The notes beneath the pieces were generated by a model that saw nothing but the letters and a program-made list of their open reading frames with translations, had not been told where the DNA came from and made no database searches. A DNA stretch of 42,763 nucleotides, taken from a virus. Position numbers and translations under genes: made by a program. This document shows, piece by piece, positions 1-42,763 of the stretch (positions are counted from its first letter, which is position 1; every line of letters begins with the position of its first letter). The DNA is taken from IMG/VR virus record IMGVR_UViG_3300045988_045849, one strand, 5' to 3'.

Positions 1-55
1 GCTCGGCGAAAGAAAATGCGTATCGTGAACTGCTAAAGGCGGCTGGCGTAAGCGA
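1..55. repeat. Terminal overlap, copy 1 (identical to 42709..42763)
   Basis: Compared base by base, gctcggcgaaag...gcgtaagcga occurs at both contig ends. It lies inside a coding sequence. Confidence 0.95.
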
Positions 56-347
56 TAAAAGGCTTGACGCAGTAGTGAAGGTGTCGGATATTGACGGCAT
101 GGAACTTGACGATAAGGGCAAAATCAAAAACGCTGCTGAACTCACGAAAAACATAAAAACCGAATGGGCGGATTTTATCGTTAGCACTCAGCAGCAGGGC
201 GCAAATACTCAAAATCCTCCATCCAACAACGGCGGTAAAACTATGGCTGATATCTACAAAAAGGACGACCACGGTCGTTACATAATGTCAACCGAGGAAC
301 GCCAAAAAGCAGTTGCTGAACTTATGGCAAATCAAAGCAACGAATAA
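1..347 (+). CDS. Scaffolding protein (phage GP20-like), 3' part; continues from 42426..42763 across the circular junction
   Basis: The frame of the ATG at 42426 runs through the 55-bp overlap into codons starting at position 3 and stops at 345-347. The product is K/E/A-rich and helical and sits directly upstream of the capsid gene. Confidence 0.7.
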   Translation, partial: SAKENAYRELLKAAGVSDKRLDAVVKVSDIDGMELDDKGKIKNAAELTKNIKTEWADFIVSTQQQGANTQNPPSNNGGKTMADIYKKDDHGRYIMSTEERQKAVAELMANQSNE

Positions 348-370
348 TCATAAAGAAAGGATTATAAATT

Positions 371-1294
371 ATGGCAGCAAACACTGGTCTCACCACTGCG
401 TCGCAGTTTACTATTTCTGCGCGTGAGGTAGATTTCGTGACACGTTTCCAAGACAACTGGGACGCGCTCATGAAAATTCTCGGCATTATGCGTCCTATTC
501 GCAAGGCTCCGGGTACTAAGCTTGTATCTTACAAGGCTTCCGTTGACGGAACTGTCGCTGGCGGCTCAACCGTAGCAGAGGGCGACCTTATCCCGAGAAC
601 AAAAATGAAGGTTGAACCCGTATCTTATGCGGATATTGTTATCTCAAAGTTTGCGAAGGAAGTATCTGTTGAAGCCGTAGATAAGTACGGCGCAGAAATG
701 GCGGTTGAAAAGACTGATACTGCGTTTATCAACGCTCTCCAGTCTAAGATTCTTGGCGAATTTTACACCTTCCTCGCGACTGGCTCGCTTACACTTACCG
801 AAACCACATGGCAGGGTGCGCTTGCTATGGCAAAGGGTAAGGTTATTGACAAGTTTGCGGGTATGGATAAGGACGTTACCGAGGTTGTTGGCTTTGCAAA
901 CATACTTGACGCGTACAAGTATCTTAGCGAAGCAAACATTACTGTTCAGACAGCATTCGGTCTTAACTATGTTGAGAACTTCCTCGGATATCGCACTCTT
1001 ATTCTGCTCCCCGCGAAGTATATCCCCGCTAACAAGGTTATTGCGCTCCCCACAGACAATATCGACCTCTACTATATGGACCCGTCGGATGCCGATTATG
1101 GCAACCTCGGACTTAAGTATACAGTAGTTGGCGATACACCTCTTATCGGCGCACACGTAAAGGGCGACTATGACCGCGCTACAGGTATTATGTATGCGAT
1201 ATACGGCATGAAGCTCTGGGCGGAATACCTCGACGGCATTGCAGTTGCTACTGTCACTCCGGCATCTCAGTCCGGCGGCGGTGAAGGTTCGTAA
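371..1294 (+). CDS. Major capsid protein
   Basis: 307-aa ORF with an RBS, placed between scaffold and connector genes. Size and position are typical of SPP1-like or HK97-fold capsids. Confidence 0.75.
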   Translation: MAANTGLTTASQFTISAREVDFVTRFQDNWDALMKILGIMRPIRKAPGTKLVSYKASVDGTVAGGSTVAEGDLIPRTKMKVEPVSYADIVISKFAKEVSVEAVDKYGAEMAVEKTDTAFINALQSKILGEFYTFLATGSLTLTETTWQGALAMAKGKVIDKFAGMDKDVTEVVGFANILDAYKYLSEANITVQTAFGLNYVENFLGYRTLILLPAKYIPANKVIALPTDNIDLYYMDPSDADYGNLGLKYTVVGDTPLIGAHVKGDYDRATGIMYAIYGMKLWAEYLDGIAVATVTPASQSGGGEGS

Positions 1295-1331
1295 TTAATT
1301 AAATAAATCGTAAAACAGGAGGGCAACGCGA

Positions 1332-1763
1332 ATGCTTGAAGCGATTTTACGGCATTTAAACAATTACTTTATCGCAGACGTGCGGGAGGGTGATTACGCC
1401 GTGGAGGGCGGCAACATTGCGCTGCCCTTTTTGGCAGACGGACAATATTTTTTCGTCCGCGATAGCATTTTTAACGACGGCTTACATCGGTATCCGGCTT
1501 TTGATTTGGTCGACGAGGAATTTTACGGCGTGATTTGGTGTCTGGCGATACCTCAGGCTATACTCAATCTTGCAGATGAGATTGAAGCGTGGCAGACGAA
1601 AAACTCTGAAATAATCAACTCTCCGTACACATCGGAATCTTTCGGCGGTTACTCGTATACCAAGGCAAGCGGTGATAATGGCGCGGCGGTGTCTTGGCAG
1701 TCAGTTTTTGCTGACCGTCTTACGCCATATCGAAAGCCGCGTGAAGTTGGATATATGAGGTGA
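1332..1763 (+). CDS. Putative head-tail connector/adaptor protein
   Basis: AGGAGG RBS; first gene after the capsid gene. The call rests on position only. Confidence 0.4.
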   Translation: MLEAILRHLNNYFIADVREGDYAVEGGNIALPFLADGQYFFVRDSIFNDGLHRYPAFDLVDEEFYGVIWCLAIPQAILNLADEIEAWQTKNSEIINSPYTSESFGGYSYTKASGDNGAAVSWQSVFADRLTPYRKPREVGYMR

Positions 1764-1767
1764 CGGC

Positions 1768-2118
1768 ATGAACTTGCTTGACGAATCTATGACAAAATGC
1801 GTACTATACGACAAGGTACGCAAGCCGGACGGCGAGGGCGGATATCTTACCACGTGGAAAGAATCTGTCGAGTTTGACGCGGCTATTACCTTTGACAGCT
1901 CTATGCAGGCGCGAATCGGAGAAAAAGCGGGTGTCACCTCGCTTTACACCGTTACGCTGCCGAGGGGCTTTAATTTGAGCTATCATGATGTATTCAAACG
2001 CATTTCCGACGGTAAAATATTCCGCGTCACGTCTGATGGGGACGACAAGGTTACTCCCTCTCGTGCTACATTTCAATTTTCACAGGTAAGCGCGGAGGAA
2101 TGGGCATTAACGACATGA
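1768..2118 (+). CDS. Putative head closure / head-tail adaptor protein
   Basis: 116-aa ORF tightly packed in the connector block, with size and position as in SPP1 gp16-like genes. Confidence 0.45.
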   Translation: MNLLDESMTKCVLYDKVRKPDGEGGYLTTWKESVEFDAAITFDSSMQARIGEKAGVTSLYTVTLPRGFNLSYHDVFKRISDGKIFRVTSDGDDKVTPSRATFQFSQVSAEEWALTT

Positions 2119-2486
2119 CAAAGGGTGCTGCGCTTCATCAATTTTTCTCTTCTTTTTCGATTCCCGCGTATCCGTCAACCTCTGTGCCGGATAACGCTGT
2201 TATGCCTTATCTGACATATGATTATGTTGTTGGAGCGTGGGAACAGGAAGAGGTAGCAATTACGGTCAATCTGTGGTACTACACCGAGAGCGAAGCCGTG
2301 CCGAATGCAAAGGCTAATGAGCTTTCTGCGGCTATTGGCATTGGTGGCAAGGTGATACCGTGCGAGGACGGCTATATATGGCTAAAGCGCGGTTCGCCTT
2401 GGTGTCAGTCCCTCTCCGATGAGACCGATTCCGGCGTTAAACGTCGATACATCAACGTATCTGCTGAATATTTAACGCTTAACTAA
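2115..2486 (+). CDS. Putative tail completion/terminator protein (DUF3168-like)
   Basis: ATGA overlap with the upstream stop at 2115-2118. It is the last small gene before the major tail protein. Confidence 0.45.
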   Translation: MTKGAALHQFFSSFSIPAYPSTSVPDNAVMPYLTYDYVVGAWEQEEVAITVNLWYYTESEAVPNAKANELSAAIGIGGKVIPCEDGYIWLKRGSPWCQSLSDETDSGVKRRYINVSAEYLTLN

Positions 2487-2518
2487 CGCATTTTAATGTA
2501 TTAAAAAAGGAGTTATAT

Positions 2519-3088
2519 ATGGGTAAATTTACAAAAATCCCCGAATCAACTTTTAAAGAGTTGCAGCTCGACGCGGGTGTGCTTCTAAAAAACTTTACTC
2601 CCGCAACCGCCGCCGCTCCCGAAGACGCGGATATTATCTGCGCTACAACTGGTGGTATTACCGTATCTTGCACACCTACGTTTTCGGATTTTGGGTCGGA
2701 CGTGGATAACTGTCCGAACGATATGAAAGAACTTAAACACCTTGACGGATGGAACTGCACGATGGCGTTTACCTCCATCGGCGTATCGCCCACATCTATC
2801 AAACTCGCGCTTGGCTGTGCTGATATTGACACAACCAATGCAAATCTTGTTAAACCTCGCCGCGACCTTAAACAGACCGATTTTTCGAATATTTGGTGGG
2901 TAGGTGACAGAGCAGACGGCGGTCTTGTCGCGGTAAAGCTTGCGAACGCGCTTTCTACTGGCGGGCTTTCCCTCAAAACCACAAAGAACGGCAAAGGACA
3001 GGTATCTGTGACCCTAACTGGACACGTATCAATGACATCACAGGACGTTATGCCGATGGAATTTTACTCGATGGATGGTGAAACCTGA
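2519..3088 (+). CDS. Major tail protein
   Basis: 189-aa ORF with a strong RBS (aaaggag), immediately upstream of the chaperone pair and the tape measure gene. Confidence 0.7.
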   Translation: MGKFTKIPESTFKELQLDAGVLLKNFTPATAAAPEDADIICATTGGITVSCTPTFSDFGSDVDNCPNDMKELKHLDGWNCTMAFTSIGVSPTSIKLALGCADIDTTNANLVKPRRDLKQTDFSNIWWVGDRADGGLVAVKLANALSTGGLSLKTTKNGKGQVSVTLTGHVSMTSQDVMPMEFYSMDGET

Positions 3089-3477
3089 TGAAAACACTCG
3101 CTAATTGCAATCCACGAGAATTCCTCGTGCAGACTAACAAAATCCGCAAGTCGGTTGTAAAGTGGCTTGATGATACGAAAATACTCGAAATACGCGCGAA
3201 CAAGCCGCAGTTTACAGAGGGCGCATCGGAAGAAGAAAAAAAGACCGCGACCATAAAACAGATTAAAACAAATCTATCGGAAATGCTCGACGCAATGCTT
3301 GATGAACATCCCGAAGAAACGGCTGAACTGCTCGGGCTGCTGTGCTTCATCGAGCCGTGCGACCTTGACAATCACACAATGCCGGAGCTGCTCAACGCAT
3401 TCACGGAAATAATCAACTGTCCTGAGATTATCGGTTTTTTTACCTCGCTCATGCAGCTGGTGCAGAAAAGTACCTGA
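3088..3477 (+). CDS. Tail assembly chaperone (gpG-like)
   Basis: Acidic 129-aa ORF between the major tail and tape measure genes. It carries a slippery heptamer near its 3' end. Confidence 0.75.
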   Translation: MKTLANCNPREFLVQTNKIRKSVVKWLDDTKILEIRANKPQFTEGASEEEKKTATIKQIKTNLSEMLDAMLDEHPEETAELLGLLCFIEPCDLDNHTMPELLNAFTEIINCPEIIGFFTSLMQLVQKST

Positions 3478-3764
3478 CATATTGCGAAAGCATTAACTTT
3501 GAGCTGCTCGATTCTCTCGGCAGCTCTTATGTTATAGACCACGGATTTGCGCAGTACCGCAAGGATCGCGAGAACCGGCTCATGAAAGTATACGTTACAG
3601 ACAGCTTGAAAATTATAGCTGAAAATATAGCTAATATTGGTGGCGGCAAAACAATGTCGGCTCGTTATACTGATATAATCGACAGGAAACCTGCTGACAA
3701 ACGAACTGCTGACGATATTATATCCAACATCAAAAACAAGCTATCGAAAGGAGATGAGCAGTAA
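3088..3764 (+). CDS. Tail assembly chaperone frameshift product (gpGT-like) via -1 slip at 3435-3441
   Basis: The -1 frame opens at 3426 (after TGA at 3423-3425). It runs stop-free from 3441 to the TAA at 3762-3764, in frame with the tracked ORF 3582..3764. Confidence 0.7.
3435..3441 (+). promoter_or_regulatory. Programmed -1 ribosomal frameshift slippery heptamer T_TTT_TTT
   Basis: The zero-frame codons are ggT TTT TTT acc. This is the canonical X_XXY_YYZ position in G/GT chaperone genes. Confidence 0.7.
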
Positions 3765-3874
3765 TAGACGTTTTTGACCTTTTTGCAAAAATATCTCTCG
3801 ACACGGGGGATTACGAAAAAGCTCTAAACAATGCCGGGGACAAATTTTCGTCCTTTGCCTCCACTGCCGCCAAA

Positions 3875-6535
3875 GTGGTGGCAGGAGCAACGACGGCAAT
3901 TGCGACGGGGCTTGCCGCAATGGGAAAAGTGGCGTTAGACGGCTATGCTGATTATGAGCAGCTTGTCGGTGGTGTTGATACTCTTTTTAAATCAAGCTCC
4001 CAGACCATACAGGATTATGCAAACCAAGCATACAAGACAGCTGGTGTATCTGCCAATAAATACATGGAGACCGTCACAGGATTTTCCGCGTCTCTTATAC
4101 AGTCTTTGTCATCATCCACAACAACGGCGGTAACGCAAAGCTATGAAGAAATAGCGGCTACTTATGACGACCAATACGAAGCGGCTAAGGAAAGCTACGA
4201 CAAGCAGTATGAAGCGGTCAAGGAATCGCTTGACAATCAATACGACGCAGTAAAAGAAAGCTATGACGAGCAATATGAAGCCGTCAAGGACGCTCTTGAC
4301 AAGGAAATAGACGATTACGAAAAAGCGACTGACGCGAAAATAGAACTTATCAACCAGGAATACAAAGAAAAACTGAAACTCGTTGATGAGGATGAATATA
4401 ACCGTCTGAAAGCTCTTGATGATGAAATAGCTGCTATTAATGCGGAAGAAGACGCGCAAAAGGAAGCACGAAAAAAGAAGCAGCAGGAAGACAAGCTTGC
4501 ACAGCTTCAAGAGAAAATTAGGAACGCTGACACTCTCCAGGAACGCCGTGAAGCGCAAGAAAAATACGACGATTATCTTGAACAAATCCGTGAAGAAGAA
4601 GCAAGTGCGGAACGCAAGCGACAAATCCAGTCGTTAAAAGACCAGAAAACCGCTATAAAGGACGAAGCGGACGCAAAAAGAACCGCGCTGAAAGAAGCAC
4701 AGGAAGCCGAAGTTAAACAAATACGGGACGACGAAAAGGCGAAGCTCGAAGAGATGAAAAAAGCTCGCGACGAAGAGCTTAAAACGCTGAAAAAGTCGAA
4801 TGAAGACAAACTTAAAGAGCTTAAAAGCGCGAACGACAAGCAGGCTAAAGAACTAAAGGATTATTACAGCAAGCAAACAAAGGAGCTTAAAAGCTATTAC
4901 GACCAGCAAAAGAAAATAGCTAAAGAAGCAAGCGAAGCAACGGTAACGGCTGGCGTAGCTAACGAGCAACAGCTTGCGCAAGCTGCAGAGCTGGCAAACA
5001 TGGCTATGGAGGATATGTCCGATAATGCCAATAAAATGGGCACTAACATGGAATCCATACAAAATGCATATCAAGGCTTTGCAAAGCAAAACTATACAAT
5101 GCTAGATAACCTTAAGCTTGGCTATGGCGGCACAAAAGAAGAAATGGAACGTCTTGTACAAGACGCCGCCGCAAACGTTGAAGCACAGGAAAGGTTAGGC
5201 GTTACAGTCGACGCAAACAGCTTGTCGTTTGGAAATATCGTGCAAGCGATACACGTTGTACAAGATTCTCTCGGAATACTCGGCACGACTTCGCTTGAAG
5301 CCGAAACCACAATAAGCGGCTCAATCGGAATGCTGCAAGCGTCTTTTGATAATTTAATCGTGGGCTTTGGTAATGCCGATGCGGATATAGCAACGCTTTG
5401 CGATAACGTCGTTAACTCGTTTATGATTGTCGTTGACAATGTTACTCCGGTTATCGAGAACATCATACAAACGTTGCCTAAAGTCATGACGAACCTCATT
5501 GACGCTGTTGGTGACTTACTCCCCACACTGCTTGATACTGTAGCAACGCTATTTACCGAGGCGTTAAATATGTTTGTCTCGCTCATTCCCGAGCTTATTC
5601 CGGCTGCGGTTGACGCGGTTATGACAATAGTCGGCGCGTTGATGGATAATCTCCCTGCGATAATCACGGCGGCGATACAAATAGTAATGTCACTTGTTGA
5701 AGGAATTACAAACGCACTTCCGCAGCTTATTCCCTCTGCGCTTGCCGCCGTCATGGCTATAGTCAACGGTATAGTCGACAATCTCCCGAAGCTACTCGAA
5801 GCGGCAACGCAAATTATAATCACGCTTGCAAAAATGCTAACAGAACCGTCAATGCTGTTTAAATTAATCGAAACGGCATTGAAAGTCGTAATAACTCTTG
5901 CCGAGGGAATAATTGACGCTATACCACAACTGCTTGACGCAGCAGTCGAAATCATCAACAACTTAATAAAATATATAACAACTCCCGGAAATCTTGCAAA
6001 AATAATTGAAACTGCCGTGCAATTGGTAGTGGAGTTGGCGGGAGGAATTATATCTGCAATACCTCAACTGGTAGCAGCTGTAGTTGACTTAGTAGCATCT
6101 TTGATTGATACCATATTTACAACGGACTGGCTTGATGTCGGCAAAAATATAGTCGACGGACTGTTAGACGGATTGAAAAACGCATGGAAAACTCTTACAA
6201 GATGGTTTTCCGACGCATGGGATAATCTCGTTGGAGACGTAAAGGACTGGCTCGGCATACACTCACCGTCAAAAGTATTTGCCGGAATCGGTGAGAATAT
6301 GGCTCTCGGTGTCGGTGTTGGATGGGCGGACAGCTTTGAGAAAATCAAGGACGAAATCGAAAGCGATATGGTCTTTGACGGCGAAATCGAAGTAAGCGGA
6401 AACGGAAAAGGAACAAGCGCAAAGCAGCGCGGTGTCAATGTGGTGCAGAATATTTATGCGTCAAAAATGACACCGTCGGAAGTATTTAACGAAGCAAGAT
6501 ATCAGCAGACAAGGGCGGTGTTATTCGGTGTATAA
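3875..6535 (+). CDS. Tape measure protein (GTG start as tracked; frame is open and coding-like from 3758)
   Basis: 886 aa, the longest ORF. It has a coiled-coil K/E-rich centre and repeated hydrophobic helices (..LP.LL..) and follows the G/GT genes. Confidence 0.9.
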   Translation: MVAGATTAIATGLAAMGKVALDGYADYEQLVGGVDTLFKSSSQTIQDYANQAYKTAGVSANKYMETVTGFSASLIQSLSSSTTTAVTQSYEEIAATYDDQYEAAKESYDKQYEAVKESLDNQYDAVKESYDEQYEAVKDALDKEIDDYEKATDAKIELINQEYKEKLKLVDEDEYNRLKALDDEIAAINAEEDAQKEARKKKQQEDKLAQLQEKIRNADTLQERREAQEKYDDYLEQIREEEASAERKRQIQSLKDQKTAIKDEADAKRTALKEAQEAEVKQIRDDEKAKLEEMKKARDEELKTLKKSNEDKLKELKSANDKQAKELKDYYSKQTKELKSYYDQQKKIAKEASEATVTAGVANEQQLAQAAELANMAMEDMSDNANKMGTNMESIQNAYQGFAKQNYTMLDNLKLGYGGTKEEMERLVQDAAANVEAQERLGVTVDANSLSFGNIVQAIHVVQDSLGILGTTSLEAETTISGSIGMLQASFDNLIVGFGNADADIATLCDNVVNSFMIVVDNVTPVIENIIQTLPKVMTNLIDAVGDLLPTLLDTVATLFTEALNMFVSLIPELIPAAVDAVMTIVGALMDNLPAIITAAIQIVMSLVEGITNALPQLIPSALAAVMAIVNGIVDNLPKLLEAATQIIITLAKMLTEPSMLFKLIETALKVVITLAEGIIDAIPQLLDAAVEIINNLIKYITTPGNLAKIIETAVQLVVELAGGIISAIPQLVAAVVDLVASLIDTIFTTDWLDVGKNIVDGLLDGLKNAWKTLTRWFSDAWDNLVGDVKDWLGIHSPSKVFAGIGENMALGVGVGWADSFEKIKDEIESDMVFDGEIEVSGNGKGTSAKQRGVNVVQNIYASKMTPSEVFNEARYQQTRAVLFGV
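4163..4294 (+). repeat. Four tandem 33-bp (11-aa) repeats inside the tape measure gene
   Basis: Consecutive units read YDDQYEAAKES, YDKQYEAVKES, LDNQYDAVKES and YDEQYEAVKDA. Confidence 0.75.
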
Positions 6536-7373
6536 ACTTAGATATACTGCAAACGGCGGTGAGGAAATCGTACTTGATTTTGACCACGGTTATATAATCA
6601 ACACCGTTAAGGGCGCGACGGGAAGAACGGTTGACGTGCAAACTGCGCAAGGCTTTGAGCAAATCGGCGAAACCGTAACGGGAATGTCTCTCGGCGGGCA
6701 GCTCTTAACAATAAACGGCAGAATCCCCATGCAGAACACATCCGCTAAACGTGCTATGCTGCGTATATTTCAGCCGCTTTCGTCTGGGCGGCTGTACTGG
6801 GAAGACAAGTATTATATAGAAGTTGTTGTTCGTGATTCTCCGCAAATATCGCAAGAACGGCACTCCACATTTCTTCTCGCGCTTTATGCGCCTTATCCGT
6901 ATTGGCAAAAGGCTAATCAATCGCGTTACGAACTCGGCGGTTTGACGGCTGAGTTTATGTTCCCTATTAACTACGCAACGCCGCACCGTTTCGGCTCGAC
7001 CACTATTGAGACGCAGTTTAATGCTTACAATGCCGGAGACTGCGCAGCCTCGTTTACATTGACTATAACGGCGGGAGAAGCTGCCCTTACTAACTTTGCC
7101 GTCACGGACGTTAATACTCAAAAGGCTATTAAATTTATTGGCACGCTCGACGCGGGAAAGCGGATTGTAATGTATCGTGAAAACGGACAACTCTACATCA
7201 AGATTGACGGAACTACGGATGCTTTCGATATGCTCGACGATACTTCCGATTTGTATTCCCTCGCGGCTGGCGATAACGTGCTTTTGTTTACGGCGGATTC
7301 CGGCGCGTCCTCGGCGAAGGTGTCAATCACGTTTAATGAATCTTATGTGGGGGTGCTGGCTGATGGAGTGTAG
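6528..7373 (+). CDS. Distal tail protein (Dit-like)
   Basis: The GTG start overlaps the tape measure stop. A 281-aa product directly after the tape measure gene is the usual Dit arrangement. Confidence 0.6.
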   Translation: MYKLRYTANGGEEIVLDFDHGYIINTVKGATGRTVDVQTAQGFEQIGETVTGMSLGGQLLTINGRIPMQNTSAKRAMLRIFQPLSSGRLYWEDKYYIEVVVRDSPQISQERHSTFLLALYAPYPYWQKANQSRYELGGLTAEFMFPINYATPHRFGSTTIETQFNAYNAGDCAASFTLTITAGEAALTNFAVTDVNTQKAIKFIGTLDAGKRIVMYRENGQLYIKIDGTTDAFDMLDDTSDLYSLAAGDNVLLFTADSGASSAKVSITFNESYVGVLADGV

Positions 7374-8358
7374 TCTATATAACTCGGCTCTCAGCAAAAT
7401 AGGCATTATCACGGCTTTTACCTCTCTTATATGGGGCGAGAGCTACACGGGCAGCGGAAGCTTGCAATTTGTGATGCCAAAAACAAAAGATGCTGCAAAA
7501 ATAATCTCCTGTGGTAATTTTATCGGTATTCCCGCATCTGACACGCTTATGTATATCCAGTCAACCGAGGACAAGGACGGCGAATTATGGGCATATGGCT
7601 GCGAAGCAAAATGTCTGCTTGATGGGCGCGTTTATGCGGGCAGTGCGAAGTGTAAGGGAAATATCGAAACCGCGCTAAGGGCGGCTGTTGCTGCGTCGCG
7701 TCCATACTCAATTATAGGACTTGCGCCGCTTAGAGGTATAACAAAAACAACAACGTCACAGAGAACCTATCCCACGCTTTACGAGCTGTCGCGTGTGTGG
7801 TGTGAAGCTGGCGGCATGGGTTTTCGTCTCGTCCACGACAAAGCCGCTCACAAGCTGTTGTATGACGTTTACGAGGGCGCGGAGCGAAACGGAATAAAAT
7901 TTGCTGAACAATACGGAAACTTATATAATCTCGAGCGGCTCATATCAGAGACGACTTATAAAAACGTGGCGTATGTCGGCGGCGGCGGCGAAGGAACTAA
8001 CCGTGTATTTGTAACGACTGGTGATACGTCGTCAACCGATTTTGCGCGGCGTGAGCTGTTTATTGATGCTCGTGACTTGCAACAGGAGGATGGACAGACG
8101 CTGGATGAATATAAAACGCTGCTTATGGCACGAGGAAACGAAAAGCTGAACGAATGCGCAAAGGTGCAGGAAATATCTTTTGATATCTCGGCGCAGGATT
8201 TCGGCAAGTCGTTTTCGCTCGGCGATATTATTACTTGTGTCCTGCCGGACTATAATTCCGTCCTCTCTGTGCGGGTAGCGGAATATACGAATACTTACGA
8301 GAATAACCAAATCACGACGCAGCTTACTCTCGGAAATCCTATATTAAGGGGGTTATAA
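7363..8358 (+). CDS. Tail-associated protein (Tal / Sipho_Gp37-like)
   Basis: The ATG at 7363 overlaps the Dit stop by 11 nt. The upstream part of tracked ORF 7177.. lies inside Dit and is Arg/Cys-rich nonsense. Confidence 0.5.
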   Translation: MECSLYNSALSKIGIITAFTSLIWGESYTGSGSLQFVMPKTKDAAKIISCGNFIGIPASDTLMYIQSTEDKDGELWAYGCEAKCLLDGRVYAGSAKCKGNIETALRAAVAASRPYSIIGLAPLRGITKTTTSQRTYPTLYELSRVWCEAGGMGFRLVHDKAAHKLLYDVYEGAERNGIKFAEQYGNLYNLERLISETTYKNVAYVGGGGEGTNRVFVTTGDTSSTDFARRELFIDARDLQQEDGQTLDEYKTLLMARGNEKLNECAKVQEISFDISAQDFGKSFSLGDIITCVLPDYNSVLSVRVAEYTNTYENNQITTQLTLGNPILRGL

Positions 8359-8361
8359 CAA

Positions 8362-9153
8362 ATGGCTATTATCACTTATCCGCTTAACAATATAGAATAT
8401 ACGGCAGCGGACGCGGAAATATACAACTGTACTCGCACGAGCGGTGTATATGCAAATACGGACAATTTCGACTTATCTATCACGGCGGCGAGAACGGTGT
8501 CTGTTTCGCCAGGGATGGCGTGGATTAAAAACGACGATTTTCGTGGTAAGGCTGTTGCTATGACGGAGGCGGCGGAGCTTACTTTCGATGCGCCGGACAG
8601 CACGCTTAACCGCCTTGACTTTGTTGTACTCGGATTTTCAGCTGACGACAACAAGACGACAATCTACGTTAAGAAAGGCATTCCTGCATCTTCTCCCGTC
8701 GCTCCTGCGCTGTCTAAGACCGCGACGCTATACGAACTCGGCTTGTACATTATCTCAGTCCCAGCAGGCTTGACAGCTCTTGCAAGCGGCAATGTCACTG
8801 ACACAAGAGCTGACGGAACATACTGCGGAATTATGGCTGACGGCGTTACGCGCGGCGGCACGTACTCGGAGATTAAATCTGCTATCCTTGGCACGTCTTG
8901 GACTACGGCGACAGCTTCAACTACTCCGTCAACTTCCGTTTGCAGTTTTTATCAAACGGTTGTTATCGCCGGAATTACTGCTAACTCAAACGGTGTTATC
9001 GGACTGGCGGCAAGCGCGACAAAAACGCAACGTGAAGCGGCTGCTGCTGCAGGGTTATTTATTCAGGCACAAGGCAACGGCACGGTCGTTATTGCCGGAA
9101 TCGGTGACAAGCCGACGGTATCACTGCCGGTTGAAATACTTATTACAAAGTGA
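8362..9153 (+). CDS. Tail tip/fibre-like structural protein
   Basis: 263-aa ORF downstream of the Tal-like gene with an Ala/Thr/Gly-rich C-terminus. Function is inferred from position. Confidence 0.4.
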   Translation: MAIITYPLNNIEYTAADAEIYNCTRTSGVYANTDNFDLSITAARTVSVSPGMAWIKNDDFRGKAVAMTEAAELTFDAPDSTLNRLDFVVLGFSADDNKTTIYVKKGIPASSPVAPALSKTATLYELGLYIISVPAGLTALASGNVTDTRADGTYCGIMADGVTRGGTYSEIKSAILGTSWTTATASTTPSTSVCSFYQTVVIAGITANSNGVIGLAASATKTQREAAAAAGLFIQAQGNGTVVIAGIGDKPTVSLPVEILITK

Positions 9154-9162
9154 GGTGAAAGC

Positions 9163-9870
9163 ATGGCTATAATCAGCGCATTTCCGGGCAAAAGCAAACC
9201 GAAGTTGCAATCTAAAACTATACATCCGCTATATGCTCAATTTGACGTAACTCCGGATAGCGGATATGAAGGATTAGCCAAAGTTACAATTGCGCCCCAA
9301 TCGCAAGTTAAATATGTTACACCGTCTACCACTCAAAAAACCGTAACACCTGACAGCAACAAGCTGCTTTCGTCTGTCGTAGTAAATGCAATCGAGACGC
9401 AGACAAAAGGCGTTTCTCCGACCATTAATGAGCAAATAATAAAGCCTGACAGCGGTAAATATCTTACTCAAGTCACAGTAGGTGGAGCGATTGGCGGATA
9501 TTATACGCTGTCAGATACATATAATACTGATTCAACCAAACTGGAATTTAGCGTCCCTGTAGTGGACGGAAGAAATCCTGCGATTATTGCGCTTTACTCA
9601 AACGGGCACGAAGGAACGACCAAACAAATCTTATCCGCAATGCTAACTAAACGCGATGGAAACTCTATATATGATGCAGTCTGCTGGGTTAACATGGGTT
9701 CGAATAGTTTTGACGAAAAAGTTATTACTCAAATAAGTATTGCGTACAGACTTACGACTAAAAAAGCTATCATTACATTGCCGTCAACGACAGCTTGTGT
9801 TTTTGGCGGAACGTCCTTAGGAAATCAATATGCAGTTGTAATGACTTACAACGACATACAAGGAGGTTGA
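9163..9870 (+). CDS. Hypothetical tail module protein
   Basis: 235-aa ORF with an RBS (gtgaggtgaaagc), tightly packed in the tail module. Confidence 0.4.
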   Translation: MAIISAFPGKSKPKLQSKTIHPLYAQFDVTPDSGYEGLAKVTIAPQSQVKYVTPSTTQKTVTPDSNKLLSSVVVNAIETQTKGVSPTINEQIIKPDSGKYLTQVTVGGAIGGYYTLSDTYNTDSTKLEFSVPVVDGRNPAIIALYSNGHEGTTKQILSAMLTKRDGNSIYDAVCWVNMGSNSFDEKVITQISIAYRLTTKKAIITLPSTTACVFGGTSLGNQYAVVMTYNDIQGG

Positions 9871-9872
9871 TT

Positions 9873-11006
9873 ATGATTTATATTGGCAAATTTAAAGTAA
9901 CCTCGCCGTTTGGCTGGCGCATGTTGAACGGCGAACGAAACAATCACAAGGGTATTGATGTTGTCGGAATTGACGATAAAAATATCCGCGCTGTTGTGGC
10001 AGGAACTGTCGGACGCTCCACAATGCTTGACAAGGCGACTGATACCACCTTAACGTGGCAATGGGGCAATTATGTGCGGGTGGACGGCGACGACGGGAAT
10101 CTGTATTATTATTGCCATATGTCAAAGCGAATTGCCAAAGTTGGACAGCGCGTTGAAATTGGCGATATCCTCGGAGTTGAGGGAAACACAGGCTACTCCT
10201 TCGGCTCGCATTGTCACTTTGAGGTCCGCAAAGGCGGCGTTTCTGTAAATCCTGCTCCGTTCCTCGGCGTGCCGAACGCGGTCGGGGAATATACTGCTCC
10301 GGCAAAAAAGGCGGATAAATACACGGTCAACGGTTTTACTATTGAGCGGCTTTCTAAGTTTTCGATTGCTTACTGGGATAAGGCAAAACGCAGTATTCCC
10401 GATAAGGCTTCAACGGGCGGCTTCTGGGCACCGTATTCGTCTACGGACGGCAATTTCACATTGCCCGTCGCTAATATTGTGTGTGATTGCAAGCTTGAGG
10501 ATATTCCCTCTCCGGCGCGACCGCATATTTCAAAATTCTGCTCCGGTGGCAAGCTGCGCATCGGCTGCAACGACAACAATTCTCCGCAGTTTCACGGAAA
10601 AAAGGTGTCGACGCTTATCGTTCCGGCTGTCGGCAAGCCTTATATAGACGATGTGGCGGCAGCTCCGGCGAACGCTCGATATGCTATTTCCGGCGTTCCC
10701 ACGGTACGGAATTATGACGATGTTGATTATTACAACTACGTCGAGCCGCAGGGATGGGACGGCTCTTGCATGGCGGCGGGCTGGCGAAGCTGGCTCGGTA
10801 TCCGCGACGGCGAAATTTGGCGAATATACGGCAGGACTTACCGTTATAACTACATCTACGGCATGGAGTTCTGGAAGAAAATCAAGGACGAAGGCTTTAG
10901 CGACATAATTTGTCTCGACGGCGGCGGCTCTTGGGTTATCCGCAACAAAAATATCTCTGCGACTGCCGGAAACCGAAATATCAATAATATTATTAAAAAT
11001 GGGTAA
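9873..11006 (+). CDS. M23 (LytM-type) metallopeptidase lysin with C-terminal ..CLDGGGS.. domain
   Basis: AGGAGG lies 7 nt upstream of the ATG at 9873. Motifs HKGIDV (HxxxD) and GSHCHFE (HxH) are present, and the C-terminal half ends in ICLDGGGSW. Confidence 0.85.
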   Translation: MIYIGKFKVTSPFGWRMLNGERNNHKGIDVVGIDDKNIRAVVAGTVGRSTMLDKATDTTLTWQWGNYVRVDGDDGNLYYYCHMSKRIAKVGQRVEIGDILGVEGNTGYSFGSHCHFEVRKGGVSVNPAPFLGVPNAVGEYTAPAKKADKYTVNGFTIERLSKFSIAYWDKAKRSIPDKASTGGFWAPYSSTDGNFTLPVANIVCDCKLEDIPSPARPHISKFCSGGKLRIGCNDNNSPQFHGKKVSTLIVPAVGKPYIDDVAAAPANARYAISGVPTVRNYDDVDYYNYVEPQGWDGSCMAAGWRSWLGIRDGEIWRIYGRTYRYNYIYGMEFWKKIKDEGFSDIICLDGGGSWVIRNKNISATAGNRNINNIIKNG

Positions 11007-11298
11007 AAAGATAAAAAACACGTTCGCCAACTTGAAGCAGTATACAAAGCAAATCCTCACTGCGGTCATGGTTGTGTGGGTGGCTGGGGCTGTTATCGGT
11101 ATTGTTTATGAGTTCGTCCGGCTCGCCGTTGCGCCGGATACCGCATCAATGGACGGGTTATATGTATATCTCGCAGTCCCTCTCTCGTGCGGTCTGCCGT
11201 CGTACATAATTCCTAACCTCTTCCTCAAGCGTGAAGAGGTGCGGAGCGGGCGATACTACGGCGAGGACACAAGCGGCTCGGATATCGAATTGCAATAA
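10999..11298 (+). CDS. Holin-like membrane protein (two hydrophobic segments)
   Basis: Overlaps the lysin stop. Hydrophobic segments are ILTAVMVVWVAGAVIGIVY and LYVYLAVPLSCGLPSYIIP. Confidence 0.45.
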   Translation: MGKKIKNTFANLKQYTKQILTAVMVVWVAGAVIGIVYEFVRLAVAPDTASMDGLYVYLAVPLSCGLPSYIIPNLFLKREEVRSGRYYGEDTSGSDIELQ

Positions 11299-11414
11299 AA
11301 AAGAGAAAAGCCGCCTTTATGGCAGCTCTTCTCTGGTCGGTAAACGAAAAGGAGATATAAAATGATTATATCACGGCGAGCAAACTAAATCAACCATTTT
11401 CGGAGGTAAAAATT

Positions 11415-11654
11415 ATGAACGAGTTAAAAAAGAAACTCAGCTCTCGCAAGTTGTGGACTGCGGTCTGCGGCATTGTTGTCGGACTGGCGGCGGCGTTCGG
11501 TCTTGATGAAAACGAATGGGCGCAGATTGCCGGAATTGTGACATCGGCGGTGTCCGTAATCGCTTATATTTTTGGTGAATCGTCTATTGATAAGGCGAAC
11601 AAAAAGCCGGAAGAAAAAACAAACGGCACTGTCACGGAAGAACCGCAGGAATAA
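11415..11654 (+). CDS. Holin-like membrane protein (two TM segments, charged C-terminus)
   Basis: 79 aa with an RBS (ggaggt). Segments are LWTAVCGIVVGLAAAFGL and IAGIVTSAVSVIAYIFG, followed by a K/E-rich tail. Confidence 0.55.
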   Translation: MNELKKKLSSRKLWTAVCGIVVGLAAAFGLDENEWAQIAGIVTSAVSVIAYIFGESSIDKANKKPEEKTNGTVTEEPQE

Positions 11655-11723
11655 TCTCTCAATGGCTGTGCGACCGAAACCGCGTGAAGTGAGCTATAGC
11701 GCGGATTAAAGGAGTGCGGCGTT

Positions 11724-11921
11724 ATGCCTGATAATTCCGTTATTGCGGCTTTGATTGATGAGAAAATCCACCATGAGCGAAACAGGCGGCTTTTGAAGCG
11801 GAGACTTATTGACGGCATCTGCTTTGAGCCGCTCGCGGAAGAATTTGACTTGTCCGTGCGGCAAACAAAAAATATTGTTTCTCGCGGAACAAAGCAAATT
11901 TATAAAGAAAAGAGCGAATAA
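11724..11921 (+). CDS. Small sigma-70 region-4-like / YlxM-like HTH protein
   Basis: 65 aa with an aaaggag RBS. The pattern LLKRRLIDGICFEPLAEEFDLSVRQTKNIVSRGTKQI matches region 4.2-type HTH proteins. Confidence 0.55.
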   Translation: MPDNSVIAALIDEKIHHERNRRLLKRRLIDGICFEPLAEEFDLSVRQTKNIVSRGTKQIYKEKSE

Positions 11922-11932
11922 TCGCTCTTTTT
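11908..11932 (+). terminator. Rho-independent terminator
   Basis: AGAGCGA (11911-17) pairs with TCGCTCT (11922-28) around a 4-nt loop, followed by a T-run. The stop codon lies in the loop. Confidence 0.6.
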
Positions 11933-11935
11933 CTA

Positions 11936-11964
11936 TTGACAACGCGGATGGTGAGTGATACAAT
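11936..11964 (+). promoter_or_regulatory. SigmaA-type promoter TTGACA-17-TACAAT
   Basis: TTGACA at 11936-41, a counted 17-nt spacer, then TACAAT at 11959-64. Confidence 0.55.
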
Positions 11965-11970
11965 AACCAT

Positions 11971-12094
11971 GACTTTAAATACAACCCCATGCACACAGGG
12001 AAGATGAAACTCGGGACTTCATTTACCCGCAAAACGGCGATAAGGCAGGACGTATCAAGCGGCGTTCGGCTTTACCGTCGTTTTTGTTTTATTT
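11971..12094 (+). ncRNA. Candidate small RNA or leader (about 120 nt) between promoter and long terminator hairpin
   Basis: Hairpin 11998-12028. A 16-bp stem pairs 12031-12046 with 12069-12084 (one mismatch, two G-U pairs), followed by TGTTTTATTT. No credible ORF is present. Confidence 0.35.
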
Positions 12095-12160
12095 GCCAAG
12101 ATATACAAACCACGGCGCACAAATTTGTGTATTTATATATCAAAAATATTGCAAAAGCTA

Positions 12161-12189
12161 TTGCAAAATACCCACCATGGGTGTATAAT
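12161..12189 (+). promoter_or_regulatory. SigmaA-type promoter TTGCAA-17-TATAAT
   Basis: TTGCAA at 12161-66, a counted 17-nt spacer, then TATAAT at 12184-89. Direct repeats and a palindrome lie upstream. Confidence 0.6.
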
Positions 12190-12227
12190 ATAGATGTACC
12201 AAGGAGGTACAGAAAGGCAGGTAGAAC

Positions 12228-12395
12228 ATGGAGAAAATAAAAGGCATGACTAATGCGCAACTGAACGGATATCTCGAATTAATAGCAAAGCTAATAGAAG
12301 CAAAAGCAATCACCCTTGAAGAAGCCGCAAAAATAGTACGCGAAGCAAAAGTACCCAACAAAAAAGAAAAGCCTGTTCCGCATACGTCCAAATAA
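12228..12395 (+). CDS. Small helical hypothetical protein (55 aa, below the ORF-track cutoff)
   Basis: Translated by hand as MEKIKGMTNAQLNGYLELIAKLIEAKAITLEEAAKIVREAKVPNKKEKPVPHTSK. It lies about 40 nt downstream of the 12161 promoter. Confidence 0.4.
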   Translation: MEKIKGMTNAQLNGYLELIAKLIEAKAITLEEAAKIVREAKVPNKKEKPVPHTSK

Positions 12396-12502
12396 CCGAA
12401 ACAGGCAAGATAAGAGTGGAGCGGTAAACCTGCCGCCGCTCCGTACTCTTATTATATCACGGCAGGATGAAAAAAGCAAGACAAAAAGCAAAGGAGAAAG
12501 CC

Positions 12503-13033
12503 ATGACGGCAAAAGAATTGATTGAAAAATATAAAATATATCTCGTGGGTGACGAAAATATTGCTACTCGGCAAATGCCAAAAGTAAAGAAAGACGGAGC
12601 TTATGATGCGGTTATGGCGGCGAAAGAAGAAATCATAGTTTTGCTCAAAGCCGAAAAGGAAGCAATCAAAAAGGCAACTGCAGAACGTGAAGCAAAAATC
12701 GAAGCAATAGAAGGATTAAGCGAACTTGAACGTGCAATAGCTGAACGCCGGGAATATCAAAAGGATTTTGAGCGCATGATGGATGACGAGTGCAACGATG
12801 GTTTACGTGCTCCAAAACGGCCGATATGCGATATTGCTGAACTCAAAGAGAAATATCCTCGTGCCGCCGCATATCTCAAAGCAGAAGATTATAGTTTGGC
12901 AGCAAACGCAAAGAAAAGCTCAGCTGGACATAAGGCATTAGAGCGAATTATCGACGGAGGGGATTATAAGTCGATAATTGCTGACATGGAAAACGAATGG
13001 GCGGATTATTGCAACGCGCATATGTGGGATTGA
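12503..13033 (+). CDS. Hypothetical helical protein
   Basis: AAGGAG lies 6 nt upstream of the ATG at 12503. The tracked start at 12467 has a weaker RBS. The product is K/E/A-rich and ends ..EWADYCNAHMWD. Confidence 0.6.
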   Translation: MTAKELIEKYKIYLVGDENIATRQMPKVKKDGAYDAVMAAKEEIIVLLKAEKEAIKKATAEREAKIEAIEGLSELERAIAERREYQKDFERMMDDECNDGLRAPKRPICDIAELKEKYPRAAAYLKAEDYSLAANAKKSSAGHKALERIIDGGDYKSIIADMENEWADYCNAHMWD

Positions 13034-13036
13034 GGA

Positions 13037-13699
13037 ATGACGCTCGAAGAAAGAATTATATCAACTTTTGAAAACGTGGGGTCTATCGCTAAAACAGCGG
13101 AAATTACTGAATTAAACACAGCGGTTGTCCGAAAAGTCTTGATATCGAACGGCATTATACCAACGCCAAAGTCGGACAAAGTATCAGAATATCTCGAAAA
13201 AGGATTTACTACAAAACAAATCGCTGAAATCTTGGAAATAAAGGAAAAATCATTAAACGGATATCTGCCATATTCGAAAACGCCGTATGTGATAGGGGAA
13301 AAGCTCAAGCTCCCGCCGAATAATGTTAAAGCAAAAGTATATGGCACGTGGGAAAGGAAAGGGGGAAACAAAATGCCTTATAATATTTTCTCTCAATTGC
13401 TTTCGGCGGCTGTAAACGCTGCTGATTATGATGAGTATTGCTCTAAAGCTAAATCAATAGTCAAACCGAATATATACGAGGATGCAGATTATGACATTGA
13501 CAAAGCGCTGAACAATATATACGCATTCGCGCACGAACAAACATATAGAAACTTAGCTCAATTGTGTGGAGCGACAAATAGGTATGTTGCCAAAACATAC
13601 AATGTACCTGTAAAAACTGTTGAAAAATGGCGGAGCGGTTATAGCAATCCCGCAATATATATACTAAACTTGTTGGCAGCTGATATGCTTACACAATAA
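13037..13699 (+). CDS. Multi-HTH DNA-binding protein (possible internal start at 13373)
   Basis: Three HTH-like segments: SIAKTAEITELNTAVVRKVL, TTKQIAEILEIKEKSLNGYL and a C-terminal ..VKTVEKWRSGYSNP... A GGGGGA RBS precedes the in-frame ATG at 13373. Confidence 0.55.
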   Translation: MTLEERIISTFENVGSIAKTAEITELNTAVVRKVLISNGIIPTPKSDKVSEYLEKGFTTKQIAEILEIKEKSLNGYLPYSKTPYVIGEKLKLPPNNVKAKVYGTWERKGGNKMPYNIFSQLLSAAVNAADYDEYCSKAKSIVKPNIYEDADYDIDKALNNIYAFAHEQTYRNLAQLCGATNRYVAKTYNVPVKTVEKWRSGYSNPAIYILNLLAADMLTQ

Positions 13700-13720
13700 T
13701 TGCACCAAAATAGCACTAAA

Positions 13721-13759
13721 TAAGCCTTTTCACTTCATTGTGGAAAGGCTTATTTTTTT
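13721..13759 (+). terminator. Rho-independent terminator
   Basis: An 11-bp stem pairs 13721-31 with 13742-52 around a 10-nt loop, followed by T7. Confidence 0.8.
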
Positions 13760-13789
13760 GTACAATTTAGGCATAACGGAGGGGCAAAA

Positions 13790-14173
13790 ATGGCTGAATT
13801 TGTATCATACAACGCAAATCCCGACGGGAATCGAGTGGGCGACTGCACTATACGCGCGATATCGGCGTTTCTCGGAAAATCGTGGGAAGAAACGTACATC
13901 GGTATCGCGCTTACTGGCTTTATCATGCGTGATATGCCGTCGGCAGATTCCGTGTGGGGGTCATATTTACGGCAAAATGGGTGTTGCCGTTACACGATAC
14001 CGAACACCGCTCCGGCTGATTATACGGTGCGGGAATTTTGCGAGGATATGCCAGAGGGCGAATATCTTTTATCAATCGCCGGACACGTAGTCTATGTCGA
14101 GGACGGCAGGTATTATGACACATGGGATTCCGGCAGCGAAATCCCTCACTACTACTGGAAGAAGGAGAGATAA
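13790..14173 (+). CDS. Papain-fold-like (C39/NlpC-P60/transglutaminase-like) thiol protein
   Basis: 127 aa with a ggagggg RBS. Ordered candidate triad: Cys in NRVGDCTIRAIS, His in SIAGHVVYVEDG, Asp in YYDTWDSG. Confidence 0.5.
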   Translation: MAEFVSYNANPDGNRVGDCTIRAISAFLGKSWEETYIGIALTGFIMRDMPSADSVWGSYLRQNGCCRYTIPNTAPADYTVREFCEDMPEGEYLLSIAGHVVYVEDGRYYDTWDSGSEIPHYYWKKER

Positions 14174-14175
14174 AT

Positions 14176-14685
14176 ATGGCTTATTATGGCGTACCGCAGT
14201 ACGGTTATCCTCAATATACTATGCCAATGCCCGACCAGCTGACGCAGTTGCGCGGCGGTTATAATCAGCCGCCAATGCAACAGGGCACGTATGCGCAAGC
14301 TCCGCAAATGCCGCAAATGGGGCAGATGCAGTCAATGCCACAGGAAGCTCCACCTATGATATGGGTGCAGGGCGAAGCGGGAGCAAAGGCGCATATAGTC
14401 GCGCCGGGAAACACGGCTGTGCTATGGGACAGCGAAAATCCGATTATCTATATCAAATCGGCTGACGCTAACGGAATGCCGTCAATGAGGATTATCGACT
14501 GGAAAGAAAGAAGCGCGTCCGCGCCGCCTGTAATGCAACCGAATGCCGCGCAAAACGTGCAATATGTCACTGTCGACGAGTACAACAAGCTCGCGGCGGT
14601 GGTGAATGATTTAACGGCAAAACTCAACGGAATTATGGCGCAGAATGCGCAGAGAGGGGATAACAATGCCGAACCCACTGTATAA
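14176..14685 (+). CDS. Gln/Pro/Met/Tyr-rich protein with C-terminal beta-rich domain
   Basis: GAAGGAGAG RBS, with the ATG 2 nt after the upstream stop. The N-terminal ~60-70 aa run YYGVPQYGYPQYTMPMPDQ...QMPQMGQMQSMPQEAPPM, followed by IWVQGEAGAKAHIVAPGNTAVLWDSENPIIYIKSAD. Confidence 0.6.
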   Translation: MAYYGVPQYGYPQYTMPMPDQLTQLRGGYNQPPMQQGTYAQAPQMPQMGQMQSMPQEAPPMIWVQGEAGAKAHIVAPGNTAVLWDSENPIIYIKSADANGMPSMRIIDWKERSASAPPVMQPNAAQNVQYVTVDEYNKLAAVVNDLTAKLNGIMAQNAQRGDNNAEPTV

Positions 14686-14890
14686 CGAAATGCAAAAAAA
14701 CGCTCCGAACCAACTCGAAACGGTTTTTGAAAGATTTATGAACCAATTTAGGGGGCAAAATCCGACCGCAATTATTAATCAGATGGTGCAGTCAGGGCAA
14801 ATCTCACAGGCGCAGCTTAACACCGCGCAAGACCGTGCAAGGCAGCTCGGCTCTATGTTTGAGGGGCTGCGCGGTAAATATAAATTATGA
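14666..14890 (+). CDS. Small Gln/Asn-rich helical protein
   Basis: GAGGGGA RBS; the ATG at 14666 overlaps the upstream gene by 20 nt. 74 aa. Confidence 0.5.
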   Translation: MPNPLYNEMQKNAPNQLETVFERFMNQFRGQNPTAIINQMVQSGQISQAQLNTAQDRARQLGSMFEGLRGKYKL

Positions 14891-14945
14891 TTCATACTCG
14901 GAAACGAGATGAAAATATTATTTTTCAGAAAGGGCAAAAAGAACT

Positions 14946-15800
14946 ATGTCAATTTCGGCAAGTGAAATGACACCTGCGGATATCGCAGCTGTCACTAACA
15001 ACAATTGCGGCAGAAATGGTGATGGTTTCGGCTGGGGCGGGGACTGGACAGCGTGGATAATTCTGTTCCTCATCTTCGGTATGTTCGGCTTCGGCAACGG
15101 CGCATGGGGCGGCGGTTTTGGCGGCGGTAGAAGTGCTGGCTCGGCTGTCGACGGCTATGTGCTGACATCCGACTTCGCAAACATCGAGCGTAAGATTGAC
15201 GGTGTGAACAACGGGCTTTGCGACGGATTTTACAATATGAATTCGGCATTGCTCAATGGCTTCCACGGCACCGATAATGCTATATGTAGTCTCGGTTATC
15301 AGACGCAGCAGGGCTTTAACCAGGCGAACATGGGCATGATGCAGGGCTTTAATGGTGTTGAGAGGGGACAGGCAGACCTCGCGCGTCAGATTGCGGAATG
15401 CTGCTGCAATATGCTGCGTGGTATTGATGGCATTAACTACAACATGGCTCAGCAGACCTGCGGTATTACTAATGCAATTAACAATTCCACTCGTGACATC
15501 ATCGACAACCAGAACCAGAACAGCCGTGCAATCCTTGATTACCTCTGTCAGGATAAGATTGCAACTCTTCAGCAGGAGAATCAGGCACTTCGTCTCGCGG
15601 CTTCGCAGAGCAACCAGAACGCGTTTATTCGCGCAACGATGGAAGCGAATACTGCAGAGATTATACGCAGAACGGGCAACGAATGTCCTGTTCCGGCGTA
15701 CATCGTGCAGTCACCCCAGCCGCTCACCTTCCCTACTAACTGTTGCGGACAGGTACAGCTCAGCGGCTATGGTTGCTGCAACGGTTGCGGCAGTTACTAA
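14946..15800 (+). CDS. Membrane-anchored Gly/Trp-, Asn/Gln- and Cys-rich protein (14 Cys)
   Basis: TM segment WTAWIILFLIFGMFGFG flanked by GDGFGWGGD and GAWGGGFGGG. Also contains AECCCN and the C-terminal NCCGQVQLSGYGCCNGCGSY. Confidence 0.65.
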   Translation: MSISASEMTPADIAAVTNNNCGRNGDGFGWGGDWTAWIILFLIFGMFGFGNGAWGGGFGGGRSAGSAVDGYVLTSDFANIERKIDGVNNGLCDGFYNMNSALLNGFHGTDNAICSLGYQTQQGFNQANMGMMQGFNGVERGQADLARQIAECCCNMLRGIDGINYNMAQQTCGITNAINNSTRDIIDNQNQNSRAILDYLCQDKIATLQQENQALRLAASQSNQNAFIRATMEANTAEIIRRTGNECPVPAYIVQSPQPLTFPTNCCGQVQLSGYGCCNGCGSY

Positions 15801-15873
15801 TTAAATTAATCTGTGATACATCTTCCTTGCCGGATGTTCGGGATTTTTTGCCCGATGTTGTATTCAAAAACGC

Positions 15874-15907
15874 GCGGCGGGGCAATAGTTCCGCCGCTTT
15901 AATTTTT
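15874..15907 (+). terminator. Rho-independent terminator (bidirectional shape)
   Basis: GCGGCGG (15874-80) pairs with CCGCCGC (15891-97), followed by TTTAATTTTT. An A5 run lies upstream. Confidence 0.75.
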
Positions 15908-15928
15908 AAAAAAGAAAGTGAAATAATC

Positions 15929-16141
15929 ATGACCGAAAAAGAAAAACTCGAAAGAAATGCAAAAGTCGAAAGTATACTTAACAAAGTTATTGACAAAATC
16001 GGCGCGATGAAAATAGAGGAAATGGAAATAGCGGAAATTTCAGCGCTGCTCTCTTTGCTTGGAATGTGCCGCTATTATTCGCCTTTTTTCTACTGTGTCG
16101 ATACATCTCTCATAAAAAAGGATGGTGAATCAAATGCCTAA
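15929..16141 (+). CDS. Small hypothetical protein (70 aa)
   Basis: In-frame ATG at 15929 just after the terminator. Product has a helical N-terminus and a hydrophobic ISALLSLLGMCRYYSPFFYC segment. Confidence 0.45.
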   Translation: MTEKEKLERNAKVESILNKVIDKIGAMKIEEMEIAEISALLSLLGMCRYYSPFFYCVDTSLIKKDGESNA

Positions 16142-16556
16142 ATACACAGCTATTGCCGTGCAGGAAGTCGCCGAGAACCAGAACGTTATTTTAACCGACG
16201 CTATTTGTTGCAATCGTGGGAACGTGCTGCACAATACAGGCTCGGGGCAGGTGACTTTGCGCGGCATTACAAATCAGTGCTTTGCTCGATACCGCGTGTC
16301 TTTTGGTGGTAACGTTGCAATCCCGACAGGTGGCACAGCACAGGCTATTACAATTGCGCTCTCGCTTAACGGCGAAGCATCGCGCAGTGCTTTGGCAATA
16401 ACAACGCCTGCGGCGGCTGCCGAATACGGTAATATCTATATCGACGATATTGTAGACGTGCCGCGCGGCTGCTGCTTGACGCTTGCTGTAAAGAACCTCA
16501 CCGAAGCAACGGTTAACGTGCAAAACGGAAATCTGATTATCGAAAGAATAGCGTAA
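16134..16556 (+). CDS. C1q/TNF-like (BclA C-terminal / BxpB-like) beta-sandwich protein
   Basis: 140 aa. The pattern ENQNVILTD..HNTGSGQVTL..YRVSFGGNV..ITIALSLNGE..LAVKNLT..NGNLIIERIA resembles exosporium C1q-like domains. It has 5 Cys, including two CC pairs. Confidence 0.5.
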   Translation: MPKYTAIAVQEVAENQNVILTDAICCNRGNVLHNTGSGQVTLRGITNQCFARYRVSFGGNVAIPTGGTAQAITIALSLNGEASRSALAITTPAAAAEYGNIYIDDIVDVPRGCCLTLAVKNLTEATVNVQNGNLIIERIA

Positions 16557-16571
16557 GAAAGGAGAACGAAA

Positions 16572-16967
16572 ATGAAAAAAGCATTACACGAACTCAAAGA
16601 GCTGCTTTGCGAAGAACTTGACGAAATCGCGGCGAAAAAGGAAATGAACGCCGGAGACCTCGAAACCTTGCAGAAGCTGACCGATACTATTAAGAATATC
16701 GACAAAATTATGATACTCGAAGAGGACGGCGGATACTCTCAGGCGGGCGACTATGAAGTTCGCGGCAAATACATGATGGGCGGAGATACTTATCGTGATG
16801 GCGGCATGAGCGGCAGAAGACAGCGCAGAGACAGCAGGGGGCGTTACTCTTACGACGACGGCAAACACGAGATTGTTGAACAGCTCGAAGTCATGCTTGA
16901 TAATGCGTCGGATAAGGAACGTGAAGCAATCCGTCGTTGCATTGAAGTCCTCAAAGATATGCGATGA
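16572..16967 (+). CDS. Helical protein with central Arg/Gly/Asp/Tyr-rich linker
   Basis: aaaggagaacgaaa RBS. Central segment reads GGMSGRRQRRDSRGRYSYDDG and the C-terminus reads DKEREAIRRCIEVLKDM. Confidence 0.6.
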   Translation: MKKALHELKELLCEELDEIAAKKEMNAGDLETLQKLTDTIKNIDKIMILEEDGGYSQAGDYEVRGKYMMGGDTYRDGGMSGRRQRRDSRGRYSYDDGKHEIVEQLEVMLDNASDKEREAIRRCIEVLKDMR

Positions 16968-17284
16968 TAACGCTCGAAGAGCTTGACGAAGCTATACGGG
17001 ATTGCGAAAGCTCCGACCGCCATACTTACGACGACTGCATCCGGCTTGCCGCGCTTTATACGATAAAGAATCAGCTTTATCCCGATACCATGCCGGAGCT
17101 GCGTCAATCTTTCCGCGCTCCCGTGGACGAGATAGAAAGCTACGGAGAAAGCGAATTTCTGCAGCTTGTCTCCGGTAAAAAAGCGGAAAGTGTGTGGAGC
17201 GTGATTGACGAGCTGATGAACACGCTCGAAATCACGAATCCTCGTTTGTACGACGGAGTAATGCGTAAGATAGACCGATTATAG
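16964..17284 (+). CDS. Acidic helical hypothetical protein
   Basis: ATGA overlap with the upstream gene. It is the last gene before attP. Confidence 0.55.
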   Translation: MITLEELDEAIRDCESSDRHTYDDCIRLAALYTIKNQLYPDTMPELRQSFRAPVDEIESYGESEFLQLVSGKKAESVWSVIDELMNTLEITNPRLYDGVMRKIDRL

Positions 17285-17315
17285 CGTGTTGCATTTTCGT
17301 GTTGCATTTGTTGCA
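17285..17315 (+). repeat. Direct repeats CGTGTTGCA (17285, 17298) plus TGTTGCA (17309): candidate integrase arm-type sites, left arm
   Basis: Read directly from the sequence. The same 9-mer recurs at 17563 and 17575 on the other side of the tRNA-like core. Confidence 0.5.
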
Positions 17316-17420
17316 CATGGGTGTGCGGTGAACCACAAAATTGTGTTTTGCGTAAACAATTCCGTGTATCTTAATGCGGAATGAATGACGGATATTCACC
17401 AATCAAGCATAATTATACAA

Positions 17421-17453
17421 AAATAACGCATATATCGTGTATATGCGTTATTT
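17421..17453. terminator. Perfect 14-bp hairpin, bidirectional terminator shape
   Basis: AAATAACGCATATA pairs with TATATGCGTTATTT around a 5-nt loop. A/T runs lie on both sides. On the - strand it starts 9 nt after the tRNA-like 3' end. Confidence 0.65.
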
Positions 17454-17461
17454 CCTTTCAT

Positions 17462-17486
17462 TGCAGGTAACAGGGGTCGAACCTGC
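17462..17486 (-). other. tRNA 3'-end fragment (T-arm plus acceptor 3' strand): probable attP core
   Basis: The minus strand reads GCAGG-TTCGACC-CCTGT-TACCTGC-A. It has a canonical T-loop but no matching 5' half nearby, and it is adjacent to int. Confidence 0.55.
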
Positions 17487-17527
17487 ATGAGGTTTTATAA
17501 ATGCTCTTTGATTCTTTTGGATTCATG

Positions 17528-18610
17528 TTATTTTCTCTCTTTTTCTTCCTCTCCTGCATTTTCGTGTTGCATTTCGTGTTGCACCGTCTCAAAATAGCGG
17601 TTTATTTGTTCCGTAACTTCTTCGTTTTTGTCGTCCATCAAGTGCTGGTATACATTTTTGAGCATATTAGGCGTTGCGTGTCCCATGCGCTGCATTGCAT
17701 ATTTATCCGGCACACCGAGTGACAACATCAAACTCGCGTAATAGTGGCGGAGGTCATGGAAACGTATATCAAGACGAAGGCGGTCGCATAGCGTAGCGAA
17801 AGTGTTTGATATTCGTGCGGGATTTTTGATTTTATATCCGCTGTCCCGCGCCGCTTTTAATTTCTCTATTACCCATTCGGGACAATCTATTTCGCGGGTG
17901 CTGCTGGTGGTCTTCGGCTGCTTTGTCACCCACTCGTTATTTTCATTTTGCGATACCGCTTTTGTTATTTTGATTTTGCACTTGTTATAATCGATATCTT
18001 TGCTCAAATCGAGGGCGCATATTTCGCCGCGCCGCATTCCGCAGGTCGCGGCAAGCAAAACGGGAATTTCGAGAGGTTTTCCCTCTACGGCTTTCAATAG
18101 GATTTGCAGCTCGCTGTTTGTTGGGATGTGCATTTCTTTCTTCTGTCGTTGCGGGAGTTTGATGTTGTAGTGTATCTCCGGCACTGCCGCGCGTATTGCT
18201 GCGTAAAATAAGCCGTATATGTTCGCTATGGTTTTCGGCGCAAGGGTCCGCGCTTCCCTGTTTATTTCTGACTGGATTTGACTTTCGGTCAGTTTTTTTA
18301 TTTTTATCTTTTTTATCGTTTTTAAATGATTGCGCAGGTATCCGCGAGATTCGCGCACGGTCTTGGGAGACATTATTTCGTCGCGGTCTGATATATACTT
18401 TTCAATCGCTTCTTCCACTGTCATTTCTTCCGGTGTTCGGTCGTGGGATATGCCGCGCTCCAGTTCATACTTCCGCCGAGCGGCTAACAAATTCGCTTCT
18501 GATTCCGTCGGGGCGGTGATAGATTCGTACTGTCGTTTTCCGTTTTCATCCACTCCCACGTATAGCAGGACGCGCCAATTGCCGGAGGGGAGCTTTTTTG
18601 CCTTTGCCAT
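17528..18610 (-). CDS. int: Tyrosine integrase
   Basis: 360 aa. N-terminus reads KKLPSGNWRV. Catalytic motifs are RRGEICAL, HDLRHYYAS and GHATPNMLKNVYQH. Confidence 0.92.
   Translation of the reverse strand: MAKAKKLPSGNWRVLLYVGVDENGKRQYESITAPTESEANLLAARRKYELERGISHDRTPEEMTVEEAIEKYISDRDEIMSPKTVRESRGYLRNHLKTIKKIKIKKLTESQIQSEINREARTLAPKTIANIYGLFYAAIRAAVPEIHYNIKLPQRQKKEMHIPTNSELQILLKAVEGKPLEIPVLLAATCGMRRGEICALDLSKDIDYNKCKIKITKAVSQNENNEWVTKQPKTTSSTREIDCPEWVIEKLKAARDSGYKIKNPARISNTFATLCDRLRLDIRFHDLRHYYASLMLSLGVPDKYAMQRMGHATPNMLKNVYQHLMDDKNEEVTEQINRYFETVQHEMQHENAGEEEKERK
17555..17584 (+). repeat. Direct repeats CGTGTTGCA (17563, 17575): candidate arm-type sites, right arm, inside the int 3' end
   Basis: TGCATTTTCGTGTTGCATTTCGTGTTGCAC, in the same orientation as the 17285-17315 copies. 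Confidence 0.5.
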
Positions 18611-18630
18611 TTCATTTTATCTCCTATTTC

Positions 18631-18660
18631 AAAAAGCCGGATTTTGCTCCGGCTCTTTTT
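18631..18660 (-). terminator. Bidirectional rho-independent terminator between the lipoprotein gene and int
   Basis: AGCCGGA (18635-41) pairs with TCCGGCT (18648-54) around a 6-nt loop, flanked by A5 and T5. Confidence 0.7.
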
Positions 18661-19069
18661 ATTCTTTTGCGAGGTGCACTGTCTTAGTTACTCCCATGGC
18701 GGTTACGTCAAACGTAATTTCGCCGTCCGAATTGTAAGTGAAGTCTTTCGTGTCGTCGCCGGACGCGAGAAGTGCTGAATCTGTTTTATCGTGGTCGTTG
18801 ACACTGCTCCACGTATATGTTCCGGCTTCGGTCGGCGCGACGTATGTACCCGACCAGTAGAGGGCGCGTGTCTCGTCTGCTGACCAGTATACCTCTATCG
18901 TGTCGGAGGTAATTTCGGCAGACATTTTCGCATCGGAATCCGTGTTTGTTTCAATCCAACTGCCCGACAAATCGGGAACAGTACCTTTTTCTTCGCCTTT
19001 GCCAGAGCACGCTGTTAACGCGCATCCGCATAGAACGAGAGCGATTATTGCTGCTATTGCTTTTTTCAT
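18659..19069 (-). CDS. Secreted lipoprotein (candidate superinfection exclusion or sensor partner)
   Basis: Signal peptide MKKAIAAIIALVLCGCALTAC with lipobox LTAC. The start lies 3 nt after the upstream stop. Confidence 0.8.
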   Translation of the reverse strand: MKKAIAAIIALVLCGCALTACSGKGEEKGTVPDLSGSWIETNTDSDAKMSAEITSDTIEVYWSADETRALYWSGTYVAPTEAGTYTWSSVNDHDKTDSALLASGDDTKDFTYNSDGEITFDVTAMGVTKTVHLAKE

Positions 19070-19072
19070 TTT

Positions 19073-19585
19073 TTATAGTCCTCCCTGTTGTGTGTATGTG
19101 TATAACGACACGCTGTCGTTGTTGGGTACAATTTGAGCTTGAGCCGAGTATCTTATAAACCCTCTGTCAAGATGGGTATAGTCCCATATCAGCCATAAAA
19201 TTAACAGAACCATCAATGCCGCGACCGCTATCGATAAACGGTTGAGCCATTTTTCTTTATTCTTTATCCTTGCTTCGGTTGAGGAAATGACGTAATTCAC
19301 AAAACGGTCATCACGCGGCTTGGCTTCTGCTTGTTTTGTGCTATCGGATTTTTCGGCAGTCTCTTCGATAACTGTTATTGTATCTAACGACACGCCGAGA
19401 GCGTGAGAAATCGGTGAAATAGTATCATATGTCGGGGAGCGGTTTGTGCCGTTGAAAACCTTAGTAACGGTTGATTCCGGCACACCCGATATTTCGGCAA
19501 TCACCGCATTCGTATATCCGAGTTCTTCTTTGCGTTCTACAAGTTTTTGCACCAAATTTTCGCTTGATAAGTCCGTAGTTCCCAT
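19073..19585 (-). CDS. Membrane-anchored XRE-family HTH protein
   Basis: AAGGAG RBS. N-terminal HTH (YTNAVIAEISGVPESTVTKVFNG), one TM segment (LSIAVAALMVLLILWLIW), and a 36-aa tail after the TM. Confidence 0.8.
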   Translation of the reverse strand: MGTTDLSSENLVQKLVERKEELGYTNAVIAEISGVPESTVTKVFNGTNRSPTYDTISPISHALGVSLDTITVIEETAEKSDSTKQAEAKPRDDRFVNYVISSTEARIKNKEKWLNRLSIAVAALMVLLILWLIWDYTHLDRGFIRYSAQAQIVPNNDSVSLYTYTQQGGL

Positions 19586-19806
19586 TACACACTCCTTTTT
19601 TGCGTGTGCGGCGTTCGAATCGCCGTATCATGCTGCTTAAATAGTCGTATTCGGCTGCGGATTAGCCTTGTTCGGGTATTGCGGCTCTCCTTTAGCCGTT
19701 GTATAGTTAAGTTACAAGGTGCACAGCCTTATATCACGTAGCTGCTCACCGCTGCGTTCACTCCGCTGTTGGGACAATCGGCAGCGGAGAAAAAACTGCG
19801 CAACGT

Positions 19807-19849
19807 GTAACCACGCTTACATTATATCATAGTATAAAGCAAAAAGCAA
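19807..19849 (-). promoter_or_regulatory. Minus-strand promoter TTGCTT-17-TATAAT followed by operator-like GTAAGCGTGGTTAC
   Basis: The -35 is at 19849-44 and the -10 at 19826-21. The 20-mer 19807-19826 matches 20410-20429 at 19 of 20 positions. Confidence 0.55.
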
Positions 19850-19924
19850 CAGATATGGCAAAATTTGTATGGGGAATTTTGGTACAATTTTCGACATGTG
19901 CAAGTTTTCGGCTTGACGGTACTT

Positions 19925-20302
19925 TTATGCGTTGCGTATAAGATTTATTCCTTGCATGATGTGAGTGAGTTTATCGGACGGAAGCAACAGCACATTTGTA
20001 AGTATTTGACGCTGCTCTTCGTTAACTTCGCGCAGTACTTCCACCATGTGATTCACAATCGTTTTTTCCTCTGAGCTAAATATAATCATGGGAGGTGTGG
20101 GGTCATCGGTTTGGTCTGTAAGATATTCGTAAGATGTTCCGAGAGTATCGGCAATCTTGCGTATGCGGTCATCTGGCATTTTGCCGCCGCGCTTTGCAAC
20201 ATCGTTTAAATACACCTTTTGCAACCCCAATTGTTCGCAAAGATAGGTCTGCTTAATACCGCGACTTTGACATAATTCTTTGATTTTGTTTATATTTACC
20301 AC
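19925..20302 (-). CDS. CI-like repressor (XRE HTH)
   Basis: GTG start with an AGAGG RBS. HTH reads IKQTYLCEQLGLQKVYLNDVAKRG. It is divergent from the early operon. Confidence 0.8.
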   Translation of the reverse strand: MVNINKIKELCQSRGIKQTYLCEQLGLQKVYLNDVAKRGGKMPDDRIRKIADTLGTSYEYLTDQTDDPTPPMIIFSSEEKTIVNHMVEVLREVNEEQRQILTNVLLLPSDKLTHIMQGINLIRNA

Positions 20303-20368
20303 ATTAAACCTCTGAAATTGTGCAAGATGTAGAATCTTACTAAAATAGGTATTTTTTTGAAAAAGCTA

Positions 20369-20397
20369 TTGCAATTCTTACGAAAATAAGCTATAAT
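20369..20397 (+). promoter_or_regulatory. Early (lytic) promoter TTGCAA-17-TATAAT
   Basis: TTGCAA at 20369-74, a counted 17-nt spacer, then TATAAT at 20392-97. Confidence 0.6.
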
Positions 20398-20409
20398 ATA
20401 CTCAAGCAA

Positions 20410-20452
20410 GTAACCACGGTTACATTATAACAAATATAAAAAGAAAATTCAA
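20410..20452 (-). promoter_or_regulatory. Palindromic operator GTAACCACGGTTAC (20410-23) abutting minus-strand promoter TTGAAT-17-TATAAT
   Basis: The -10 is at 20429-24 and the -35 at 20452-47. The palindrome has 6-bp arms and a 2-bp spacer. Confidence 0.55.
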
Positions 20453-20466
20453 GAGGGGAACAGAAA

Positions 20467-20658
20467 ATGGAACGCACAATAGTTATCAAAGATGCACAGG
20501 AAACAAGCTATGTTATTGGTAAGGTTTACACTAACCACAGCATGACTAACGACGAGCTGCTTGAATGCGCCGGACTTACACTTAACGATGAAGGTATATG
20601 GACAAACGGCGACGGCGAATGGACAAGCAACGACGTTATCGTGGAATACGAGGACTAA
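20467..20658 (+). CDS. Hypothetical early protein
   Basis: First ORF of the early operon with a GAGGGGA RBS. 63 aa, acidic. Confidence 0.55.
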   Translation: MERTIVIKDAQETSYVIGKVYTNHSMTNDELLECAGLTLNDEGIWTNGDGEWTSNDVIVEYED

Positions 20659-20669
20659 GGAGAACGAAG

Positions 20670-20942
20670 ATGAATAGAAGTTGGAAGACAGAAGCAAAAA
20701 GAAGCTGGAAAGCAACGAAACTTGCAATACTCGAAAAAGAGTACGGTAAGGAAGCAGCGGAATGGGACAAAATAGAGCCTGCGGTCAAAGATGATAGGCG
20801 AGTATACATTAACATGTATAACCTGCTCGTTGAGGCTGTAAAAAGTCTCGAGGACGAACCACACGCGGTGGTGAGAGTTGCTATGAACCACTACTTTGAG
20901 GATGCCGGAAAAACAATGGAAATAATCAAAAAATGCTTTTAA
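20670..20942 (+). CDS. Hypothetical early protein
   Basis: AAGGAG RBS upstream of the ATG at 20670. The tracked upstream extension is Arg-rich and overlaps the previous gene. Confidence 0.55.
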   Translation: MNRSWKTEAKRSWKATKLAILEKEYGKEAAEWDKIEPAVKDDRRVYINMYNLLVEAVKSLEDEPHAVVRVAMNHYFEDAGKTMEIIKKCF

Positions 20943-21030
20943 TGCAGAGTGACCCGCTCCGGCGGGGTAATGCACACAGCTAAGGCTGTACGGTCACAAG
21001 TCCGTGCATGACGAAAGAGAGGAAAAAGCA

Positions 21031-21267
21031 ATGCTTAATTTTAAAGGCAAAAGATGGGTGCGGGAAGGAAACGCCTATCGCCTTGCTGGTACGAGATTTA
21101 AAATCTACCAGTGGAATTCCGGCAAGAACGCCAACTTCCTTATTGAAGAGACTGGCAAAGGCACTATAACCGTACACGGAAAGGGTGAAACCGCGCGAGA
21201 CTGGGCGATAAGAAAGGTTTTTGAAATGATGGAGGATTATAAATGTACTACAAATACACTCTGTTGA
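21031..21267 (+). CDS. Hypothetical protein
   Basis: GAGAGGA RBS 7 nt upstream of the ATG at 21031. Confidence 0.5.
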   Translation: MLNFKGKRWVREGNAYRLAGTRFKIYQWNSGKNANFLIEETGKGTITVHGKGETARDWAIRKVFEMMEDYKCTTNTLC

Positions 21268-21632
21268 AAGATTTGCCGGAAGCAAAGGCGGGAACGTCAT
21301 GGACGTTCGATGAACCGCCGGAAGAACTAAAAAAAGAATATAGAAACAAGTTAGATGATGAGACTATAAACCTTAGAGCTGGGAACCAGTGCTTTGCGTT
21401 AAGCACAAAAACATTAAAAAATCCCGAATGGTTTAAAAAAGAACTCGCCGAAGATAGTTTGGCGGAAATCAAATGTCCGATTTGCGGAGAGACGCGTGGA
21501 AGGATATACACCACAAAAGAGTACAAGTATGTTTGGGCTGATGATGTGTGCGAAGATGTATTTACTGTTTGGTATGAGTTTGCGTGCGGACACAAATTAG
21601 AGAAACTCTACACGAAAGGATATTACAGATAA
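21243..21632 (+). CDS. Hypothetical protein with CPICGE.. Cys motif
   Basis: 129-aa ORF overlapping its neighbours in the early operon. Confidence 0.5.
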   Translation: MYYKYTLLKDLPEAKAGTSWTFDEPPEELKKEYRNKLDDETINLRAGNQCFALSTKTLKNPEWFKKELAEDSLAEIKCPICGETRGRIYTTKEYKYVWADDVCEDVFTVWYEFACGHKLEKLYTKGYYR

Positions 21633-21829
21633 TGGCTGATTTTATGAGACTGCTTATCAGCTCGGAGGGTGACAAGGATTTGCTGTGCAAATGCATAATC
21701 GCGGTGCTGCTGATATATGTCGGCGGTATGCTGCTGGTTATATTTGCAAAACGAATCTGGGAAATGCGCGAAGCCGAGCTTGAGTTAAAACGAATCAAGG
21801 CAAGAGAAAGGAACAAAAATGGATTTTAA
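21632..21829 (+). CDS. Small membrane protein
   Basis: TAATG overlap with the upstream gene. TM segment CIIAVLLIYVGGMLLVIFA. Confidence 0.5.
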   Translation: MADFMRLLISSEGDKDLLCKCIIAVLLIYVGGMLLVIFAKRIWEMREAELELKRIKARERNKNGF

Positions 21830-22043
21830 GGCAATCGGAAAGCGTATATTTGCGCTCCGTAAAGAAGCAGGAATCACGCAGCGTGAGCTTGCGGAAGCCG
21901 CCGGGGTATCTCGTGAGTTTATCACGGTGCTTGAAGCGGGATACAAAATTCCGCCGCTTGCAACGCTGTGCGGAATTGCGGAAAAGCTTAATGTCACCAT
22001 AGATTATCTTATCTACGGTGACAAGGAAAACACAAAGGCATAA
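21819..22043 (+). CDS. XRE-family HTH regulator (Cro-like candidate)
   Basis: GKRIFALRKEAGITQRELAEAAGVSREFITVLEAG is a classic XRE HTH. Confidence 0.8.
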   Translation: MDFKAIGKRIFALRKEAGITQRELAEAAGVSREFITVLEAGYKIPPLATLCGIAEKLNVTIDYLIYGDKENTKA

Positions 22044-22094
22044 ACGCTAACGTTTAAAACATAAACAAAAAAGTATACGAAAGGGGATGATATT

Positions 22095-23075
22095 ATGTTT
22101 TATGACGCATTTATGAAGCTGTGCGAAATGCACGGCAAGTCGGCGAGGGAGGTGTTGAGCGGAAGTGGTTTATCGAAATACGCTTATCACCGTTGGAAGG
22201 ACGGTACACCTACGTTGGAGACAAGAATCAAGCTTGCGGATTACTTTGGTATGACCGTCGAAGAGCTTGACGCTTACGCCAAGGAGGAAACCGCTCCGGC
22301 GGAGGTTGAGACAAACGAAGAAACCGTGCAGGACAAGCAGGGCGGAAATGAAGTTGAGGTATTTACTCATAAGGATTTTGGAGAAATCCGCACAATACAA
22401 ATTGACGGTGAACCGTGGTTTGTTGCAAACGATGTTATGCGAGTTCTTGAGGTAAGCAATTCAAAAGACGCAATTCGTACTTTGGACGATGACGAAAAAT
22501 CGGGGGTAGATATTATAGACCCCCACGGTAGGAAACAGAAAACGAATTGTATTAGCGAAGCAGGACTGTACTCAATTATTCTTCGCAGCAGGAAGCCGGA
22601 AGCGAAAGCGTTTAAACGCTGGGTAACTCATGAGGTTATTCCCTCTATCCGCAAGCACGGCGCGTATCTTACTCCGCAGAAAATTGAGGACGCGCTTTTG
22701 AATCCCGATGTGATTATCAATCTTGCGCTACAGCTCAAGACGGAGAAACAAAAGAACGCCGAACTTACGGCAAAAGCCGCTTATTATGACGCGGTGGCTG
22801 GTGCTTCCGGCAGTACGAACTTCCGCGACACGGCAAAAATGCTGGGGATTAGCGAGAAGAAATTTATCGAAACCGTACTCGGCAAGAAATACTGTTATAG
22901 GGCGGTCGATAAGAAAATCGTGCCGTACTCACAGTATATGGTGGCAGGATGGTTTGAGGTACGCGAGGTTTACTACGGCTCGCCGGAAGACCCACATTGC
23001 ACGATACAGACGCGGATAACACCTTACGGACGGCAGAACATCTACATACGCTTTAAGCGGGAAGGCATTTTATGA
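22095..23075 (+). CDS. Antirepressor (HTH + BRO-N + KilA-C/ANT domains)
   Basis: FGEIRTIQIDGEPWFVANDVMRVLE is BRO-N-like. The C-terminal ..YYDAVAGASGSTNFRDTAKMLG.. is KilAC-like. Confidence 0.8.
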   Translation: MFYDAFMKLCEMHGKSAREVLSGSGLSKYAYHRWKDGTPTLETRIKLADYFGMTVEELDAYAKEETAPAEVETNEETVQDKQGGNEVEVFTHKDFGEIRTIQIDGEPWFVANDVMRVLEVSNSKDAIRTLDDDEKSGVDIIDPHGRKQKTNCISEAGLYSIILRSRKPEAKAFKRWVTHEVIPSIRKHGAYLTPQKIEDALLNPDVIINLALQLKTEKQKNAELTAKAAYYDAVAGASGSTNFRDTAKMLGISEKKFIETVLGKKYCYRAVDKKIVPYSQYMVAGWFEVREVYYGSPEDPHCTIQTRITPYGRQNIYIRFKREGIL

Positions 23076-23356
23076 CAGCAAACAAAGGTAAAAAGAAACC
23101 GAAAGCCGAGGAATTATTTCCCGAAGCCTTTATAGTGCGCGACAATATCATGCTGCTTTGCCGAGTATACGGCGTGACGGATGAGGAACTTGCAACGGCT
23201 ATAGGGACATCGCGAGAAACGCTCCGGCGGCGGAAGAAAGAACCGTGGAAGTACACGGAGTACGAAAAGAAAATCATTGCAAACGCGCTCCACACAAGCG
23301 TAAGTGCGTTATACAACGATATGAAATCGCTGGTGCTCAGCTCAACAGGAGGTTGA
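23072..23356 (+). CDS. Small HTH-like protein
   Basis: ATGA overlap with the upstream gene. Contains GVTDEELATAIGTSRETLRRRKK. Confidence 0.5.
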   Translation: MTANKGKKKPKAEELFPEAFIVRDNIMLLCRVYGVTDEELATAIGTSRETLRRRKKEPWKYTEYEKKIIANALHTSVSALYNDMKSLVLSSTGG

Positions 23357-23357
23357 T

Positions 23358-23609
23358 ATGCCAAAAGACGGAGAAAGCAGATGGAGTGACCTTGATGACA
23401 CGATATACCGCATCATAACGGGAAATATACACGCTGAATCGTGCGCTCCGATATCCGAAAAGAAGATACGAAAGAACCGCTACAAACCCATTGAATCAGC
23501 CGAAGCAGCGGCTATATGCCTGACATGCACAGAACCGACTTGCAGAGGCAGCGAAATATGCTTCGAAAGAAGAAAAAAAGAATTAAAAGAAAAGGGAGAA
23601 ACAAAATGA
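23358..23609 (+). CDS. Hypothetical protein (Cys motif CLTCTEPTC)
   Basis: ggagg RBS. 83 aa. Confidence 0.5.
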   Translation: MPKDGESRWSDLDDTIYRIITGNIHAESCAPISEKKIRKNRYKPIESAEAAAICLTCTEPTCRGSEICFERRKKELKEKGETK

Positions 23610-24541
23610 ACGCAGCAATTACACCTAAAAACACAGAATTAGTTGAATTTACCGACACGCACGGCGGCAAAGTTGAGCTTACTCCGGACATAGTCAAGAG
23701 ATTTATCACGGGAGACAACGGAACGGTTACGGAGGGGGAATACAAACTCTTCGTAGAGCTGTGCAAGGCTCGCCAGCTGAATCCGTTTTTGAAAGAAGCG
23801 TACTGCATTAAATACGGAACTCAACCCGCGCAGATACTTGTATCCAAGGACGTATATGTACAGAGGGCTGACAGCTTCCCAGATTACGATGGCAAGGCGA
23901 GCGGTGTAATTATCGCAGATAAGCGCACGGGAAGCACGATAGAGCGCGAAGGGTGCTTCTACAATCCGAAGTCAGAAGAGCTGCTCGGCGCATGGTGCAG
24001 GGTATACCGTAAGGGGCGCAATCACCCTGATTATATGTCGGTCGCTCTCACCGAGGTTGAACAGCGGAAGAAAACGGGGGAGCTGAACTCCAACTGGGCG
24101 AAGCAACCCGCGACCATGTGCGAGAAGGTGGCGGTAGTTAGAGCACTCCGAGCCGCTTTCCCCTCGCAGTTTAGTCAAATGTATATTGCGGACGAAATGC
24201 CGGATATATCTCCCGCAGCACCCGCAGAAACGTCCACAAACGTGCAGGGCGGCGATAGCGGAAATGTGATAAATCCTGCATACACGGACTTAACTCCCGC
24301 CACAGAAAGCGAGGACAGAGCACAGAAATATGTATGCTGTGACTGCGGAAAACCTTTTGAACCGTGGGAACGTGCGAATGGCGAACACTGGACTGCTCAA
24401 CAGGTATATGAACTTGCCGCGAGCAAAAACGCGGACGGAAAGGCTCGTTGCACTCCGTGCGGAAACGCGTATAGGGAGAACCTTATAAAACAAATGGCGG
24501 CGGAAGAAAGCGCGACTTATGCGGCTTACGCTAATGACTGA
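23606..24541 (+). CDS. recT: RecT-family single-strand annealing recombinase with Cys-rich C-terminal extension
   Basis: ATGA overlap at 23606 with a GGGAGA RBS. Contains ..KLFVELCKARQLNPFLKEAYCIKYG.. and the C-terminal CCDCG..CTPCG. Confidence 0.8.
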   Translation: MNAAITPKNTELVEFTDTHGGKVELTPDIVKRFITGDNGTVTEGEYKLFVELCKARQLNPFLKEAYCIKYGTQPAQILVSKDVYVQRADSFPDYDGKASGVIIADKRTGSTIEREGCFYNPKSEELLGAWCRVYRKGRNHPDYMSVALTEVEQRKKTGELNSNWAKQPATMCEKVAVVRALRAAFPSQFSQMYIADEMPDISPAAPAETSTNVQGGDSGNVINPAYTDLTPATESEDRAQKYVCCDCGKPFEPWERANGEHWTAQQVYELAASKNADGKARCTPCGNAYRENLIKQMAAEESATYAAYAND

Positions 24542-24555
24542 CAAGGAGAGTAAAA

Positions 24556-25023
24556 ATGGCTAATTTATACGAAATATCACAGGAAATGCTCGCTTGCATA
24601 GACGCGGAGACGGGCGAAATCATAGACGTTGAAAAACTCAGCACGCTTGCAATGGAGCGCGACACAAAAATTGAGAACATCGCGCTCTGGATAAAGAACC
24701 TTACGTCGGACATGGAAGCTTACAAGCGTGAAAAAGACGCTTTTGCGGAGCGGGAGAAAGCCGCGAAAAACAAGGCGGAATCGCTGAAACGGTATCTTAC
24801 GGAGTTTTTGGACGGGCAGAAATACTCAACCGAGCGTGTCGCGATATCCTTTAGAAACTCTAAGACGGTTGCAATCGCGGAGAATGCCAAGCTGCCGGAC
24901 GCTTACATTCGCAGAAAGGTAACGGAAGAGCCGGACAAAACCGCTATTGCGGCGGCTCTCAAAGCCGGAGAGGTGATAGAGGGCTGCGAACTTGTGCCGA
25001 ATCGCTCCATACAGATTAAGTGA
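24556..25023 (+). CDS. Siphovirus Gp157-like protein
   Basis: The MANLYEISQEMLACIDAETGEIIDVEKL.. N-terminus, size and position next to recT are typical of this family. Confidence 0.7.
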   Translation: MANLYEISQEMLACIDAETGEIIDVEKLSTLAMERDTKIENIALWIKNLTSDMEAYKREKDAFAEREKAAKNKAESLKRYLTEFLDGQKYSTERVAISFRNSKTVAIAENAKLPDAYIRRKVTEEPDKTAIAAALKAGEVIEGCELVPNRSIQIK

Positions 25024-25033
25024 GGTAGTCGTT

Positions 25034-25831
25034 ATGGCTATATATCGAACGGTATCGCCGAGCTTTTGGACAGATACAAAAGTCGTTGATATGTTTACGC
25101 CGGAAGACAAGTATTTTATGCTATATCTGCTGACCAATCCGCACACAACATTATTAGGGTGCTACGAAATCAGCATTAAGCAAATCTCAGACGAAACGGG
25201 ATATACTCGCGATACGATTTATAGCTTGATATCTCGATTTGCGGAACGATATGCAATACTCGAATACTCTGAACGTGATAAGGAAATCCTCGTCAAGAAT
25301 TGGAGCAAGTATAACTGGACACGCTCTCCGAAAGCAAAGGTAGCAATCGAAAAGGCTATACCTCGTGTGAAGTGTGAAAGGTTTAAAACGTTTCTCTGGG
25401 ACGCTCTTGCGAAAAAATTTGAAATCCAAAGTCCTATAACAGATAACAGGAAACAGGCTACAGGTAACAGGGAGCAGGTAACAGATGTATGCATAGGGTA
25501 TAGATACCCTATAGATACGGTATCGAATAAGCAAGATGTACAAGACTCACCCTCTCAAATGTACGGAGAGTACAAAAACGTCGTTTTAACTTTGTTAGAA
25601 CTCGCGGAGTTACAAAAGGCTTATCCGCAGGACTGGGAGAATAAAATCAATCGTCTTAGCACGTATCTCAAACAAACTGGCAAAAAATACGATAATCATT
25701 ATGCCGTATTAATGGCATGGGCAAAAGAAGACGCGGAGAAACATCCCGCAACTGATTCCTCTTTTGAAACTGACGAATTTTTTGAAACAGCATTATTAAA
25801 TTCGTATGGAAACATCGCGATTGATAAGTAA
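25034..25831 (+). CDS. Phage replisome organizer (N-terminal domain type)
   Basis: MAIYRTVSPSFWTDTKVVDMFTPEDKYFMLYLLTNPHTTLLGCYEIS is characteristic of this domain. Confidence 0.75.
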   Translation: MAIYRTVSPSFWTDTKVVDMFTPEDKYFMLYLLTNPHTTLLGCYEISIKQISDETGYTRDTIYSLISRFAERYAILEYSERDKEILVKNWSKYNWTRSPKAKVAIEKAIPRVKCERFKTFLWDALAKKFEIQSPITDNRKQATGNREQVTDVCIGYRYPIDTVSNKQDVQDSPSQMYGEYKNVVLTLLELAELQKAYPQDWENKINRLSTYLKQTGKKYDNHYAVLMAWAKEDAEKHPATDSSFETDEFFETALLNSYGNIAIDK

Positions 25832-25855
25832 AAACATATAAAGGAGAAAAACAAA

Positions 25856-26458
25856 ATGGAATTTATCGAAAAGGCACTCAAAGTCAAACTTACATTTACC
25901 GAGGAAGTCCTCGGACTTTCCCCTGCGAGCAAGGAGGTTTACCGTGATTATATCGCGAGCAAGGCTCCCGATGCTCCGACTGTAGCTGATGAAATTGAAG
26001 CCGTCGGCGTTGACGAAACGGCTGATGGAAAAATGACGGTGTTCCCTCGGCAGGACGGCAAGGTTGGATTTTGGGATTATCAAATAAAGGGAATGTTTAA
26101 GGATTCCTGCGGTGGTCTGGCGAGAGTAAAAACCACCGAGAGCGCAAAACTGAAAGCATACAAGAAAATTATCGACAAACTTATATTTATCGAAGAACGG
26201 TTTATGCCGCTCGGATTTGATGGCGAAACGGGAGTTTGTGAGAGACCGCTCAGAGCGTCAACGGCACAGGGCGAAAGGGTTGCGCTTGCTGCGTCGGAAA
26301 CGGTGCCTGCCGGAACGACGCTGGAATTTACTGTGCTTCTGCTCGATGAGAAGTTAGAACCCGCAGTAAGGGAATGGCTTGATTATGGCAGACTTGCGGG
26401 AATGGGACAGTGGCGAAGCTCCGGCAAGGGACGCTACACGTGGCAGGAAATAAAGTAA
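25856..26458 (+). CDS. Hypothetical replication-module protein with Gly-rich C-terminal loop
   Basis: Strong RBS. 200 aa, ending LAGMGQWRSSGKGRYTWQEIK. Confidence 0.6.
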   Translation: MEFIEKALKVKLTFTEEVLGLSPASKEVYRDYIASKAPDAPTVADEIEAVGVDETADGKMTVFPRQDGKVGFWDYQIKGMFKDSCGGLARVKTTESAKLKAYKKIIDKLIFIEERFMPLGFDGETGVCERPLRASTAQGERVALAASETVPAGTTLEFTVLLLDEKLEPAVREWLDYGRLAGMGQWRSSGKGRYTWQEIK

Positions 26459-26914
26459 ACCGAAACGGAATAGCACAGACAGGAAAAGGTCGGAAATGGA
26501 ACGAAGCGGAAGTGCGGCGAAGGGACGAGAATGGAAGCGGAATCGAATAGACCCGACATGTAATGGAATCGCAGCTAATATCGCAGAAAAGCAACGGAAG
26601 AGAAGAGCGAGGCAAAGCAGAGCAACGGAACAGATAAGCTACGACACGATTAGCAACGGAAAAGCCTGGACTCGCACCGCGCCGAAAAGGAATCGAATGG
26701 ACAGGCGGCGAAAGGCACAGCAACGGAAACGTATTGATATGATAGGCATAGAGCAGGACCGCGACGGAAAAGAAAAGCGGCGCAGCGAACGGCAACGGAA
26801 TGGCACCGAATCGCTACGACAGGACCCGAAACGGAATCGAAACGCTTAGACTGGCGGCGAAACGGAAAAGCAAAAATACCGCGCCGGACGGAATCCGGCA
26901 GAAAGGAAGATAAT
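26459..26914 (+). repeat. Non-coding purine-rich tract with 13 CGGAA motifs (10 ACGGAA, 5 GCAACGGAA): candidate iteron origin
   Basis: ACGGAA starts at 26465, 26594, 26625, 26656, 26723, 26764, 26795, 26831, 26862 and 26888. Four neighbouring spacings are exactly 31 bp. I counted 37 T in 420 nt (26461-26880). Confidence 0.7.
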
Positions 26915-27517
26915 ATGGCAAAGTTTAAAGTTGGGGATAAGGTTGAGGTAATAAGCACAAAATATTACACCGCAGCCAGCATTGGTGATAAAGGTACGGT
27001 GTTGAGAGAAGATTTTCGCGTTGGCGATGACTCAAATTATGCAGTGCGAATGGATAGAAAAAATTTACGTTACCATACTTGCAACGGACTTGTCCCTTGG
27101 GGGTACGGACAAAAATTGTGGGGCGAGTGTTTAAAGCTCGTCGAAGAGAAACCAACCCGTGAATTTAAGTTGATTATCACATCATCCGGCGACACCACCA
27201 CGGCAAAGCTGATACACGGCAAGGACGTAGCGAAAGAAGCAACCGTGACAAGATACAGCAAAGACGAATACAGCGAGAAAGCCGCCGTTGAAGCTGTTGT
27301 GAAGAAGATTTTCGGCGAGGACGAGAAAAAGAACGAAGCAAACAAGCCGTACACTGGCAAGGCTGTGTGGATATGCGACAACGAGAGCGTTTATACAAAA
27401 GGCAAAATATATGAATTTGTTGACGGCAAATTCAAACACGATTTAGGATTTACAGTTGTCGGATACACCCTCGAAAAAATGAAACGGCTCGGCTGCTTTC
27501 TCCCGATAGTGGAGTGA
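26915..27517 (+). CDS. Hypothetical protein
   Basis: aaaggaag RBS. 200 aa. Confidence 0.6.
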   Translation: MAKFKVGDKVEVISTKYYTAASIGDKGTVLREDFRVGDDSNYAVRMDRKNLRYHTCNGLVPWGYGQKLWGECLKLVEEKPTREFKLIITSSGDTTTAKLIHGKDVAKEATVTRYSKDEYSEKAAVEAVVKKIFGEDEKKNEANKPYTGKAVWICDNESVYTKGKIYEFVDGKFKHDLGFTVVGYTLEKMKRLGCFLPIVE

Positions 27518-27527
27518 TGGAGGACGA

Positions 27528-28220
27528 ATGAAAGACCCGACAAAAATAAATGTCCTTGTGGCTTGCGAGGAATCGCAGCGCGTGTGCATGGCGTTCCGCG
27601 ACAGAGGATTTAACGCTTTCTCCTGCGATATACAGGAGTGTTCCGGCGGACATCCCGAATATCACATACTCGGAGACGCGGTGAAAGCACTTGACGCGGG
27701 AGAAATAACCACGATGGACGGACAGACGCACAGCATACCGAAGTGGGATTTGCTTATAGCTCACCCGCCGTGTACTTATCTAAGCAACGCAGGCGCGCGA
27801 CATTTGTGGAAGGGGCATCAACTGCAAGCGGATAGAGTAATGCTCGGAATAAAGGCACGTGACTTTTTCATGGAGTTTTATCGGGCAAAAATCCCGCTTG
27901 TGGCGGTCGAAAATCCTGTACCGAGCAAGATTTTTGTAATGCCGGAACACTCGCAAATTATCCAGCCATATCATTTTGGACATCCGTACACCAAAAGAAC
28001 GTGCTTATGGTTGAGAAATCTCCCGCCGCTGGAGCCGACAAATATTGTAGAGCCAACAGAAACATGGTGTCCGAGCGGAAGTTACAGCCATAAACACGGG
28101 GAACAGCACAAAGGTATGTTTACCACAGACCGAGCAAAAAACCGCTCAAAAACATTCCCCGGCATCGCGAAAGCATTCGCGGAGCAGTGGGGAGACTACA
28201 TTTTACAGGAGGACGAATAA
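27528..28220 (+). CDS. Short C5-cytosine-methyltransferase-like protein
   Basis: AHPPCTYLS resembles the PC catalytic motif IV. VAVENPV resembles ENV motif VI. No clear FxGxG motif I is visible. Confidence 0.45.
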   Translation: MKDPTKINVLVACEESQRVCMAFRDRGFNAFSCDIQECSGGHPEYHILGDAVKALDAGEITTMDGQTHSIPKWDLLIAHPPCTYLSNAGARHLWKGHQLQADRVMLGIKARDFFMEFYRAKIPLVAVENPVPSKIFVMPEHSQIIQPYHFGHPYTKRTCLWLRNLPPLEPTNIVEPTETWCPSGSYSHKHGEQHKGMFTTDRAKNRSKTFPGIAKAFAEQWGDYILQEDE

Positions 28221-28221
28221 A

Positions 28222-28521
28222 ATGCCGATGAGAGACCGCGAAGACCTCATAGATATAGATATTCCATCCGTACAAAAGGCGATGGTGAAAGTAATGTATG
28301 ATGCGTATGAAGATTGCAGAGATTTAAATTGTGTCAGCTGTCCAGATAGAAGAAAAAGCACAAATAATTGCATGAGGAGTTGTATTCTGTTTAAGTATGC
28401 GAGAAAGCTTTGCGAAGCAGGATTTGTATACGCCGAAGAAGATGTGTTGAGCGCATACAACGATGGCTACGCTCTCGGAATGGAACAAGGTATAGAAGCA
28501 GAAAGGAGCAGAAAAGGATGA
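28222..28521 (+). CDS. Hypothetical Cys-containing protein
   Basis: Tightly packed in the early operon. 99 aa. Confidence 0.5.
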   Translation: MPMRDREDLIDIDIPSVQKAMVKVMYDAYEDCRDLNCVSCPDRRKSTNNCMRSCILFKYARKLCEAGFVYAEEDVLSAYNDGYALGMEQGIEAERSRKG

Positions 28522-28533
28522 ATAGGACGGTGA

Positions 28534-28896
28534 GTGAAAGTGAAAGCGTGGCTTGCAAAAGATAAAAATGAATTTCACGCAACAGTCGTTTTTGCTGAAA
28601 CAAGAGGAAAAGCAAAATCGATTGCAATGTGTACCGAAGCTTGTGAAGATGTCGATTTTTGCAACATCTATGTAGAAAGAGTACCACAAATTGACAAGTA
28701 TTACAAAGAAGGCAAGAAAGAGATGGACTGGTTAAATGACGATGACAGACTTGCCCTTGTCAAAGAGTGCGGATTTTACTGCGAATATATCGTAGAAGAT
28801 ATGTGTGAAGATTGCCCTGCAAAAGAATATTGTGATGAATATATTGACCGCAAGGGCTGGATGGAATCAGACAAAGGAGCAGACAAGGATGAATAA
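28534..28896 (+). CDS. Hypothetical Cys-rich protein
   Basis: GTG start (an alternative GTG lies at 28540). 120 aa. Confidence 0.45.
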   Translation: MKVKAWLAKDKNEFHATVVFAETRGKAKSIAMCTEACEDVDFCNIYVERVPQIDKYYKEGKKEMDWLNDDDRLALVKECGFYCEYIVEDMCEDCPAKEYCDEYIDRKGWMESDKGADKDE

Positions 28897-29110
28897 CTTT
28901 ATCGAACTGCATGACTTAGAAGGTAAAAGGATGCTTATATCCACAAATCACATAACTAATGTGTGCGAAAGATACATGGATAAGCAAAATGCGGTGATAT
29001 ATTTTGCCACCGACGAATGTGATTTTGTCACCGCCATCGAATCCTACGAAGAAGTAAAGCGGCTGCTCGCGGCGGTCGAGTATGTGTACAAGGAGGAAGA
29101 GAATGACTGA
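28889..29110 (+). CDS. Hypothetical protein
   Basis: The ATG at 28889 overlaps the upstream stop. 73 aa. Confidence 0.5.
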   Translation: MNNFIELHDLEGKRMLISTNHITNVCERYMDKQNAVIYFATDECDFVTAIESYEEVKRLLAAVEYVYKEEEND

Positions 29111-29426
29111 TTGGATTAGCGTAAAAGACAAAATGCCCGAAGTAGAAGAAAGAGTGCTCTTGCACACAGTAAATGATGTGGGCGACAAAAAGTTTTATCA
29201 CATTACAATAGGTATGTACGAGGACGGCACTGTCAACGCGGAATACAGCAAATATTCGTGGGATGAGAGCGCATATGACAGTGTAATTGATTATGACGAG
29301 GAAATGGATGCGGACTTTGTGTGTAAGGGATGGTGGGAGATGGGCGAGTATTCTGAAAAAGTCGCTTGGATTGATGATGAAGTTATAGGGTGGTTGCCGT
29401 TGCCGTCAGATCCACAGGAGGAATAG
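29103..29426 (+). CDS. DUF551-like protein
   Basis: The N-terminus MTDWISVKDKMPE and the C-terminus ..VIGWLPLP are typical of DUF551. Confidence 0.6.
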   Translation: MTDWISVKDKMPEVEERVLLHTVNDVGDKKFYHITIGMYEDGTVNAEYSKYSWDESAYDSVIDYDEEMDADFVCKGWWEMGEYSEKVAWIDDEVIGWLPLPSDPQEE

Positions 29427-29427
29427 A

Positions 29428-29772
29428 ATGGATGAATTTCGCAAGGAAACAACACCACGCGCAAGGAAAGAGCATAAATGCGACCTGTGTCACGGGACAA
29501 TACCAAAAGGCGAAAGATATGTGCATATTACACAGTCAGACAGCGGAGATATCTTCGACTACAAATATCATATAGGTTGCAATAACTTAGTAGACCGATA
29601 TGTGAGAAATGAGGGCGGCTACGTTGACGATTTTAAAGAGTATAACGTAATCGAGGATATATTCGATAGGGTTTGTTTTGATTGTGCCCATAGAACAGGA
29701 TGTGAAATACCGAACACAAGATATTGCGAAATTGCTACCTGCCCTCACGTCGTGGAAAGGTATCTGAGATGA
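29428..29772 (+). CDS. Hypothetical Cys/His-rich protein
   Basis: aggagg RBS. Contains HKCDLCHG.. and CFDCAH.. motifs. Confidence 0.5.
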   Translation: MDEFRKETTPRARKEHKCDLCHGTIPKGERYVHITQSDSGDIFDYKYHIGCNNLVDRYVRNEGGYVDDFKEYNVIEDIFDRVCFDCAHRTGCEIPNTRYCEIATCPHVVERYLR

Positions 29773-30224
29773 CCTATAAACGCTATTGGGAACGCAACGG
29801 AACTCGTCGACCATTTCCTCCGTTGTATGAAGCTATGAAAGCATACGGAGACGTAATGTACAAAGTGCCGGAGTACGTCAATCCGAAACACTGTAAATGG
29901 TGCGGACAACCTCTGAGCGGCAGACGGACAAGTTTCTGCTCAAACGAATGCAGTAAAAAGTTTAATAATATGACTGTTTGGAATAGAGGACGTGACGCTT
30001 ACTCACTAAGGATTCTGTACCGCGATAACATCACTTGTCAGGACTGCGGCGAGTTTCACGCTTTCAAGAACGAGTTCGGAATTTTCGTTCCAATAGACGA
30101 CGGGAAACTAAATGTACATCATATAGTGCCTGTATCAGAAGGTGGCGGCGACGAGCCGACAAATCTTGTCACGCTGTGCATCGACTGCCATCTCAAAAGG
30201 CACGGAAAGGTAAGACATGACTGA
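29769..30224 (+). CDS. HNH endonuclease
   Basis: Contains HHIVPVSEGGGDEPTNLVTLCIDCHLKRH, with CxxC pairs upstream. Confidence 0.85.
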   Translation: MTYKRYWERNGTRRPFPPLYEAMKAYGDVMYKVPEYVNPKHCKWCGQPLSGRRTSFCSNECSKKFNNMTVWNRGRDAYSLRILYRDNITCQDCGEFHAFKNEFGIFVPIDDGKLNVHHIVPVSEGGGDEPTNLVTLCIDCHLKRHGKVRHD

Positions 30225-30576
30225 ATTTATAAACGGAGTTGAGTATCTATATACCATTCCGGCAGAAGAACCTACAAGCTACTGGATTTTGGTTGCGATT
30301 TTCTTTATTGCTTTTGCATTATTTGGTATCATGTTTCTCGTTTATTCATTCTGGGGCGGCTTTGAGGATATAGTCGCGGCATTACTGTTAGCGGCAATAG
30401 CTACACTGCTATCCTTCTTTGCCATTAAAAGCAACAATGCCAACGAGCTATTACCCGAGCGATACGCTGTGACAATATCAGATGATGCCGATATGAACGA
30501 ATTTGTCGGTAATTATACCATAGTTGAACAAAAAGGAAATGTTTACATAATCGAGGTAAAAGGAGAACAAAAATGA
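30217..30576 (+). CDS. Membrane protein (two TM segments)
   Basis: TM segments YWILVAIFFIAFALFGIMFLVY and IVAALLLAAIATLLSFFAI. Confidence 0.6.
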   Translation: MTEFINGVEYLYTIPAEEPTSYWILVAIFFIAFALFGIMFLVYSFWGGFEDIVAALLLAAIATLLSFFAIKSNNANELLPERYAVTISDDADMNEFVGNYTIVEQKGNVYIIEVKGEQK

Positions 30577-30878
30577 AGAAACTATTTATTAGCCAGCCGA
30601 TGAGAGGAAAAACCGATGAAGAGATTTTTGCAGAGCGTAAAAATGCTATTGCGGGTATTGAACATTATCTAAACGAAGAAGTGGAAGTTATTGATTCATT
30701 TTTCGATGATTTTAATGGACATCCGCTTGAATTTCTCGCTAAAAGTATTGCGCTTCTCGCGACAGCCGATATCGCTTACTTTGCTGAAGGATGGGAAAAT
30801 GCTCGTGGATGCAGAATAGAACATAAGTGTGCAGAGGAATATGGGATTAATATAGTTGAACATATATGTCAGAAATAA
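30573..30878 (+). CDS. DUF4406 / nucleoside 2-deoxyribosyltransferase-like protein
   Basis: Pattern MKKLFISQPMRGKT.. ..ADIAYFAEGWENARGCRIEH. Confidence 0.5.
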   Translation: MKKLFISQPMRGKTDEEIFAERKNAIAGIEHYLNEEVEVIDSFFDDFNGHPLEFLAKSIALLATADIAYFAEGWENARGCRIEHKCAEEYGINIVEHICQK

Positions 30879-31207
30879 ACAAAGCAATCTTAGTAATAGA
30901 TATGCCCGAAACTTGCGGCGATTGTCTCTTATGCGTTGGAGACGAGTACGATTTAGTACACGAATGCTGCCTGAAATACAAGGGATATGTCGGAGCGAAA
31001 GATAAGCCCGAATGGTGTCCGCTAAAAACATCTCTTGCCGACGTTGCCCCTGTAATACATGCACGGTGGATTGATAACGGACGCGGCGGGTACGCTCATG
31101 CGTATTTCTGTAGCAACTGCGGATGGCTTGACGGATATCCGATTGAGGATAGATTTAACTATTGCCCGAACTGCGGCGCAAAAATGGATGAAAGCGAGGA
31201 TGAATGA
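30866..31207 (+). CDS. Hypothetical zinc-ribbon-like protein
   Basis: Contains CGDCLLC.. and a C-terminal CSNCG..CPNCG. Confidence 0.5.
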   Translation: MSEINKAILVIDMPETCGDCLLCVGDEYDLVHECCLKYKGYVGAKDKPEWCPLKTSLADVAPVIHARWIDNGRGGYAHAYFCSNCGWLDGYPIEDRFNYCPNCGAKMDESEDE

Positions 31208-31215
31208 GGTAAAGC

Positions 31216-31491
31216 ATGACAAAGAAAAGATTCATTAAACTGCTGATGGGGAAATTCCGCTATCCCCGAAATAAGGCGAGAGCATACGCCGATGATATTG
31301 TAAGATGGCGTGAAAAAGCAAACTTTAACAACGCCATATGGAAAAGCGAGGGAGACTTGACGCGGGAAATGCCGCCGACATATTCAGGATATTTCGCTTA
31401 CTGCCAGATAAACGAGCTGGCAAAAGATTTTGCGGAAAGCCTTGTCGCAAACAACGGAGGGAACAAATGGAACAGTATAACGAAATTCTAA
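31216..31491 (+). CDS. Hypothetical protein
   Basis: 91-aa ORF in the early operon. Confidence 0.45.
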   Translation: MTKKRFIKLLMGKFRYPRNKARAYADDIVRWREKANFNNAIWKSEGDLTREMPPTYSGYFAYCQINELAKDFAESLVANNGGNKWNSITKF

Positions 31492-31781
31492 AGCTGAAAA
31501 CGATGCTCGAAGAAGCGGGAATAGTGTTCGACTTCTACCATCGAAAAGACATGCACGACGAATGGGGCTACTACCAGATATGCTACCCTGCCGACGCAGG
31601 AAGAGTGTGCAGCGTAATAGAGGGCGCATTAACCTACGGCGGTGTGTGCGACAGACTGGAAATAATGGGACTTCTGACAAAAGAAGAATGCAAATACGGC
31701 ATCGTAAAAGGATGGCTGACAGCGGAGGATGTGTTTGCGAGAATCAAGAAGCACTGGGAGGAAAACTATGGACGCGGTTGA
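31467..31781 (+). CDS. Hypothetical protein
   Basis: ATG at 31467 preceded by ggaggga. The tracked upstream extension overlaps the previous gene. Confidence 0.5.
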   Translation: MEQYNEILKLKTMLEEAGIVFDFYHRKDMHDEWGYYQICYPADAGRVCSVIEGALTYGGVCDRLEIMGLLTKEECKYGIVKGWLTAEDVFARIKKHWEENYGRG

Positions 31782-32139
31782 ATTTTTGAAAACAGTAAGA
31801 CGAATATGCAACAGCAACAAAAACGGTTGTACCTCTTGTGTTGTATATCAAAAGTATAACTATTGCAAGCTACAATGCGTTGCGCATCCCGAAGAAATTG
31901 TTGCCGCTGTGGAGAAATGGGCTGCGGAACACCCTGTAAAGACGAGACAGAGCGAATTTTTTAAGAATTATCCTTATGCGTACAAGTTAGATACGATACA
32001 AATATGTCCGTCGATGGTGGATTATGATTTGTTTGAAAGCGGTACTTACAACTGCCGCTCCGCAAAATTTGAGCACTCGGAGGTGTGTCACGAGTGCATG
32101 AGGAATTATTGGCTCAAAGAGATGGAGGATGAAATATGA
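31768..32139 (+). CDS. Hypothetical Cys-rich protein
   Basis: ATG at 31768 preceded by ggagga. 123 aa. Confidence 0.5.
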   Translation: MDAVEFLKTVRRICNSNKNGCTSCVVYQKYNYCKLQCVAHPEEIVAAVEKWAAEHPVKTRQSEFFKNYPYAYKLDTIQICPSMVDYDLFESGTYNCRSAKFEHSEVCHECMRNYWLKEMEDEI

Positions 32140-32285
32140 GCGATACACAAATAGTACGGCTTACGCTTGTAATTCCGCAGTGGTACAAAGCAGAGCAAAA
32201 CGACGAATGGCGGCACGACAAAGAGCAGCACTCTATTATGATGATACTCTGGGCAATACTGGGCATATTAGTTGCGATTAGATAA
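32136..32285 (+). CDS. Small membrane protein (49 aa, below the track cutoff)
   Basis: ATGA overlap with the upstream gene. Hand translation ends in the hydrophobic IMMILWAILGILVAIR. Confidence 0.4.
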   Translation: MSDTQIVRLTLVIPQWYKAEQNDEWRHDKEQHSIMMILWAILGILVAIR

Positions 32286-32303
32286 CAAACAGCGAGGTTT
32301 TAT

Positions 32304-32777
32304 ATGGCAAACTTTAATTTTAACAAGATTATACTCGGTGGACGGTTGACGGCAGACCCCGAACTTAAAACCACTCCGAGCGGTATTTCCGTAACTACGT
32401 TTTCTATTGCCGTCAACAAACGCGTTAAAGAAGGCGAGGAAGCACAGGCGGACTTTTTCAACGTAACAGCTTGGCGGCAGACGGCTGAATTCATCACGCG
32501 CTATTTCAGGAAAGCAAGCTCTATCTGCGTAGTCGGTGAGTTGCACAACAGGTCTTGGGTAGACCAGCAGGGACAAAAACGGTACGCAACGGAAATTGTG
32601 GCGAGCGAAGCGTTTTTTGTGGATGCAAAATCAGAAATGCCACAGGCGGCGCAAGCTCCAAGGACGCAGTCATATACACCTCCTGCAAGCACTCCTTATG
32701 TGCCGGAGGCTTACCAGACCAATATGACCATGCCGGATTTTAGCACGTTGCCTGACGACGAGGAACTGCCGTTTTGA
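32304..32777 (+). CDS. ssb: Single-stranded DNA-binding protein
   Basis: OB-fold N-terminus MANFNFNKIILGGRLTADPELK and the acidic tail DDEELPF. Confidence 0.92.
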   Translation: MANFNFNKIILGGRLTADPELKTTPSGISVTTFSIAVNKRVKEGEEAQADFFNVTAWRQTAEFITRYFRKASSICVVGELHNRSWVDQQGQKRYATEIVASEAFFVDAKSEMPQAAQAPRTQSYTPPASTPYVPEAYQTNMTMPDFSTLPDDEELPF

Positions 32778-33163
32778 GAACGTTTGAATTTCGTATTGAT
32801 TATCCGAAATCCAAAGCCGGAAAGACCGCATGGAACAGACGCTACGGACTGAACGCATACTACGCGGGAAAGCATTGGGCGGTACGTAAAAAGGACGCGG
32901 AGCACTGGCACTTGCTGACGCGGGAAGCAGTTTACCGCTCAAACAAGCACCCACAGGTTTTCGACAAGCCTGTGGAAATCATTTCTTACTTTAACGACAA
33001 TTTAGACTGCTCCAATCATGCGTCCGAATTAAAGATGATTGAGGACGGGTTAAAGGGTATTTTAATCGTAGACGACAACAAAAACTATGTAAAGGGGATA
33101 TCAATGTATTTCCACGCCGAAAATTATATAAAAGTAGTCGTAAAAGAAGTAGATTTACTTTAA
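32774..33163 (+). CDS. RusA-like Holliday junction resolvase
   Basis: TTG start overlapping the ssb stop. Contains ..LNAYYAGKHWAVRKK.. and LDCSNHASELKMIEDGLKGILIVDDN (DxxN..DD pattern). Confidence 0.5.
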   Translation: MRTFEFRIDYPKSKAGKTAWNRRYGLNAYYAGKHWAVRKKDAEHWHLLTREAVYRSNKHPQVFDKPVEIISYFNDNLDCSNHASELKMIEDGLKGILIVDDNKNYVKGISMYFHAENYIKVVVKEVDLL

Positions 33164-33295
33164 AAACCGTGATATTATGATTATGGGTACATGGTCTGTA
33201 CTCTGTGTTTTCCTCCTTTCAAAATAAGCTGCAGCTCGTAAAAGCAGCTCGGTGTACTCGGTACGCTGCGCCAGTGCAATTCTGGTTGAGCGCAC

Positions 33296-33367
33296 GCCGC
33301 CTTGGTGCATGGTAGACACCTCCCTCGTAGTGTGGAGAACGACGCGGTTCGATTCCGCGAGGTGGCA
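33296..33367 (+). ncRNA. tRNA-like element with canonical acceptor, T-arm and D-loop GG but a non-canonical anticodon arm
   Basis: The GCCGCCT/AGGTGGC acceptor has 7 bp including one G-T pair. U8 is present and the T-arm is CGCGG-TTCGATT-CCGCG. The anticodon stem has only 4 bp (33320-23 with 33334-37) and an 8-10-nt loop. Confidence 0.45.
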
Positions 33368-33398
33368 TTCATAAAAATAAAAACACATCGGAGGGAAA

Positions 33399-34109
33399 AT
33401 GAATATTATACAAAGAAAAGTGAGTGAGCTCGTGCCTTACTCCAAAAACGCGAAAAAGCACGATAAAACGCAAATTGCGAATGTTGCTGAATCTATCAAA
33501 CAATATGGATTTGTGCAACCGCTTGTAATTGACAAGGACAGTGTTATTGTTATCGGTCACTGCCGCGCACTTGCCGCTAAGAAGCTCGGCATGGAGACTG
33601 TGCCTTGCGTATGCGTGGATGATTTAACGCCGGAGCAAGTCAATGCGTTACGTCTTGTGGACAACAAATCTAACGAATCAGACTGGGATATGGATTTACT
33701 CGCGGACGAGCTTTCGGAGCTGGATTTGTCGGCGTTTGATTTTGATTGGGGATTAAAAGATGAAAGTGCAGATAATCCCTATACAACAGCCGTAAATATA
33801 CCGCAGTATGCTATTACCGGAGACAAACCGCAGTTCGAGGAAATGTACGACACAACAAAAGAAAGCGAATTAATCGACGAAATAGAGAAAAGCAACATCG
33901 AAGACGATGAGAAGATTTTTCTAAAAGCGGCAGCTCATCGGCACTGCCGCTTTAATTATAAAGCGATAGCAGAATATTATGCACACGCATCTCCGACTAC
34001 GCAACGGTTAATGGAAAAATCAGCGTTAGTAATTATTGACTTAGATAACGCTATAGCAAACGGTTATGTCAAACTGTCGAAAGCAATAGAGGTATTACGG
34101 CATGAATGA
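33399..34109 (+). CDS. ParB-like nuclease-domain protein
   Basis: ..YSKNAKKHDKTQIANVAESIKQYGFVQPLVIDKDSVIVIGHCRALAAKKLG.. carries the ParB/Srx GHxR core. Confidence 0.75.
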   Translation: MNIIQRKVSELVPYSKNAKKHDKTQIANVAESIKQYGFVQPLVIDKDSVIVIGHCRALAAKKLGMETVPCVCVDDLTPEQVNALRLVDNKSNESDWDMDLLADELSELDLSAFDFDWGLKDESADNPYTTAVNIPQYAITGDKPQFEEMYDTTKESELIDEIEKSNIEDDEKIFLKAAAHRHCRFNYKAIAEYYAHASPTTQRLMEKSALVIIDLDNAIANGYVKLSKAIEVLRHE

Positions 34110-35004
34110 CGATTTCGCTATATTAATATTAACTCACGGAAGAGCCGACAACGTTATGACAACGAAAGCACTCGAAAAAAGCGGTTACACGGGCAAAATA
34201 TACTATGTCATCGACGACGAAGATGAACAGGAAAATCTATATTATGCAAAATATGGTGACAGCGTAATAAAATTCAACAAGAAAAAGGCCGCTGAACATA
34301 CAGACGTAATGACACCGAGCCGAAAAAGGAATGCGGTGGTATTCGCTCGTAACGAATGTTGGAGAATAGCGGAGGAATTAGGCTTGACACATTTCTGTGT
34401 GTTAGATGACGATTACAAAACATTCGGCATTCGCTACATAGAAGACGGAAAATTTAAAGAACAGAAAATCAAAAACCTTGATGAAATAATAGCGGTATTC
34501 TGCGAGTTTCTTGACGTTTCGGGAGCTATTACGGTATGCATGGCGCAAGGTGGTGACTATATCGGAGGGGTGAACGGCGGCTTTTTCCGCAAAGGACTGT
34601 CGAGAAAAGCTATGAACGTATGGTTTATGAGGACCGATAGACCGTTTAAATATATGGGATTAACCAACGAAGATACGAATATGTATGTAAGTTTAGGCGG
34701 AATCGGAAAGCTAATGTTTACAGTGACAAACGTCTCGGTAAATCAAGTGCAGACGCAGGACAATCCAGGAGGATTAACGGATATTTACAAGCAGGACGGA
34801 ACATTTGTAAAATCATTTTATAGCGTAATGTGCCGTCCAGATTGTGTTAAGGTGTCAGCGATGGGAAACAGATTTATGCGGATGCACCACAACGTCGAGT
34901 GGGATTATTGTGTTCCGCAAATCATAAACGAAAAATGGCAGAAAGGAGCGGCAAATGGCGAGAACAGGAAGACCGCCGAAAGAAATAAACCAAATCGAAT
35001 TTGA
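34102..35004 (+). CDS. GT-A-like (DxD) putative glycosyltransferase
   Basis: N-terminal beta strand FAILILTHGR. Candidate DxD motif in FCVLDDDY. 300 aa. The 3' end overlaps terS by 50 nt. Confidence 0.4.
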   Translation: MNDDFAILILTHGRADNVMTTKALEKSGYTGKIYYVIDDEDEQENLYYAKYGDSVIKFNKKKAAEHTDVMTPSRKRNAVVFARNECWRIAEELGLTHFCVLDDDYKTFGIRYIEDGKFKEQKIKNLDEIIAVFCEFLDVSGAITVCMAQGGDYIGGVNGGFFRKGLSRKAMNVWFMRTDRPFKYMGLTNEDTNMYVSLGGIGKLMFTVTNVSVNQVQTQDNPGGLTDIYKQDGTFVKSFYSVMCRPDCVKVSAMGNRFMRMHHNVEWDYCVPQIINEKWQKGAANGENRKTAERNKPNRI

Positions 35005-35302
35005 GAAGCTTTGCAAAATGCAGTGCACATGTGAAGAAATATGTGATTGGTTTGATGTTACCGACAAAACGCTCAATACGTGGTGTCGCAAAACATATGG
35101 AGAAACTTTTTCCGTAGTTTTCGCCAAAAAAAGGAGCAGGGGGAAAGTATCGCTCCGGCGTTTACAATGGCAACACGCGGAGCGTAGTGTGCCTATGGCT
35201 ATTTGGCTCGGCAAGCAGTATCTCGGGCAGAAGGACAAGCCGGAGGATTCCGTTGATACCGAGGACACGGAAGCTTATCTGCACGAGGCGGGAATAGAAT
35301 GA
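34955..35302 (+). CDS. terS: Terminase small subunit
   Basis: N-terminal HTH (MARTGRPPKEINQIEFEKLCKMQCT.EEICDWFDVTDKTLNTW), directly upstream of terL. Confidence 0.75.
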   Translation: MARTGRPPKEINQIEFEKLCKMQCTCEEICDWFDVTDKTLNTWCRKTYGETFSVVFAKKRSRGKVSLRRLQWQHAERSVPMAIWLGKQYLGQKDKPEDSVDTEDTEAYLHEAGIE

Positions 35303-36567
35303 TATCGCGCAGTGTGTTTCCGGTATTCGGAGAAAAGCATAAGGAATATATTAATTCTGCTATTCGCTCCACCATCTCCGTAGCGGAGGGCGCGGTGCGT
35401 GCCGGTAAAACCATAGACAATATTGCCGCTTTTGCTGCGCTCATCCAAAAAGGAACGCCGGATAGAATCCACCTTGCTACAGGCTCAACCGCCGCGAATG
35501 CTAAGCTTAACATCGGCGCGGCGAACGGGTACGGCTTGGAGAATATATTCCGTGGGAGGTGTCGCTGGACGAAATACAAGGGTAACGAAGCTTTAATTAT
35601 CACCTCTCACGGGCGGGATTATGTTGTTATCTTTGCCGGAGGTGGCAAGGCTGACAGCTTCAAAAAAATCCGTGGTAACTCCTATGGTATGTGGATTGCT
35701 ACGGAAATAAACTTGCACCATGAAGACACGATAAAAGAAGCGTTTAACCGTCAGCTCGCGTCGCGTCTCCGTCGTGTATTTTGGGATTTAAACCCGTCCT
35801 CGCCTGCGCACTGGATTTATACGGACTTTATCGACCGTTTTCCCTCTCAATTCGGTGACCGATACAATTACTGCCATTTTACTATCCGCGACAACGCGAC
35901 TATTACTCCGCAGCGTCTCGCGGAAATAGAAGCGCAGTATGACAAAGGCTCTATATGGTATCGGCGCGATATTCTCGGCGAACGCTGTATTGCCGAAGGT
36001 CTTGTATACCAGTGCTTTAACGAATCGTGTATAGTCGACGATATGCCGGAAAGCGGTGAATATTATATCTCTATCGACTACGGCACAATGAACCCGTTTT
36101 CTGCGGGACTTTGGTGCATTAACGGAGACAAAGCTGTGCGAATAAAGGAATACTATTACAATGGACGCGCCGCACGAGCGCAACGAACGGACGAGGACTA
36201 TTGCAACAACGTGATTGAGCTTGCGAAAGGTTACGACATCAAAGAGGTTATTATAGACCCTTCTGCTGCGTCGTTTATCACAGCATTGCAACGGAAAGGA
36301 TTTAAAACGCGTAAGGCTGACAACGATGTGCTTAACGGAATACATCGTGTAGCGGATTATCTCATGGGCGGCAATATTAAAATACATCGGTGCTGCAAGG
36401 ACGCTATTAACGAATTCGGTTTATACTCGTGGGACGACAAAGCGACGGACGCGGACACCGTAATTAAAGAAAACGACCACGCGATGGACGAAATACGCTA
36501 TTTTGCGTCGACGGTATTACGTCACAGAATCGGCAAGGGAAACTATAAGCCGATACTATATAGGTAG
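35299..36567 (+). CDS. terL: Terminase large subunit (PBSX/Terminase_3-like)
   Basis: Walker A motif GAVRAGKT. 422 aa, followed by the portal gene. Confidence 0.9.
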   Translation: MISRSVFPVFGEKHKEYINSAIRSTISVAEGAVRAGKTIDNIAAFAALIQKGTPDRIHLATGSTAANAKLNIGAANGYGLENIFRGRCRWTKYKGNEALIITSHGRDYVVIFAGGGKADSFKKIRGNSYGMWIATEINLHHEDTIKEAFNRQLASRLRRVFWDLNPSSPAHWIYTDFIDRFPSQFGDRYNYCHFTIRDNATITPQRLAEIEAQYDKGSIWYRRDILGERCIAEGLVYQCFNESCIVDDMPESGEYYISIDYGTMNPFSAGLWCINGDKAVRIKEYYYNGRAARAQRTDEDYCNNVIELAKGYDIKEVIIDPSAASFITALQRKGFKTRKADNDVLNGIHRVADYLMGGNIKIHRCCKDAINEFGLYSWDDKATDADTVIKENDHAMDEIRYFASTVLRHRIGKGNYKPILYR

Positions 36568-37995
36568 GTGAGCATTATCAAAACTTATCAAGATTTAATC
36601 GCTGTTGGGCTTGATGAAAAGGTCCGTATGCAGTTTATTGAGAGCGTTATCAACGACCATAGGAGCAGTAAAAAATACCGCGACGCGGCTGTTGCTAACG
36701 AGTACTACGCTAAACGCAACGTTACAATTACGCAGTTTCAAAAATTCCTCTATACGATGTCCGGCAAAAAGGTAACGGATATCTATTCGGCTAATTACAA
36801 AACAAAAACTGCTTTCTTCCGCTCGATGGTAATACAGCAGACGCAGTATGTGTTATCGAACGGTATCACTTTTGCAAAAAGCGACACGAAAGACAAGCTC
36901 GGACGTGACTTTGATTATCAAATACAGACCGCTGCAAAAAAGGCTATGATTGATGGTGTGTCGTTTTGCTTTTTTAACTTTGACCATGTGGAGGTGTTCG
37001 GTTTTGCGGATATTCCGTCTTGCCCGGGCTTCGCTCCGCTTTATGACGAGGACACTTCCCTGCTCCGTGCCGGAGTGCGATACTGGTACAGCGGCGCGGA
37101 CGGTCAGAATGTTCTCCATGCGACGTTGTACGAAGAGGACGGATACGCGACCTATATCCACAAGCACGGCTCTGATATGGAGCAGGTCGACGCGAAGCGC
37201 GGATATATCAAAACCGCGACAAGCACGGCTGACAATCTCATTTCCGAGGTTGCTTATTCTAATTATCCGTCGTTTCCGATTGTCCCACTTTATGCGAACG
37301 ATTTGCACGAATCCGAGCTGAACGGGCTGCGCGAATCCATTGACTGTTACGACTATATCAAAAATGGCTTGGCAAACGACATAGACGACACGGCGGGGAT
37401 TTACTGGACTATAAAAAATTCGGGCGGTTTTGATGATGAGGATATGGTTAAATTTCTCGACCGTCTCCGCGTGGTAAAGGCTGCTTCGGTTAGTGCGGAT
37501 GACGCGGAAGTTGAATCTCACACTGTCGATGTGCCTGTGGAAGCTCGCTCAACTATGCTTGAGATACTGCGGACAGACCTATACAAAGACGCTATGCTGC
37601 TTAATGTGTCGGAACTTTCTGCGTCTGCCAAAACAGCGACGGAAATACGCGCCGCGTATCAGCCGCAGGACGACAAATGCGGCGACTTTGAATATCACAT
37701 CTCTAACACTATATACAAAATACTGCAGTTGGTCGGTATTGAGGATGACCCGTCTTTTAAATGGAACCGCATTGCAAATATGACCGAAGAAACACAAATG
37801 GTATTGCTTGCCGCGAATTACCTTGACGATGAAACTATACTTAACCATCTGCCGTGGATAACGCCGGAGGAAGTAGACGGAATATTGAAACGGCGTGACG
37901 CGGAAGACTTGAACCGTCTCGGCATGGTGCAGGGCGCGGCTCAAAGCACGTCACGGCGAGCTACAGAGCCGGAAAAGGTAATCGAGGATGAGTAA
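36568..37995 (+). CDS. Portal protein (SPP1 gp6-like)
   Basis: 475 aa with a GTG start immediately after terL and an acidic C-terminus. Confidence 0.85.
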   Translation: MSIIKTYQDLIAVGLDEKVRMQFIESVINDHRSSKKYRDAAVANEYYAKRNVTITQFQKFLYTMSGKKVTDIYSANYKTKTAFFRSMVIQQTQYVLSNGITFAKSDTKDKLGRDFDYQIQTAAKKAMIDGVSFCFFNFDHVEVFGFADIPSCPGFAPLYDEDTSLLRAGVRYWYSGADGQNVLHATLYEEDGYATYIHKHGSDMEQVDAKRGYIKTATSTADNLISEVAYSNYPSFPIVPLYANDLHESELNGLRESIDCYDYIKNGLANDIDDTAGIYWTIKNSGGFDDEDMVKFLDRLRVVKAASVSADDAEVESHTVDVPVEARSTMLEILRTDLYKDAMLLNVSELSASAKTATEIRAAYQPQDDKCGDFEYHISNTIYKILQLVGIEDDPSFKWNRIANMTEETQMVLLAANYLDDETILNHLPWITPEEVDGILKRRDAEDLNRLGMVQGAAQSTSRRATEPEKVIEDE

Positions 37996-39061
37996 TCGAG
38001 ACGAAGCGCAAGAATGGACAGAAGAACGCCTAAAGCGTCTGGAAAAACGTATTGAAGAAGTCTATCGTGAAGCGATGGAAGCGCGCGACAAATCGGTTGA
38101 CGCGTTCTTCGCTTGGTTTGAAAAGGCGGACGAAAAAAAGCGGAAATTGCTTGAAGAAGAAAAAATTACCGAAAAGCAATATCAGCAGTGGCGGCTTGAA
38201 CAACTTATGACGGGCAATCAATACAAGGCTATGCGTGACAAGCTGGCGGAGCGAATGACGCACGCTAACGAAATCGCCATTGCTTACGTCAACGACGAAA
38301 CGCCGGGGATTTACTCTATTAACCGCAACTGGACGGCTTACAAGATTGAGCAGGCTGTTGGGGACTGCGATTTTACTCTGTACGACGAACGCGTTATAAA
38401 ACGGCTTATCATGGAGAACCCCGGACTTATGCCGAATTATCCAGCGGAAAAGGCTATAAAGCGTGATATTGATTTGGAGTACGGCAAAAAGCAAATTACA
38501 TCGTCTATTACAAGTGGAATATTGCAGGGCAGACCAATTGACGAGATTGCACAGGACTTGATGATACGGATTAGCGGAATGAATAAAAACAGTGCAATAC
38601 GCGCGGCGCGTACTGCCACGACTGGCGCACAGAACGCGGGGCGGCTTGATGGGCTTGTAGCTGCGGAGGCAATGGGCATAAAGCTTGCAAAAAAATGGAA
38701 TGCGACATATGACGGAAAAACACGGCACTCCCATGCGGTACTTGACGGCGAAACTGTTGCTTGCGACAAAAAATTTTCTAACGGTTGCCGGTATCCCGGA
38801 GACCCCGACGGCAGACCTGAGGAAATATACAATTGCCGCTGCAAAATAACGGGCGACCTTGAGGACGAACCGGATGACGAAAATACAAAAATCCGTGTCC
38901 GTGACCCTGTTACGGGTAAAAACGTCGTGCTCCCTAATATGAATTATGCTGAATGGGAGCAATGGAAAAAAGACAGGTTAGCAGCAAAAGGAGCGGAGGG
39001 TGAAACGGCAACCAAAAAGAAAACCACAAAGAAAAAGGAGGTGAAAAAAAGTGGTGTTTGA
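37988..39061 (+). CDS. Head morphogenesis / minor capsid protein (SPP1 gp7 / Mu F family)
   Basis: Contains ..WNATYDGKTRHSHAVLDGETV.. and ..IYNCRCKI.. motifs. It follows the portal gene. Confidence 0.85.
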   Translation: MSNRDEAQEWTEERLKRLEKRIEEVYREAMEARDKSVDAFFAWFEKADEKKRKLLEEEKITEKQYQQWRLEQLMTGNQYKAMRDKLAERMTHANEIAIAYVNDETPGIYSINRNWTAYKIEQAVGDCDFTLYDERVIKRLIMENPGLMPNYPAEKAIKRDIDLEYGKKQITSSITSGILQGRPIDEIAQDLMIRISGMNKNSAIRAARTATTGAQNAGRLDGLVAAEAMGIKLAKKWNATYDGKTRHSHAVLDGETVACDKKFSNGCRYPGDPDGRPEEIYNCRCKITGDLEDEPDDENTKIRVRDPVTGKNVVLPNMNYAEWEQWKKDRLAAKGAEGETATKKKTTKKKEVKKSGV

Positions 39062-39377
39062 ATTTATATCCCGAGCCGCTGAGGTAAAGGACAACCTTGA
39101 CAAAGCGATTGAAAAGGCTCTCGAAAAGTGCGGAATAAAGGCGGAAGGATATGCTTACAAGCTGTGTCCGAAGCGAACGGGTAGACTGGCTAATAGTATC
39201 GCTCATACTGTGCGTATAGATGAAAAAGCGGTGTATATCGGAACTAATGTCTCTTACGGTCCTCATGTTGAGCTTGGTACTAAACGGCAGAAGGCGCAAC
39301 CTTATCTTAAACCGGCTGTTACAGACCATGCCGAGCAATATAACCGAATCGCAAAAAAAGCGATGAAAGGAGAATAG
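39051..39377 (+). CDS. HK97 gp10-like protein
   Basis: AGGAGGTG RBS with a GTG start. Contains ..CPKRTGRLANSIAH.. and YGPHVELGT. Confidence 0.6.
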   Translation: MVFEFISRAAEVKDNLDKAIEKALEKCGIKAEGYAYKLCPKRTGRLANSIAHTVRIDEKAVYIGTNVSYGPHVELGTKRQKAQPYLKPAVTDHAEQYNRIAKKAMKGE

Positions 39378-39379
39378 CC

Positions 39380-40924
39380 TTGATTATTTGCGAAGTCAAC
39401 AAAAACCACCTTAACGTACGGACGCGGGAGCTGCTGACAGCTGGCTCTCAAAATGTTAACACGGTTGAGTTTAGATTTAATGAAGCGTGGGACGGACTTG
39501 CCAAAACAGCGACGTTTAAAACATCAAAAAAGACAATATCTGTCTTACTCAACACAAACACTACAGCAATACCTTGGGAAGCACTCGCAGACGCAGGGGA
39601 AATTTTAGCAGTCGGCGTGTTTGGCGTGTCGGGTGAAACTATAGTCCTGCCGACGGTCTGGGGAATCCTCGGAAAGGTTATGGACGCGGCGCACCTCGGA
39701 GACGAAGAAAAAGAACCAACGCCGGATGTGTATCAAAAAATACTCGACGAGCTGAATGCGTTAGAAAGACCCACATGGGACGCGGTGCAGAACAAGCCGT
39801 TTACCACGCTCGGCAGCGGGCTGGCGGTGAACGAAAACGGCGTGCTGTCCGCAGAGGGAGGAAGCGGCGGCTCGCCGAATGCAGTGCAGTATGTTGCGCA
39901 GACGCTGACCGATGAGCAGAAAAGGCAAGCGAGAGCCAACATTGGAGCTTCGCCTATTCCAACAGTCAGATATTGGTTAAACCTTAAAGCTGATAATATC
40001 ATTAATTTATACAACATGGGTGTTGGGTATGGCATAATCTCTCCTGTCGACTATGACCAAACTGTGCCGACCGGAATGTCGTCTCCTATGCTCGTAATAT
40101 TTGGGAGAATGAACTATGGTAGAGTAGATATAACCGTATATGATGGTGCGGGAGCTGTTTGGAGGGGAAGTTTAAATCTTTCTTCGCAAACAACTGATGT
40201 CGCCAAAACAGGTGACTACGTTACAAATACCGCCTTAACGGATATACTCCATAACTATGTACCGGCTGAAAATTATGAAGAAAATTTACAAGAAATTGCT
40301 CAAGCAATCGGCACAAAACTCGACAAAAATCAAGGCGCGGGCAACGCGGGAAAAATCCTCGGCATTGGGGAAGATGGAATCGTAGCTCCGCAGGACAAGC
40401 CGACATACACGCTCACTGACGCGGACAAAACTGCTGTGGCGGACAAAGTTGTGGCGGACGGAATTGCGGCTACTTTGGTCGATTTGCCGAGTGGCGGCGG
40501 GGGCGGGGGGGCGTGGACTAAAATCCTCGAAACAGAAGTGACGGAGGCAACCGCAACTTTTGAAGTCACGGGATTAGACAATTACACAGAATTTTTAGTG
40601 ATTAATAGCGGACTGCAAAATGCCACCAGCACAGATTCGGTGCAAAATCTATACATAAATGGCGCACAAGTATGTGCCAATTTTGTGGATGTGCCAAAGA
40701 GCGGCAAGACAACTTATAACTACGCAATAGCAAGATTTAATGGAATAGTCTGGGAATGCCACAAGCCGAACGTAGCTGCATCCGCAACCAATCTCGCTCC
40801 ATCAATCGCATATATCCCATATAATGTTGTGTTTGGAGTTGGCAAAGCTACATCAATAAAAACGGCAACGGCAAACACCACATATGCGCCAGTATCAGGC
40901 AAAATCACAATATACGGCAGATAA
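39380..40924 (+). CDS. Tail-fibre / BppU-like receptor-binding protein
   Basis: TTG start with an AAAGGAG RBS. The N-terminal domain is BppU-like. It carries the fibre motif TDEQKRQARANIGAS and a Gly6 linker before the C-terminal domain. Confidence 0.6.
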   Translation: MIICEVNKNHLNVRTRELLTAGSQNVNTVEFRFNEAWDGLAKTATFKTSKKTISVLLNTNTTAIPWEALADAGEILAVGVFGVSGETIVLPTVWGILGKVMDAAHLGDEEKEPTPDVYQKILDELNALERPTWDAVQNKPFTTLGSGLAVNENGVLSAEGGSGGSPNAVQYVAQTLTDEQKRQARANIGASPIPTVRYWLNLKADNIINLYNMGVGYGIISPVDYDQTVPTGMSSPMLVIFGRMNYGRVDITVYDGAGAVWRGSLNLSSQTTDVAKTGDYVTNTALTDILHNYVPAENYEENLQEIAQAIGTKLDKNQGAGNAGKILGIGEDGIVAPQDKPTYTLTDADKTAVADKVVADGIAATLVDLPSGGGGGGAWTKILETEVTEATATFEVTGLDNYTEFLVINSGLQNATSTDSVQNLYINGAQVCANFVDVPKSGKTTYNYAIARFNGIVWECHKPNVAASATNLAPSIAYIPYNVVFGVGKATSIKTATANTTYAPVSGKITIYGR

Positions 40925-40938
40925 AAGGAGGAAAATAA

Positions 40939-41448
40939 ATGCCAAAAGTAGTAACACACAACGGGCAGCTCGTCACGTTAAACGGCAAGGCGTTGGAGGT
41001 TGACGCGACGGATTTGCCGAGCGGGGGTGGAAGGGTGACAACAATAGGCAAGGTCACAATGGATGGGGAAACCACAGTTGTACAATGGGACTTGACAGGC
41101 GAAACTATTATCATTGTTACAATTGCTGGCACGACAACTGCAATGGGCGCATTGACTGCTACAGTCAAGCTCACTCATGCATCGGGAGCGTCAAACAACT
41201 TTGCGACGCTGAATTTAAACGCGAGCGTCTATTCGCCTAAAAATGTGATGGTGATAATGGGCAATGGCAGCTCGCGGATTGCAATGTTCCTTCCCACCGA
41301 AAGTACAGTTTATATGGGAAGTATACAAGGCAAAATAGAGCAAGGCGTAACGGCACAAGACTTGCCTGACGACCCCGCCACTAAAATCACAATCACATTT
41401 GATACCGCGCCAGTTAGCGGGACAACAGTAAAAGTCGAAGGACAATAA
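40939..41448 (+). CDS. Beta-rich protein sharing the DLPSGGG junction with the fibre gene
   Basis: aaggagg RBS. VDATDLPSGGGRV.. parallels LVDLPSGGGGGGAW.. in the upstream gene. Confidence 0.55.
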   Translation: MPKVVTHNGQLVTLNGKALEVDATDLPSGGGRVTTIGKVTMDGETTVVQWDLTGETIIIVTIAGTTTAMGALTATVKLTHASGASNNFATLNLNASVYSPKNVMVIMGNGSSRIAMFLPTESTVYMGSIQGKIEQGVTAQDLPDDPATKITITFDTAPVSGTTVKVEGQ

Positions 41449-41465
41449 TAAAGGATGGCAAAAAA

Positions 41466-41987
41466 ATGAAAATATGTATCAACGGCATCATCCGCGACAT
41501 GACGGCGGAAGAAGAAGCACAGTACAACGAAATGGCGGCAAGAGCGGCGGCAGAAGCGAAGCACCGCCCGATAAGCGAAAGCGAAGTAATGTCAATGCTC
41601 ATCAAAGAGCAGATTAACACTTTGTCCGTCGACGACGCTACGGCGGTACGAATGACGGCGTTTTATCCCGAGTGGGAAAAGGACAAGCAGTACACCGTCG
41701 GCTACAAGGCGCAGTATCTCGGCAAGCTCTACAAGGTCATACAGGCGCACACCTCGCAGGAGACGTGGACACCCGATATCACAGCAAGCCTGTACGAAAG
41801 GATTGACGAAGTACACGACGGCACGAAGTATGACGCAATACCGTATGAGGGCAACATGGCTCTCGTGAGCGGCAAGTACTACATCGAGGACAACGTGACG
41901 TACATCTGCAACCGTGATACGGGAAATCCTGTGTACAACAAACTGAGTGAGCTTGTCGGAATTTATGTGGAGGTTGTTAGTAACTAA
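41466..41987 (+). CDS. Protein with CBM5/12-like carbohydrate-binding motif
   Basis: WEKDKQYTVGYKAQYLGKLYKVIQAHTSQETWTPD resembles the aromatic CBM5/12 pattern. Confidence 0.45.
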   Translation: MKICINGIIRDMTAEEEAQYNEMAARAAAEAKHRPISESEVMSMLIKEQINTLSVDDATAVRMTAFYPEWEKDKQYTVGYKAQYLGKLYKVIQAHTSQETWTPDITASLYERIDEVHDGTKYDAIPYEGNMALVSGKYYIEDNVTYICNRDTGNPVYNKLSELVGIYVEVVSN

Positions 41988-42262
41988 TGCAAATTACTAT
42001 TAGCGCGAATACTATAATCACGGCTGCGGCGGTGTTGTCGGCTGTAATTGCAATTGGCGGTGTCATTTTTGCTATATATCGCTGGTATCTCAAGCAAAAC
42101 AAGCAAAACGCGGAAATACAAAAAATGAAAGAAGAAAATACTCTTTTGTGCTTTGGCATTGCTGCGGCTTTAGATGGGCTTATCCAGCTTGGCGCAAACC
42201 ACAACGTTACGATGGCTAAGGAAAAACTTGACAAATACCTCAACCAAAAGGCGCATGACTGA
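41987..42262 (+). CDS. Holin-like single-TM protein
   Basis: TAATG overlap with the upstream gene. N-terminal TM TIITAAAVLSAVIAIGGVIFAIY, then a charged helix. Confidence 0.45.
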   Translation: MQITISANTIITAAAVLSAVIAIGGVIFAIYRWYLKQNKQNAEIQKMKEENTLLCFGIAAALDGLIQLGANHNVTMAKEKLDKYLNQKAHD

Positions 42263-42269
42263 CAAAAAT

Positions 42270-42291
42270 GGAGCTTGACCGCTCCTTTTTT
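42270..42291 (+). terminator. Rho-independent terminator
   Basis: GGAGC (42270-74) pairs with GCTCC (42281-85) around a 6-nt loop, followed by T6. Confidence 0.55.
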
Positions 42292-42425
42292 ACTTTGGTT
42301 GCAAAATGATTTTAAAGTTGCTAACTTTAGTCGCTAAAATCCTTGATTTACTTTTATAAACGTGATATCGTAATTATGTAAAGTATCATCTTAGGGTAGC
42401 ACCCGTAACAGCGAAAGGATGAAAA

Positions 42426-42763
42426 ATGGCAGATTTTGAATCAATTATAAAAACGTATATCGGGCAGGACGGAAATATACCATCAACAGCTATCGCGCAG
42501 CTTACTAAGGCTATCTCAACAGCTGTCGGAAATGAGTTTGTAGATAAAAACCGCTACAAGGCAAAGCTGGACGAAATCGAAACGCTTAAAGCCGACAAGC
42601 AGACCGCCGAGGACAATGCGACAACCGCTGGAAAATGGAAAGCCGATTATGACGCGCTCAAAAAGAGTTATGACGATTACAAAGCCGAAGTCGGCAAGAA
42701 AGAAACTCGCTCGGCGAAAGAAAATGCGTATCGTGAACTGCTAAAGGCGGCTGGCGTAAGCGA
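42426..42763 (+). CDS. Scaffolding protein (phage GP20-like), 5' part; continues at the window start
   Basis: aaaggatg RBS. The ORF has no stop before the contig end. The frame is continuous with 1..347 through the overlap. Confidence 0.7.
   Translation, partial: MADFESIIKTYIGQDGNIPSTAIAQLTKAISTAVGNEFVDKNRYKAKLDEIETLKADKQTAEDNATTAGKWKADYDALKKSYDDYKAEVGKKETRSAKENAYRELLKAAGVS
42709..42763. repeat. Terminal overlap, copy 2 (identical to 1..55)
   Basis: Base-by-base identity with the first 55 nt. Confidence 0.95.

What the first reader, a model, noticed from the sequence alone, without database searches (positions are those of the whole stretch)
13790..17284. Eight-gene, two-operon cargo block next to attP encoding thiol-enzyme-like, Gln-rich, Cys/Gly-rich and C1q/BclA-like proteins: candidate undescribed envelope or spore-surface module
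The block sits where temperate phages carry morons, after the lysis genes and before attP/int. It is framed and split by strong terminators at 13721-59, 15874-907 and 17421-53. Its genes are translationally coupled: a 2-nt gap at 14173/14176, a 20-nt overlap at 14666, an overlap at 16134/16141, and an ATGA overlap at 16964. None of the eight products looks like a virion, lysis or replication protein. The mix is odd. It includes a papain-fold-like Cys..His..Asp protein and a protein with an N-terminal Q/P/M/Y-rich region of ~60-70 aa. It also includes a TM-anchored 284-aa protein with 14 Cys and Gly/Trp-rich flanks. A 140-aa beta protein has a sequence pattern recalling C1q-like BclA/BxpB exosporium domains. 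The remaining products are helical acidic or RG-rich proteins. Cys-rich proteins, a C1q-like protein, a Gln-rich protein and a thiol enzyme together match the parts list of spore coat and exosporium layers (CotY/ExsY/CdeC, BclA, GerQ plus Tgl). One hypothesis is therefore a phage-borne module that builds or decorates a host surface or spore layer. A superinfection-exclusion or defence role is the main alternative.
Basis: partly seen in the sequence, partly recalled or inferred. Interest (0 to 1): 0.8.

Follow-up and report, generated by a model that had tools for sequence, protein, structure and literature searches.

The report
Conserved phage cassette with BclA-like protein
This block is one copy of a widespread, uncharacterised seven-gene accessory cassette of gut Clostridia phages that most likely builds a cysteine-rich fibre capped by a BclA/TNF-fold protein; it is real and unusual, but the evidence does not tie it to spores.

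Summary
Seven of the eight genes (g1-g4, g6-g8) keep their order in more than 100 phage, prophage, satellite-like and remnant loci. g5 is a 174-nt insertion missing from 97%-identical relatives.

Two fold guesses were confirmed. g6 is a stand-alone TNF/C1q jelly-roll whose best PDB matches are F-BclA, ExsFA and BxpB. g1 is a minimal papain-like Cys-His-Asp protein. g4 has a Gly/Trp-flanked hydrophobic segment, a proline-free helical stalk, an invariant CCC motif and a Cys/Gly tail. It belongs to a family of at least 8000 clusters and has a full-length homologue in a crAss-like phage.

No gene matches any Pfam, NCBIfam or PADLOC family.

The cassette often sits behind its own terminator and -10 box, after a small sigma-region-4-like gene. 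It survives intact in a Ruminococcus prophage remnant.

The spore-layer reading is not supported as a general function. The cassette occurs in a Butyrivibrio phage, in large phages with no integrase nearby, and in part in crAss-like phages.

Best reading: a mobile structural cassette that makes a fibre-and-knob assembly. Where that assembly acts is unresolved.

The parts
11724..11921 (+). 65-aa sigma-70-region-4-like small HTH gene; probable regulator that travels with the cassette (inferred)
   Evidence: It is 60% identical to the 68-aa gene directly upstream of g1 in L088. The same family (cluster c12) lies immediately upstream of g1 in 10 loci. A c12 member gives a weak Sigma70_r4 hit at E=0.0055. 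The gene is retained next to the cassette in the remnant island L174. In the window it is separated from g1 by a hypervariable three-gene slot.
13718..13766 (+). Terminator hairpin (13718-13755) plus T-run, overlapping a promoter-like TTGTGG (13738-13743), 17 nt, TACAAT (13761-13766)
   Evidence: The hairpin folds at -23 kcal/mol with z=-7.4. The same layout (strong hairpin, T-run, then a TACAAT/TATAAT/CACAAT box 15-40 nt before the g1 ribosome-binding site) recurs in about 20 of 45 homologous loci, with different stem sequences. Promoter function is inferred from the pattern only.
13790..14173 (+). g1: minimal papain-like Cys-His-Asp protein (127 aa)
   Evidence: phrog_3754, E=4e-26. Asp18, Cys19, Arg22, His99, Asp110 and Ser114 are invariant. 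In the AlphaFold2 model (pLDDT 89), Cys19 starts helix 18-28 and His99 starts strand 99-104. Foldseek gives only weak matches: Josephin-2 at E=0.05 and TM 0.50, PRRSV nsp1, and NlpC/P60.
14176..14685 (+). g2: Gln/Pro/Met/Tyr-rich N-terminus, conserved beta-looking core (IWVQGEAGAK...YIKSxDxSG), C-terminal helix (169 aa)
   Evidence: phrog_21718, E=4e-25. The family alignment is. g2 precedes g4 in 63 of 79 viral loci. There is no PDB relative.
14666..14890 (+). g3: 74-aa Gln-rich helical protein
   Evidence: phrog_22984, E=2e-20. It is conserved between g2 and g4, and an alternative form (G3b) occupies the same slot in a second lineage.
14946..15800 (+). g4: core protein with an acidic N-tail, a Gly/Trp-flanked hydrophobic segment (about 36-50), a proline-free amphipathic-helical stalk with an invariant CCC motif, and a Cys/Gly-rich C-terminal tail (284 aa, 14 Cys)
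   Evidence: phrog_16490, E=8e-57. At least 7998 90%-identity clusters. The hydrophobic segment has almost no flanking Lys or Arg. Hydrophobic periodicity of 3.6-3.7 residues is 3.2 times that of shuffles. crAss-like cr53_1 gp66 matches over its full length at E=3.5e-39.
15874..15897 (+). GC-rich terminator-like hairpin between g4 and g6
   Evidence: -20 kcal/mol, z=-3.4, followed by a T-run. It is conserved, with two changes in the stem, in L079-L081.
15929..16141 (+). g5: 70-aa ORF on a 174-nt insertion; variable, not a conserved member
   Evidence: It is absent from the 97%-identical relatives L079-L081 and present in others (L183, L184). It has no family hit. An unrelated 81-aa ORF fills the same slot in L088.
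16134..16556 (+). g6: stand-alone TNF/C1q-fold (BclA C-terminal domain / ExsF-like) protein, 140 aa, with invariant Cys49 and Cys113-Cys114
   Evidence: phrog_20016, E=2e-45. The AlphaFold2 model is all-beta with pLDDT 82.8. Foldseek against PDB gives 9h38 F-BclA (E=1e-7), 7r1m ExsFA, 8d02 BxpB (TM 0.78), 1wck BclA, TNF ligands and C1q. Against BFVD it matches stand-alone gut-phage proteins at TM 0.82-0.90. There are 903 50%-identity clusters, and all of the best 150 are 83-196 aa, with no fused stalk.
16572..16967 (+). g7: helical N- and C-terminal parts flanking a Gly/Tyr/Ser/Arg/Asp low-complexity centre (131 aa)
   Evidence: Weak phrog_28802 hit. It follows g6 in 31 loci, and an analogous G7b form occurs in 14 more. 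There is no PDB relative.
16964..17284 (+). g8: 106-aa acidic helical protein, translationally coupled to g7
   Evidence: Family alignments are. It is the last gene of the cassette. In the second lineage it is replaced by a 105-aa HExxH protein, G8b. There is no PDB relative.
17421..17453 (.). AT-rich 15-bp palindrome between the convergent g8 and integrase genes; terminator for int and/or part of attP
   Evidence: -15.7 kcal/mol on the + strand and -16.2 kcal/mol on the - strand, z=-5.9 and -4.8. The T-run is on the - strand only.

Best explanation
The block is one copy of a widespread, self-contained accessory cassette carried by phages and phage-derived elements of gut and rumen Clostridia. 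The conserved genes are g1-g2-g3-g4-g6-g7-g8. A small sigma-region-4-like gene and a terminator/-10 element often precede them.

I read it as a structural cassette that makes a cysteine-rich fibre-and-knob assembly in the cytoplasm.
- g4 is the stalk: an N-terminal Gly/Trp-flanked hydrophobic segment that anchors in, or inserts into, a membrane; a long proline-free helical rod with an invariant CCC motif; and a Cys/Gly tail.
- g6 is a stand-alone TNF/C1q-fold trimer that caps or sockets the stalk, in the way ExsF/BxpB sockets BclA.
- g1 is a minimal papain-like Cys-His-Asp enzyme that processes or cross-links one of the low-complexity partners.
- g2, g3, g7 and g8 are assembly or matrix partners.

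Shown: the conservation and mobility of the cassette, purifying selection on it, the two fold assignments, the sequence anatomy of g4, and the absence of export signals on every protein other than g4.

Inferred: the g4-g6 pairing, trimer formation, the role of g1, and the promoter.

Unresolved: where the assembly acts. My split is roughly 0.3 virion-associated or released with the particles, 0.25 a membrane complex protecting the lysogen or the infected cell, 0.15 a cell-envelope or spore layer, 0.1 lysis or egress, and the rest other.
For: - Collinear co-occurrence at 30-60% identity in 72 genome loci and 79 viral contigs.
- Membership survives rearrangement. g1 lies after g7 in L106 and L113, and an HNH gene is inserted between g3 and g4 in Dulem virus 33.
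- The cassette sits in different contexts: after lysis genes and next to integrase (window, L088, Dulem virus 33), inside a head module, before the endolysin, after tail-fibre-like genes in a 184-kb contig, at the end of a capsid-only, satellite-like element, and alone in a Ruminococcus chromosome abutting tRNA-Ala.
- dN/dS between two of these contexts is 0.02-0.17 for g2, g3, g4 and g7.
- g6 has the TNF/C1q fold, which in PDB and BFVD is the knob or socket of trimeric fibres such as BclA, ExsF and collagen-C1q virus fibres.
- g4 has a helical periodicity of 3.6-3.7 residues and no proline from residue 61 to 245. Its CCC motif and C-terminal Cys are nearly invariant.
- g6 has invariant Cys49, Cys113 and Cys114.
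- g1 has an invariant Cys-His-Asp triad on a papain-like core.
- There are no enzymatic or defence-family hits.
- A terminator plus -10 box lies upstream of g1 in about 20 of 45 loci.
Against: - No direct evidence that g4 and g6 bind each other or form trimers.
- The g4 stalk was not modelled. Its coiled-coil character rests on periodicity and on weak, non-significant matches to HA2, CSM1 and septin.
- The g6 slot is sometimes filled by an unrelated Cys-rich protein. g4 is also far more widespread than g6, so the pairing is not obligatory.
- g1 also occurs alone in early regions of Tsamsa-like Bacillus phages, in GBK2 and in Lak megaphages. It may have a job of its own.
- There are no expression or proteomic data.
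- Low-complexity and Cys-rich composition is suggestive of a structural role, not proof of one.
Confidence: 0.45

Rival explanations
1. Spore-coat or exosporium module. The prophage expresses the cassette in the sporulating mother cell. g4, g6, g2 and g1 would then act like ExsY/CdeC, BxpB/BclA, GerQ and Tgl to build or decorate a spore layer.
For: - The g6 fold matches exosporium proteins best.
- The proteins are Cys-rich and lack signal peptides, as spore outer-layer proteins do.
- The cassette is att-proximal and insulated, like a moron.
- It is kept in a Ruminococcus prophage remnant.
- A related phage that carries the cassette also carries a Spo0A_C gene.
- Many host lineages named in the MAG titles are Clostridia that may sporulate.
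Against: - No sequence membership in any coat or exosporium family.
- The cassette is present in a Butyrivibrio fibrisolvens phage and an isolate Butyrivibrio prophage; the genus is described as non-sporulating.
- It is present in large phage contigs with no integrase nearby.
- g4 has a full-length homologue in a crAss-like phage.
- The box upstream of g1 looks like a housekeeping -10 (TACAAT/TATAAT). By inspection it does not resemble sigma-E or sigma-K consensus.
Confidence: 0.1
2. Membrane-anchored superinfection-exclusion or defence complex that protects the lysogen, or the infected cell, from other phages.
For: - It lies in the region next to int/att where prophage protective genes are commonly found, beside a hypervariable gene slot.
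- It has its own regulator-like gene and an insulating terminator.
- It is retained in a degraded prophage and carried by a satellite-like element.
- g4 has a membrane-type hydrophobic segment.
- Such a function would be useful to both temperate and lytic phages.
Against: - No PADLOC hit.
- No nuclease, NTPase or other effector-type domain.
- Seven genes dominated by low-complexity, Cys-rich and jelly-roll proteins are unlike known exclusion proteins or defence systems.
- In some phages the cassette lies inside structural operons.
Confidence: 0.2
3. Lysis or egress accessory. g4 would act as a spanin-like or fusion-peptide-like membrane disruptor, working with the neighbouring holin and endolysin.
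For: - The cassette usually follows holin and endolysin genes.
- In crAss-like cr53_1 the g4 homologue follows a holin and a LysB-like gene.
- g4 has a Gly-rich hydrophobic segment followed by a helical rod. Its weak best PDB profile hits are the HA2 fusion peptide and stalk, at E about 0.1.
Against: - The HA2 hits are not significant.
- No protein in the window's cassette starts with a signal peptide or lipobox, so there is no o-spanin-type lipoprotein partner.
- The hosts are mostly monoderm.
- The cassette is kept where the holin and endolysin are lost (L174), and it can lie far from lysis genes (Dulem virus 39 and Dulem virus 35).
- A terminator separates it from the lysis genes.
Confidence: 0.08
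4. No functional unit: the genes are unrelated hypothetical genes that hitch-hike together at a permissive site.
For: g1 and g4 each occur without the others in some phages. The slots for g5 and g6 are replaceable.
Against: - The order is kept across proteins only 30-50% identical, in very different genomic contexts.
- Membership is kept even when the order changes.
- The genes are translationally coupled.
- Selection is purifying.
Confidence: 0.05

Closest known systems
BxpB/ExsFA and the BclA C-terminal domain (Bacillus cereus-group exosporium; PDB 8d02, 7r1m, 1wck, 9h38, 9h3d)
   Same: g6 has the same TNF/C1q-type jelly-roll at TM 0.71-0.78. Like BxpB/ExsFA it is a stand-alone domain of about 140-150 aa with no stalk of its own. 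It is made without a signal peptide and is encoded next to a Cys-rich partner.
   Different: Sequence identity is only 10-14% and there is no Pfam match. There is no collagen-like region or exosporium-targeting N-terminus. It is encoded by phages, including phages of non-sporulating hosts. Its neighbours (g4 and the rest) are unrelated to ExsY/CotY.
Trimeric virus fibres with a TNF/C1q-like knob (collagen-C1q fibres of giant viruses and phages; Sf6-type tail-needle knob; phi812 central spike knob)
   Same: The knob has the same fold. The neighbouring gene encodes a long helical rod. All parts are made in the cytoplasm and the cassette is co-oriented with late genes.
   Different: Stalk and knob are separate genes here. 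All 150 best g6 relatives are stand-alone. g6 is strongly conserved rather than hypervariable. The stalk carries a membrane-type hydrophobic segment and 7-16 Cys. The cassette is insulated by a terminator and survives without any virion genes.
Cys-rich spore outer-layer proteins (ExsY/CotY, CdeC/CdeM)
   Same: High Cys content, no export signal, and a presumed capacity for self-assembly and cross-linking.
   Different: No sequence similarity. The hydrophobic anchor and long helical rod of g4 are not features of those proteins.
Papain-like (clan CA-type) minimal cysteine peptidases and isopeptidases, e.g. Josephin, C39-like and NlpC/P60
   Same: g1 has a Cys at the N-terminus of a helix, followed by His and Asp on consecutive strands, all invariant. 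Its best structural match is Josephin-2.
   Different: The Foldseek match is weak (E=0.05, TM 0.50). There is no Pfam or PDB sequence match. The protein has only 127 residues. Its substrate and reaction type (peptidase, isopeptidase or transglutaminase) are unknown.
Morons / lysogenic-conversion cassettes of temperate phages
   Same: In the window and in many relatives the cassette lies between the lysis genes and int/att. It is framed by terminators with a promoter-like box, sits beside a hypervariable slot, and is retained in a decayed prophage.
   Different: It has seven co-evolving genes rather than one or two. It is also found inside structural operons and in phages that appear non-temperate.

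Membership tests
BclA / ExsF (BxpB) exosporium TNF/C1q-like proteins | TNF/C1q-type ten-strand jelly-roll fold | tested here: met
   AlphaFold2 model with pLDDT 82.8. Foldseek against PDB gives 9h38, 7r1m, 8d02, 1wck and 9h3d at E from 1e-7 to 1e-5 and TM 0.71-0.78.
BclA / ExsF (BxpB) exosporium TNF/C1q-like proteins | Sequence membership (any Pfam family, which would include BclA C-terminal or C1q domain models) | tested here: not met
   No Pfam family at E<=1 for g6. None for any of the 33 family members at E<=0.5. No NCBIfam hit. A PDB profile search gave only a chance-level NifB-like hit.
BclA / ExsF (BxpB) exosporium TNF/C1q-like proteins | Collagen-like (GXX) stalk and N-terminal exosporium-targeting region (BclA-type) | tested here: not met
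   g6 is 140 aa of jelly-roll only. The best 150 of 903 representative relatives are 83-196 aa.
BclA / ExsF (BxpB) exosporium TNF/C1q-like proteins | Located in the exosporium of a sporulating host | not testable with these tools
   Indirect evidence is negative: the cassette occurs in Butyrivibrio phage Ceridwen and in Butyrivibrio sp. INlla21.
ExsY/CotY/CdeC Cys-rich spore-layer proteins | Sequence similarity to a coat or exosporium family | tested here: not met
   g4 and 35 relatives gave no consistent Pfam hit. No NCBIfam hit.
GerQ + Tgl cross-linking pair | Sequence similarity of g2 to GerQ and of g1 to Tgl or a transglutaminase core | tested here: not met
   No Pfam or NCBIfam hit for g1 or g2. 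PDB profile searches were negative. Cross-linking activity itself cannot be tested here.
Papain-like cysteine peptidases | Cys, His, Asp/Asn in that order and invariant; Cys at the N-terminus of a helix packed on a beta-sheet that carries the His | tested here: met
   Cys19, His99 and Asp110 are invariant in 37 and in 40 sequences. The model has helix 18-28 and strands 99-104 and 107-110.
Papain-like cysteine peptidases | Significant structural or sequence match to a known member | tested here: inconclusive
   Best Foldseek hit is Josephin-2 at E=0.05, probability 0.89 and TM 0.50. PRRSV nsp1 and NlpC/P60 score lower. No sequence-level hit.
Spanins (i-/o-spanin pair) | N-terminal transmembrane segment plus periplasmic coiled coil, paired with an outer-membrane lipoprotein gene | tested here: not met
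   g4 has a hydrophobic segment and a helical rod. However, no cassette protein starts with a lipobox or signal peptide, and the hosts are mostly monoderm. The crAss-like phage already has a separate LysB-like gene.
Known anti-phage defence systems (PADLOC-DB) | Match of any component to a defence-system model | tested here: not met
   No hit for any of the eight proteins at E<=1.
Phage morons / lysogenic-conversion cassettes | Own promoter and terminator, att-proximal position, dispensable for virion production | tested here: inconclusive
   Terminators and a -10 box are present, the cassette is next to int in about 15 genome loci, and it is retained in a remnant. Against this, it also sits inside structural operons. 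Promoter activity and dispensability were not tested.

The most novel reading that the evidence does not exclude
Phages, satellites and their remnants in gut anaerobes carry a portable kit for a previously undescribed proteinaceous structure. This would be a cysteine-cross-linkable fibre/knob lattice: a g4 stalk, a TNF-fold or other Cys-rich cap, a dedicated papain-like processing enzyme, and prion-like low-complexity partners. It would be assembled in the cytoplasm and would end up coating cells, spores or released virions as a protective or adhesive integument. It would be analogous to an exosporium nap or an occlusion matrix, but evolutionarily unrelated to either.
Probability: 0.15. Interest if true: 0.85.

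Novelty: new variant of a known kind. Interest (0 to 1): 0.6.

Why it matters
All seven families are very common in gut and rumen viromes, and none has a Pfam family or any assigned function. g4 alone has at least 8000 90%-identity clusters. The window's own phage was seen in about 150 sample blocks.

A defined, portable, co-evolving cassette gives these 'dark' genes a joint handle. One cultured phage, Butyrivibrio phage Ceridwen, carries it, so it can be tested directly.

If the product is on virions, it would be a new type of two-piece, Cys-rich fibre shared by Bacillota phages and, in part, crAss-like phages. If it acts in the lysogen, it would be an unusually large structural lysogenic-conversion unit, one that bacteria keep after the prophage has decayed. 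Either result would annotate thousands of hypothetical proteins.

Tried and rejected
- Pfam, NCBIfam, PADLOC and PHROGs on all eight proteins. Only unnamed PHROGs hit.
- Pfam on every member of the g4 and g6 alignments. No consistent family.
- Profile searches against PDB sequences for g6, g1, g2, g4, g7 and g8. Only chance-level hits. The HA2 hits for g4 (E about 0.1) are treated as non-significant.
- hhalign of the g6 profile against crAss-like cr53_1 gp65 and against the alternative protein in the g6 slot. No relationship. A PDB sequence search and Pfam/PHROGs on that alternative protein were also negative.
- Rfam scan of 11000-19000. Only a sub-threshold ctRNA hit, nothing relevant.
- Two literature searches found no description of this cassette.
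- The search for related loci with the g4 alignment failed because no stretch was conserved enough. The single sequence worked.
- I looked by eye for sigma-E or sigma-K type boxes upstream of g1 in 46 loci and saw only housekeeping-like -10 boxes. This is not a rigorous test.
- g5 as an eighth member was rejected.
- The Clostridium phage XP41-N3 hit to g4 (28.7% identity, early region) was judged to be coiled-coil noise.
- The host of the window's phage could not be identified. Its contigs are all of phage length.

Full report
**Observation**

The window is a complete 42.8-kb temperate siphovirus contig. Tail genes run to about 9870. An M23 endolysin (9870-11006) and holin-like genes follow, and then the block. 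The integrase lies at 17528-18610 on the opposite strand.

The three hairpins fold much better than shuffled sequence, with z-scores of -7.4, -3.4 and -5.9. The third hairpin has its T-run only on the minus strand, so it mainly serves the integrase gene.

**Is it a unit?**

Yes, apart from g5. A genome-wide scan with the g6 family returned 72 loci. tblastn of the eight proteins against them shows the order g1-g2-(g3)-g4-g6-g7-g8 at 30-60% identity, and clustering of all ORFs confirms it. A viral-contig scan with g4 returned 80 loci (79 with a g4 HMM hit). g6 follows g4 in 71 of those 79 and g2 precedes it in 63.

A second lineage keeps g2, g4 and g6 but swaps in alternative forms of g3 and g7, and an HExxH protein in place of g8. 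In two contigs g1 lies after g7. In Dulem virus 33 an HNH endonuclease gene sits between g3 and g4. So membership survives rearrangement.

g5 lies on a 174-nt insertion that is missing from 97%-identical relatives. It is a polymorphic extra, not a member.

**What the proteins are**

None matches Pfam, NCBIfam or PADLOC. Five match PHROGs of unknown function strongly, and g7 matches one weakly.

- **g6.** The model has pLDDT 82.8 and is an all-beta jelly-roll. Its best PDB matches are the F-BclA C-terminal domain, ExsFA, BxpB and BclA, followed by TNF ligands and C1q. In BFVD it matches many stand-alone gut-phage proteins of 130-145 aa (TM 0.82-0.90), and the knobs of collagen-C1q virus fibres. 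The family has 903 50%-identity clusters. All of the best 150 are stand-alone. Cys49 and Cys113-Cys114 are invariant.
- **g1.** The model has pLDDT 89. Invariant Cys19 sits at the start of a helix, and invariant His99 and Asp110 sit on consecutive strands. This is a minimal papain-like core. Structural matches are weak: Josephin-2 at E=0.05, a papain-like viral leader protease, and NlpC/P60. g1 relatives also occur alone in the early regions of Tsamsa-like Bacillus phages, in GBK2 and in Lak megaphages.
- **g4.** This is the core of the cassette and by far the largest family, with at least 7998 clusters. It has an acidic N-tail. Then comes a short, very hydrophobic segment flanked by Gly/Trp-rich sequence with almost no Lys or Arg on either side. 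Next is a proline-free Asn/Gln-rich region with a 3.6-3.7-residue hydrophobic periodicity and an invariant CCC motif. A conserved CPxPAY box and a Cys/Gly-rich tail finish the protein. A crAss-like phage (cr53_1 gp66, annotated 'spike protein/glycoprotein') has a full-length homologue at E=3.5e-39. It sits after a holin and a LysB-like gene.
- **g2, g3, g7, g8.** g2 has a prion-like Gln/Pro/Met/Tyr-rich N-terminus, a conserved beta-looking core and a C-terminal helix. g3 is a small Gln-rich helical protein. g7 has helical ends around a Gly/Tyr/Ser/Arg/Asp low-complexity centre. g8 is helical and acidic. None has a PDB relative.

**Context and regulation**

In the window and in many relatives the cassette lies between the lysis genes and the integrase. 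An integrase or an XRE-type repressor gene lies within about 3 kb downstream in roughly 30 of 74 genome loci.

About 20 of 45 loci have a strong terminator-like hairpin and T-run 30-60 nt before g1, followed by a TACAAT or TATAAT-like box. The stems differ in sequence but keep their pairing.

A small sigma-region-4-like gene lies directly upstream of this element in many loci. In the window it is at 11724-11921. It is separated from g1 by three genes that are replaced by other genes in near-identical phages, so this is a hypervariable slot.

The cassette also appears in other positions:
- between the minor capsid protein (MuF-like?) and major capsid genes in Dulem virus 35;
- upstream of the endolysin in the Butyrivibrio sp. 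INlla21 prophage;
- after an integrase and replication genes in Dulem virus 39;
- after huge tail-fibre-like genes in contigs of 139-184 kb that carry phage replication genes and no nearby integrase.

**A remnant that kept only the cassette**

In two Ruminococcus contigs (100 kb and 69 kb) a 100-aa membrane protein, the sigma-like gene and all seven cassette genes are intact. Here an alternative protein fills the g6 slot. They stand alone among housekeeping genes. A 34-aa holin stump lies upstream, and the 3' end of tRNA-Ala lies 7 nt downstream.

A 96%-identical copy ends a capsid-only, satellite-like element elsewhere in another genome. dN/dS between the two copies is 0.02-0.17 for g2, g3, g4 and g7.

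This suggests, but does not prove, that the cassette can benefit a host or a mobile element without a complete phage.

**Interpretation**

Several features point to a structure-building cassette rather than an enzymatic or regulatory one:
- a jelly-roll trimer-type domain;
- a long helical Cys-rich protein with a hydrophobic anchor;
- several low-complexity partners;
- one small thiol enzyme;
- no effector-type domains;
- no export signal on anything other than g4.

The simplest model is a two-piece fibre. g4 is the stalk. g6, or another Cys-rich cap, is the knob or socket. The g4 CCC motif and tail, together with the invariant Cys of g6, would provide cross-links or metal sites. g1 would process or cross-link a partner. 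All of this model is inference.

Where the product acts is unresolved.
- **For a virion- or particle-associated role:** the cassette is co-oriented with late genes, it occurs in phages that appear non-temperate and in part in crAss-like phages, and its products are made in the cytoplasm.
- **For a host-facing role (protection or envelope):** the insulating terminator and -10 box, the cassette's own regulator-like gene, its att-proximal position beside a variable slot, the membrane-type segment of g4, and its survival in a remnant.

**The spore-specific model**

This is the least supported of the structural readings. There is no family membership. The cassette occurs in non-sporulating Butyrivibrio and in large phages without a nearby integrase. 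g4 crosses into phages of Bacteroidota.

It cannot be excluded for individual sporulating hosts. One related phage that carries the cassette also encodes a Spo0A_C protein.

**Novelty and score**

I found no description of this cassette. It is best filed as a new, two-gene, Cys-rich, hydrophobically anchored variant of the known 'trimeric fibre with a TNF/C1q-type knob' theme, with unknown deployment.

Interest is moderate to high. The families are extremely abundant and wholly unannotated, and the cassette is well defined and testable in a cultured phage. But no function has been demonstrated.

Noticed in passing
L174 7900-12420 (also L175); compare L176 5690-12240: A Ruminococcus chromosome keeps only the cassette, plus a 100-aa membrane protein and the sigma-like gene. 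A 34-aa holin stump lies upstream and tRNA-Ala(ggc) lies 7 nt downstream, so this is a decayed prophage. A 96%-identical copy ends a capsid-only, satellite-like element (Phage_cap_E and connector-sized genes, no tail or lysis genes) at a different chromosomal site.
   Followed up: partly
L088 11210-11614; L174 10939-11337: In one widespread sub-lineage the slot after g4 holds an unrelated 132-134-aa Cys-rich protein (MACKPVCKLCD..., 9-10 Cys). It has no Pfam, PHROG or PDB match and no hhalign similarity to g6. This looks like a cap or knob swap.
   Followed up: partly
L088-L091, about 16364-16781: A very prevalent 37-kb temperate phage that carries the cassette also encodes a 135-aa Spo0A_C (PF08769) protein in its early region. 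This hints that the phage interferes with sporulation control in its host.
   Followed up: no
window 11921-13700: Three ORFs lie between the sigma-like gene and g1: 55 aa, 188 aa, and a 220-aa protein with a GerE/LuxR-type HTH and a second HTH. They occupy a hypervariable slot. Relatives that are 97% identical carry different genes there, and L176 carries SAP-domain and Bro-N genes.
   Followed up: partly
window 13718-13766 and homologous positions in about 20 loci: The terminator hairpin upstream of g1 recurs with covarying stems and a similar loop (e.g. TTCATT, TTGATT, TTTATT, TTCGTG). A -10-like box follows it immediately, leaving no room for a separate -35. The -35-like TTGTGG lies inside the 3' arm of the hairpin. 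This could be a combined terminator and promoter, or a regulated read-through site.
   Followed up: partly
L086 (Dulem virus 33) 7410-7961: An HNH-type endonuclease gene is inserted on the opposite strand between g3 and g4.
   Followed up: no
L084 (crAss-like cr53_1) 3913-7713: Translations of this phage contain in-frame stops, consistent with stop-codon reassignment. Next to the g4 homologue it encodes a DUF7841 protein with an Arg/Gly/Tyr-rich tail that resembles the low-complexity centre of g7.
   Followed up: no
L082 (Bacillus phage Izhevsk) 4968-5363; Lak megaphages: g1-family proteins occur on their own in the early region of Tsamsa-like phages, beside a Ser/Thr kinase and an Ocr-like gene, and in Prevotella Lak megaphages. 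This small thiol enzyme may have a host- or defence-directed role independent of the cassette.
   Followed up: no
window 33296-33367: A tRNA-Thr(agt) gene lies just upstream of the ORFs at 33.4-36.6 kb that I took, without testing, to be packaging genes.
   Followed up: no
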